64,000 nt of DNA from Auanema rhodensis (taxonomy: Eukaryota > Animalia > Nematoda), in NCBI GenBank assembly GCA_964057225.1, contig OZ059896.1:12338001-12402000 (forward strand), read 5' to 3'. The stretch's first letter is position 1. Each line of letters begins with the position of its first letter. Below are positions 1 through 64,000 of the stretch, one piece after another. The notes beneath the pieces are model-generated. The model saw only the letters and a program-made list of their open reading frames with translations, did no database searches and was not told where the DNA came from. The position numbers and the translations under genes are program-made.

Positions 1-324
1 CAATATGTTCATCGTACCTCTTATGGGTTAATCAATGGAACTCGTATCGAAGGTTAATTTGATAAGATATATTTTATATACATATTTATTTTTTAATTTT
101 ATTTGTTTACATTGTTTATAGTTTGTGTTTATTATAGTTTATAATTATTAAATTATAATTTAAAAAGTTTGTTGTTTTTCTAGGCGAACCATTTTGTTCA
201 CCGTACCTCTTATGGGTAAATCAATGGAGCACATATCGAAAAAATCCATGAACCATGATCCCAAAAGTATGTTTTTGACAGCTGTTTGGGGGCGTGGTTA
301 GTAAATTTTGCACGGCTCTCTACT
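1..324. mobile_element. Polinton/Maverick terminal (TIR) segment ending ...GCACGGCTCTCTACT
   Basis: 241-324 is near-identical to 51598-51708, which follows the Maverick integrase. Identity stops exactly at CTCTCTACT, with different flanks (ctcatc vs gtcaaa). The reverse complement starts AGTAGAGAG, an AG/AGT-type end typical of protein-primed Polintons. A subterminal motif occurs twice (about 7-52 and 197-240). Confidence 0.7.
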
Positions 325-1147
325 CTCATCCTCTCATAGTCTGTTTGGATTTCTCAACTTGGAACCATTGGAAATCCAAATGGAATGTGGTGGTTCCACC
401 GCGATCCTTCCATTTGGACAGGATCTCATAAAGGAACTCAAGCGCTACCTTCTACAACTTTTATTCAATTAAAAATCTTATCTCTCTAAAAAGTTAGCTC
501 ATAATATTTTTTATTAAAAACTCTAAAACTTTTCTATTGAAAATTATATCCAAAACTCTTTACAAAACTCAGTTTTATATTCATTATGTTATTCTCATAA
601 ATCATTTTCATTTATGCATAATAGTACTTATTTATCATTTTCTCTATCCAAAATCCTATATACGAAAAAAATATTCAAATTCAATAAATAACTTGTCAAA
701 GAATTATAAGTTTATCTTCACATTTGAACAAAAATAGTTAATTTCTTTATAAAATTATTTTCGAATTAAGAAATAAAAAGGAATATTGCTTTTATACCTC
801 TCAATCTTAATCATCTTATCATACTATCTTTTCATAATTTTTTTATGTTCGTTCATAAAACTATTATTGTTATACTACTACACTATATTCTCATAAAATT
901 CCAAATTCCGATTACCTTAGCACCTGAAAAAGCGAAAAATAATTAAATTAATCAATAAGTTTCAACTAGTTAAAAATAATGCCAGACACTCAAGAGACTT
1001 GAGCGGAGGCCGACCTTCAGGATAAGACGTACGCCCCAAGAAATAATTAGAGAATTTTGAATTGAAATCTGCTCCACATTGATATTAATAATAAGAGTGG
1101 TCTCGCCATCATAGTCAGGGAGCAGGATGCAAAAGGCAGCTGACATA
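325..1147 (+). mobile_element. Possible 3' region of an LTR retrotransposon (purine tract then TG at 1128), interrupted by Tc1
   Basis: AGGGAGCAGGA followed by TGCAAAAG resembles a PPT/LTR boundary. No coding motif was recognised. Confidence 0.25.
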
Positions 1148-2665
1148 CAGTAGCGGACAAAAATATATAGCCTTTTTGGAATTTGTGTTTTTTTTAATCT
1201 ATTTTTTTCTAACTAACTTGAAAAAAACTAGATAATGTATTTTCATCATGAGAAATAAATATATAAAAGTTATTATCACTTTCAGAAATTCGAAAACCTT
1301 TTTTTTTTTTTAATCTTTTATTGACCATATGCTTTTTAACTCAATGTAACATGCATATCAACACTAACTAGAATTATTAGAAAAAAAATTCTAAAAACTA
1401 AATTACATAATTATACTTCATAAAACAATAATACACTCCTAATACTTTGTAGCATACCCGTTCGCTTTGATCACAGCCCGACAGCGTTGAGGCATTGACT
1501 CCAGCAAAGCATCGATTCGATGCTGTGGAATACTTCTCCATGCTTCTCTCAATTGGGAGAATTTTTCTTTCAGGACTTAGACTTGGCCAGTCCATTTGCT
1601 AAAGGTTCTTGTTTTCGAACCACTTTTTCACGTCATGGGAGCGATGCTTCGGATCATTGTCGTCTTGATAAATGAAATGTTGTCCGATATTTTCTTCAGC
1701 ATACGGCAACATTGAGTCCTCCAGAATCTTTAAATAGTCGAATCTTGTCATGATTCCTTTTATGTGCACCAAAGGACCGACTCCATTTGCGGAGAAACAA
1801 CCCCAGACAAAACAGGAACCTCCGCCATGTTTCACTGTTGGAGTTTGGTACTTCGGATCATACCGTTTCCCGATAGGTCTTCTTATATAGTGTATACCGT
1901 CTGTTCCAAACATGGTATACTTGCTCTCGTCTGAGAAGACGACCTTTTTTCCACTGATTCTGTCCCCAACTTAGATGCTCGCGAGCCCAAAGCACACGGG
2001 CTTTACGATTCTTTGCAGAGATGCACAGAGACGTTTTCGAACAGTTCTAACGGACGGTCTCTGGTTTTCCGGAAGCTGTAGATCCACCAGAATCTGTGTA
2101 GCATCTTTTCTGGGATCGCTTCTGGAGATCCTGATGATGTTTCTGTGGGTTACTCTGTCCGTAACCCGTGGTCGTCCTGTGCTTTTTTATGAATAAAGTC
2201 TCCTTGAACTGTCCACCTTCTTAACATGTTGGTGACAGTCTTTCTACTGATTCCAAATTGAGCAGCGAGCTGTTGATGCTTCATCCCTTGGCTTCTCCCT
2301 CTGATTATCGCATTTTGAACCTCCTCGGACAAGTTTTTCGAACCTCTTTGTCTTGCCATGCTAGGAAGATGAAAAATTATCTATTTTTTAATGAAATATA
2401 GAAAAAAAACTGATAAAGACTTGAAAAACTTCAAAAAAAAACCAAAAAATTATTGTGGTTCAAAATGTGTTTTCAACGTATTTTCAATATGTTTTTAGTT
2501 TTTGCTTAATATGGATGTCAACATCTTTCTAAAAATATTTTTTTAACAAGTTTTTATATTTTAAACATTATTATTATTATTCATTTAGAGTGCAATCAGT
2601 TTTGGTAACGATCCAAAAAGTTATATCAATCAACAGAAAACGCTATATCTTTTTGTCCGCTACTG
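1148..2665 (-). mobile_element. Tc1-family DNA transposon A (defective)
   Basis: TIRs CAGTAGCGGACAAAAA(T/G)ATATAGC, TA target duplication on both sides. Fragmented transposase with HTH, FSDESK, VKHGGGS..VWGCF, QDDNDPKH and WPS motifs. Confidence 0.95.
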
Positions 2666-2759
2666 TACCTGTGACTCAGATAGGTTAATGAGGTTTGTGA
2701 AAATGAAATGATAACAAAAATTCTATTTTGTATCCTTGTCCCAAAACACTGGCGAACTA

Positions 2760-4175
2760 TTGACTTTATTGACATGAACAGATAACCAAAAAATTTTAAA
2801 CTTTCAAAAAATCATAAAAAATATTTTCCGAACAAAAATAAAAAAGTTTATCGTAAAAACAATACTTTGAACTATCAAGAAACTAAAAAAAATACTTAAT
2901 ATTGTGTCCCATGCCCTCTAGCTTCAATCACCGCTTTGCATCTTCGTGGCATTGATGCAACTAGTTTTTCCAGAAGTCTTCGTGGCAATTTATTCCAGGT
3001 TTCCCTCAGGATCTTCATTTTTTCAACCGGTTTCTTGCAGTTCGTTCCTCTGACCCTCCACTCCAATATCGACCACAAATTTTTAATCGGGTTGAGGTCA
3101 GGGCTCTGTGAAGGCCACTTCATCAGCGTCACCCCGTTACTAGCCATCCACTCCTTGGCAACACGTGACGTGTGTTTTGGGTCGTTATCCTGCTGATAGA
3201 TGAAGCCTCTACGGAATTTTGAGCGAGCGTATGGATACATTACATTCTCCAGAAGGTTTCTGTACCCATATTGATCCATGGTTCCTTCAATTTGGTGCAA
3301 GGGACCAACTTCAGATGACGTGAAGGCTCCCCACACCATCACTGAGCCTCCACCAAACTTGGTGGTGCCAGTGGTGTATCTTCTATGGTACCTGAAACCA
3401 GTGGGACGTCCGACTCTCCTAGCTCCACCATTCCCAGCCAACATGAACTTGCACTTGAACCTGAACTTTCATCCGTCCAGATGCATTTCTTTCATTGCTC
3501 CGGGGTCCAGTTTACGTGCTCCTTAGCAAATTCCAGACGCTTTTTGACGTTCCTCTTAGAAAGTAGAGGTTTTTTGGCCGAGGAGTGGGAACGTGACCCT
3601 TGTGCCAACAACCTGGTACAAATTGTCCTAGCGGAGCAAACGTTGGGCTTCAGCAACTTCAGCTCTTCACGGATTTCCTGAGACGTCGTGAAGGGATTAA
3701 TGACAGCTAACCTTCTTATCACTCTGTCTTCTCGTTCTGTGGTAGATCTTGGTCTTCCTTGATTCTGCAGTCTTCCGTCATCTCCAGAATGTCCTTTCCT
3801 GACGATATCTCCTACTGTAGACTTTGGGACACCCAGAAGACGTCCAACAGCACCTTGGGTCATGCCAGATGCATGTGCTTGTAGAATTGATTTTCTTAGA
3901 TCTTCAGAAACAAAAAAACCCCTTGTCATGTTTTAAAATGATAAAGTAAGGTTTTGTCTACAATTCAGCAAAATAATTATCAAAGTTCATGCTCCCTAAC
4001 TCAAGATATAAATATGTAAATTTAGTCCGAATATGGACGTCAGATATTTTTTCATAACTTCCTTCCCATCGATACTTTGAGATTGAAACTGAAAATTCTA
4101 AAAGCCTGAACTATTACAAACTACATTATCCTGAAAATTAAATTTGTTGCCACTTCAAATATTATAAGAAAAAAA
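2760..4175 (-). mobile_element. Tc1-family transposon B, TIR-less copy, transposase pseudogene (2896-3929)
   Basis: GRPR, KKPLLS, KFGGGSVMVWG, QQDNDPKH and WPSQSPDLNPIK (catalytic E to K). Premature stop/frameshift near 3450-3490. Confidence 0.9.
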
Positions 4176-5438
4176 AGGCAATCGCCCGCAACATATTCTC
4201 CCCCCTCTGCGAAACAAGCGAAGTTAAGCATCAAAACAAAGTCAATAACAATACATAGCCCAAAACACCGCGGCATAAAACAATTTACCAATCCCAAATC
4301 ACATAAAAAAACAAAGACACAAAAAACAGATATCGTCGAAAGAAAAACTTTAGAAAAAAATTATCCCGAGCGCTAAACCTATTTCTAAAAACGTAGCAAG
4401 CAAAGAAAGATCAACAAAAATACAAGAAGGACACCCAACCAACACCATACCCCGAGCGGACACCCAACCAACACCATATCCCGAGCGCTAAACCTATTTC
4501 TAAAAACGTAGCAAGCAAAGAAAGATCAACAAAAATACAAGAAGGACACCCAACCAACACCATACCGAATACCGAATAGGGGGCGTGGTTAGTAAATTTT
4601 GCACGGCTCTCTACTCTCATCCTCTCATAGTCTGTTTGGATTTCTCAACTTGGAACCATTGGAAATCCAAATGGAATGTGGTGGTTCCACCGCGATCCTT
4701 CCATTTGGACAGGATCTCATAAAGGAACTCAAGCGCTACCTTCTACAACTTTTATTCAATTAAAAATCTTATCTCTCTAAAAAGTTAGCTCATAATATTT
4801 TTTATTAAAAACTCTAAAACTTTTCTATTGAAAATTATATCCAAAACTCTTTACAAAACTCAGTTTTATATTCATTATGTTATTCTCATAAATCATTTTC
4901 ATTTATGCATAATAGTACTTATTTATCATTTTCTCTATCCAAAATCCTATATACGAAAAAAATATTCAAATTCAATAAATAACTTGTCAAAGAATTATAA
5001 GTTTATCTTCACATTTGAACAAAAATAGTTAATTTCTTTATAAAATTATTTTCGAATTAAGAAATAAAAAGGAATATTGCTTTTATACCTCTCAATCTTA
5101 ATCATCTTATCATACTATCTTTTCATAATTTTTTTATGTTCGTTCATAAAACTATTATTGTTATACTACTACACTATATTCTCATAAAATTCCAAATTCC
5201 GATTACCTTAGCACCTGAAAAAGCGAAAAATAATTAAATTAATCAATAAGTTTCAACTAGTTAAAAATAATGCCAGACACTCAAGAGACTTGAGCGGAGG
5301 CCGACCTTCAGGATAAGACGTACGCCCCAAGAAATAATTAGAGAATTTTGAATTGAAATCTGCTCCACATTGATATTAATAATAAGAGTGGTCTCGCCAT
5401 CATAGTCAGGGAGCAGGATGCAAAAGGCAGCTGACATA

Positions 5439-6955
5439 CAGTAGCGGACAAAAATATATAGCCTTTTTGGAATTTGTGTTTTTTTTAATCTATTTTTTTC
5501 TAACTAACTTGAAAAAAACTAGATAATGTATTTTCATCATGAGAAATAAATATATAAAAGTTATTATCACTTTCAGAAATTCGAAAACCTTTTTTTTTTT
5601 TAATCTTTTATTGACCATATGCTTTTTAACTCAATGTAACATGCATATCAACACTAACTAGAATTATTAGAAAAAAAATTCTAAAAACTAAATTACATAA
5701 TTATACTTCATAAAACAATAATACACTCCTAATACTTTGTAGCATACCCGTTCGCTTTGATCACAGCCCGACAGCGTTGAGGCATTGACTCCAGCAAAGC
5801 ATCGATTCGATGCTGTGGAATACTTCTCCATGCTTCTCTCAATTGGGAGAATTTTTCTTTCAGGACTTAGACTTGGCCAGTCCATTTGCTAAAGGTTCTT
5901 GTTTTCGAACCACTTTTTCACGTCATGGGAGCGATGCTTCGGATCATTGTCGTCTTGATAAATGAAATGTTGTCCGATATTTTCTTCAGCATACGGCAAC
6001 ATTGAGTCCTCCAGAATCTTTAAATAGTCGAATCTTGTCATGATTCCTTTTATGTGCACCAAAGGACCGACTCCATTTGCGGAGAAACAACCCCAGACAA
6101 AACAGGAACCTCCGCCATGTTTCACTGTTGGAGTTTGGTACTTCGGATCATACCGTTTCCCGATAGGTCTTCTTATATAGTGTATACCGTCTGTTCCAAA
6201 CATGGTATACTTGCTCTCGTCTGAGAAGACGACCTTTTTTCCACTGATTCTGTCCCCAACTTAGATGCTCGCGAGCCCAAAGCACACGGGCTTTACGATT
6301 CTTTGCAGAGATGCACAGAGACGTTTTCGAACAGTTCTAACGGACGGTCTCTGGTTTTCCGGAAGCTGTAGATCCACCAGAATCTGTGTAGCATCTTTTC
6401 TGGGATCGCTTCTGGAGATCCTGATGATGTTTCTGTGGGTTACTCTGTCCGTAACCCGTGGTCGTCCTGTGCTTTTTTATGAATAAAGTCTCCTTGAACT
6501 GTCCACCTTCTTAACATGTTGGTGACAGTCTTTCTACTGATTCCAAATTGAGCAGCGAGCTGTTGATGCTTCATCCCTTGGCTTCTCCCTCTGATTATCG
6601 CATTTTGAACCTCCTCGGACAAGTTTTTCGAACCTCTTTGTCTTGCCATGCTAGGAAGATGAAAAATTATCTATTTTTTAATGAAATATAGAAAAAAAAC
6701 TGATAAAGACTTGAAAAACTTCAAAAAAAAACCAAAAAATTATTGTGGTTCAAAATGTGTTTTCAACGTATTTTCAATATGTTTTTAGTTTTTGCTTAAT
6801 ATGGATGTCAACATCTTTCTAAAAATATTTTTTTAACAAGTTTTTATATTTTAAACATTATTATTATTATTCATTTAGAGTGCAATCAGTTTTGGTAACG
6901 ATCCAAAAAGTTATATCAATCAACAGAAAACGCTATATCTTTTTGTCCGCTACTG
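5439..6955 (-). mobile_element. Tc1-family transposon A, duplicate copy
   Basis: Same TIRs, TA TSD and ORFs as 1148-2665. Confidence 0.95.
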
Positions 6956-7049
6956 TACCTGTGACTCAGATAGGTTAATGAGGTTTGTGAAAATGAAATG
7001 ATAACAAAAATTCTATTTTGTATCCTTGTCCCAAAACACTGGCGAACTA

Positions 7050-8465
7050 TTGACTTTATTGACATGAACAGATAACCAAAAAATTTTAAACTTTCAAAAA
7101 ATCATAAAAAATATTTTCCGAACAAAAATAAAAAAGTTTATCGTAAAAACAATACTTTGAACTATCAAGAAACTAAAAAAAATACTTAATATTGTGTCCC
7201 ATGCCCTCTAGCTTCAATCACCGCTTTGCATCTTCGTGGCATTGATGCAACTAGTTTTTCCAGAAGTCTTCGTGGCAATTTATTCCAGGTTTCCCTCAGG
7301 ATCTTCATTTTTTCAACCGGTTTCTTGCAGTTCGTTCCTCTGACCCTCCACTCCAATATCGACCACAAATTTTTAATCGGGTTGAGGTCAGGGCTCTGTG
7401 AAGGCCACTTCATCAGCGTCACCCCGTTACTAGCCATCCACTCCTTGGCAACACGTGACGTGTGTTTTGGGTCGTTATCCTGCTGATAGATGAAGCCTCT
7501 ACGGAATTTTGAGCGAGCGTATGGATACATTACATTCTCCAGAAGGTTTCTGTACCCATATTGATCCATGGTTCCTTCAATTTGGTGCAAGGGACCAACT
7601 TCAGATGACGTGAAGGCTCCCCACACCATCACTGAGCCTCCACCAAACTTGGTGGTGCCAGTGGTGTATCTTCTATGGTACCTGAAACCAGTGGGACGTC
7701 CGACTCTCCTAGCTCCACCATTCCCAGCCAACATGAACTTGCACTTGAACCTGAACTTTCATCCGTCCAGATGCATTTCTTTCATTGCTCCGGGGTCCAG
7801 TTTACGTGCTCCTTAGCAAATTCCAGACGCTTTTTGACGTTCCTCTTAGAAAGTAGAGGTTTTTTGGCCGAGGAGTGGGAACGTGACCCTTGTGCCAACA
7901 ACCTGGTACAAATTGTCCTAGCGGAGCAAACGTTGGGCTTCAGCAACTTCAGCTCTTCACGGATTTCCTGAGACGTCGTGAAGGGATTAATGACAGCTAA
8001 CCTTCTTATCACTCTGTCTTCTCGTTCTGTGGTAGATCTTGGTCTTCCTTGATTCTGCAGTCTTCCGTCATCTCCAGAATGTCCTTTCCTGACGATATCT
8101 CCTACTGTAGACTTTGGGACACCCAGAAGACGTCCAACAGCACCTTGGGTCATGCCAGATGCATGTGCTTGTAGAATTGATTTTCTTAGATCTTCAGAAA
8201 CAAAAAAACCCCTTGTCATGTTTTAAAATGATAAAGTAAGGTTTTGTCTACAATTCAGCAAAATAATTATCAAAGTTCATGCTCCCTAACTCAAGATATA
8301 AATATGTAAATTTAGTCCGAATATGGACGTCAGATATTTTTTCATAACTTCCTTCCCATCGATACTTTGAGATTGAAACTGAAAATTCTAAAAGCCTGAA
8401 CTATTACAAACTACATTATCCTGAAAATTAAATTTGTTGCCACTTCAAATATTATAAGAAAAAAA
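7050..8465 (-). mobile_element. Tc1-family transposon B, duplicate copy
   Basis: ORFs 7186-7734 and 7782-8219 are identical to the first copy. Confidence 0.9.
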
Positions 8466-10268
8466 AGGCAATCGCCCGCAACATATTCTCCCCCCTCTGC
8501 GAAACAAGCGAAGTTAAGCATCAAAACAAAGTCAATAACAATACATAGCCCAAAACACCGCGGCATAAAACAATTTACCAATCCCAAATCACATAAAAAA
8601 ACAAAGACACAAAAAACAGATATCGTCGAAAGAAAAACTTTAGAAAAAAATTATCCCGAGCGCTAAACCTATTTCTAAAAACGTAGCAAGCAAAGAAAGA
8701 TCAACAAAAATACAAGAAGGACACCCAACCAACACCATACCGAATACAATTAATCTAATCAATCCCTAAATAGCGGAACACCAGACAACGAAAGCATATG
8801 TAGTTAGCATAGAAAACAAAACGCTGAGACCAGGAGAAACAAGAACGCTCACGCTAGAAGTACACGATCCATAAAGCTGTGAACAGGCGTTTCTAGATTG
8901 TAAGAAACCAGGCAACAAACTTTTTTTCACGCCTACTATATTTACGCCCACTGGATACGGAGTACAAATTTACGCGACGAACATTTGCGAACAGCCACTC
9001 GAGATTCAAATGAATCAAGAAATAGGGATAGCAGAAGCGATACCAAAGGACAAACAAGATAAATACGAAGGACAATACATACCTCCGGAAGCTCGATGGG
9101 AAGAACAACTGCCATATTTCCCAGATAATTTTATCAATGAGCTTGACCTTTCAGAAGCCTGTTTCTCGCAAATCGAACAACAGCAACTGAAAGAAATGAT
9201 TTTACTACATAAACAAGCGTTTCTCAACGAAGATAGAAATATCGGACTCTTCCTAGAACCAATCGAACACTCCATTCCAATTATGCCAAGAAAAACACCT
9301 TCGTTTAAAATAACTTATCGAATACCACTCTCCCAACAAGAAGAAGTGGAGAAACAAATGGAAGAAATGCTCGGGCAAGGAATCATTGAGCCATAAAATT
9401 TAATGACAACTAGTCCAGTAATTTTGGTAAAGAAGAAAGACAAAACTTACAGATTTGTAACGGACTTTCGAGCTCTGAATGCAATCACTCAGAAACAAGT
9501 ATATGTTATATCAAACATACAAGTCATCCTAGACTTGGCCGCTGGAGCAAGGATCTTCAGCAACTTTGATCTAGTATCCGGATTTTTCCAAATACCCCTC
9601 AAGAAAGAAGATCGTCATCTTCCAGCTTTCACAACAACAAGCGGAACTTACCAATATTCAGCACATTTAAAAGATATTGAAGAAATTTTGAAAGCAGTTA
9701 CTCAAATAGGATTGAAAATAAAACTGAAAAAATGCGCATTCGCAAGAAAGAAAGTAAAATTTCTAGGATACATAGTTGGACAAGAAGGAATTAAACCGGA
9801 CCCACATCAAATCAAGGCAATACGAGATTATCCTCAACGAAAATCAACAAAAGGAGTAAGAGCTTTCATGGGAGTAGTAAACTACTTTAGAAGGTTCATA
9901 AAGAATGCTGCAGGAATAGCAACACCACTATACAACCTCACTCGGAAAGACACTCCATTCAAATGGACAGAAAAAGAAGAAATTACTTTTAATACTTTGA
10001 AGAAAACATTAACTCAAGCACTTGTGTTACAAGCACCAATCCTGAAACAACCATATGTTATTGAAAGTGATGGAAGTATGATAGCAGTTGGCGCCGTACT
10101 ACTTCAAGCGAAAGACGATCAAGAACCATTACATCCAATAGCTTTTGCTTGTCGGAAACTCAACAAAGCCGAAAGGAATTATCCACCAAAGAGGTAGAAG
10201 CATTAGCTCTTACATTCACCGTCAAACAATTTTGCACCTACATACTAGGAACAGCAACCAAAATTGAC
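8466..10268 (+). pseudogene. Ty3/Gypsy pol fragment (PR-RT linker, RT with deleted catalytic core, start of RNase H)
   Basis: YRIP, SPVILVKKKD..YRFVTDFRALN, DLVSGFFQIP, KVKFLGY, VRAFMGVVNYFRRFI, ESDGSMIAVGAVLLQ. GTYQY joins directly to HLKDI, so the MPFG..YxDD segment is absent. Contains stops. Confidence 0.92.
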
Positions 10269-10269
10269 G

Positions 10270-10520
10270 TCACAATTTTAACATGTAATGTAACAACTGT
10301 GGAACCATAATTAAATTGCATAGGGAACCAAATTCATCTAAAATCTCAATACGTATAGTATCGAGTGTTTGTTTAGTGATTGGTACATAACGAATAGGAT
10401 TAAATGTTTTGACAATCATTTTACCAAATTCAGTGGGAGGCGGTACAGGTAAACATGCAAGTAAGTTGGCTTTCACATTACCGAGAATGGAATATTCTAC
10501 ACTATCACAATATATATATA
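10270..10520 (-). pseudogene. Maverick minor capsid (penton) C-terminal fragment
   Basis: YIYCD..EYSILGNVKANLL..P..FNPIRYVP..LDTIRIEILDEFG, matching 46511-46768. Confidence 0.8.
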
Positions 10521-11290
10521 CAGGGTGGCGCTTAAGTATGTTCGCAAAAATTAAAGTGCAAATTTTTCAAATAGTTGACCTTATATTCCAAAACAAACAA
10601 AATATTAATATTAAAAACATCCAAATAAAGATTTAAAATTGAAAAAAAAGTTATTTAAATATTATATTCCTTGACAATATGAAGCCTTCGCCTCATAGAC
10701 CCTCCATCGCCAGACTTCATGATCTGGGCTATCGTGCCTGTGATATTGCTAAGCAGCTGAATTTCAACCGAAGAACAGTTGAGAAGATCATCAAGCAATA
10801 CAGAGAAAGAGCAAGTGTTGAACCTCTTAAAAAAACAGGAAGACCACGAACAATCAACGTTCCGAAGATGAGAAAGATCATTAAGAAGAGGATTCAAAGG
10901 AATAACGAGCTCAGTCTCAACAAATTGAGTTCAAGCCTCAACATCTTAAGAAACTGTTCAACGGATCGTCAAAAATGAGTTGGAGCTTCACAGTTATCGC
11001 CTCACTCGCTCACATCATCTGACTGAGAATGCCATGAAGAACAGGCTGGAAAAAGCTAAGAAGCTGCTTCACGAAATCAAAGAGGGCCGCTTGATCAACG
11101 TGTTATGGACTGATGAGAAAATTTTTACTGTTGAGCCATGTGAAAATCCACAAAACCACCGTCAACTTTTGAAGCAGAATCAGAATAAAAGAGGAGATGT
11201 TAAAATAGTTGGAAGAAAACTATTCAGTTCTTTGGTGATGGTTTGGGCCGGTGTTACAATGGAGAAGAAGACACCTCTGATTTTCATCTA
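10521..11290 (+). mobile_element. Tc1/mariner-superfamily transposon (maT/DD37D-like), 3'-truncated
   Basis: Starts CAGGGTGG after a TA run. HTH, GRPRT, WTDEKIFTVE, QNHR, VMVWAGV..KTPLIFI, then breaks off. Confidence 0.75.
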
Positions 11291-11922
11291 TTTTTCCTTT
11301 TCCAATAATGGTGTTTCCTGTTAACTTAACCTTATAATTTGCAGTGTTGATGGCAAATATTGTGAGTGGTGAAGTCTTGATAGCAGTAGGTGTGAATTGA
11401 ATAGGTCCATTTCCACATCGTATAAGAGCGTATTGTTTTGGTTGTAATTCTTTTGCCAATTGTAGACAAATCATAGCTTTACTTTTGGGTGGAATAATTG
11501 ATTCTCTAATGTTTATAATTGACACGGTGTCTGAACTGATGCGAAAACTCTTTTGGTTAGCGGGTAATAATGGTAGAAAATGGTTTCCAACTAGTAATTG
11601 TTTGCGTAAAGCTTGTAGAGAAGTTGTTATTCCTTTTTCTTCTAATGCTTTCATGATGTCCACACCAAGTAACATTTCAGTAGGAAAATTTTTATCCTCA
11701 TAGATAAAAAATGTGTGTCAAAGATGGTATCCAGCAATAACGATATCCAATGTTATTGTACCCAGAAAGTTGAATATTGATCCATTTGCTGTGGTGACAG
11801 AGATTTTAGTTGAGTTGAAATTCTCTTTTCCTAAATAGCGTACTGATGATTTCTTTAAATTCCTTTCCTTTCGATTCCTTTCCTGCTCTGCTATCCCATA
11901 AAGCTACGAGTTTTGTTATTTT
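11290..11922 (-). pseudogene. Gypsy aspartic protease and downstream linker fragment
   Basis: VALWDSRA (degenerate DSG), TTANGSIFNFLG and MLLGVDIM retropepsin motifs. Confidence 0.8.
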
Positions 11923-11949
11923 GATAAGTGTTATTTGGAAACACCCGTC

Positions 11950-12480
11950 CGTGATGACGGGTGTTTCCAAATAACACTTATCTTTGTTTGTGTGGTTGCG
12001 ATAAATGTAGAGTGGTTCTATTGGTTGACTGGTTGAAACCCGAATAAGATTTCGCCCAATAATTCGAGCAACTATATCATCTCGTTGCATAATAGATCTG
12101 ATAGCAATTGTAGGATTAATGTTAAATATAGCTTGCCATGTCTTAATAAGTTCCAGTTGAGCATGACATATGCTGTGATGCTGATGATGAAATTTTTCGA
12201 CCAGTATGGTTCTCATTCGTTCGAATACATAGTTGAGCTTGTTGATGGTAGTTAATGCATCTCGATGTCGGAGTATAGTATTCTGGTGATCAGTTAAGTG
12301 AGTGCCGAATAATTCTTGAGCTTTCTCTATGCTTCCAATCATGGGTTGCATTGATGTCATCCCTTGAATAGTACTAATTGTTTCTTTTGTAGTAGATGAT
12401 GTATTTACAACAGGTTTTGAGGTAGCACTAAGAAATCGTGCAGTTGGCGTAGTTTTAGTGTTGATAGCTTCGACTACCAT
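11950..12480 (-). pseudogene. C-terminal half fragment of a class-III-like viral fusion glycoprotein (env)
   Basis: Thr/Ser-rich stretch, long heptad helix, then NPTIAIRSIMQRDDIVARIIG..RV...N...KCYLETPV. This pattern resembles gB/mononegavirus-like class III glycoproteins found in invertebrate retroelements. Confidence 0.65.
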
Positions 12481-12593
12481 TTTTCAGAGTCAACTGATTA
12501 TGGAAGAGTGATGTAAAAATCATCGACAAACCACCACTTGATACGTGTTCACTATTGCAAATGAAATTATTTGCATTTTAGGTACATGTACAA

Positions 12594-14941
12594 CAGGGCT
12601 GGGCGGATACCCGGGTCCGGTCCGGAATTACCCGGTTTTTACGGTATTCAGAAAGTCCGTATTTGCGGATACATTTTCCGGGTATCTGACCGGGTATTCA
12701 TAGTTGTATTGTTAGGCTTTTGTTGAGTTTTTTCTGGTGTATCAAAGCATAGTTGGGCTATAATCTTTTTCTTTAGATGGTTTCTAAGTATATGAAATAT
12801 TTCAAAAAAAGAGGAAACAATTATGTATGTAACAAGTGCAATGAAACATTGTCTGTTCAAAAAGATCATGGCACAAGTCACTTGCGTCGTCATCTTCTGA
12901 ATTTTCATCCAGACTTGATAGAGGTTTTTTGCTCAACTTGTTATATTTATTAGTTTCATGCAGGAAAATACGATGAAAAAAACTCCTAGTTCTGAGAAGA
13001 AACAAATGAATATGGAAGTTTTTTTAAGTTTTTCCAAACAGAAAAATGAAAAAATTGAACGAGCTATTGCTCTAAGGATAGCTACGGATGCCAGACCGTT
13101 TTCAATTGTAGAATCTCCAGGTTTCAAAAATTTAATTCAAACTTTGGACTCTAAGTAAGAACTCAATTCACAATATTATTGTATCTATTTTTCAGTTTGA
13201 AATTGAAAACAAGACAGCACTTTTCTAGAACATTAATTCCATCTTTGTATGAAGAATATAAAGCTAAAGTTTTTGAAAAGCTGCAAGGAGCTTTTTCTTT
13301 CTCCATCACTATTGATGGGTGGGAGAGTTCCAACTCCAAACACAGTCTTTTTGCAGTTGCAATCCATTTTCTGGATAAAATAACGCTGGAGCCCCTCTTT
13401 TTCCTACTTGATGCAGTTCCTGTTCGGGGAAGTCATAATGCCGACAATCTTCATCGATGTCTTCTTCAAGCTCTGAGTATTTTCAAAATCGATGAAAACC
13501 ATATAGATTTTTTTGTTCGTGATGGGGCAAATGTGATGAGTGCAATAACCAACAGATTCAAGACTGCTTCTACGTCACATTGCTTTGCTCATCTGATACA
13601 GCTAGTTTTTCATTGTCATTACACATGATTACTGTTTTGTTCAGGCTATGGGAGATGGTCTTAAAGACATTGCAATTGTAGAAGTCAAAGAAAAATTACG
13701 TAAAATAATCAAAAAAATCAGAAGAAGCAGTACTAATCGATTTCAATTTGAATCGTATTTTGAAGAAATAACTCCTAAAACACTTATCAAAGTTTGTTCC
13801 CAGTTTTTTTCCTTAATCATGTGTCTCAGGATGTTGAAGTTAGGTGGTGTAGCATTTTTAATATGGTTAGTCGCGCGTTGGAAGTTAAAAATGAACTAGA
13901 AGCTTTTCTTGAGAACAATGAAGAGTTAGTAAGATATAATTCCCTTTCATACTCTGATTTAGTTACCCACAACTCACGAAAAAAAATTGGGATCTGTTAG
14001 TAGATCTCAAAGAGCTTCTGCAACCATTTTCAGAGATAACACTCAAGCTCCAAAACAGAAATTCTAGTATTTCCATGGTAACATCATTCTTAAAATAGAC
14101 TAGTTGGAAAAATGTTAAGGTTATTCCTATGGCTGAATTCTTGAGATCGAAGCTAGAATGTACCACGATTTCAACTATTACTTTAAAAAGCGCTAGAACA
14201 AAGCTTCTTGATAGTTTGAAAAAACGGTTGCAAGCATATTTACTTCAAAGTTCTCACGCCGTTATAGCAACTTTCTTAGATCCTCGGTTTAAAGATCGTC
14301 ATTTAAATACAAAACAAAAGGTTATTTTGTGCTTCCTATTTTAACAATTTTTTGTGCTTAGGAGTTTGTATATTCATTTTTAAATGAGAAAAACACTGCC
14401 GATACTCAAGTTGCTCGAATCAATAAAAATGATGTATCCGATGATGTTACGAGTTCATCTTTTGAAAATTGGAACATCAGAAATTTTGGGAATAAGAATG
14501 ACCAACCGGTTTCTGAAATACTTTGAATACACTTATTGATAACGTTTTCAGGAGATTGAAAGGTACATAAGCCAATCAATATCAACCACGAATGAAGCTT
14601 ACGCTTATTGGGCTGAAAACAAAGAGTTTCCTTTTTTGAAATCAATAGCTATGAAGTATTTGGGATGTCCCGCAACATCAGCTGAGGTTGAACGCATATT
14701 CAGTAGTAGCGGGTTAATTTTGAATGATCTTAGATCATCGCTCTCTGATTCTAATTTGTCAAAATTAACATTTCTTAGAACAAATGTTCCTTTGCTCGGT
14801 TATGATTAAATAAATTTTCAAAATTTAAACGTTTTAGCTAATTTTTTCATTTGAGAAAGTCTGGTCCGTTACCCGGCGGGTATTTGGGTAAAACACGGGT
14901 ACCCGGTCCGTTTCGAAAATTCTAGTATCTGCCCAGCCCTG
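12594..14941 (+). mobile_element. hAT DNA transposon, full length
   Basis: TIRs CAGGGCTGGGC(G/A)GATAC, subterminal ACCCGG repeats, 8-bp TSD ATGTACAA (12586-12593, 14942-14949). The site is empty in the other array units (for example 19531). Confidence 0.97.
12777..14809 (+). CDS. hAT transposase, 9 exons / 8 short introns, apparently intact
   Basis: Manual splicing gives an open frame: BED finger (CNKC..GTSHLRRHL..FH), RPFSIVE..GF, ITIDGW, VRDGA, HCFAHLIQL, DVEVRWCS, ATFLDPRFK, PATSAEVERIFS dimerisation domain. TAA overlaps AATAAA. Confidence 0.85.
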
Positions 14942-14949
14942 ATGTACAA

Positions 14950-16783
14950 GTGGTTGATTAAGGTTTTCAGCTTCAAACTACCAGTCAGACAACTGTAATA
15001 GGTGCTACCCAATGCGTTAAAACAACCCTCATAAAGCATACACTCGTGGCCATAAATTCTCGGCAGGTGGTGCCTCGACGAAAAAAAAATATATTTATAT
15101 CTTGAGTTAGGGAGCATGAACTTTGATAATTATTTCGCTGAATTGTAGACAAAACCTTACTTTATCATTTTAGAACATGACAAGGGTTTTTCTTGTTTCT
15201 GAAGATCTAAGAAAATCAGTTCTACAATCACATGCATCTGGCATGACCCAAGTTGCTGTTGGACGTCTTCTGGGTGTCCCAAGGTCTACAGTAGGAGATA
15301 TCGTCAGGAAAGGACATTCTAGAGATGACGGAAGACTACAGAATCAAGGAAGACCAAGATATACCACAGAACGAGAAAACAATGTGATAAGAAGGTTGGC
15401 TGTCATTAATCCCTTCACGACGTCTCAGGAAATCCGTGAATAGCTGAAGTTGCTAAAGCCCAACGTTTGCTCCGCTAGGACAATCCGTACCAGGTTGTTC
15501 GCACAAGGGTTACGTTCCCACTCCTCGGCCAAAAAACCTCTACTTTCTATGAGGAACGTCAAAAAGCGTCTGGAATTCGCTATGGAGCACGTGAACTGGA
15601 CCCAGGAGCAATGGAAGAAATGCATCTGGACGGATGAATGCAAGTTCATGTTGGCTGGGAATGGTGGAGCAAGGAGAGTCAGACGTCCCACTGGCTTCTG
15701 GTACATAGAAGATACACGACTGGCACCACCAAGTTTGGTGAAGGCACAGTGATGGTGTGGGGAGCCTTCACGTCATCTGAAGTTGGTCCCTTGCGCCAAA
15801 TATCCCAAAATTTTGTAGAGGATTTATCTATCAGCAGGATAACGACCCAAAACACACGTCACGTGTTGCCAAGGAGTGGATGGCTAGTAACGGGGTGACG
15901 CTGATGAACTGGCCTCCACAGAGCCCTGACCTCAACCCGATTGAAAATTTGTGCTCGATATTGAAGTGAAGGGTCAGAGGAACGAACTGCAAGAAAATGG
16001 ATGAAAAAATGAAGATCCTGAGGGAAACCTGGAAGAAATTGCCACGAAGACTTCTGGAAAAACTAGTTGCATCAATGCCACAAAGATGCAAAGCGGTGAT
16101 TGAAGCTAGAGGACATGGGAAACGATATTAAGTATTTTTTTAGTTTCTTAATAGTTCAAAGTATTGTTTTTACTATTTTTATTCGGAAAATATTTTTTAT
16201 GATTTTTTGAAATTTTAAAATTTTTTGGTTATCTGTTCATATTCCATAAATCATTCTAATGAAAATTTTGGACTTAAAACGTGGAGAAAACCTATTGAAG
16301 TTGGAGAATAAAGTTCAAAACAGTTAAATGAAGTAGATTAAACTCGAATAATTGTGAAAGTTTTGGGGGTGCCGAGAATTTATAGCCACGAGTGAAAATA
16401 CTGAAAAGTTTTTCAACGTCCCCATTGATAGAATATTCTGGTTCAGTCAATATGTGTCATCGTCAGGTGTACCAATAAATGATGAGCGTTTAATAATTAT
16501 TCAAGAGCCGCCTGATCCTGATTTAAAAGACGAACAAAAGGGAGTAAATACTAGTGCTGGATGATTTGAACTTTTTTTCATCGAATAAAGCAGCAAAGGA
16601 ATTACTCAACAACATTTTCACAGTATCGGCTCATCACTGGGCGTATGATGGTGCAATGCCTACTCCCATCATTCATTTACTGATTGACAATCATCCTTTG
16701 ACAAGTGAGAAGCAGCGTATACTATCTGATATAACAGCGGAGAACCCTATTGTTTATATAGCCAGAAATGTGTTTAGTGTTTA
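14950..16783 (+). pseudogene. Maverick packaging ATPase remnant interrupted by Tc1-B (repeated in each array unit)
   Basis: GATQCVKTT upstream of the Tc1; LVLDDL, NNIFTVSAHH and HLLIDNHP downstream. Matches the uninterrupted copy at 47392-47910. Confidence 0.8.
15041..16394 (+). mobile_element. Tc1-family transposon B with both TIRs, defective
   Basis: TIRs CACTCGTGGC(C/T)ATAAATTCTCGGCA, left TA. Stop at 15441, frameshifts and an internal deletion. Confidence 0.95.
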
Positions 16784-16884
16784 AAGTGCATGTTCAATGA
16801 GTGGTCGTATTTTGTCAATTTTCAACTTTTTGTCTTCTTGCGCCAAAACTCCTTGTTCTGTTTCCTCATTTTCTTCCGCACAAA

Positions 16885-17020
16885 AGGATCAGGTGGAAAA
16901 ACTTGTCAGTATTTTTACATATACGTTTTATAAGGGGAGTTTTACCACATTGCGTAGCCCTTATTACAGTTGTCTGACTGGGTAGTGTGAAGCTGAAAAC
17001 CATAATGAACCACTTGTAAA
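16885..17020 (-). pseudogene. Second, inverted Maverick ATPase N-terminal fragment
   Basis: The reverse strand reads GATQCGKTPLIKRICKNTDKFF (intact Walker A). Confidence 0.75.
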
Positions 17021-17078
17021 TGTACCTATAATGCAAATGATTTTATTTATACTAGTGTGCATCAGGTGGTGGTCTGTG

Positions 17079-17592
17079 ATGGATGATTTTTACATTACTT
17101 TGCCGTCACCAGTTGACTTTGAAAAAAGTAATACCTCATCAGTGTTTCTTACCAGGTTACCTGAAACATTAAGGCTACGCAATAAGAGATATTTCATTGG
17201 GCTGACAGACATAATTTTTCCTTGTTCGATATTAAACGTCCGAGAAAATCTTTCTTATACACTACGTTTTTCTAACAGAAAGTTTATTCTGCACTTGCCC
17301 AAAGGCAACTATGCAAATGATGATGAAATAATAAGCGGAATCAATGCTGGAAAAGAACAATTCATCGCTAGCAGCACTAAATCTCTTGGAGCTGAGGAAG
17401 AAGCACGTATAAAGGGTTTGATTGATAAGGATAAGGATGTGAAAAAGTGGTATAATAATCGCCACAAGTAAGCGGCTATTATTGAATGCAACACTCGGTG
17501 ATGCTCTCGCTTATTTTCTTGGCTTTGAGAATAAAATTATCAACGATACGTTAATAGCCATGCGCCCCATTGATTTTTCAAATAACATTAAT

Positions 17593-17626
<34 letters not shown>

Positions 17627-17706
17627 GATATTGTAGAATATTCCATTCTCGGTAATGTGAAAGCCAACTTACTTGCATGTTTACCTGTACCGCCTCCCAC
17701 TGAATT
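17079..17706 (+). pseudogene. Maverick minor capsid (penton), truncated (also ~21668-22287 and ~26249-26868)
   Basis: MDDFYITLPS..NTSSVFLTRLP..L.L..Y.IGLTDIIFP and YIYCDIVE, typical Polinton penton motifs. Confidence 0.8.
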
Positions 17707-17729
17707 TTTAATTGCGCCATTTCTGAGCG

Positions 17730-19410
17730 AAATGGCGCAATTAAAGACGGATTTGTTGATCGTTTAAAGCGTTGGCGTGAAGAATCCATGTGATTATTCA
17801 GATAACTTGTCAGATCCTATAGAGAATATGCCTGCGGATAATCAATAAACGAGACTAGAGTCTCAGTAGTGGATTCAAAAATTGGTGAAGAAAAACAAGA
17901 TTGAGTTGAAGTAGGTGCCGAGGTGTTGCCTAACACAAATGCTGTTTCTAGACTTGATATTAGCAGTGTTTGATCTCCAAGTATTCTATATAAAGGTCCC
18001 ATACGTGTGTATTGACATGGTTCGGAGTGTGCGCGGTTTCCAAACTACTGAACCATCTCCAAATGTACAGCTTCCCATTTGAGCTTCACAGCCTACAGCG
18101 TTGCCAATTAAGTCAGATACAATAGTATTGTCCTTTAAATTTGTAATAACTCCTTGCTCCATCACAAATTGAGTTAGGTTGGCACATTGAGTAAAACTGA
18201 AGGAACGTTCCGGCTCATATACTGGCTTAGGAGTTTCATATGTAAGTGGATTAGGGCTCAACAGTTTTTTATTTTTCCATTTCTTGTCTCGAGCAGCCAT
18301 ACAGCATTCTTCCACAGATACATATCCATTACCAATAATGGTGTCATTGCTTTCTCGGAACCAAAATTGATCCGTTACACAGAATCGATAGATGCGTGTA
18401 TAACATTTCCACGCTTCCCATGTTACGACGGTTTGTTTAGGTATAAAGAATTTAATGTTAACTTGATGAGCTTGTTGAATTGCTTTTCGTTGGCATCCTG
18501 TTATCTCTGGTGGTGTTATCAAAATTCCTCCTTTGTGAGCGAAACATAATTGGTATGAAGCATTCACAGTTGGAAGAAAAAATGTGCAGATTATTGTTGT
18601 GAGCATGAATGGTAATGCAATAGTATTTATATTGAATTGAGGTTTCCATCGTCTTTGATTGTCTTGATTCTCTTTTGGATACTTGTCTCTATTTTCTCTT
18701 GGACAGTTGTCTCTATTTTCTCTTGGACAGTTGTCTCTATTTTCTCTTAGGTAGTTGTCTCCTCAAGATTCTCTTGGATAGTTGTTGCGATTATTCCTAG
18801 AAAAGTTGTCCCGATTTTCTCTTGGATAATTGTTGCGAGGTTCTCTCGTATGATGATGACTCTCCATTGAGTAGTTGTTTCCATAATTTTGTCGAGGGCC
18901 AGAATTCCTGTTGAACTTATTTTTGAAACTCTTCCAAGGATTTCTTGAATTGTTGCCATTGTTCCGTTCAAAATCTCGTGGCTGTTGATGGCTTCTTTGG
19001 TTCCTAATTTTGTTCATGGTGATCTTCTGAACTGCAGAAATCAACTCTTGCATGGTAGAGTTTTCTTCATGCTGTTTCCTATAATTAGCACGAATTGCTT
19101 CTTCAAAACGTGCTGTTCTCTTGGCTTCCTCATAAGTTTTTGGGTCTTTTCCTTGAACAATTATGCCTGAATCGGCATTCAATCTATTTAAGAAAGCTGA
19201 TCTTAATATGAGCTCTCTTTCTCAATCGGTAGGGTTGTGAAACGAGTTCCTTCCAAGGCCCTCGTTCACGAATTTCCGAATAAATGGAGTTACATGCCGA
19301 GATGGCACAATCATTTTGTTGGAGCAGTAGAGGAAGGAGAAAAATTCTTTCGATTACCGAAAGTCCAGCAGCGTTTGCGAATCGGTTGAATATATCGATG
19401 TAAGATTGCA
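17730..19410 (-). pseudogene. Gypsy gag fused in frame to a class-III-like env N-terminal half
   Basis: Gag (SYIDIFNRFANAAGL; DPKTYEEAKRTARFEE; N/R-rich repeats) continues past one TGA, in frame, into a signal-peptide-like MLTTIICTFFLPTVNA. This is followed by a Cys-rich ectodomain (AWKC..C..VSVEEC..C..GC...GSC.....VVWKP) and a later RFKR furin-like site. Confidence 0.75.
18684..18850 (-). repeat. 24-bp coding tandem repeat (NCPRENRD / NYPRENRD)
   Basis: Repeated tctctattttctcttggacagttg units in the gag tail; present in each array unit. Confidence 0.85.
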
Positions 19411-19629
19411 AGCTTCGACTACCATTTTTCAGAGTCAACTGATTATGGAAGAGTGATGTAAAAATCATCGACAAACCACCACTTGATACGTGTATACTAT
19501 TGCAAATGAAATTATTTGCATTTTAGGTACATGTACAAGTGGTTGATTAAGGTTTTCAGCTTCAAACTACCAGTCAGACAACTGTAATAGGTGCTACCCA
19601 ATGCGTTAAAACAACCCTCATAAAGCATA

Positions 19630-20983
19630 CACTCGTGGCCATAAATTCTCGGCAGGTGGTGCCTCGACGAAAAAAAAAAATATTTATATCTTGAGTTAGG
19701 GAGCATGAATTTTGATAATTATTTCGCTGAATTGTAGACAAAACCTTACTTTATCATTTAAGAACATGACAAGGGTTTTTTTTGTTTCTGAAGATCTAAG
19801 AAAATCAGTTCTACAATCACATGCATCTGGCATGACCCAAGTTGCTGTTGGACGTCTTCTGGGTGTCCCAAGGTCTACAGTAGGAGATATCGTCAGGAAA
19901 GGACATTCTAGAGATGACGGAAGACTACAGAATCAAGGAAGACCAAGATATACCACAGAACGAGAAAACAATGTGATAAGAAGGTTGGCTGTCATTAATC
20001 CCTTCACGACGTCTCAGGAAATCCGTGAATAGCTGAAGTTGCTAAAGCCCAACGTTTGCTCCGCTAGGACAATCCGTACCAGGTTGTTCGCACAAGGGTT
20101 ACGTTCCCACTCCTCGGCCAAAAAACCTCTACTTTCTATGAGGAACGTCAAAAAGCGTCTGGAATTCGCTATGGAGCACGTGAACTGGACCCAGGAGCAA
20201 TGGAAGAAATGCATCTGGACGGATGAATGCAAGTTCATGTTGGCTGGGAATGGTGGAGCAAGGAGAGTCAGACGTCCCACTGGCTTCTGGTACATAGAAG
20301 ATACACGACTGGCACCACCAAGTTTGGTGAAGGCACAGTGATGGTGTGGGGAGCCTTCACGTCATCTGAAGTTGGTCCCTTGCGCCAAATATCCCAAAAT
20401 TTTGTAGAGGATTTATCTATCAGCAGGATAACGACCCAAAACACACGTCACGTGTTGCCAAGGAGTGGATGGCTAGTAACGGGGTGACGCTGATGAACTG
20501 GCCTCCACAGAGCCCTGACCTCAACCCGATTGAAAATTTGTGCTCGATATTGAAGTGAAGGGTCAGAGGAACGAACTGCAAGAAAATGGATGAAAAAATG
20601 AAGATCCTGAGGGAAACCTGGAAGAAATTGCCACGAAGACTTCTGGAAAAACTAGTTGCATCAATGCCACAAAGATGCAAAGCGGTGATTGAAGCTAGAG
20701 GACATGGGAAACGATATTAAGTATTTTTTTAGTTTCTTAATAGTTCAAAGTATTGTTTTTACTATTTTTATTCGGAAAATATTTTTTATGATTTTTTGAA
20801 ATTTTAAAATTTTTTGGTTATCTGTTCATATTCCATAAATCATTCTAATGAAAATTTTGGACTTAAAACGTGGAGAAAACCTATTGAAGTTGGAGAATAA
20901 AGTTCAAAACAGTTAAATGAAGTAGATTAAACTCGAATAATTGTGAAAGTTTTGGGGGTGCCGAGAATTTATAGCCACGAGTG
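19630..20983 (+). mobile_element. Tc1-B, array copy 2
   Basis: Same TIRs and lesions as 15041-16394. Confidence 0.95.
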
Positions 20984-22310
20984 AAAATACTGAAAAGTTT
21001 TTCAACGTCCCCATTGATAGAATATTCTGGTTCAGTCAATATGTGTCATCGTCAGGTGTACCAATAAATGATGAGCGTTTAATAATTATTCAAGAGCCGC
21101 CTGATCCTGATTTAAAAGACGAACAAAAGGGAGTAAATACTAGTGCTGGATGATTTGAACTTTTTTTCATCGAATAAAGCAGCAAAGGAATTACTCAACA
21201 ACATTTTCACAGTATCGGCTCATCACTGGGCGTATGATGGTGCAATGCCTACTCCCATCATTCATTTACTGATTGACAATCATCCTTTGACAAGTGAGAA
21301 GCAGCGTATACTATCTGATATAACAGCGGAGAACCCTATTGTTTATATAGCCAGAAATGTGTTTAGTGTTTAAAGTGCATGTTCAATGAGTGGTCGTATT
21401 TTGTCAATTTTCAACTTTTTGTCTTCTTGCGCCAAAACTCCTTGTTCTGTTTCCTCATTTTCTTCCGCACAAAAGGATCAGGTGGAAAAACTTGTCAGTA
21501 TTTTTACATATACGTTTTATAAGGGGAGTTTTACCACATTGCGTAGCCCTTATTACAGTTGTCTGACTGGGTAGTGTGAAGCTGAAAACCATAATGAACC
21601 ACTTGTAAATGTACCTATAATGCAAATGATTTTATTTATACTAGTGTGCATCAGGTGGTGGTCTGTGATGGATGATTTTTACATTACTTTGCCGTCACCA
21701 GTTGACTTTGAAAAAAGTAATACCTCATCAGTGTTTCTTACCAGGTTACCTGAAACATTAAGGCTACGAAATAATAGATATTTCATTGGGCTGACAGACA
21801 TAATTTTTCCTTGTTCGATATTAAACGTCCGAGAAAATCTTTCTTATACACTACGTTTTTCTAACAGAAAGTTTATTCTGCACTTGCCCAAAGGCAACTA
21901 TGCAAATGATGATGAAATAATAAGCGGAATCAATGCTGGAAAAGAACAATTCATCGCTAGCAGCACTAAATCTCTTGGAGCTGAGGAAGAAGCACGTATA
22001 AAGGGTTTGATTGATAAGGATAAGGATGTGAAAAAGTGGTATAATAATCGCCACAAGTAAGCGGCTATTATTGAATGCAACACTCGGTGATGCTCTCGCT
22101 TATTTTCTTGGCTTTGAGAATAAAATTATCAACGATACGTTAATAGCCATGCGCCCCATTGATTTTTCAAATAACATTAATACAATATATATATATATAT
22201 ATATTGTGATATTGTAGAATATTCCATTCTCGGTAATGTGAAAGCCAACTTACTTGCATGTTTACCTGTACCGCCTCCCACTGAATTTTTAATTGCGCCA
22301 TTTCTGAGCG

Positions 22311-23991
22311 AAATGGCGCAATTAAAGACGGATTTGTTGATCGTTTAAAGCGTTGGCGTGAAGAATCCATGTGATTATTCAGATAACTTGTCAGATCCTA
22401 TAGAGAATATGCCTGCGGATAATCAATAAACGAGACTAGAGTCTCAGTAGTGGATTCAAAAATTGGTGAAGAAAAACAAGATTGAGTTGAAGTAGGTGCC
22501 GAGGTGTTGCCTAACACAAATGCTGTTTCTAGACTTGATATTAGCAGTGTTTGATCTCCAAGTATTCTATATAAAGGTCCCATACGTGTGTATTGACATG
22601 GTTCGGAGTGTGCGCGGTTTCCAAACTACTGAACCATCTCCAAATGTACAGCTTCCCATTTGAGCTTCACAGCCTACAGCGTTGCCAATTAAGTCAGATA
22701 CAATAGTATTGTCCTTTAAATTTGTAATAACTCCTTGCTCCATCACAAATTGAGTTAGGTTGGCACATTGAGTAAAACTGAAGGAACGTTCCGGCTCATA
22801 TACTGGCTTAGGAGTTTCATATGTAAGTGGATTAGGGCTCAACAGTTTTTTATTTTTCCATTTCTTGTCTCGAGCAGCCATACAGCATTCTTCCACAGAT
22901 ACATATCCATTACCAATAATGGTGTCATTGCTTTCTCGGAACCAAAATTGATCCGTTACACAGAATCGATAGATGCGTGTATAACATTTCCACGCTTCCC
23001 ATGTTACGACGGTTTGTTTAGGTATAAAGAATTTAATGTTAACTTGATGAGCTTGTTGAATTGCTTTTCGTTGGCATCCTGTTATCTCTGGTGGTGTTAT
23101 CAAAATTCCTCCTTTGTGAGCGAAACATAATTGGTATGAAGCATTCACAGTTGGAAGAAAAAATGTGCAGATTATTGTTGTGAGCATGAATGGTAATGCA
23201 ATAGTATTTATATTGAATTGAGGTTTCCATCGTCTTTGATTGTCTTGATTCTCTTTTGGATACTTGTCTCTATTTTCTCTTGGACAGTTGTCTCTATTTT
23301 CTCTTGGACAGTTGTCTCTATTTTCTCTTAGGTAGTTGTCTCCTCAAGATTCTCTTGGATAGTTGTTGCGATTATTCCTAGAAAAGTTGTCCCGATTTTC
23401 TCTTGGATAATTGTTGCGAGGTTCTCTCGTATGATGATGACTCTCCATTGAGTAGTTGTTTCCATAATTTTGTCGAGGGCCAGAATTCCTGTTGAACTTA
23501 TTTTTGAAACTCTTCCAAGGATTTCTTGAATTGTTGCCATTGTTCCGTTCAAAATCTCGTGGCTGTTGATGGCTTCTTTGGTTCCTAATTTTGTTCATGG
23601 TGATCTTCTGAACTGCAGAAATCAACTCTTGCATGGTAGAGTTTTCTTCATGCTGTTTCCTATAATTAGCACGAATTGCTTCTTCAAAACGTGCTGTTCT
23701 CTTGGCTTCCTCATAAGTTTTTGGGTCTTTTCCTTGAACAATTATGCCTGAATCGGCATTCAATCTATTTAAGAAAGCTGATCTTAATATGAGCTCTCTT
23801 TCTCAATCGGTAGGGTTGTGAAACGAGTTCCTTCCAAGGCCCTCGTTCACGAATTTCCGAATAAATGGAGTTACATGCCGAGATGGCACAATCATTTTGT
23901 TGGAGCAGTAGAGGAAGGAGAAAAATTCTTTCGATTACCGAAAGTCCAGCAGCGTTTGCGAATCGGTTGAATATATCGATGTAAGATTGCA
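22311..23991 (-). pseudogene. Gypsy gag-env fragment, array copy 2
   Basis: ORFs identical to those in 17730-19410. Confidence 0.75.
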
Positions 23992-24210
23992 AGCTTCGAC
24001 TACCATTTTTCAGAGTCAACTGATTATGGAAGAGTGATGTAAAAATCATCGACAAACCACCACTTGATACGTGTATACTATTGCAAATGAAATTATTTGC
24101 ATTTTAGGTACATGTACAAGTGGTTGATTAAGGTTTTCAGCTTCAAACTACCAGTCAGACAACTGTAATAGGTGCTACCCAATGCGTTAAAACAACCCTC
24201 ATAAAGCATA

Positions 24211-25564
24211 CACTCGTGGCCATAAATTCTCGGCAGGTGGTGCCTCGACGAAAAAAAAAAATATTTATATCTTGAGTTAGGGAGCATGAATTTTGATAAT
24301 TATTTCGCTGAATTGTAGACAAAACCTTACTTTATCATTTAAGAACATGACAAGGGTTTTTTTTGTTTCTGAAGATCTAAGAAAATCAGTTCTACAATCA
24401 CATGCATCTGGCATGACCCAAGTTGCTGTTGGACGTCTTCTGGGTGTCCCAAGGTCTACAGTAGGAGATATCGTCAGGAAAGGACATTCTAGAGATGACG
24501 GAAGACTACAGAATCAAGGAAGACCAAGATATACCACAGAACGAGAAAACAATGTGATAAGAAGGTTGGCTGTCATTAATCCCTTCACGACGTCTCAGGA
24601 AATCCGTGAATAGCTGAAGTTGCTAAAGCCCAACGTTTGCTCCGCTAGGACAATCCGTACCAGGTTGTTCGCACAAGGGTTACGTTCCCACTCCTCGGCC
24701 AAAAAACCTCTACTTTCTATGAGGAACGTCAAAAAGCGTCTGGAATTCGCTATGGAGCACGTGAACTGGACCCAGGAGCAATGGAAGAAATGCATCTGGA
24801 CGGATGAATGCAAGTTCATGTTGGCTGGGAATGGTGGAGCAAGGAGAGTCAGACGTCCCACTGGCTTCTGGTACATAGAAGATACACGACTGGCACCACC
24901 AAGTTTGGTGAAGGCACAGTGATGGTGTGGGGAGCCTTCACGTCATCTGAAGTTGGTCCCTTGCGCCAAATATCCCAAAATTTTGTAGAGGATTTATCTA
25001 TCAGCAGGATAACGACCCAAAACACACGTCACGTGTTGCCAAGGAGTGGATGGCTAGTAACGGGGTGACGCTGATGAACTGGCCTCCACAGAGCCCTGAC
25101 CTCAACCCGATTGAAAATTTGTGCTCGATATTGAAGTGAAGGGTCAGAGGAACGAACTGCAAGAAAATGGATGAAAAAATGAAGATCCTGAGGGAAACCT
25201 GGAAGAAATTGCCACGAAGACTTCTGGAAAAACTAGTTGCATCAATGCCACAAAGATGCAAAGCGGTGATTGAAGCTAGAGGACATGGGAAACGATATTA
25301 AGTATTTTTTTAGTTTCTTAATAGTTCAAAGTATTGTTTTTACTATTTTTATTCGGAAAATATTTTTTATGATTTTTTGAAATTTTAAAATTTTTTGGTT
25401 ATCTGTTCATATTCCATAAATCATTCTAATGAAAATTTTGGACTTAAAACGTGGAGAAAACCTATTGAAGTTGGAGAATAAAGTTCAAAACAGTTAAATG
25501 AAGTAGATTAAACTCGAATAATTGTGAAAGTTTTGGGGGTGCCGAGAATTTATAGCCACGAGTG
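24211..25564 (+). mobile_element. Tc1-B, array copy 3
   Basis: Same TIRs and lesions. Confidence 0.95.
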
Positions 25565-26891
25565 AAAATACTGAAAAGTTTTTCAACGTCCCCATTGATA
25601 GAATATTCTGGTTCAGTCAATATGTGTCATCGTCAGGTGTACCAATAAATGATGAGCGTTTAATAATTATTCAAGAGCCGCCTGATCCTGATTTAAAAGA
25701 CGAACAAAAGGGAGTAAATACTAGTGCTGGATGATTTGAACTTTTTTTCATCGAATAAAGCAGCAAAGGAATTACTCAACAACATTTTCACAGTATCGGC
25801 TCATCACTGGGCGTATGATGGTGCAATGCCTACTCCCATCATTCATTTACTGATTGACAATCATCCTTTGACAAGTGAGAAGCAGCGTATACTATCTGAT
25901 ATAACAGCGGAGAACCCTATTGTTTATATAGCCAGAAATGTGTTTAGTGTTTAAAGTGCATGTTCAATGAGTGGTCGTATTTTGTCAATTTTCAACTTTT
26001 TGTCTTCTTGCGCCAAAACTCCTTGTTCTGTTTCCTCATTTTCTTCCGCACAAAAGGATCAGGTGGAAAAACTTGTCAGTATTTTTACATATACGTTTTA
26101 TAAGGGGAGTTTTACCACATTGCGTAGCCCTTATTACAGTTGTCTGACTGGGTAGTGTGAAGCTGAAAACCATAATGAACCACTTGTAAATGTACCTATA
26201 ATGCAAATGATTTTATTTATACTAGTGTGCATCAGGTGGTGGTCTGTGATGGATGATTTTTACATTACTTTGCCGTCACCAGTTGACTTTGAAAAAAGTA
26301 ATACCTCATCAGTGTTTCTTACCAGGTTACCTGAAACATTAAGGCTACGAAATAATAGATATTTCATTGGGCTGACAGACATAATTTTTCCTTGTTCGAT
26401 ATTAAACGTCCGAGAAAATCTTTCTTATACACTACGTTTTTCTAACAGAAAGTTTATTCTGCACTTGCCCAAAGGCAACTATGCAAATGATGATGAAATA
26501 ATAAGCGGAATCAATGCTGGAAAAGAACAATTCATCGCTAGCAGCACTAAATCTCTTGGAGCTGAGGAAGAAGCACGTATAAAGGGTTTGATTGATAAGG
26601 ATAAGGATGTGAAAAAGTGGTATAATAATCGCCACAAGTAAGCGGCTATTATTGAATGCAACACTCGGTGATGCTCTCGCTTATTTTCTTGGCTTTGAGA
26701 ATAAAATTATCAACGATACGTTAATAGCCATGCGCCCCATTGATTTTTCAAATAACATTAATACAATATATATATATATATATATTGTGATATTGTAGAA
26801 TATTCCATTCTCGGTAATGTGAAAGCCAACTTACTTGCATGTTTACCTGTACCGCCTCCCACTGAATTTTTAATTGCGCCATTTCTGAGCG

Positions 26892-28572
26892 AAATGGCGC
26901 AATTAAAGACGGATTTGTTGATCGTTTAAAGCGTTGGCGTGAAGAATCCATGTGATTATTCAGATAACTTGTCAGATCCTATAGAGAATATGCCTGCGGA
27001 TAATCAATAAACGAGACTAGAGTCTCAGTAGTGGATTCAAAAATTGGTGAAGAAAAACAAGATTGAGTTGAAGTAGGTGCCGAGGTGTTGCCTAACACAA
27101 ATGCTGTTTCTAGACTTGATATTAGCAGTGTTTGATCTCCAAGTATTCTATATAAAGGTCCCATACGTGTGTATTGACATGGTTCGGAGTGTGCGCGGTT
27201 TCCAAACTACTGAACCATCTCCAAATGTACAGCTTCCCATTTGAGCTTCACAGCCTACAGCGTTGCCAATTAAGTCAGATACAATAGTATTGTCCTTTAA
27301 ATTTGTAATAACTCCTTGCTCCATCACAAATTGAGTTAGGTTGGCACATTGAGTAAAACTGAAGGAACGTTCCGGCTCATATACTGGCTTAGGAGTTTCA
27401 TATGTAAGTGGATTAGGGCTCAACAGTTTTTTATTTTTCCATTTCTTGTCTCGAGCAGCCATACAGCATTCTTCCACAGATACATATCCATTACCAATAA
27501 TGGTGTCATTGCTTTCTCGGAACCAAAATTGATCCGTTACACAGAATCGATAGATGCGTGTATAACATTTCCACGCTTCCCATGTTACGACGGTTTGTTT
27601 AGGTATAAAGAATTTAATGTTAACTTGATGAGCTTGTTGAATTGCTTTTCGTTGGCATCCTGTTATCTCTGGTGGTGTTATCAAAATTCCTCCTTTGTGA
27701 GCGAAACATAATTGGTATGAAGCATTCACAGTTGGAAGAAAAAATGTGCAGATTATTGTTGTGAGCATGAATGGTAATGCAATAGTATTTATATTGAATT
27801 GAGGTTTCCATCGTCTTTGATTGTCTTGATTCTCTTTTGGATACTTGTCTCTATTTTCTCTTGGACAGTTGTCTCTATTTTCTCTTGGACAGTTGTCTCT
27901 ATTTTCTCTTAGGTAGTTGTCTCCTCAAGATTCTCTTGGATAGTTGTTGCGATTATTCCTAGAAAAGTTGTCCCGATTTTCTCTTGGATAATTGTTGCGA
28001 GGTTCTCTCGTATGATGATGACTCTCCATTGAGTAGTTGTTTCCATAATTTTGTCGAGGGCCAGAATTCCTGTTGAACTTATTTTTGAAACTCTTCCAAG
28101 GATTTCTTGAATTGTTGCCATTGTTCCGTTCAAAATCTCGTGGCTGTTGATGGCTTCTTTGGTTCCTAATTTTGTTCATGGTGATCTTCTGAACTGCAGA
28201 AATCAACTCTTGCATGGTAGAGTTTTCTTCATGCTGTTTCCTATAATTAGCACGAATTGCTTCTTCAAAACGTGCTGTTCTCTTGGCTTCCTCATAAGTT
28301 TTTGGGTCTTTTCCTTGAACAATTATGCCTGAATCGGCATTCAATCTATTTAAGAAAGCTGATCTTAATATGAGCTCTCTTTCTCAATCGGTAGGGTTGT
28401 GAAACGAGTTCCTTCCAAGGCCCTCGTTCACGAATTTCCGAATAAATGGAGTTACATGCCGAGATGGCACAATCATTTTGTTGGAGCAGTAGAGGAAGGA
28501 GAAAAATTCTTTCGATTACCGAAAGTCCAGCAGCGTTTGCGAATCGGTTGAATATATCGATGTAAGATTGCA
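26892..28572 (-). pseudogene. Gypsy gag-env fragment, array copy 3
   Basis: Identical ORFs. Confidence 0.75.
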
Positions 28573-28791
28573 AGCTTCGACTACCATTTTTCAGAGTCAA
28601 CTGATTATGGAAGAGTGATGTAAAAATCATCGACAAACCACCACTTGATACGTGTATACTATTGCAAATGAAATTATTTGCATTTTAGGTACATGTACAA
28701 GTGGTTGATTAAGGTTTTCAGCTTCAAACTACCAGTCAGACAACTGTAATAGGTGCTACCCAATGCGTTAAAACAACCCTCATAAAGCATA

Positions 28792-30145
28792 CACTCGTGG
28801 CCATAAATTCTCGGCAGGTGGTGCCTCGACGAAAAAAAAAAATATTTATATCTTGAGTTAGGGAGCATGAATTTTGATAATTATTTCGCTGAATTGTAGA
28901 CAAAACCTTACTTTATCATTTAAGAACATGACAAGGGTTTTTTTTGTTTCTGAAGATCTAAGAAAATCAGTTCTACAATCACATGCATCTGGCATGACCC
29001 AAGTTGCTGTTGGACGTCTTCTGGGTGTCCCAAGGTCTACAGTAGGAGATATCGTCAGGAAAGGACATTCTAGAGATGACGGAAGACTACAGAATCAAGG
29101 AAGACCAAGATATACCACAGAACGAGAAAACAATGTGATAAGAAGGTTGGCTGTCATTAATCCCTTCACGACGTCTCAGGAAATCCGTGAATAGCTGAAG
29201 TTGCTAAAGCCCAACGTTTGCTCCGCTAGGACAATCCGTACCAGGTTGTTCGCACAAGGGTTACGTTCCCACTCCTCGGCCAAAAAACCTCTACTTTCTA
29301 TGAGGAACGTCAAAAAGCGTCTGGAATTCGCTATGGAGCACGTGAACTGGACCCAGGAGCAATGGAAGAAATGCATCTGGACGGATGAATGCAAGTTCAT
29401 GTTGGCTGGGAATGGTGGAGCAAGGAGAGTCAGACGTCCCACTGGCTTCTGGTACATAGAAGATACACGACTGGCACCACCAAGTTTGGTGAAGGCACAG
29501 TGATGGTGTGGGGAGCCTTCACGTCATCTGAAGTTGGTCCCTTGCGCCAAATATCCCAAAATTTTGTAGAGGATTTATCTATCAGCAGGATAACGACCCA
29601 AAACACACGTCACGTGTTGCCAAGGAGTGGATGGCTAGTAACGGGGTGACGCTGATGAACTGGCCTCCACAGAGCCCTGACCTCAACCCGATTGAAAATT
29701 TGTGCTCGATATTGAAGTGAAGGGTCAGAGGAACGAACTGCAAGAAAATGGATGAAAAAATGAAGATCCTGAGGGAAACCTGGAAGAAATTGCCACGAAG
29801 ACTTCTGGAAAAACTAGTTGCATCAATGCCACAAAGATGCAAAGCGGTGATTGAAGCTAGAGGACATGGGAAACGATATTAAGTATTTTTTTAGTTTCTT
29901 AATAGTTCAAAGTATTGTTTTTACTATTTTTATTCGGAAAATATTTTTTATGATTTTTTGAAATTTTAAAATTTTTTGGTTATCTGTTCATATTCCATAA
30001 ATCATTCTAATGAAAATTTTGGACTTAAAACGTGGAGAAAACCTATTGAAGTTGGAGAATAAAGTTCAAAACAGTTAAATGAAGTAGATTAAACTCGAAT
30101 AATTGTGAAAGTTTTGGGGGTGCCGAGAATTTATAGCCACGAGTG
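28792..30145 (+). mobile_element. Tc1-B, array copy 4
   Basis: Same TIRs and lesions. Confidence 0.95.
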
Positions 30146-30829
30146 AAAATACTGAAAAGTTTTTCAACGTCCCCATTGATAGAATATTCTGGTTCAGTCA
30201 ATATGTGTCATCGTCAGGTGTACCAATAAATGATGAGCGTTTAATAATTATTCAAGAGCCGCCTGATCCTGATTTAAAAGACGAACAAAAGGGAGTAAAT
30301 ACTAGTGCTGGATGATTTGAACTTTTTTTCATCGAATAAAGCAGCAAAGGAATTACTCAACAACATTTTCACAGTATCGGCTCATCACTGGGCGTATGAT
30401 GGTGCAATGCCTACTCCCATCATTCATTTACTGATTGACAATCATCCTTTGACAAGTGAGAAGCAGCGTATACTATCTGATATAACAGCGGAGAACCCTA
30501 TTGTTTATATAGCCAGAAATGTGTTTAGTGTTTAAAGTGCATGTTCAATGAGTGGTCGTATTTTGTCAATTTTCAACTTTTTGTCTTCTTGCGCCAAAAC
30601 TCCTTGTTCTGTTTCCTCATTTTCTTCCGCACAAAAGGATCAGGTGGAAAAACTTGTCAGTATTTTTACATATACGTTTTATAAGGGGAGTTTTACCACA
30701 TTGCGTAGCCCTTATTACAGTTGTCTGACTGGGTAGTGTGAAGCTGAAAACCATAATGAACCACTTGTAAATGTACCTATAATGCAAATGATTTTATTTA
30801 TACTAGTGTGCATCAGGTGGTGGTCTGTG

Positions 30830-31617
30830 ATGGATGATTTTTACATTACTTTGCCGTCACCAGTTGACTTTGAAAAAAGTAATACCTCATCAGTGTTTCT
30901 TACCAGGTTACCTGAAACATTAAGGCTACGCAATAAGAGATATTTCATTGGGCTGACAGACATAATTTTTCCTTGTTCGATATTAAACGTCCGAGAAAAT
31001 CTTTCTTATACACTACGTTTTTCTAACAGAAAGTTTATTCTGCACTTGCCCAAAGGCAACTATGCAAATGATGATGAAATAATAAGCGGAATCAATGCTG
31101 GAAAAGAACAATTCATCGCTAGCAGCACTAAATCTCTTGGAGCTGAGGAAGAAGCACGTATAAAGGGTTTGATTGATAAGGATAAGGATGTGAAAAAGTG
31201 GTATAATAATCGCCACAAGTAAGCGGCTATTATTGAATGCAACACTCGGTGATGCTCTCGCTTATTTTCTTGGCTTTGAGAATAAAATTATCAACGATAC
31301 GTTAATAGCCATGCGCCCCATTGATTTTTCAAATAACATTAATACAATATATATATATATATATATATATATTGTGATATTGTAGAATATTCCATTCTCG
31401 GTAATGTGAAAGCCAACTTACTTGCATGTTTACCTGTACCGCCTCCCACTGAATTTGGTAAAATGATTGTCAAAACATTTAATCCTATTCGTTATGTACC
31501 AATCACTAAGCAAACACTCGATACTATACGTATTGAAATTTTAGATAAATTTGGTCCCCTATGCAATTTAATTATGGTTCTATAGTTGTTACATTACATG
31601 TTAAAATTGTGAAATAA
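30830..31617 (+). pseudogene. Maverick penton with both termini, internally deleted
   Basis: Runs from MDDFYITLPS to MQFNYGSIVVTLHVKIVK*. Stop at 31220 and a deletion relative to 46511-47320. Confidence 0.82.
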
Positions 31618-32108
31618 ACGTTTTCAACAGTTAAACAATACCACATTTTTATTTTCGAAGGTGTAAAAGATAGTTCAGCGCCGTTTTGTTCAATGCTCGG
31701 CTCGTGTTGTGAATATTCTCGGTTACTATTGCAGCGGCATCGTTTTGGTTGGGTTGACTGTACAAACTCCTCAGTTTTTTCAGAGTGTTCGCTGGTATCA
31801 TTTCCATCACTATCTTTACCATTCGTTCCATTACTATTATGAAGACGCCGGATATGACGCTGACAATTGAATCTTGTTCCAAAAGTTTCACTACAACAAG
31901 GGCACAAACGTCTACGAACACCATCCAAATGTCCATATTTTTGAATAAAGTCAGCATTGCTGATATAACTGTTACATACGGGTTGAATCCCGTCATGCTT
32001 TTCCAATACGTGTTCACTAAAAGGCTCAGTTGATGAAAATATTTCCTTGCACGTAACACAATACTTGTTACATAAAAGTTCCATTAGAGGAAAATAAAAA
32101 ACAACCAC
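31572..32108 (-). CDS. C2H2 zinc-finger protein (Maverick accessory/cargo)
   Basis: CVTC..F....F.EH...KH and CPCC..F....C.RH...LH. Lies between the penton and the capsid operon. Confidence 0.65.
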   Translation of the reverse strand: MVVFYFPLMELLCNKYCVTCKEIFSSTEPFSEHVLEKHDGIQPVCNSYISNADFIQKYGHLDGVRRRLCPCCSETFGTRFNCQRHIRRLHNSNGTNGKDSDGNDTSEHSEKTEEFVQSTQPKRCRCNSNREYSQHEPSIEQNGAELSFTPSKIKMWYCLTVENVYFTILTCNVTTIEP

Positions 32109-32401
32109 TCACAGTCAAATCAGTTTTATATAATGAGTGGAATGATGACTAGTGTTGTACAAAAGCCTAGTCCCAGAGATATTTCTTTAATGAATGGCAT
32201 TGAAATACGTATCAAAATCTTTTTGTACAGGGGTGTTGGTACAGATTGTTCCAACGTGTATCTTACACATAATTCACAGTGACAGGGAATATTCATAACT
32301 GACCACCTAATGTAGCAGGTGACGTTTTAATGGCGAGTTGATAATATGCTAGATACTAGGTTCAATATGCCACACCTTCTTCTAGACTTAAACTCAATTC
32401 A

Positions 32402-32770
32402 ATGGACAACACTTTTGAATCTACAAATGGAGCGCCATTTAGTGGAATGATGTTTCAACGTGGTATGCAGAGAGGTCATGGCCTGGACGGTATATTAAAA
32501 ACTTTAGCATCGTTTTTACCTCACATTATTCAATCACCTATAGCCCATAATCTCATCAACGGAAGAAACGTCTTATCCAGTGCTGTAAGGACTAGTCCAG
32601 TTGTAAATTCACCTCTTGGCGGCCAGTTGCTAAAAACTAGCAATGAAATTGTTGATGGGTGCTCAAAAGCGATAATATCAAGCAAACTCTTAAAACAGCC
32701 GGCCGGCAGGCTATTCGAGATCTTACCGGCTTGGGCAAAAATAAGCTGCGGCGTCGGCATTAGGTGTTGA
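32402..32770 (+). pseudogene. Maverick small structural protein (PW/core-like)
   Basis: FQRG.QRGHGL.GI...LA..LP glycine/amphipathic motif directly upstream of the major capsid. Confidence 0.6.
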
Positions 32771-32774
32771 ATCC

Positions 32775-33434
32775 ACTCGTACTGTACAAATTCCCTTAAA
32801 AAATACTTTTCTTCCTCAAGGATCATTGGAATTTGTTATAGCCCAAAAATTCCAAATCATTTCTTAATCTGAGAAGGTGTTGGTTGAATGTTAAATTCAG
32901 AACGGCGATCCAGTACCATACAACCTTGTTTTTGCACCATGCCAACAATCCAGTTCTAATAAACTCGTATCATTTAAAAATTGGTGATGTTAGCGTGTAT
33001 GACTCTACCGTAAATCATGCCTACAAAACATATATTGAGAATATTCTAATGTATAGTAACGATGTTAAAGAGAGCAAACATGCCATATCAGGCTATTATG
33101 CGGATGAATATATAGATAATGCAGCCAGTCCTGGATTTAGAACGCGTCAAGCGCTGGTATGACATATTGTGTGAGATGGCTGCTCCCGTCAGTATCGACC
33201 TATTTAATCAAGAGCGACTGTTTGTAAACTATTCAAAAATAGAGCTAACTGCATATCCAAACCGTGATAACTTTTTAATTGACACTCTAGGCTGGAATAA
33301 TGAAAACAAGGATACTACATTAAAGGAGGAGTTTCCAAATTTGAAAGTAGATATCAACAATGTACATTTGCTCATTCAAGAGTTTGATCTAAACGCTGGA
33401 TTAGCTATGGCTATAGAAGATAAACTCGCAAAGG
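32775..33434 (+). pseudogene. Maverick major capsid protein, N-terminal part
   Basis: HAYKTYIENILMYS..KES...SGYY.D; IDLFNQERLFVN..IEL..YPN. Frameshifted. Confidence 0.8.
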
Positions 33435-33599
33435 ATCCATTTTGGATATGGCACCGAGTTGCCTCTTTAACAAGGTTGTATTGGTTTTTAAAACCAATTT
33501 GTGTGGTCTAACGTCTGAAAATTATAAAATTATTTAACAAGTCAAAGTTCGTACTTACTCCCTTTGAAGAGGCAACTCGGTGCCATATCCACAATGGAT
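33435..33599. mobile_element. Small inverted-repeat element (MITE-like)
   Basis: ATCCATT(T/G)TGGATATGGCACCGAGTTGCCTCTT and its reverse complement flank ~100 nt. No clear TSD. Confidence 0.65.
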
Positions 33600-33747
33600 A
33601 TGACAAAAAGTACTAAAGTATTGTAGTATCTTTCTCATGCTTTAAATGTTCTTTACAACACAACTAGTATATAAGCAAAAATTGTTATGATGATAACCAC
33701 AATAAATCTAATCCTATCTTTCTGTGTTATATCTTAGTTCACACAAT

Positions 33748-33760
33748 TGGCGACCACGAA
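33748..33760 (+). promoter_or_regulatory. Primer-binding site (tRNA-Arg)
   Basis: TGGCGACCACGAA, 2 nt after the LTR-terminal CA; complementary to a tRNA-Arg 3' end (..TTCGTGGTCGCCA). Confidence 0.75.
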
Positions 33761-33824
33761 TACGGAAAGTAGATCTACATCTATCTGTTCCACATTCACT
33801 TAACCTTTTCCACTCCATCAAAAC

Positions 33825-34659
33825 ATGGAGGAATTCAACATGGAGGAATACGAGTACACTGACACTACTCTCTCTATCATCAAAGAATTATTGAATGATA
33901 AGATAACGATGCTAGACGAAATCGACGACGATTCTATAGAAGCAAGCTCTATTAATACTCTCAAGAAAAAGTCAATAGAAACAAAGCGCATACGAACGTC
34001 ACTCACCCAGCACACTGAGAAACTGGACAATGAAGGAATGGCAAGCGGAATTGTCTCAAGGAAATCAAGAATACAAGGAAACTTTCCGTAAGCTCAACGG
34101 TAAGTTTGATACCGTTTTTGATATCTATCGCTCTTCTACTGAAGCCATAGAAGCTATGGGATGTTTCCAAAACATCCTCAAATCTGAACTTGAGAAAAGG
34201 CATTCTTTTAGCCGCCATAACTCTCAAGAAAATATCTTTAATAATACCATTCCATCCAATTTTCCTACTTACAGTAACCCTCAACCACTTACCTTGAACA
34301 TTAATACTTTTTCCGGTGAAAGCAATCTATGGCATACTTTTTGGTCTGAATTTAATAATCTTGTTCATTCCGACGGTCGGTTCTCTCCCATGACCAAATG
34401 CACATATTTGCGTTCTTTTCTTAAAGGAGAAGCTCTCCAACACATCCAAACCATCCGTTATCAAGCGGAATTCTACAATACCGCTGTTGAAACTCTTCAA
34501 CAAATTTATGGTAACAATGAGGAGACTCTTTTGACCATGTTCAATCAAATTAAAAACTACCGCACTCTTCAGAACCATACCATAAAAGACCTTTTCTTCA
34601 TACTCATATTTATTGCAGCGCTTTCTCGCTTTAAAAAGCATCAACCACAATGCAAATAA
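33825..34659 (+). pseudogene. BEL/Pao gag (DUF1759-like)
   Basis: FSGE..W.TFW.EF..LVH.....KC.YLRS.LKGEA......Y..A...L...YG. Confidence 0.85.
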
Positions 34660-34699
34660 TACCTCTATAGGTATAGATTTCATGCGCGCTTTATCAATC

Positions 34700-37600
34700 A
34701 AAATAAAACAAAAAAAAAACTTTTTCTATTATTCAAGCCATATCTAAAAAATCTATGTGTTCTTCACTCAAATACATTCCTCTTCCTCTCTCACATTCTT
34801 CCATTCTCCCGTTACCTTCTTCCCGTTTAGAAAAACCAGACATCTTAATAGGTGCTGATTTCTTCTTTTAATTTTTCCTCAATAGCAAAACGGAAAAATT
34901 GAATTATGGTCTTTATTTGAGCTAAGTCCTGTTGTTTCCGGTACAACAAACGGAAATTCGATTGATATCACGTGTACCGCTGTAGATGCGGTAGAACATA
35001 ATAATACAATCGCTATTAAACAATTTTGGGAACTTGAGCAGATTGGTTTAGACGACTCTCATTCTCAAAAAGACAGAGAAGCCACTGAATTTGTTAAAAA
35101 TACAATTCAGTGGGATAGCGAGGAAAAAAGATATGCTGTTAAATGGCCATGGGTCAACGGAACTCCTCCTTCTCTAGACAGTAAGGATCAAAATCCACTG
35201 CCTACTAATTTTGGTCTTTGTCTAAGAAGATTAAAAAATATGTATATAACTCTCTCTCAGAATAAAGAGAATTTAATGCAATACCACAACATGTTCTCAG
35301 AACAAGTTGCTACAGGTATCATTGAAGAAGTGACAGTAAATCCATTTTTTAAAATTCCCGACCAATTATGTCATTATCTTCCTCATCATCCAGTCTTCAA
35401 AAGTACTACATCCGGTACTAAAATGCGGGTAGTTTACGACGCTTCTGCAAAAATGCACGGATCGTATAGCTTAAACGATCATTTACGGGGACCAGTCATG
35501 TTACCAGGCCTATGTAGCATACTACTACGGTTTTGCATGCCTCGTTTTGTAATGCTCGCTTATATAGAAAAAGCGTTCCATCAAGTATTATTGCAAGAAC
35601 AAGACAGAGATGTTTGTAGATTTTTATGGGTCAAAGATATCAATAAAAAACCTGATATTGATAATCTTATTGTCTACAGGTTCAGAGTAGTACCTTTCGG
35701 CGTAAAACCAAGTCCTTTTTTATTAGCCGTAATTATACTACATCACTTAGAACAACAGCATAATTCATTAAGCCAAGATATTTTGAAAAATCAGTATGTC
35801 GATAATGTAATGCTACCCATTACTGATTATCCAGATGCAGAATTTAAATACCAAGAATCTCGGCGAATGTTTGCTGATATAAATATGAACTTAAGGGATT
35901 TTGTTACAAACCTAGATCCTTCTTACTCCCGAAGATATTTTTAATAGCTCCCTACGGGTAATGGAAGTTACTGTTAATTCTCTCCATGCGAAATTAATAG
36001 TATCGCTGACTATAAATTCTACGATCCTTTGGGTCTAATCGCACCTATCGTAGTTCCTTATAAAATGCTTGTATAAGAAGCATGGTCAGATAAATCCAAA
36101 TGGGATGACCCTCTCCCAGACAAATTTATTTCTTCTCTGAACGAACTTACCAAATGGAACTTTTCTATCAGTATACCAAGAAAGCTTTATCATGGGTTTA
36201 ACAGTCATACACCAATACTCCACATATGTACCGATGCTAGCGCAAAGGCATACGGAGTGGCTGTATAAATACAATATGTATCAGAAGAAATAAATAATTC
36301 GGTAGGCCCTCAAAAATTTAATACTCATTTAATTTTTTCAAAAAGTAAATTATCTCCTTCTTCTAAAAAATTGACGGTTCCTCAATTGGAATTACAAGTG
36401 GTTTTTACCGCTATAACAATGGGAAAATTCGTAAAACGGTCTCTCGGGCTAGAGCGATCCATACCCACTCACATTTGATGTGGTAATAAATGCGTTCTGC
36501 AATGGATCACCTCTGACTCCGATAAAACCATCTTTGTACGCAATAGAGTACAAAAGATACGAGACGAATTCAATAAAACCATTTTTCACTATATCCCAAC
36601 TCTTAACAATCCCGCTGATCTTTTGAGCCGGGGTTGCTTACCTCAGGCATTACCGCAAGAACACTGGTTTCATTGCACATACCTGAGCGAAAATATCAGT
36701 AATGATATTTTCCCCTTTCTTCCGTCCGACAACGCATTCGTTGCCACGGACATACCCAATAATAATTTAAATCCTTCTAGTTCTCCTCTCTCTAATCTCT
36801 CTTCTATCAAGTTTTTTTTTCAACTTACCAATCGTAATATTTATTCTAATATTCATCATAAGGAAAACCAAGATTAAAAAATTGGAATTCTTACATAATT
36901 TAGATCCTAATAATCCCATCATTCATCAGTATTTTCAATTAATCCTATTTCATTTCTCGCAGCTCATGCATCCTCTTTCAACAAAGGAGATCTCATCCTT
37001 TTCATTATTCTTAGATAAGCACAATATATATCGTTGTAGCGGTAGAATCAAAACTTCTTCTCTACCTTATGATACTCTCTATCCTATTTTTTTGACAAAA
37101 GAAAATTTCATAACTACGTTATACGCTCAACACATCCATATTTTGCTTGAACACTGTTCTCCATCCACTCTAACTCAAGCGCTACAAGAAAGAATATGGA
37201 TTCCCCAAATCAGGCGTTTTTGCAAATCTATCTCACACAAATGCGAACACTGCAAAAAGCTATTCGCTAAACCGTATAATTGCCAAGTTTTGAGAGTTGA
37301 GCTTCCCTCCACCCGCATAATCCCCACTCCACCTTTTACTCATGTAGGCGTTGATTATTTAGGCCCTTTTGCTACCAAAGAAAAATTATGGATTTGCCTG
37401 TTCACCTGTCTTTCTTCTCGAACCATCCAGTGTGAACTCGTTACCTCTCTTTCGGGCCAAGAATTTTTGCATATTTTACGCCGATTTATATCAAGGAGGG
37501 GGATCCCACATTCTCTTTTGTCCAATAATGGGTTATATTTCCAATATGCTAACCGGATATTAACCGATTCTTTCGTCCCGAAATTTCACACGTCTTATCA

Positions 37601-38230
37601 CACGATAGAATGGAAATTTATAACCGAATTCGCTCCCTGGCAAGGAGGAATTTATGAAAGAATGGTAGGCATATTCGAGAAAGCACTACATCCTACAATG
37701 AACAGAAAAATATCTGAATTAATTGATCTAGATTCCTTTAAACGTTTATATATGAAGCAGGAGCTATAGTCAATTCTAGGCCTCTTTCTTATCAGACTTC
37801 AGATATTGATTCTTTCCTTATCCGACCTTGCGATTTACTTATCCCTGGTAAACCCATTTCGACATCCCCTACATTATATCCTCAATCGGTTTCCATCATT
37901 CGCACTGAAGATCAATTAGTTATAGATAATTATACATTTATTTCTAAGTTATCAGATGAATTTTGGAAATCTTGGAAATCCGATTACCTACTTTCTCTTC
38001 GTGAGCGTACCCAGCGCGAACACGATAAAACTTCAAAAATTAAGGAATTTATTCCACCCAAAGTAAACGATAAAGTGATTATTGAAGATCCCAAATTACC
38101 AAGGAATTTATGACGAACGGGGACAATTATTGAAATACCAAACACCAAAAAAGTCAAATCCGCTACGGTACAGACTTCCAACGGTAGGAAGATAAATTGA
38201 CCCATTTCGTAACTTTTCAAATTAGAGCTT
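34700..38230 (+). pseudogene. BEL/Pao pol (protease remnant, RT, RNase H, integrase)
   Basis: PDILIGAD; YLPHHPV, RVVYDAS, IEKAFHQ, FRVVPFG..SPFLL, QYVDN; NPADLLSRG; PFTHVGVDYLGP, LFTCL..R, RRFISRRG, APWQGG.YERMV. Confidence 0.92.
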
Positions 38231-40105
38231 TGCGTTCTTTCCTCTATCGTTTTACTTACACCTGGTTTCTGCAACCCGTGTCCTTCTCCTTTTAACCCTC
38301 TCTCCCCTCCACTTTTTCTCTCCGAATGCCTACAAACGGGTATCACAATTTACGCCTTTAACAACTCTTTATGCTATTCTAACGTAAATTGTATAATAGT
38401 TGATAACACCACCTATTATACTTCTTCCCTCACACTTAATTCTTTCGATATGAATCAAAAGGAGAATTTTACTTGCGTTGGAAATATGTCCTCATCCGAC
38501 ACTACTGGCTCTCCTGGTTACTGTCGATCTCATATTTGCAAGCAATCTGCTACTAAATTCTGCTATTTTCCTCATTACCATCCTCTATCTATATTAGTAA
38601 AAACCGTAACTATTCCTATAAGAGCTTGGGGTACCGTTGCAGTACATATCAAGAGTCATAAAAACACCCGCAAAATCCAATGTACTACTTGCAATATTCT
38701 GTGTGACCATTCACAAGTTATTTTTTCTGATGACATTGATCATTTTGATTATGCAAAAATTTGTTTTCTTCTAATCGACTCTTCCTGGTCTTGTTTCAAC
38801 ACTTCCTCCTCCATAATTCCCTTTCCCGATGGTCACTCCTCTCCTGTATCACTTATTATTTCCATTTATGCATCTGATTCCATTATTTGGAACCATTCAT
38901 GTGCTCTCAACATATGTGAATATAACGAATGTATAATTTGTTATAAATACATTAACAAAATACCATTTTGTTATCCTACATTCACAATTTTGTCATTTTG
39001 CTTCATATTTCTTTCTTGCTCATCTATACTCATCCCTCTGTTTTTCTTTCTTTTTTTTCTCATCAAACTATTTTTTAGAAGTATTCGATTTATTTTTCAA
39101 TTCGTATCTTTCAAAAAGAATTCTTCCCCTTCTCACAAACCCAAATCATAGCTTAATTATACTCATTTAATCACACTTCTGACTCTTGCCGTACAATCTC
39201 TTCCATTTCCGCTACCAATAGTAAATCAATTTTTGATATTACCAATACAAGAGAAAAGATATTAGAATTCAAAACTATTTTTTCATCTCTCACTCAGAAT
39301 TCCACATCTTGTTTTCTGCTCTCTTCTACAACTCATTTTGAAGCGAAAATTGAGATTACTATCCACAATCCTGTTCTAAAATGTAATAAGAAACATTGGT
39401 ATTACACCATGGATCATATATTCAGAACTCCTTCCGTCAAAAGGTGTTATAATAAAAGGTCATGTATTGACAAAGGTTGCAGTAAGCTTCCTTTAAATGC
39501 ATCAATTCCCGAGTTCGATCATCTCGCTAATCCAACCGAAGGTTATACTTTTTGTATGGATGCTTGTGGATGTTGGGGTTGTGGTTGTTTTTCTTGTCAT
39601 ACAGGTTGTCTCTTCTACAAAATATATCCGGAAAGAGCCACAGAAAATCTATATGAAGTTTTTTCACGTCCTTCTTGGGATATATCATTTACTCTTCTCA
39701 ATTTCATGAACATAAACAAGATATTAATTTAATTCCAGGTATTCCCCAACACTTTCATAATATATCATTGACACTCGTCTCACATTCTCTTCCTCTCTTA
39801 TCAGTTTCTGATTCCTTTCTTCGAAATGTATATAACACACAAGCAGCTCTAGCCCATGCTTCACCTCCCTCCTTTCCTATTCCCGGATTACTAGGTCAAC
39901 TACAATGCTTCAATTCATCCATTAAATCATGTTCATTTCCTTACAACGTTTGGACATGTAATGGTCATTATGAAGATCTTCATTGTACTTGTCCATCTAT
40001 TAACCATTTAGGTCTTCTTTCAGATATTTCCTCCCAGTTTCCTATCACACATGGACACACCCTTTTAAATTATTATAGTAACTCTCCGCACTTAACGTGG
40101 TTTCA
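38230..40105 (+). pseudogene. Phlebovirus Gn/Gc-like class II envelope glycoprotein
   Basis: Cys-rich Gn with a TM segment (38450-39151); Gc with KRC..C and the CGCWGCGCF.C..GCLFY fusion-loop signature. Confidence 0.88.
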
Positions 40106-40109
40106 TATT

Positions 40110-40715
40110 TATCATTTAGTAGTCAATCACCTACATCCCAATTGGTGTAATACCATTGGAAGAATCTGTACAACCGAGTCCCAAACCTTCCAACATGTCA
40201 ATATATGCTGTGGCATAGGAAGATCGCCATTCCAAATTGTAAGGGCGGGTAGGTATTACCCTATTGTTGAACGTCAAGTATATATTTTTCAAATCAAACG
40301 GTTTAAAGTTGGATTGCGAATGTTTAAAAGTACCATTATAAGCGTGTGCGCCGACAAGACCTACTACAACACGTTTTCGTGTGTGAGACGTGAATAATAT
40401 TTCATTAGGTGAATCCAAGCGGTTTTCTTCTATGAAATAAGATCGCATTTTCACTGATGTCATGAGGTAGTGTATTCGATCCTTTACGAGTTTATCTTCT
40501 ATAGCCATAGCTAATCCAGCGTTTAGATCAAACTCTTGAATGAGCAAAAGTACATTGCTGATATCTACTTTCAAAGTTGGAAACTCCTCCTTTAATGTAG
40601 TATCCTTGTTTTCATTATTCCAGCCTAGAGTGTCAATTACAAAGTTATCACGGTTTGGATATGCAGTTAGCTCTATTTTTGAATAGTTTACAAACAGTCG
40701 CTCTTGATTAAACAT
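40110..40715 (-). pseudogene. Maverick major capsid protein, central/C-terminal part
   Basis: FNQERLFVN overlaps 33204-33434 in inverted orientation, then KRVVVGLV..AYNG....NFKPF.L..I. Confidence 0.82.
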
Positions 40716-41404
40716 GATGAAGTTGATGAACTGGAAAAAAGAGAAAAATTTAATTATCGAGAATAATAATTACAGAACATCAATGAGTACATTAAATAAC
40801 TTATAGGTCAATGTATGCCAATAGTTATAATAACAAGATCATATACGAAACATATTTGAATGAACGAGCAATATCAACAAGTCTAAATAATTACTTCAGT
40901 TTGGCAGTGCAGCTTTGTTCTGAGCTGTGGGATAGGATTTCGTAACTCTTTTAAGAACTGTTTGAAGGTATCTCGACTTCAAATCTGTTGAGCTCCGGTG
41001 CACCACAATCATTTTTTCTCACACATGTTTCCCAATTCAACGTTGTTGACGATCGTAAACGATATTTTCTTTTTTTCTTCCGAATAAATATCTTTATTAA
41101 ACATTTTATAAAATGAAGATTATGAAGGAAAAGTGATTACAGCATGTGAACAAACGAGCAAAATAGCAGATTCATAATCTGCAATTCCAAACCAGAATAG
41201 AAAATACTGCATTTAACGTTCAAAATTTTTGAATTTTATATGGCAATAATTGAAAAGTCTCGTTCAAGTTTGACTCTGCGCTTGTTTTTCAATTGTACTG
41301 ATCAAGTTTACTCATAACCTTTAGACGTTTGATAGTGAAAAAATAAAAGTATCGATTGAAATTAAGTTTGAAAGTAAACAAATATTTTTCAAATAACAAA
41401 CTAT

Positions 41405-42185
41405 ACGTTTCACTCTGTTTGATAGTGAAGTATAGAGTTATTGTTCAAGACTTCAAATTTGGAACAAAAACTAATGTGAATCTGTGTAACATATACCGAC
41501 CGAAACAAAAAGCAAAACTTTGAGGTTTCGCCGAGATTTGAAATTGAGTCACTATATTCAGAGATCTTATTGCTGACCACAGACACGTTTAGGCACGAAA
41601 ACTAATGTTAATGACATAACGACTCTTCCGCATTTCTTATAATCTAAACATATATGTTTTTTAACCTTCCTTGTTAGTTGGGCAAAACCAAACGCTTTCG
41701 TTGCTATTTTGAGAAGAACTTTAGCAGATAAAACGATTCATCATCAGATCACAAAAAATTACATATGGGTTATATATTAACAAAGAATTAAAAAAAAAAA
41801 AAATATTTGAATAGAGAATAAATTAAGATGAAATTCAAATTGCTCAAAAGCAAACGATCCGAATTAGAGCAAAAAAAAACCTGTTATATATGTCTCATCT
41901 TATGTTTAGTTTAAAAAAATATATAATTCAATCCAGTTTAAAAATAAACAAATTTTAAGTTTCACTCTGTTTGATAGTGAAGTATAGAGTTATTGTTCAA
42001 GAGTTTAAATTTGGAACAAAAACTAATGTGAATCTGTGTAACATATACCGACCAAAACAAAAAGCAAAACTTTGAGGTTTCGTCGAGATTTGAAATTGAG
42101 TCGCAATATTCAGAGTTCTTATTGCTGACCACACACACGTTTAGGCACGAAAACTAATGTTAATGACATAACGACTCTTCCGCAC
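41405..42185 (-). repeat. Diverged copies of the LTR+pseudo-tRNA-Gln repeat (direct repeats ~552 nt apart)
   Basis: Decayed tRNA-Gln at ~41523-41590 and ~42075-42140. 41600-41900 is homologous to the LTR-like part of the 894-bp unit. Confidence 0.7.
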
Positions 42186-42602
42186 TTTATAATTTTTATT
42201 TATTAAATTTTTAATCATTAAAATACATTTAAATTTCATTATTGTGATGCTCAAAAACTGAAACATTTCACTCCATCTCTTTTATTTAATCCCATATTTT
42301 GAACAATTTTATATTTCTACCATTATTTAATTTTTATTTATTAAATTTTTGAACATTAAAAAAAAATTTGATGCTCAAAAACTGAAACATTTAAATATTT
42401 TTTTTTATCGTTTTGAAACAAACTAAACATATATTTGAAACCATTTCAATTAAATAAAAAATAACAACTATAACAAACAAAAAGACATAATAATTATAAA
42501 CACAAGTTGAAACAATTAATAAATGTTCTTAAAACTATTTTTATTAAAACTTTTAAAAAAAATAAAAAAGCATGTAAACTGTTATAAATGTTGTTTCTTA
42601 TA

Positions 42603-45320
42603 GTGGTCACACCGGCGCATAAAACGCACCGGTCGTTTTACCAACGTGGTCGTTCGATCGCTCATGTTCCCACACTTGGAATCTATTGATGAACCAATGC
42701 ATGTTATCATGCCGCGGTTATTCAACGAATTCCTTGATCGTTGTCTTGCTGGAAGCGGTGTGCCTGATAAGCAAAAAGCCTTATTTTGTTTATCAATTGA
42801 GCACCCTTCCTTTGAAAAGGGCTCCATATTTATGGACTTCCGTAGAAGGGAGCATCTGGATGGCGTAGCCATTATGAATGCCATTAGCAAAGTGCAACAA
42901 TCAACACGAGAGGCTGTAATCAGCCAGGCAATGAATAGTGAGATGTATGTGTTTGATGAAAGGCCAGCGCAACCAAATCTGCTGCCTGGTGAAGATAGAG
43001 TCGGGTTTTATTTTGACCCTGAACTGAAAATACCTAGAAACATTGCCAACACTGATTCACATTGTCTGGCTAGATATGCTGTTGTGGGAATGTGGAAAGC
43101 TGATGAACTGGCCACTGCAGATGGCGATTAAAAGCGAAGGCTGCAAAACCTTCGACGCAATTACATCCTATTGCCAAATCAATCGCAGCACATCAATTTA
43201 TTAACTAGGTGTGGCATTTCTGAAAATTTATAAAACTATAATTTAATGCATCTAAACATTATTGCCAGCTGTAATACAAACTATAAGTTTGTAGTATATG
43301 CTAGATCGCTTATGTACACTACCCAGAAAATGCGTATGTACACTACCCAGAAAATATTTAAAGAAGCGGCTAGCAAATTGGTAACACTAGGTTACCGTAA
43401 TAACCACTATGATTGTATTACAGCTGGTAGTCGTTCAAAAATTTTTGACGGTATTATATGTCAACACTGTAAGTTATCTTACAATACAGTGTTGCACAGA
43501 TGTAAAGCCAAATGTAAAAAATGCCACATCTATAATTGTAATGCGATGGGGAATATGGTTAAGAGTAGCGTGAAATGTGATAGTTGTAGAGTTTTGTTTA
43601 AAACTCAAGACTTTAAAATTTTTATAGGCATTTGCGAAAAGCCTGCCGAAAATTTAAGGTATTTTGTGAAAATTTAAAGTTGTACATAACAAGCTTAAAT
43701 TCAGACATGTGTGGCGTATGATCACTATCACATGGTCCGTGCTGATAGACCGCACAATTGCAATGAAAAATTTTGCAAAAAGTGCAAACAGACAAAGCCT
43801 GAAGAGCACTCTTGTTGTTGGGTTCCACCTAACGACAAGAAGAAGGCTCAGCTAAAAAAGAAGCAAGAAAAGTACAAGGTTTGTAATTGTTATCTTTACA
43901 AATGTAATGCTTCCTTGTTTAAGCTCATATTTTATGACTTTGAAACAGTTGTGTTAAAAAACAGCACAAATGTTCATGAATATGCAGATGAACAATGGCC
44001 CAATATGGTTGTATATAATAAGTTTTGTGAAAATTGTATAGATTCTAATATATGTGAAGAATGTACAACCAAAGAGGGCCATTTTGGGTACCAGCAAGGT
44101 GATAATGGATGGTCTGTAACAGATCGTTTCCTTGATTGGTTGCTCAACTTTTCTGAGAATGATAATGCAATTTTGATTGCGCATAATGGTTCGCGTTTTG
44201 ACATACTTTTTTTTGGTGTCTTGGTTTATACATCGTGGAATATATATTGACCTCATTTTAAATGGGACCAAGATTATTAGCATGGTTGTTAAGCCTTTAA
44301 GAGGGCAAAATATTAATCTTTTATATTTTAAAGATAGTTATTTATTAGTGCCCTTACCCTTATCAGCGTTACTCAAAGCATTTGGTGTACCTGATATGAA
44401 TAAAGGACAATTTCCATTCCTCTTTAACCACCCAATAAATTATGGCAAAGTGCTACCCAAGCATTACCATTGTACTGCTTGAATGAAAGCCGAAAACCTT
44501 GCTTCATTCAATGTTTGGTATGAGGAGCGTAATCAAAGCGCGTTTGATTTTGATGAGGAGTTTCTGGAATATTGTAGGACAAATGTCCCTAACTGTATGA
44601 AAGTATATGTGAAGTTGGCCACCGCTATTACTGGCTGGAACCCTGTCATACAATGCATAACATTTGCCAGTTTTTCTTTATTCCAGGCAAGTTTTCAAAA
44701 ATGCAAGCATTGTTTAAATCATTTGTGTTTCAGTTGAAGATAAACCACATTAAAGAAAATCAAGTGGGTATTCTGCCTGAGACTGGTTGTTATGCCGGCC
44801 AGAAGCAGAGTATAATTGCCATAAAATACATAAAATGGCTAGAACAAGGATTAGGCCGCTCATTAATGCATAAGCTTAATGGTGGTGAATTTGTTGTGAG
44901 AGTAGATGGCCAACGCTATCTACTTGATGCTTATGACAGTGTGGCTAATCACGGCATTAGTGTAACCACTGTGTGGGAACACGAAATTTCTGCTCAAATG
45001 TCATCAAATGATCAAATGGCAAATGTTATGAAGGACAATGAGGTTGTAATTCGATTGGCACTTCGAGATGCCTTCACCGGCGGCCGAACTCAAACATATA
45101 AGCTTCTGGCCAAAGCTGCGGATAGATACTCACTAGAGTATGTGTACTTTTGTTCACGTTATCCATATGTAACGGCATTTCATGCCTATTACCCTGTAGG
45201 TAATCCTAAAGTGATTACTGAGGGCTTTGAGAGTTTTGAGGCATGCTGCCCATACAAGGGCCTTGTGAAATGTGACGTGCTTGCACCCACAAATTTGTTG
45301 TATCCTGTATTAGGAACACT
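42603..45320 (+). pseudogene. Maverick protein-primed DNA polymerase B (degenerate, probable introns)
   Basis: NTDSHCLAR, HYD, Cys-rich region, IFYDFET (ExoI), IAHNGSRFD (ExoII), FKDSY, KGQFPF.FN, YC, Vsr-like insert (WEHE), RDAFTGGRT, Y.F.S.YP, YPVG.P. Truncated by a mariner. Confidence 0.9.
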
Positions 45321-45321
45321 T

Positions 45322-46480
45322 TTTTATTTAAAATAAGAACCAGCAACATCAATACAACTTTTCCAACGATAATATAACTTATATATACCATTATAACAAA
45401 AATCATGAGAGCGAGAGCTGACGAATTCTTCGAACGCTGTTATCGCATCTTCTCGTGTTCGAAATCGTTTCCCAGTCAAGAAGTGATCTAAGTGTTTGAA
45501 AAATGATAATCAGTGGGGGAAAGGTCTGGTAAATATAGAGGGTGAGGTAGAGTTTCATAGTTCAATTCTCCTAGTTTTTCTATTGTCTTTCTAACTATAT
45601 GTGGCCTCGCGTTGTCGTGAAGTAAAATTGGTCCTTTTCTATAGACTAATCCTGGCTTTTTCTCCAATAATTTCAGCTGCATAGGTTTCAGAAGTAATTG
45701 TTTCTCTCGAGTTCAGAAATCTATAGCGAATTAAACCTGATCTTGTCCACCAAACTGTTATCAAAATCTTCTTCTGACTAAGGCTCGGCTTTGCAAACTG
45801 TTTTGGAGCTTCTGTGCGATCAAGCCATTGTGCCTGTCTTCTTCTGTTCTGTATATAATCCATTTTTCGTCACAGGTTACTATCCGGTCCAAAAAAGATT
45901 CGGCATCACATCTTGAAACCAGTGAAAAAGCCACTTCCAATCTTCGATTTTTCTGAGCATCATTTAATTCATGTAGAACCCACTTGTCAAAGCTTTTTCA
46001 CTTTTCCAATGTTTCTCAAATGATCTAACACTGTTGTCTGTGATATTTCTAGATCTTCTGCTACACTTCTGGTAGAACTGCACGGGTCTCCTTCAACCAA
46101 GCTTTTCAGAACTTGTTCATCAACGGCAGCAGGTCGTCCAGATCGATCATTATTTTCCAAGCTCTCGTTTCCCTCTTTGAAATTCTTGAACCATCTCTGC
46201 ACCATGCGTACAAAGAAGTCATTTTGCTGAAAGCAACGTTAATTCTTTCAGCTGCTTCAACAGCTTTACGTCCTAGTTTGAACTCATACAAAAAAATTGC
46301 TCTTAAATCTCTCTTCTCCAGCATGATTTCAAAAAGCTAAAGGAAAAAAAACTCAGAATTAATCTACTGTTCAGAAAAGTATAAATAAGAATTAATAACT
46401 CAAAAAAATACTTATTATTATAATTTTTTCTTTATATACTGATTCATGTGTTCACGAGATAAACCTTCGAAAATAAAAAT
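45322..46480 (-). mobile_element. Mariner (DD34D) transposon, degenerate, TIRs not seen
   Basis: YEFKLG, QRWF..F..G..SLE...RSGRP, WVLHEL, IVTCDEKW, LLHDNARPH, HPLYLPDLSPTDYHF. Confidence 0.92.
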
Positions 46481-46510
46481 GTGGTATTATATAACTGTTG
46501 AATAAAACGT

Positions 46511-47320
46511 TTATTTCATATTTTTAACATGTAATGTAACAACTGTAGAACCATAATTAAATTGCATAGGACGACCAAATTCATCTAAAATTTTAATACG
46601 TATGGTATCGAGTGTTTGTCTAGTGATTGGTACATAACGAATAGGATTAAATGTTTTGGCAATCATTTTACCAAATTCAGTAGGAGGTGGTACAGGTAAA
46701 CATGCAAGTAAATTAGCTTTCACATTACCAAGAATGGAATATTCTACAATATCACAATATATATACATTGTATTAATGTTATTTGAAAAATCAATGGGAC
46801 GCCTGGCTATTATTGTATCATATTGATGTTTTTATTTTCAAAACCAAGAAAATATGCAAAATCATCACCAAGCGTTGCATTCATTAATAGTCGCTTGCTA
46901 GTTACAAACTCTATGCGCTGCAATGTTTTGTTAAACTGAAATGTGGCGTCTGCGAGCATTTCCTCCACTAGCTTAGCCTCAGCCTGGCGATTATTATACC
47001 ACTTTTTAACGTCTTCATCTTTATTTATTAAACCCTTTATACGTGCTTCTTCCTTAGCTCCAAGAGGCTTTATATTGTTGGCGATAAATGATTCTCTTCC
47101 AGCATTGATTCCGCGTATTATTTCATCACCATTTGCATAGTTACCCTTGGGTATCTTTTTGAACATTTAATATAGAACAAGGAAAAATGATGTCAGTCAG
47201 CCCAATGCAATAATTATTATTGCGTAGCCTTAGTGTTTCAGGTAATCTGGTAAGAAACATTGATAATGTATTACTTTTTTCAGAGTCAACTGATTAAGAC
47301 TAAGACTAATGTAAAAATCA
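46511..47320 (-). pseudogene. Maverick minor capsid (penton)
   Basis: Homologous to 30830-31617; frameshifted. Confidence 0.82.
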
Positions 47321-47391
47321 TCGACAAACCACCACTTGATACGTGTACACTATTGCAAATGAAATTATTTGCATTTTAGGAACATTTACAA

Positions 47392-47910
47392 GTGGTTGAT
47401 TATGGTTTTCAGCTTCAAACTACCAGTCAGACAACTGTAATAGGTGCTACCCAATGCGTTAAAACAACCCTCATAAAGCATATATGTGAAAATACTGCAA
47501 AGTTTTTCAACGTCCCCATTGATAGAATATTCTGGTTCGGTCAATATGTGTCATCGTCAGGTGTACCATTGAATGATGAGGGTTCAATAATTATTTAAGG
47601 GGCCTGATCCTGATTTAATAAAAAAACAAAAGGGAGTAAATACTATACTAGTGCTGGACGAAGCAAAGGAATTACTCAACAACATTTTCACAGTATGGGC
47701 TCATTACAGGAATTTGGCACTGTTTAATCTTCTGCAAGCGGCATTTTAACTGGACAGGACCAGTCGAATCAATAGTAAAAATGCTCTAGAGGCGTATGAT
47801 GATGCAATGTCTACTCCCTATAGTCATTTACTGATTGACAATCATCCTTTAACAAATGAGAAGCAGCGTATACTATCTGATATAACAGCGGAGAACCCTA
47901 TTGTTTTTAG
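47392..47910 (+). pseudogene. Maverick A32/FtsK-like packaging ATPase
   Basis: Walker A GATQCVKTT (G to V), Walker B ILVLDE, NIFTV.AH.RN, RINS, YSHLLIDNHP. Confidence 0.85.
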
Positions 47911-47945
47911 CCAGAAATGTGTTTAGTGTTTAAAGTGCATATTCA

Positions 47946-48254
47946 ATGAGTGGTCGTATTCTGTCAAATTTCAACTTTTTGTCTTCTTGCGCCAAAACTC
48001 CTTGTTCTGTTTCCTTATTTTCTTTTGCACACATTGAGATTATTGTTGAAATTGTATTTAATATTGTGAAAAATAAAAATTTTCTTTTAACTAACAACGA
48101 ATATAAAACCCTGTTGCCCATATCTTCATTATTACGTCAAATAGCTTTGATACGCACAGCGGAAACAGCTAAATCATTATTGGCAACGCTTTCACACAAA
48201 CAATTGAAAACAATAGTTACATGTGCTATTGCCTATTTTGGTCTTAAATCATGA
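47946..48254 (+). CDS. Maverick conserved small ORF, unknown function
   Basis: Intact 102-aa ORF after the ATPase (IVEIVFNIV motif). Its 5' end recurs in the array units. Confidence 0.6.
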   Translation: MSGRILSNFNFLSSCAKTPCSVSLFSFAHIEIIVEIVFNIVKNKNFLLTNNEYKTLLPISSLLRQIALIRTAETAKSLLATLSHKQLKTIVTCAIAYFGLKS

Positions 48255-48959
48255 AGCTCAACCATAAACATCGACTAATTCCTGTCGACTATTGATGATG
48301 AAACGCTGAACATAGACAACTTTAATGCTGAATTGAAGCTCTTAGGAGAGAATAAATCTATATCCGATTATAAAAAGACTGAACTATACAAAGACTTGAT
48401 TGCTGGTCTTAAAAATTATAGAGAAAGTGTAGATGCGCCCATATCAGTACAAGTGGAAAATGCTGATCCACCTCTATTGCCAGAATACAAGTTGCCAAGA
48501 AAGTATAACAAATTGTGGGAGAAATTTCCAGAGGTGCGCACAAACAAGAATACCTAACTTGTGATTAATGATGAGGCTGTACCAAACACCAATATTACAA
48601 AAATTTTAGATTTTGTAGTGGATAAAACAAAAACGGAGCCCAATGGATTTTCAGTCTTGTCAAAGTTTTTAGCCAGTAAAGGTGTATCTGGTACTAACAA
48701 GAAACAAACTAGAAGAGAGTCAGCTGACACTGATTCAGTTGACGTTGTAACTACCCCTGAACCGGCTGTTACAGACTTGGACTCTATTATATTACCTAGA
48801 ACGCCTCGTCATCGTAAAGCTGTTATTCGATATTCACCATCACCGGTTTGTTCTCTCAAAAGTGAAAAATCAAAGACTTTTGATACTGCCAAATCATATT
48901 ACACACCACGGGAAGGAGACTCACAGAATGGCCAAGGTCGTAAAAGGTTCTATTATTAG
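48251..48959 (+). pseudogene. Maverick ORF between ATPase and integrase
   Basis: Position, and a VPNTNI..ILDFVV...EPNGF..L motif of the kind seen upstream of Polinton integrases. Confidence 0.5.
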
Positions 48960-48971
48960 ATTATGGAAATC

Positions 48972-49798
48972 ATGATTTAGCAAGCATTTATTACGATATA
49001 AAACATCCAGCTTCATATACATCAGCCAAGAATTTATTAACGCAAGTACGAAAACATGGCATTTCAAAAGGACAAGTTGATGACTTCTTGCAAGATTCTG
49101 TAACTTTTACACGGCATAAACCAACTAGAATGCTTATGCAGACTAGAAAGACTAGAGGATGTGGTCGATTTCTAACAGTGCAAGCAGATTTGGTTGATAT
49201 GCAAAAATATAAAAAATTAAACGACGGCTATACTTACATGTTGACCATGATTGATGTTTATACACGCATGTTATATGTTAGGCCTTTGAAATCTAACGGT
49301 GGTATAGAGGTTGCTGGTGCATTTGAAAATTTTTTCAAGAACTTTCTACCAATTCAGTTGATTACTGATAATGGCACAAGGTTTTATAATAGTCAAGTTC
49401 ATTACAAAAGCTGCAACGGTGGAGCGAGCAAATAGAACTTTAAAAACACGCATGATGAAATATCTCTATTACAAGAATAATCATCGTTGGATTGATATCC
49501 CAGATGATTTGGTTGAAGGAATAAACAAATCTTATAACCGGTCCATAAAAATGCGGCCCATTGATGTTAAAGTAAATATATTCATTGAACAATATGCATC
49601 AGCTGTTAAAAGCAGCTTTAACATTGATGATACTGTTCGCATAAGCAAAAATAGGCGCACTTTTGAAGAAAGCTACGAGTCTGGATATACAGTTTTAAAA
49701 GAGCGTACTCGAAGCGGTAAACGTCAAGTATTTGTAAAATGAAGTGGATATCCCGACAACTTAAATGAATGGATAGATGCAGAAAATTTAAATGTATA
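48972..49798 (+). pseudogene. Maverick retroviral-like integrase with C-terminal chromodomain
   Basis: IYYD.KHPASY, QADLVDM..Y...NDGY.Y.LT.IDVY, LITDNG..F, KA.TVERANRTLK, D.VRISK..FE..Y, FVK(W)SGYP..NEWI. Confidence 0.9.
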
Positions 49799-50459
49799 AT
49801 TTTTCACTAATGTTATAAACAATTGTAATAATAATAAATGATTCATTTGATATATCGCATAAAGTAACAATAAAAAACCAGCAAAACACAAAACAACAAT
49901 TCAACCTGCAATTAAAAAAATGTAGACTACTCAAATTTTCAAATTCTTACCAGTTGGTTGATCATTCGTCTTCAATTGATGATTGATGGATATTCGCAAG
50001 AGCTGGAAAAAAAACTGTTACGGCTGAGAATATAAAAATGCCACATAACAAAACAAGAATAAAACGTCAATTTTACTATTTGTGGTTGTTGTAGTCAAAA
50101 TAAGGATCAAAGCGGATAAACATGTTCATGTTGAGTGCTTTTGGCCTTAGTTTAAAGTACAATACATTCTGCTTTTAACCAAAAGTTTATACAGTACCCT
50201 CATCAGCATATATAACAATATAGCCCATATTGTTCAACAATTGCTTGCACGTGGTGTTATAAGAGCGCATCTGAAAAATAATAAAATTGAAAATAAATGA
50301 ATATGCAAGTTTACATTAACAGAAAAATTTTATAAGGTCAGCGCAACTGTTCGCTAGTCTTATTGTATTTACCTTCAATGTGTGCTCTATAGAGTTATTG
50401 TATTGTTATATTAGTAAAATGAAGTTTAAAACTATTCCTAATGTTCATATTTTCTTTTA

Positions 50460-51708
50460 ATTTGAAAGTTTTACTTGTTACAATAAATATAATTAATAAC
50501 AACTCGAATTAAACCCAATTAACCTTCGATATGTGTTGCATTGAAATAACCATAACAAGTACGGTGAACAAAACGATATACAGTCCTGTGCGATGAAGGT
50601 TGCACACCCCTATGTTAGAAGCCCCATAATTCCCCTTCAAACTACAAAAAAACAATTTTTTTAATTTCAAAAATTTTGCGAGTTCATATAGTATATATTG
50701 AGTCAAAATATATGTTAATATAACTAAAACTGATTTCAGTATTATTTTCTAAATTTATAAGGAAAAATAGTGTTTTTTGACAATTTTGAATAATTCATCT
50801 TAATATAACAGATTTTGAGATTAGGAAAAAAGTTAATTCATTAGAAATGTTTTAAAATGATTCTAAGCGCAGAACTTGATCAATAACCAAGTTTTTCCTA
50901 TGGCATGGCATAGCTTCAAACAAGTAAGCTTCATCATCTGAATCTTACTGAATATCTATGAAGAGATCTTGGTTGACGTACAACCAAATTCTCCCGTTTA
51001 AAAGAAAAATTGACGTTTAGTGTACTCCTAACATTCTATCAAAAAATTATTTCTGAAATCTTGATGAAACTTCTGAAAATCACGAAAGAAGACTTCAAGC
51101 TATTTATAAAAATTTCGGAGACTTCAGAAAATACTTTCAAACATAATTTTTAAAACTTTAAAGATTTTTTCTGAATCCATTATTGTTTTTTAACATCCAA
51201 AATATATTTTTTCTCAGTTTTTGTAGTTTGTCTGAGAAGGTATAAGGGTTTCTAGTGTGTGTGCAACCTTCATCGCACAGGACTGTACATGCAAGAGATT
51301 TATTGTTCTTTAAAATTAAAATTAAATAGAACAAACACAATACAATAAAGTAATAAACAAAATAAGTAAACAAACATATCAAAAAAGCAAATATGATTAT
51401 TAAATATAATAAATGAATAAAGAAATAAATAAAATTTAAAAACAAATTTAAATATTTTAAATTTATAATTTTTTTTTCACTTAATGTATTTAAAAAATAA
51501 TTTAAAAATATATAATTAAATACATATATTTGAAAAACAAATTTAAAATTTAATTTTAAAATAAAATTTAAATCATGATTTTTAAATTTAAAAAAGGAAA
51601 ATCCATGAACCATGATCCCAAAATATGATTTGAACAGCTGAAGCTCAAAAATATGTTTTTGACAGCTGTTTGGGAGCGTGGTTAGTAAATTTTGCACGGC
51701 TCTCTACT
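50460..51708. mobile_element. Maverick right terminal region ending at CTCTCTACT (mirror copy begins at 60766)
   Basis: AT-rich subterminal sequence and terminal motif shared with 1-324. Confidence 0.7.
50581..51285. mobile_element. Non-autonomous Tc1-like element (MITE)
   Basis: 27-bp TIRs CAGTCCTGTGCGATGAAGGTTGCACAC with TA on both sides. A partial mirror copy lies at 61189-61426. Confidence 0.92.
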
Positions 51709-51776
51709 GTCAAAAATATACTTTTCCTCCCGAGGCAGGCTCTCGAGCCTCGAGTTTCGCACTCCTCTTCTCACAT

Positions 51777-52840
51777 ATACCGATTAAATTTGAGTTTAAA
51801 TTTAAACAAATTTCACGTTTCACTCACGCTGACTACGAAATGATCAACAAACAACTAGCCAACATCGATTTCTGTTCTGAACGTTCAGGTTTAACTCCAC
51901 TACAATCATATTCTTAGTTTGTCGCTATTCTTCGTTCTGTAATATCTTCGTATGTTCCCAAGAAACAGACAAAGAAAAACAAAAAGCTGGATCGTGAAAT
52001 CAAAAAACTTCACAACCAAATTAAAAAGTTTAGTTGCTCTCTGTACCCATCTGATGAAATCCGTCGTAAAAAACTCTGTGCTGCTTTCGATAGACTCACA
52101 AAACGCAAGTATGCATTAGAAGAAGAACGCATTGCTAATTTCAGAAATTCCTGACTTTTTCATCGCTTCTGTAGAGAGCGGTTAGGTGGCAATTCATCGG
52201 ACGTCCCAAACCTCACCATTAATCAACAAATAGTATCTTCGGATGCTGACAAAGCCTCCGTTTTTTCCAAAGTTTTTACTGTTAACCCTCTCTTTTTAAC
52301 ATCTCATCCTACCCATAGCTCTACTCCTACCACTTTCGGCTCCTATATCAACTTTGTCGATATATCACCTGAAGTTGTATACAAAACACTCTATCATCCT
52401 CCACTTAGGGTATCTACATCTCCAGGCGGTATTTCGTACTACTTTTTGAAACAATGTGCTGCTCCTCTAGCTCATCCATTAGCTTTCATATTTCACAACC
52501 TTCTTGTTAGTTCAACTTGCCCTCCTAATTGGAAAATGGCCTGGATCCGCCCTGTCTTCAAATCTGGTGTCACTAAAAATCCAGAAAACTATCGACTCAT
52601 CTCTCTCACTTCTAGTCTGTCTAAGGTGTTTGAACGTCTTGTTCGCACTCCTCTTCTCACATTTAGCATATCTTCTGGTTCTATACCTAATTTTCAACAT
52701 GCCTTTCTTCCTAATAGGAATACTGTTTCTGCCATCCTAGACAGTCATGTAAGTTGGAAATCTTTTCTCAACTGCAACGATGTAGTTTTTGTTGCTTTCA
52801 TAGATTTCTCAAAGGCGTTCGATTTAATAAATCATGCCGT
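51777..52840 (+). pseudogene. CR1-like non-LTR retrotransposon ORF2 fragment
   Basis: ADY, SPGG, P.NWK.A...PVFKSG..P.NYR.ISLTS..SKVFER, QHAF, IDFSKAFD. Confidence 0.88.
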
Positions 52841-53048
52841 CATACGCACATGTTTAGTATGTGCTCGCCGATTTGACAGTGGAAAAATAAATATACCGAA
52901 TGAAACTAAAAGAAACAATAAACAAATGTAAGCTTTTATGCTGCTTGATAGTGCAGTATATAGTTAATTTCGAAGACTCAAAGTTTTGGACAAAAACTAT
53001 AGTGAATCCGTGAAACATATATCGGCCAAAACAAAACGCAAAAGTTGA

Positions 53049-53120
53049 AGGTTCCGCCGAGATTTAAATTTGGGTAGGAGGATTCAGAGTCCTGAGTGCT
53101 AATCACAACACCACGGAACC
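53049..53120 (-). tRNA. tRNA-Gln(CTG) pseudogene
   Basis: GGTTCCGTGGTG..TAGCACTCAGGACTCTGAATCCT..AAATCTCGGCGGAACCT. D-loop GG and T-loop GTTC are mutated. Confidence 0.8.
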
Positions 53121-53793
53121 ACTGTAATTTGTCACAAAAAAACTGCCATATATGAGATTCAATCCTCCCTCTTGCGTAAAATAACAGAAAAACAATTACA
53201 AACAATTTGATTGAGATGAGATTTGAATATTTAACTTTCTCGAAGTTTAAACTCAGCTTATTGCAGTTATCCAAGTTTGGTGCTGTAGTTGTGCTTAATT
53301 GAAAAGAATCTTGTTTGTTTTTCATCAACTAAGTGCAAAATTAAAAGTCATCACATGACCTCAAATATCAAGAAACTGAGTTTTGAGCAGCAAAACTAAT
53401 GTTCACGACATTGCAACTTCTCCACACTTTTTATGCTCGAAATATATATGTTCTTCTACTTTCTTTGTTAGGTGTATAGAACTTAACACTTTGGTTTTTA
53501 TTTCGAGACGAACGTTAACAGATAAAAGGATTCACCATCATATCACAAGAAATTACAGTTTGAATTGAACATTAACAAAGAATACAAAAAAAAAACAAAA
53601 AATTTTAAAAATAAAGAATATAATGAAATAAGACACAAATGGTTTGAAAGCAATCGATCTGGGTTAGAACAAAAAAACGTGTTATATCAGCCTCATTTTA
53701 TAAGCGTGGGTCGTTTGGCCATCGGTCACTTGAGTATCTCGCACATGTTTAGTATGTGCTCGCCGATTTGACAGTGAAAAAATGAATACACCC

Positions 53794-55689
53794 GTTACAT
53801 ATTGTTTCTTCCCGTCTTTTCATTGTCGGAAGATATATGTACTTCTACCTTGTTCCTTAGGTAGGCAGACCCGAACGCCCCGATTTCCTTATTAAGATAA
53901 ATACTCAAAGAGAAAAGGATTCATTATCAGATAACAAGAAAATACAATATAAGAATTAAATTAAGAAAGAATATAAAAACATATAATAAAGTATTAAATA
54001 GAGAATATATATAGATGATATAGAGATAAGACTCACATGACTATAAGACAACCTATCTGGGTTAGGCCAGAAGCAAGAGTGCCATGTGTGTTCCATGTTG
54101 TAGGCGGGGCTTGTTCAGGCTCCCGCTATTTGAATAGCGCGCACATGTTTACCATGTGCTTGCAGATGTGACATCCCCCACCTTAAAAAGTTGAACGTCC
54201 TCGCTCAAAAACAAAATAAATTAATTCACTTTTTAAGATAGTTGGATGTTGGAAAAAAAATCATGGTGTAGTGGATAAAAAAAATGTATACAATACGATT
54301 TGAAAGTTTAGCTATTGTCTCTTCAAGTTTGTTGAATTCGAAATGTAGTATCGAGTAGATTCTATTCCATTCACTTGAGTAGTGAAATGCTTGCAAACGA
54401 GAGCTTTGCTTCTAAACCATTCGACTGTGATATAGTCGTTCATTTTCTTGAGTTGTAGAGGTACGGTGTTACCCTGAGTATAGGTCGAGCCCGTTCTGTA
54501 CAAAAAAATGAAAACTCGTTTAACCCGTATGACTAATGTCCATAAGGTGAATACAAGTAATGATTAAGCATAAAAAATAGCAAGATTCACAAGAGAATGT
54601 TGAAAAAAATCTACTCAATGAGAGTTGGAGTAATAAAACAAACCCTTGTAAAACAATAGCAGACTTCCCAGAGAAAATCAATCAACAACAAAGAAGTGTT
54701 ACAATCAGAAATGGCACAAAATAAAAAAAATTTCAACAGTTTGATTTTGTTAAAAAAAAAACTACCTTCAAGAAATTGTGATAACCGGAATAGATGTTGT
54801 CCGTTGGTAAGGTTTGACGAAGTCCTTGTGTACTCTTCTGCTTTTTCCTTTATCTGTTTGAATCACGACGAAAGATCTTTGAACTGCTGTAACTAAATAA
54901 GGCCCTTCGAATGAAGGTGTTAGTTTGTTTCGAGTAGAATTCACTTTTATCATAACTAAGTCATTAACCTGAATTTCTTTATTTTGTGTTCTATTTCGTG
55001 TATTGTACCGTTGTTCGTTCTTCTTTGTGCATGTTTCAATTCTATCTTTTACTATATTAGATGTGCTTTCATTTCGTATTAGCGATCTATTGACAAAGTC
55101 TTCTGTAGGATTGGCTGGTTCCTCAGTTTGAAGATTATTTCCAGGCAATTGATGGTCAATAGGAAGTCTTGCATCCCGACCAAATAATACAACATATGGA
55201 CTAATAGATGTTGATGAGTTTGGTAACGTATTGATCGCAAACATAACTTTGGATAGGTGTATATCCCAGTTAGTTTGTTGTTCATTCACGAATGAAGAGA
55301 GAGCTTCTTCCAAAGTTCTATGAAGTCTCTCAACTTGTCCATTAGCATTTTTATGATATGGTAGCGTAGTAGTGTGTTTAATTCCAAATTGTTTACACAT
55401 AGCTTGAAATTCAGATGACAAAAAGCTACTACCATTATCGGTTATCATACTCATTGGTGGTCCATATATGAAAACAAATCTAATTACAAACGCTTTTGTG
55501 ATTTCAGTAGTTGTTTGTGTTATTAATGGGCAAGTTGTTCCCCATTTACTAAAAGCATCTTGAATACTCAAGATGTATCGATGTCCATCATTAGTGCGAG
55601 GTAAAGGACCTAGTATATCTTCATGAATACGATCAAATGGCTTTTCGGGTATAACAAATCTTCCCATAGGTTGAATATACGATTGGTGT
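53794..55689 (-). mobile_element. Mirror copy of Gypsy integrase, 3' UTR and 3' LTR
   Basis: Reverse complement of 56785-58680; ORF 54768-55667. Confidence 0.92.
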
Positions 55690-57706
55690 TAAACCAGATC
55701 CTGCTAAGATACAGGCTGTTTCCGAATTTCCAAATCCAAGTACAGTTACGGCTGTCAGATCCTTTCTAGGTATGACTAACTATTTTCGACGGTTTATTCA
55801 AAATTATGCCGGAATAGCTGAGCCATTGTATAAGTTAACACATAAGGATACTCCATTTGAGTGGAAATCGGAACATTCAGACGCATTTAAAACTTTAAAA
55901 ACATTACTGTGTACTGCCCCTGTACTGAAATCTCCTAAAGCAGACCAACCTTTTGTTATAGAAAGTGATGGCAGTATGATCGCTGTGGGAGCAGTTTTAT
56001 TGCAATCAGCAGAGAAAAATTCTCCATTACACCCGATTGCGTTCGCTAGTAGAAAGTTGACTCCAGCGGAACGGAAATATCCTCCTATTGAAGTTGAAGC
56101 ACTCGGTTTAGTCTTTGCTCTTCAACAATTCCGTACCTATGTATTAGGAGTACCTACCACAGTTATCAAAGATCACCGACCATTAACCAGTTTAATGTCG
56201 CGTAAAGATCTCATAGGTATATTAGCCAAGTATCAACTAATGATACAAGATTTCAACATAAAGATTGAATATCGTCCTGGCAAATTAAACAGTGTCTGTG
56301 ATGCTCTTTCTAGGTATATAGGAAACGAAGCAAATGACAGTCGTCCTACTAAACCAAAGGACAAAGTAAAACCTGTTGATGCTTTCATTGCTCATATTAC
56401 AACTATTTCTTCTATTGACCAACTAAATTGTGAAGAAATACGGAAAGTTCAAGCTGGAGTTCTCTGGATTCGCGAAGCACTTTCTCAAAATAATAATGAT
56501 AACTGTCCGGCTAATATATCAGACCGGTATGAAGAACAAGAAGGCATATTACATGCAAAACAGACGAAAAATTATTTAAAACTATCTATTATTTTGCCTC
56601 GAAACGACAAAATAACTGATGTTGTTATCAAGTTTTTCCATGAAGATTCCAAAATTGGTGCACACCTAGGTATAAATAACACTACTGATGCGATTCGACG
56701 ACGATTCTTTTGGACTAATATGGTTCCACAAATAACTGAATTTATTAATCGTTGTACAAAATGTGCAAGTAGGAAATCTAACCCACACCAATCGTATATT
56801 CAACCTATGGGAAGATTTGTTATACCCGAAAAGCCATTTGATCGTATTCATGAAGATATACTAGGTCCTTTACCTCGCACTAATGATGGACATCGATACA
56901 TCTTGAGTATTCAAGATGCTTTTAGTAAATGGGGAACAACTTGCCCATTAATAACACAAACAACTACTGAAATCACAAAAGCGTTTGTAATTAGATTTGT
57001 TTTCATATATGGACCACCAATGAGTATGATAACCGATAATGGTAGTAGCTTTTTGTCATCTGAATTTCAAGCTATGTGTAAACAATTTGGAATTAAACAC
57101 ACTACTACGCTACCATATCATAAAAATGCTAATGGACAAGTTGAGAGACTTCATAGAACTTTGGAAGAAGCTCTCTCTTCATTCGTGAATGAACAACAAA
57201 CTAACTGGGATATACACCTACCCAAAGTTATGTTTGCGATCAATACGTTACCAAACTCATCAACATCTATTAGTCCATATGTTGTATTATTTGGTCGGGA
57301 TGCAAGACTTCCTATTGACCATCAATTGCCTGGAAATAATCTTCAAACTGAGGAACCAGCCAATCCTACAGAAGACTTTGTCAATAGATCGCTAATACGA
57401 AATGAAAGCACATCTAATATAGTAAAAGATAGAATTGAAACATGCACAAAGAAGAACGAACAACGGTACAATACACGAAATAGAACACAAAATAAAGAAA
57501 TTCAGGTTAATGACTTAGTTATGATAAAAGTGAATTCTACTCGAAACAAACTAACACCTTCATTCGAAGGGCCTTATTTAGTTACAGCAGTTCAAAGATC
57601 TTTCGTCGTGATTCAAACAGATAAAGGAAAAAGCAGAAGAGTACACAAGGACTTCGTCAAACCTTACCAACGGACAACATCTATTCCGGTTATCACAATT
57701 TCTTGA
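55690..57706 (+). CDS. Ty3/Gypsy pol C-terminal part (RT thumb, RNase H, integrase), open but 5'-truncated
   Basis: ESDGS..VGAVLLQ, PIAFASRKL, DHRPL, YRPGK.N..DALSR, HHCC zinc motif, DILGP, ITDNG, NGQVER.HRT, GPY. Confidence 0.95.
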
Positions 57707-58285
57707 AGGTAGTTTTTTTTTTAACAAAATCAAACTGTTGAAATTTTTTTTATTTTGTGCCATTTCTGATTGTAACACTTCTTTGTTGTTGATTGATTTT
57801 CTCTGGGAAGTCTGCTATTGTTTTACAAGGGTTTGTTTTATTACTCCAACTCTCATTGAGTAGATTTTTTTCAACATTCTCTTGTGAATCTTGCTATTTT
57901 TTATGCTTAATCATTACTTGTATTCACCTTATGGACATTAGTCATACGGGTTAAACGAGTTTTCATTTTTTTGTACAGAACGGGCTCGACCTATACTCAG
58001 GGTAACACCGTACCTCTACAACTCAAGAAAATGAACGACTATATCACAGTCGAATGGTTTAGAAGCAAAGCTCTCGTTTGCAAGCATTTCACTACTCAAG
58101 TGAATGGAATAGAATCTACTCGATACTACATTTCGAATTCAACAAACTTGAAGAGACAATAGCTAAACTTTCAAATCGTATTGTATACATTTTTTTTATC
58201 CACTACACCATGATTTTTTTTCCAACATCCAACTATCTTAAAAAGTGAATTAATTTATTTTGTTTTTGAGCGAGGACGTTCAACT

Positions 58286-58680
58286 TTTTAAGGTGGGGGA
58301 TGTCACATCTGCAAGCACATGGTAAACATGTGCGCGCTATTCAAATAGCGGGAGCCTGAACAAGCCCCGCCTACAACATGGAACACACATGGCACTCTTG
58401 CTTCTGGCCTAACCCAGATAGGTTGTCTTATAGTCATGTGAGTCTTATCTCTATATCATCTATATATATTCTCTATTTAATACTTTATTATATGTTTTTA
58501 TATTCTTTCTTAATTTAATTCTTATATTGTATTTTCTTGTTATCTGATAATGAATCCTTTTCTCTTTGAGTATTTATCTTAATAAGGAAATCGGGGCGTT
58601 CGGGTCTGCCTACCTAAGGAACAAGGTAGAAGTACATATATCTTCCGACAATGAAAAGACGGGAAGAAACAATATGTAAC
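58286..58680 (+). mobile_element. Gypsy polypurine tract and 3' LTR
   Basis: AAGGTGGGGGA followed by TGTCAC at 58301. Unique sequence ends at ~58680, where the 894-bp repeat resumes. Confidence 0.75.
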
Positions 58681-59353
58681 GGGTGTATTCATTTTTTCAC
58701 TGTCAAATCGGCGAGCACATACTAAACATGTGCGAGATACTCAAGTGACCGATGGCCAAACGACCCACGCTTATAAAATGAGGCTGATATAACACGTTTT
58801 TTTGTTCTAACCCAGATCGATTGCTTTCAAACCATTTGTGTCTTATTTCATTATATTCTTTATTTTTAAAATTTTTTGTTTTTTTTTTGTATTCTTTGTT
58901 AATGTTCAATTCAAACTGTAATTTCTTGTGATATGATGGTGAATCCTTTTATCTGTTAACGTTCGTCTCGAAATAAAAACCAAAGTGTTAAGTTCTATAC
59001 ACCTAACAAAGAAAGTAGAAGAACATATATATTTCGAGCATAAAAAGTGTGGAGAAGTTGCAATGTCGTGAACATTAGTTTTGCTGCTCAAAACTCAGTT
59101 TCTTGATATTTGAGGTCATGTGATGACTTTTAATTTTGCACTTAGTTGATGAAAAACAAACAAGATTCTTTTCAATTAAGCACAACTACAGCACCAAACT
59201 TGGATAACTGCAATAAGCTGAGTTTAAACTTCGAGAAAGTTAAATATTCAAATCTCATCTCAATCAAATTGTTTGTAATTGTTTTTCTGTTATTTTACGC
59301 AAGAGGGAGGATTGAATCTCATATATGGCAGTTTTTTTGTGACAAATTACAGT

Positions 59354-59425
59354 GGTTCCGTGGTGTTGTGATTAGCACTCAGGACTCTGAATCCTCCTAC
59401 CCAAATTTAAATCTCGGCGGAACCT
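59354..59425 (+). tRNA. tRNA-Gln(CTG) pseudogene (mirror copy)
   Basis: 72 nt, acceptor stem GGTTCCG/CGGAACC, anticodon CTG, followed by T runs. Confidence 0.8.
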
Positions 59426-59633
59426 TCAACTTTTGCGTTTTGTTTTGGCCGATATATGTTTCACGGATTCACTATAGTTTTTGTCCAAAACTTTGAGTCT
59501 TCGAAATTAACTATATACTGCACTATCAAGCAGCATAAAAGCTTACATTTGTTTATTGTTTCTTTTAGTTTCATTCGGTATATTTATTTTTCCACTGTCA
59601 AATCGGCGAGCACATACTAAACATGTGCGTATG

Positions 59634-60697
59634 ACGGCATGATTTATTAAATCGAACGCCTTTGAGAAATCTATGAAAGCAACAAAAACTACATCGTTGC
59701 AGTTGAGAAAAGATTTCCAACTTACATGACTGTCTAGGATGGCAGAAACAGTATTCCTATTAGGAAGAAAGGCATGTTGAAAATTAGGTATAGAACCAGA
59801 AGATATGCTAAATGTGAGAAGAGGAGTGCGAACAAGACGTTCAAACACCTTAGACAGACTAGAAGTGAGAGAGATGAGTCGATAGTTTTCTGGATTTTTA
59901 GTGACACCAGATTTGAAGACAGGGCGGATCCAGGCCATTTTCCAATTAGGAGGGCAAGTTGAACTAACAAGAAGGTTGTGAAATATGAAAGCTAATGGAT
60001 GAGCTAGAGGAGCAGCACATTGTTTCAAAAAGTAGTACGAAATACCGCCTGGAGATGTAGATACCCTAAGTGGAGGATGATAGAGTGTTTTGTATACAAC
60101 TTCAGGTGATATATCGACAAAGTTGATATAGGAGCCGAAAGTGGTAGGAGTAGAGCTATGGGTAGGATGAGATGTTAAAAAGAGAGGGTTAACAGTAAAA
60201 ACTTTGGAAAAAACGGAGGCTTTGTCAGCATCCGAAGATACTATTTGTTGATTAATGGTGAGGTTTGGGACGTCCGATGAATTGCCACCTAACCGCTCTC
60301 TACAGAAGCGATGAAAAAGTCAGGAATTTCTGAAATTAGCAATGCGTTCTTCTTCTAATGCATACTTGCGTTTTGTGAGTCTATCGAAAGCAGCACAGAG
60401 TTTTTTACGACGGATTTCATCAGATGGGTACAGAGAGCAACTAAACTTTTTAATTTGGTTGTGAAGTTTTTTGATTTCACGATCCAGCTTTTTGTTTTTC
60501 TTTGTCTGTTTCTTGGGAACATACGAAGATATTACAGAACGAAGAATAGCGACAAACTAAGAATATGATTGTAGTGGAGTTAAACCTGAACGTTCAGAAC
60601 AGAAATCGATGTTGGCTAGTTGTTTGTTGATCATTTCGTAGTCAGCGTGAGTGAAACGTGAAATTTGTTTAAATTTAAACTCAAATTTAATCGGTAT
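59634..60697 (-). pseudogene. CR1-like ORF2 fragment, mirror copy
   Basis: ORF 59543-60028 is identical to 52446-52931. Confidence 0.88.
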
Positions 60698-62179
60698 ATG
60701 TGAGAAGAGGAGTGCGAAACTCGAGGCTCGAGAGCCTGCCTCGGGAGGAAAAGTATATTTTTGACAGTAGAGAGCCGTGCAAAATTTACTAACCACGCTC
60801 CCAAACAGCTGTCAAAAACATATTTTTGAGCTTCAGCTGTTCAAATCATATTTTGGGATCATGGTTCATGGATTTTCCTTTTTTAAATTTAAAAATCATG
60901 ATTTAAATTTTATTTTAAAATTAAATTTTAAATTTGTTTTTCAAATATATGTATTTAATTATATATTTTTAAATTATTTTTTAAATACATTAAGTGAAAA
61001 AAAAATTATAAATTTTAAATATTTAAATTTGTTTTTAAATTTTATTTATTTCTTTATTCATTTATTATATTTAATAATCATATTTGCTTTTTTGATATGT
61101 TTGTTTACTTATTTTGTTTATTACTTTATTGTATTGTGTTTGTTCTATTTAATTTTAATTTTAAAGAACAATAAATCTCTTGCATGTACAGTCCTGTGCG
61201 ATGAAGGTTGCACACACACTAGAAACCCTTATACCTTCTCAGACAAACTACAAAAACTGAGAAAAAATATATTTTGGATGTTAAAAAACAATAATGGATT
61301 CAGAAAAAATCTTTAAAGTTTTAAAAATTATGTTTGAAAGTATTTTCTGAAGTCTCCGAAATTTTTATAAATAGCTTGAAGTCTTCTTTCGTGATTTTCA
61401 GAAGTTTCATCAAGATTTCAGAAATATGAAAAAAAAAAACAATATGATTGAGATGAGAATTGAATATTTAACTTTCTCGAAGTTTAAACTCAGCTTATTG
61501 CAGTTTTCCAAGTTTGGTGCTGTAGTTGTGCTTAATTGAAAACAATCTTGTTTGTTTTTCATCAACTAAGTGTGAAATTAAAAGTCATCACATGACCTCG
61601 AATATCAAGAAACTGAGTTTTGAGCAGCAAAACTATTGTTAACGACATTGCGTCTTCACCGCACTTTTTATGCTCGAAATATAAATGTTCTTCTACCTTC
61701 TTTGTTAGGTGTAGAAAACTTAACACTTTGGTTGCTATTTCGAGACGAACGTTAACAGATAAAAGGATTCACCATCATATCACAAGAAATTACAGTATGA
61801 ATTCAACATTAACAAAGAATACAAAAAAAAACAAAAAATTATAAAAATAAAGAATATAATGAAATGAGACACAAATGGTTTGAAAACAATCAATCTGAGT
61901 TAGAACAAAAAAACGTGTTCTATCAGCATCATTTTATAAGCGTGGGTCGTTTGGCCATTGGTCACTTGAGTATCTCGCACATGTTTAGTATGTGCTCGCC
62001 GATTTGACAGTGAAAAAATGAATACACCGAATGAAACTAAAAGAAACAATAAACAAATGTGAGGTTTTATGCTGCATGATAGTGTAGTATACGGTTATTT
62101 TCGAAGACTCAAAGTTTCGGACAAAAACTATAATGAATCTGTGAAACATATATCGACCAAAACAAAACGCAAAAGTTGA

Positions 62180-62251
62180 AGGTTCCGCCGAGATTAAAAT
62201 TCGGGTAGGAGGATTCAGAGTCCTGAGTGCTAATCACAACACCACGGAACT
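62180..62251 (-). tRNA. tRNA-Gln(CTG) pseudogene
   Basis: Same tRNA body with additional substitutions. Confidence 0.75.
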
Positions 62252-63073
62252 ACTGTAATTTGTTACAAGAGAACTGCCATACATGAGATTCAATTCCTTC
62301 TCTCGCGTAAAATAACAGGAAACCAATTACGAACATTATGATTAAGATGAGAATTGAATATTTAACTTTCTCGAAGTTTAAACTCAGCTTATTGCAGTTT
62401 TCCAAGTTTGGTGCTGTAGTTGTGCTTAATTGAAAACAATCTTGTTCGTTTTTCATCAACTAAGTGTTAAATTAAAAGTCATCACAAGACCTCGAATATC
62501 AAGAAACTGAGTTTTGAGCAGCAAAACTATTGTTAACGACATTGCGTCTTCTCCGCACCTTTTATGCTCGAAATATATATGTTCTTCTACCTTCTTTGTT
62601 AGGTGTAGAGAACTTAACACTTTGGTTGCTATTTCGAGACGAACGTTAACAGATAAAAGGATTCACCATCATATCACAAGAAATTATAGTATGAATTCAA
62701 CATTAACAAAAAATACAAAAAAAAACAAAAAATTATAAAAATAAAGAATATAATGAAATAAGACACAAATGGTTTGAAAGCAATCGATCTAAGTTAGAAC
62801 AAAAAAACGTGTTATATCAGCATCATTTTTTAAGCGTGGCTTGTTTGGCCATCGGTCACTTGAGTATCTCGCACATGTTTAGTATGTGCTCGCCGATTTG
62901 ACAGTGGAAAAATAAATAAACCGAATGAAACTAGAAGAAACAATAAACAAATGTAAGCTTTTATGCTGCTTGATGGTGCAGTATATAGTTATTTTCGAAG
63001 ACTCAAAGTTTTGAACAAAAACTATAGTGAATCTGTGAAACATATATCGGCCAAAACAAAACGCAAAAGTTGA

Positions 63074-63145
63074 ATGTTCCGCCGAGATTTAAATTCGAGT
63101 AGGAGGATTTAGAGTCCTGAGTGATAATCACAACACCACGGAACC
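63074..63145 (-). tRNA. tRNA-Gln-derived pseudogene with a CTA anticodon
   Basis: Reverse complement reads CAGGA CT CTA AA TCCTC. Confidence 0.7.
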
Positions 63146-64000
63146 ACTGTAATTTGTCACAAAAAAACTGCCATATATGAGATTCAATCCTCCCTCTTGC
63201 GTAAAATAACAGAAAAACAATTACAAACAATATGATTGAGAGGAGATTTGAATTTTAAACTTTCTCGAAGTTTAAACTCTGCTTAATGCAGTTATCCAAG
63301 TTTGGTGCTGTAGTTGTGCTTAATTTAAAAGAATCTTGTTTGTTTTTCATCAACTAAGTGTGAAATTAAAAGTCATCACATGACCTCGAATATCAAGAAA
63401 CTGAGTTTTGAGCAGCAAAACTATTGTTAACGACATTGCGTCTTCACCGCACTTTTTATGCTCGAAATATAAATGTTCTTCTACCTTCTTTGTTAGGTGT
63501 AGAAAACTTAACACTTTGGTTGCTATTTCGAGACGAACGTTAACAGATAAAAGGATTCACCATCATATCACAAGAAATTATAATATGAATTCAACATTAA
63601 CAAAGAATACAAAAAAAAAACAAAAAATTATAAAAATAAAAAATATAATGAAATAAGACACAAATGGTTTGAAAGCAATCGATCTAAGTTAGAACAAAAA
63701 AACGTGTTATATCAGCATCATTTTTTAAGCGTGGCTTGTTTGGCCATCGGTCACTTGAGTATCTCGCACATGTTTAGTATGTGCTCGCCGATTTGACAGT
63801 GGAAAAATAAATAAACCGAATGAAACTAAAAGAAACAATAAACAAATGTAAGCTTTTATGCTGCTTGATGGTGCAGTATATAGTTATTTTCGAAGACTCG
63901 AAGTTTTGAACAAAAACTATAGTGAATCTGTGAAACATATATCGGCCAAAACAAAACGCAAAAGTTGAATGATCCGCCGAGATTTAAATTCGAGTAGGAG

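What the first reader, a model, noticed from the sequence alone, without database searches (positions are those of the whole stretch)
17730..19410. Gypsy-type endogenous virus with gag fused in frame to a class-III-like fusogen (gag-env-pol order)
Seen: the gag ORF (18763-19182) and the glycoprotein ORF (17986-18606) share a frame, 52 codons apart, separated only by one TGA inside a repeat (probably CGA>TGA). The read-through is ..RENRDKYPKENQDNQRRWKPQFNINTIALPF-MLTTIICTFFLPTVNASYQLC.., so the signal-peptide-like segment is internal to a polyprotein. An RFKR furin-like site follows. In the related piece at 11290-12480 the env C-terminal half lies directly upstream of the aspartic protease. Knowledge: env normally follows pol. 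I recall gag-env-pol metaviruses being reported in nematodes and rotifers, so the layout is rare rather than certainly new. Inference: a single Gag-Env-Pro-Pol polyprotein with a class III fusogen, raising an unusual membrane-topology and processing problem.
Basis: partly seen in the sequence, partly recalled or inferred. Interest (0 to 1): 0.78.

Follow-up and report, generated by a model that had tools for sequence, protein, structure and literature searches.

The report
Broken nematode gag-env-pol retroelement fragment
This is a broken piece of a retrovirus-like jumping gene, likely of a nematode worm, that carries a protein predicted to fold like herpesvirus membrane-fusion proteins directly behind its capsid gene; the unusual gene order is real but already published for nematodes, flatworms and bryozoans.

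Summary
The layout is real, the copy is dead and the kind is known. Gag and a glycoprotein share one frame, with one stop 52 codons before the env ATG. The env piece models as a class III fusogen (pLDDT 84.7; Z 10.8, rmsd 3.3 A over 133 residues to HSV gB). Of 57 relatives, 27 carry gag upstream in the same protein, 9 of these also RT downstream; 5 are BEL/Pao. Contigs from 3 of 4 runs join this piece to the one at 12467-11948 with 870 nt between, so both come from one family. Corrections: the copy has several more breaks and no LTR; RFKR is in another frame; env touches the protease at 11.9 kb only because the membrane anchor was deleted; rotifers are not supported. GAG-ENV-POL Ty3/gypsy elements with gB-type env are published (PMC13524379; 36 nematode entries), and this scan noted the layout before on other DNA. 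Likely mechanism: a two-pass membrane polyprotein with Gag and Pol both cytosolic. New, decayed member of a known kind; interest 0.2.

The parts
19235..19425 (-). gag, N-terminal part of the capsid domain; 5' end missing; in a different frame from the rest of gag
   Evidence: gag profile from 12 relatives, positions 19-76 of 194, E 0.0016 among 1524 window peptides; pairwise alone weak, E 0.071; related contigs match up to 19425
18763..19234 (-). gag, C-terminal capsid part and Arg/Asn-rich tail, ending at the in-frame stop (18765-18763)
   Evidence: gag profile positions 128-189, E 9e-5; no Pfam gag hit alone; tblastn of relatives
18647..18846 (-). tract of 24-nt-based repeats across the gag tail, holding the stop
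18559..18624 (-). internal hydrophobic segment, likely signal sequence; a signal-peptidase-type site is read by eye at its end
   Evidence: hydropathy scan; same segment in 13 of 14 relatives with a Pfam gag hit; no signal-peptide predictor was available
17989..18558 (-). env N-terminal part, predicted class III fusion domain (gB domain I region)
   Evidence: model pLDDT 84.7; Foldseek E 1.3e-6 to HSV gB; top 11 rows of the wide search are all class III
17746..18020 (-). env continuation after a frameshift, with a stop at 17819 and RFKR at 17771-17760
17707..17745 (.). perfect 17-bp fold-back at the breakpoint where env stops and Maverick-like DNA begins
   Evidence: related contigs leave the window at 17717
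11948..12467 (-). second piece: env Ser/Thr linker, central helix and start of the crown; no transmembrane anchor
   Evidence: Pfam PF24664 E 3e-5 and PF00606 E 2e-4, both under the curated cut-offs; joined to 17717 in contigs of 3 of 4 runs with 870 nt between
11923..11982 (.). perfect 27-bp fold-back at the env/protease deletion junction
11288..11920 (-). aspartic protease and following spacer, broken by an insert near the active site and a stop
   Evidence: tblastn 29% to the protease region of Caenorhabditis gag-env-pol polyproteins, E 2e-23; no Pfam protease hit alone
19411..19538 (-). junction of a likely Maverick minor-capsid 5' stub with gag; 98% identical to 12466-12593, including about 15 nt of gag
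12466..12593 (-). the same junction in front of the second piece
16893..17707 (+). likely Maverick/Polinton minor-capsid (penton) remnant, high-copy repeat, cut at 17707
   Evidence: Atlas look-alikes 0.95-0.96 to unnamed, mostly viral clusters incl. Preplasmiviricota; no Pfam hit; the penton label is recalled from its motif
22289..24006 (-). second tandem copy of the gag-env fragment
   Evidence: 0 differences over the 1703 nt compared
26870..28587 (-). third tandem copy of the gag-env fragment
   Evidence: 0 differences over the 1703 nt compared

Best explanation
This is a truncated, multiply broken copy of a Ty3/gypsy-type LTR retroelement with the gene order gag-env-pro(-pol), likely from a nematode, whose env is predicted to be a herpesvirus-gB-like class III fusogen and whose intact relatives encode all parts in one polyprotein. 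History (inferred): one copy became joined by a deletion to a Maverick-like minor-capsid stub; that chimera was duplicated; one daughter kept gag and the first half of env (later triplicated in a 4581-bp tandem unit), the other kept mid-env and protease. This locus makes no working product. [quoted passage not shown] Signal peptidase would free the env N-terminus, furin would cut at RxKR, and the element's own protease would release Gag and Pol at sites on the cytosolic side of both membrane segments. Gag and Pol start tethered to the same membrane as env, which would favour budding of enveloped particles.
For: Shown: frame and stop; gag identity; class III fold of the window's own protein and of a full relative (Foldseek E 7.5e-18 to HSV gB, low TM-scores 0.2-0.35 because domain positions differ); family profile hits gB in its middle, Arc/PNMA capsids at its start and Ddi1 protease at its end. 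27 of 57 env relatives have gag upstream in one record, 9 also RT downstream; 13 of 120 pol-search records read gag<env<RT, none env after RT. Env tree: starred clade (98/96) of 12 rows with Auanema, Caenorhabditis and Diploscapter proteins, no BEL/Pao row. Contigs join the two window pieces, and one X9 contig runs from the gag tail through both env pieces. Topology: internal hydrophobic segment in 13 of 14 gag-bearing relatives and a transmembrane-like segment before protease/RT in 17 of 17 pol-bearing ones. A [VI][NH]x[IVL] motif lies within 45 residues before the signal in 13 of 29 relatives and in the window, against 12% of random windows and 4% in ectodomains.
Against: No single contig bridges env to the protease in this family; they lie on different contigs of similar depth. 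No RT is physically linked to this env. No LTR, primer site or full copy could be examined because no genome is held. Many named relatives are gene models that may be spliced; continuity rests on unnamed records whose ORF fills most of a short contig (for example 2338 aa on 7928 nt, 2486 aa on 8161 nt). The cleavage motif was chosen after looking at these sequences, related rows are not independent, and 16 of 29 lack it. 26 of 57 hits were unresolved by Pfam, and gypsy and BEL/Pao envs are intermixed elsewhere in the tree. Topology, cleavage and fusion are untested.
Confidence: 0.9

Rival explanations
1. The glycoprotein is a Maverick fusogen (MFUS-1 type) and its contact with gag and protease is a rearrangement accident, since both pieces abut Maverick-like DNA.
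For: Both pieces start behind a Maverick-like stub and one ends at another; nematode Mavericks carry a gB-like fusogen (10.1101/2022.07.12.499685, passages); both env ends are fold-back scars.
Against: Gag and env align to single relatives in one frame; family contigs run gag tail to env without Maverick DNA and leave the window exactly at the Maverick junctions, 17717 and 19425; nearest envs are gag-fused.
Confidence: 0.02
2. The stop is a regulated read-through site: Gag is made in excess and Gag-Env-Pol by suppression, so this family differs from single-ORF relatives.
For: A single ORF gives Gag, Env and Pol in equal amounts, whereas retroelements usually need excess Gag (established knowledge); the stop lies just before the signal segment, and all three tandem copies share it.
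Against: The three copies are one recent duplication; the copy carries several other breaks; a related contig (X9) crosses the boundary with a shorter repeat tract that lacks this unit and differs by a multiple of three; 27 of 57 relatives read through without a stop.
Confidence: 0.04
3. The env belongs to a BEL/Pao element (env after integrase) and was placed next to gypsy gag locally.
For: 5 of 57 relatives are BEL/Pao polyproteins with env after integrase; a BEL/Pao element lies at 34-40 kb of the window.
Against: The window's env falls in a starred clade without BEL/Pao rows; the local BEL/Pao carries a phlebovirus-type env instead (PF07245 E 2e-12); the upstream ORF is gypsy-type gag.
Confidence: 0.02
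4. The triplicated fragment has been kept by the host, as a small-RNA template or a truncated Gag that restrains the active family.
For: Three identical copies; own-copy contigs run at about 2-3 times flank depth in X2 and X4, which fits a real triplication; the region is a mosaic of transposon fragments.
Against: No start context, conservation or expression was shown; tandem duplication also affects unrelated parts of the window (288-8741).
Confidence: 0.05

Closest known systems
GAG-ENV-POL Ty3/gypsy 'errantiviruses' with HSV/gB-type ENV in Nematoda, Bryozoa and Platyhelminthes (Chary and Hayashi, eLife 2026, PMC13524379; 36 Nematoda rows in Supplementary file 1)
   Same: Gene order, gB-type env flanked by a signal peptide or second membrane segment and a transmembrane domain, Ty3/gypsy gag and protease; six host species of my hits also appear in their table (C. 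brenneri, C. remanei, C. nigoni, A. avenae, M. enterolobii, P. davidi).
   Different: Their entries are intact, many with LTRs; this copy is a truncated pseudogene. It is only 22-36% identical to its env relatives, so it is a distinct family. I did not match it to a table row by sequence.
Non-canonical nematode ERVs (Sacco et al. 2022, J Gen Virol, PMID 35550022); text not held; seen only as cited in PMC13524379; the name NERV and the 'continuous gag-env-pro-pol ORF' are recalled
   Same: Nematode metavirus with env before pol and a glycoprotein resembling RNA-virus G proteins; my model also matches nyamivirus and rhabdo-like glycoproteins.
   Different: Membership of their RT clade and their extra ORFs could not be tested.
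Atlas virus and other nematode Belpaoviridae (PMC9094657, passages)
   Same: One long polyprotein that includes env, in a nematode LTR element.
   Different: BEL/Pao, order Gag-Pol-Env, class II phlebovirus-like env.
MFUS-1 of nematode Mavericks (10.1101/2022.07.12.499685, passages)
   Same: gB-like class III fold in a nematode mobile element (their Z 11.1 to HSV gB).
   Different: A stand-alone gene with an N-terminal signal peptide in a DNA transposon; here env is fused behind gag.

Membership tests
[quoted passage not shown] | env lies between gag and pol | tested here: met
   gag-env in frame; env then protease in the sister piece; contigs join the pieces; 19 of 120 pol-search records env before RT, 0 after
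[quoted passage not shown] | env has the gB-type class III fold | tested here: met
   window protein; family
[quoted passage not shown] | Ty3/gypsy-type gag and protease | tested here: met
   gag profile; protease region best matches gag-env-pol polyproteins
[quoted passage not shown] | Ty3/gypsy RT-RNase H-integrase linked behind env | tested here: inconclusive
   no RT is attached to this copy; unlinked pol pieces at 8.7-10.2 kb and 55.7-57.7 kb best match the same group of relatives
[quoted passage not shown] | flanking LTRs and tRNA primer site | tested here: inconclusive
   both ends are cut inside coding sequence; no genome held
[quoted passage not shown] | nematode host | tested here: inconclusive
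Intact errantivirus in the sense of PMC13524379 | uninterrupted gag, env and pol without large truncation | tested here: not met
   stops, frameshifts, deletions and truncation in this copy; it is filed as a decayed copy, not as an intact element
Sacco 2022 nematode ERV clade | one continuous gag-env-pro-pol ORF (recalled) | tested here: inconclusive
   met by relatives (9 of 57 and 13 of 120 records); not shown for this family end to end
Sacco 2022 nematode ERV clade | RT falls in their clade | not testable with these tools
   paper and sequences not held; no linked RT
Belpaoviridae with env | Pao-type gag/protease and env after integrase | tested here: not met
Maverick fusogen MFUS-1 | stand-alone fusogen gene with N-terminal signal peptide inside a Maverick | tested here: not met
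   fused behind gag in the window and in family contigs; no direct sequence comparison with MFUS-1

The most novel reading that the evidence does not exclude
This nematode lineage still carries a multi-copy, coding-intact gag-env-pro-pol family (contigs 93-96% identical to the window pieces, about ten times flank depth) that buds enveloped, infectious particles from one two-pass membrane polyprotein, cut by signal peptidase, furin and its own protease at conserved [VI]Nx[IVL] sites on the cytosolic side of both membrane segments: a flavivirus-like way of building a retrovirus, with Gag, Env and Pol made one-to-one.
Probability: 0.3. Interest if true: 0.55.

Novelty: new member of a known kind. 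Interest (0 to 1): 0.2.

Why it matters
As a discovery it matters little: the layout and the fusogen class are in print and this copy is dead. What remains open is the family's cell biology. PMC13524379 (Discussion) says the transmission and entry mechanisms of gB-type elements are unknown, and its main text has no occurrence of 'polyprotein' or 'single ORF'. The two-pass topology and candidate protease sites set out here are a testable model for how an envelope protein in the middle of a Gag-Pol polyprotein is processed.

Tried and rejected
No genome is held, so the search for a full-length copy with LTRs could not be run. Word-index protein searches with each env piece found nothing (limited to 2000 residues); the exhaustive search did. 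Pfam does not recognise the env N-piece, the gag piece or the protease piece alone. The ESM Atlas gave a borderline lead only (0.90 to a PF24664 cluster). A metagenome scan for DNA around one relative found nothing and the alignment was too divergent for a viral-contig scan, so no relative's LTRs were seen. No RNA holder was listed; that says nothing on expression. The RT piece at 8.7-10.2 kb faces the protease piece but overlaps it in protein position without similarity, so it is another family and was not used as this element's RT. The RNase H-integrase tree (FastTree, 69 rows) concerns the unlinked piece at 55.7 kb only. Two short hits (P0047, P0056) were left out of the env tree. Sacco 2022 is not held; searches for 'gag-env-pro-pol' and for NERVs/Meloidogyne/Metaviridae found 0 papers. 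A name search in the eLife supplements returned nothing, and I did not read its sequence or tree supplements. No tRNA gene in the window. No complex prediction was run.

Full report
Observation. On the minus strand the ORF 19221-18763 and the ORF 18762-17986 are in one frame; reading TGA as X shows one stop between 19221 and 17988, 52 codons before the ATG at 18606. The stop is inside a tract of 24-nt-based repeats. The hydrophobic segment is internal. The RFKR at 17771-17760 is in another frame, behind a frameshift near 18020 and a stop at 17819. The whole fragment is present three times, 4581 bp apart, with 0 differences in 1703 nt. No genome is held.

The upstream ORF is gag. Pfam alone does not show it, but a profile from the gag regions of 12 relatives finds two stretches in two frames, positions 19-76 (E 0.0016) and 128-189 (E 9e-5) of 194, among 1524 window peptides; the only other hit under E 1 was the BEL/Pao gag at 34 kb. 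Related contigs have about 130 more letters at 19234/19235 and match only up to 19425. So gag is cut at its 5' end and broken inside; there is no LTR.

The downstream ORF is a class III fusogen. An exhaustive search gave 57 relatives at E up to 0.001, 21-36% identical. Folded with 39 of them, the window's own 206 residues gave pLDDT 84.7. Foldseek returned herpesvirus gB in every PDB row shown (best E 1.3e-6) and rhabdo-, nyami-, chu-like and herpes glycoproteins in the viral library. Against 48,161 chains the top 11 rows were all class III: HSV gB Z 10.8 (rmsd 3.3, 133 aligned), HCMV gB, Chandipura G, thogotovirus Gp, baculovirus GP64, rabies G; the first unrelated row had Z 3.7. A natural relative with the full env gave E 7.5e-18 to HSV gB, with low global TM-scores. 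The family profile matches gB in the middle, Arc/PNMA capsids at the start and Ddi1 protease at the end.

Order of genes in relatives. All 57 were scanned (26, 31). 27 have gypsy-type gag upstream of env in the same record and 9 of these also RT downstream; 12 of the 27 trained the gag profile and match by construction. Five are BEL/Pao with env after integrase, which is against a simple reading; the rest are fragments. Of 120 records listed for an unlinked pol piece of the window, 19 have env before RT, 13 read gag<env<RT, none has env after RT. Of the 20 looked up, the 7 with names are from Auanema, Caenorhabditis, Diploscapter and Aphelenchus. In an env tree of 56 rows the window lies in a starred clade (98/96) of 12 with these nematode proteins and no BEL/Pao; its branch is long (1.33) and elsewhere gypsy and BEL/Pao envs mix.

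The two window pieces come from one family. Both begin behind the same 128-nt junction (98% identical), which includes about 15 nt of gag. In 3 of 4 runs a single contig joins 17717 to 12467 with 870 nt between; in X9 the same contig also covers the gag tail, with a shorter repeat tract. These contigs are 93-96% identical to the window. They continue 656 nt past 11948, where the window jumps to the protease; relatives have about 260 residues there, including the transmembrane helix. So the env-protease contact at 11.9 kb is a deletion scar, though the order it shows is the family's. The protease lies on other contigs of similar depth (62.5 vs 63.4, 52.5 vs 59.6, 136 vs 140); no contig bridges env to protease. 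Family contigs run at about ten times flank depth and the window's own copy at 2-3 times; the tool warns that depth is not copy number. Both env ends carry perfect fold-backs of 17 and 27 bp. The flanks are a high-depth repeat that likely derives from a Maverick minor capsid (label recalled); family contigs leave the window exactly at these junctions, so the chimera is local.

Mechanism. This locus is non-functional. For intact members the anatomy gives a two-pass membrane polyprotein: an internal hydrophobic segment before env in 13 of 14 records with a Pfam gag hit and a transmembrane-like segment before protease or RT in 17 of 17 pol-bearing records (my hydropathy scan). By the established rules of signal and stop-transfer sequences, Gag and Pol both face the cytosol, as capsid and envelope are arranged in flavivirus and alphavirus polyproteins (own knowledge). 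An RxR/KR site follows the fusion domain in many but not all relatives; PMC13524379 also says the furin site is not always conserved. A [VI][NH]x[IVL] motif precedes the signal in the window and in 13 of 29 relatives (background 12%, ectodomain 4%, 0 of 4 BEL/Pao) and occurs in 9 of 16 spacers before the protease; reading it as the element's protease site rests on recall, and the motif was chosen after inspection. Equal amounts of Gag, Env and Pol remain unexplained; splicing or turnover could supply excess Gag.

What is known. Chary and Hayashi (PMC13524379; I read the abstract, passages, section 14, the first parts of sections 5, 6 and 9, and all 36 Nematoda rows of Supplementary file 1) report that elements in Nematoda, Bryozoa and Platyhelminthes carry only HSV/gB-type env, arranged GAG-ENV-POL, with the ectodomain flanked by a signal peptide or second membrane segment and a transmembrane domain. 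They credit Sacco et al. 2022 with the nematode order; that paper is not held, and its continuous-ORF claim is my recall. Rodriguez et al. 2017 (PMC5408684, passages) place rotifer env after pol. Atlas (PMC9094657, passages) is a single Gag-Pol-Env polyprotein with a class II env. Maverick MFUS-1 (10.1101/2022.07.12.499685 and 10.1101/2023.08.22.554363, passages) is a stand-alone gB-like gene. Other eLife supplements that I did not read may list this family. Two earlier notes of this scan describe the same layout in other genomes; none matched this sequence.

Verdict. Observation partly confirmed, interpretation supported, novelty low: a decayed, triplicated fragment of a new family in a published group. 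Interest 0.2.

Noticed in passing
window:17707-17745 and window:11923-11982: Both env breakpoints end in perfect fold-back hairpins (17 bp with 5-nt loop; 27 bp with 6-nt loop), which look like templated inserts left by end-joining repair (reading from own knowledge).
   Followed up: partly
window:33979-40397: Broken BEL/Pao element with a phlebovirus-type class II env after integrase (PF07245 E 2e-12), an Atlas/Cer-like element; so the window holds retroelements with both class II and class III envs.
   Followed up: partly
window:54768-57706: RNase H-integrase piece of another gag-env-pol family (45-46% to Caenorhabditis polyproteins), with the integrase end duplicated in inverted orientation at the centre of a perfect 4642-bp inverted repeat (51048-55689 / 56785-61426).
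   Followed up: partly
window:8749-10250: RT-RNase H piece with an internal deletion, of a third family in the same group (57% to an Auanema protein).
   Followed up: partly
window:31362-33511 and 40131-49742: Maverick/Polinton remnants: likely capsid, polymerase, minor-capsid pieces (labels recalled, no Pfam hit) and an integrase (rve E 1e-6). The minor-capsid region is a very high-depth repeat in the runs.
   Followed up: partly
window:288-8741 and 14942-31456: Two recent tandem duplications (4290-bp unit twice; 4581-bp unit about 3.6 times, over 99.7% identical), plus Tc1/mariner-like pieces at 15039-16391 and 10643-11324.
   Followed up: no
P0015, P0027, P0029, P0031, P0039: BEL/Pao polyproteins carry the same env family after integrase and do not form one group in the env tree (3 changes, not forced by starred branches), which hints at env exchange between gypsy and BEL/Pao elements.
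   Followed up: partly
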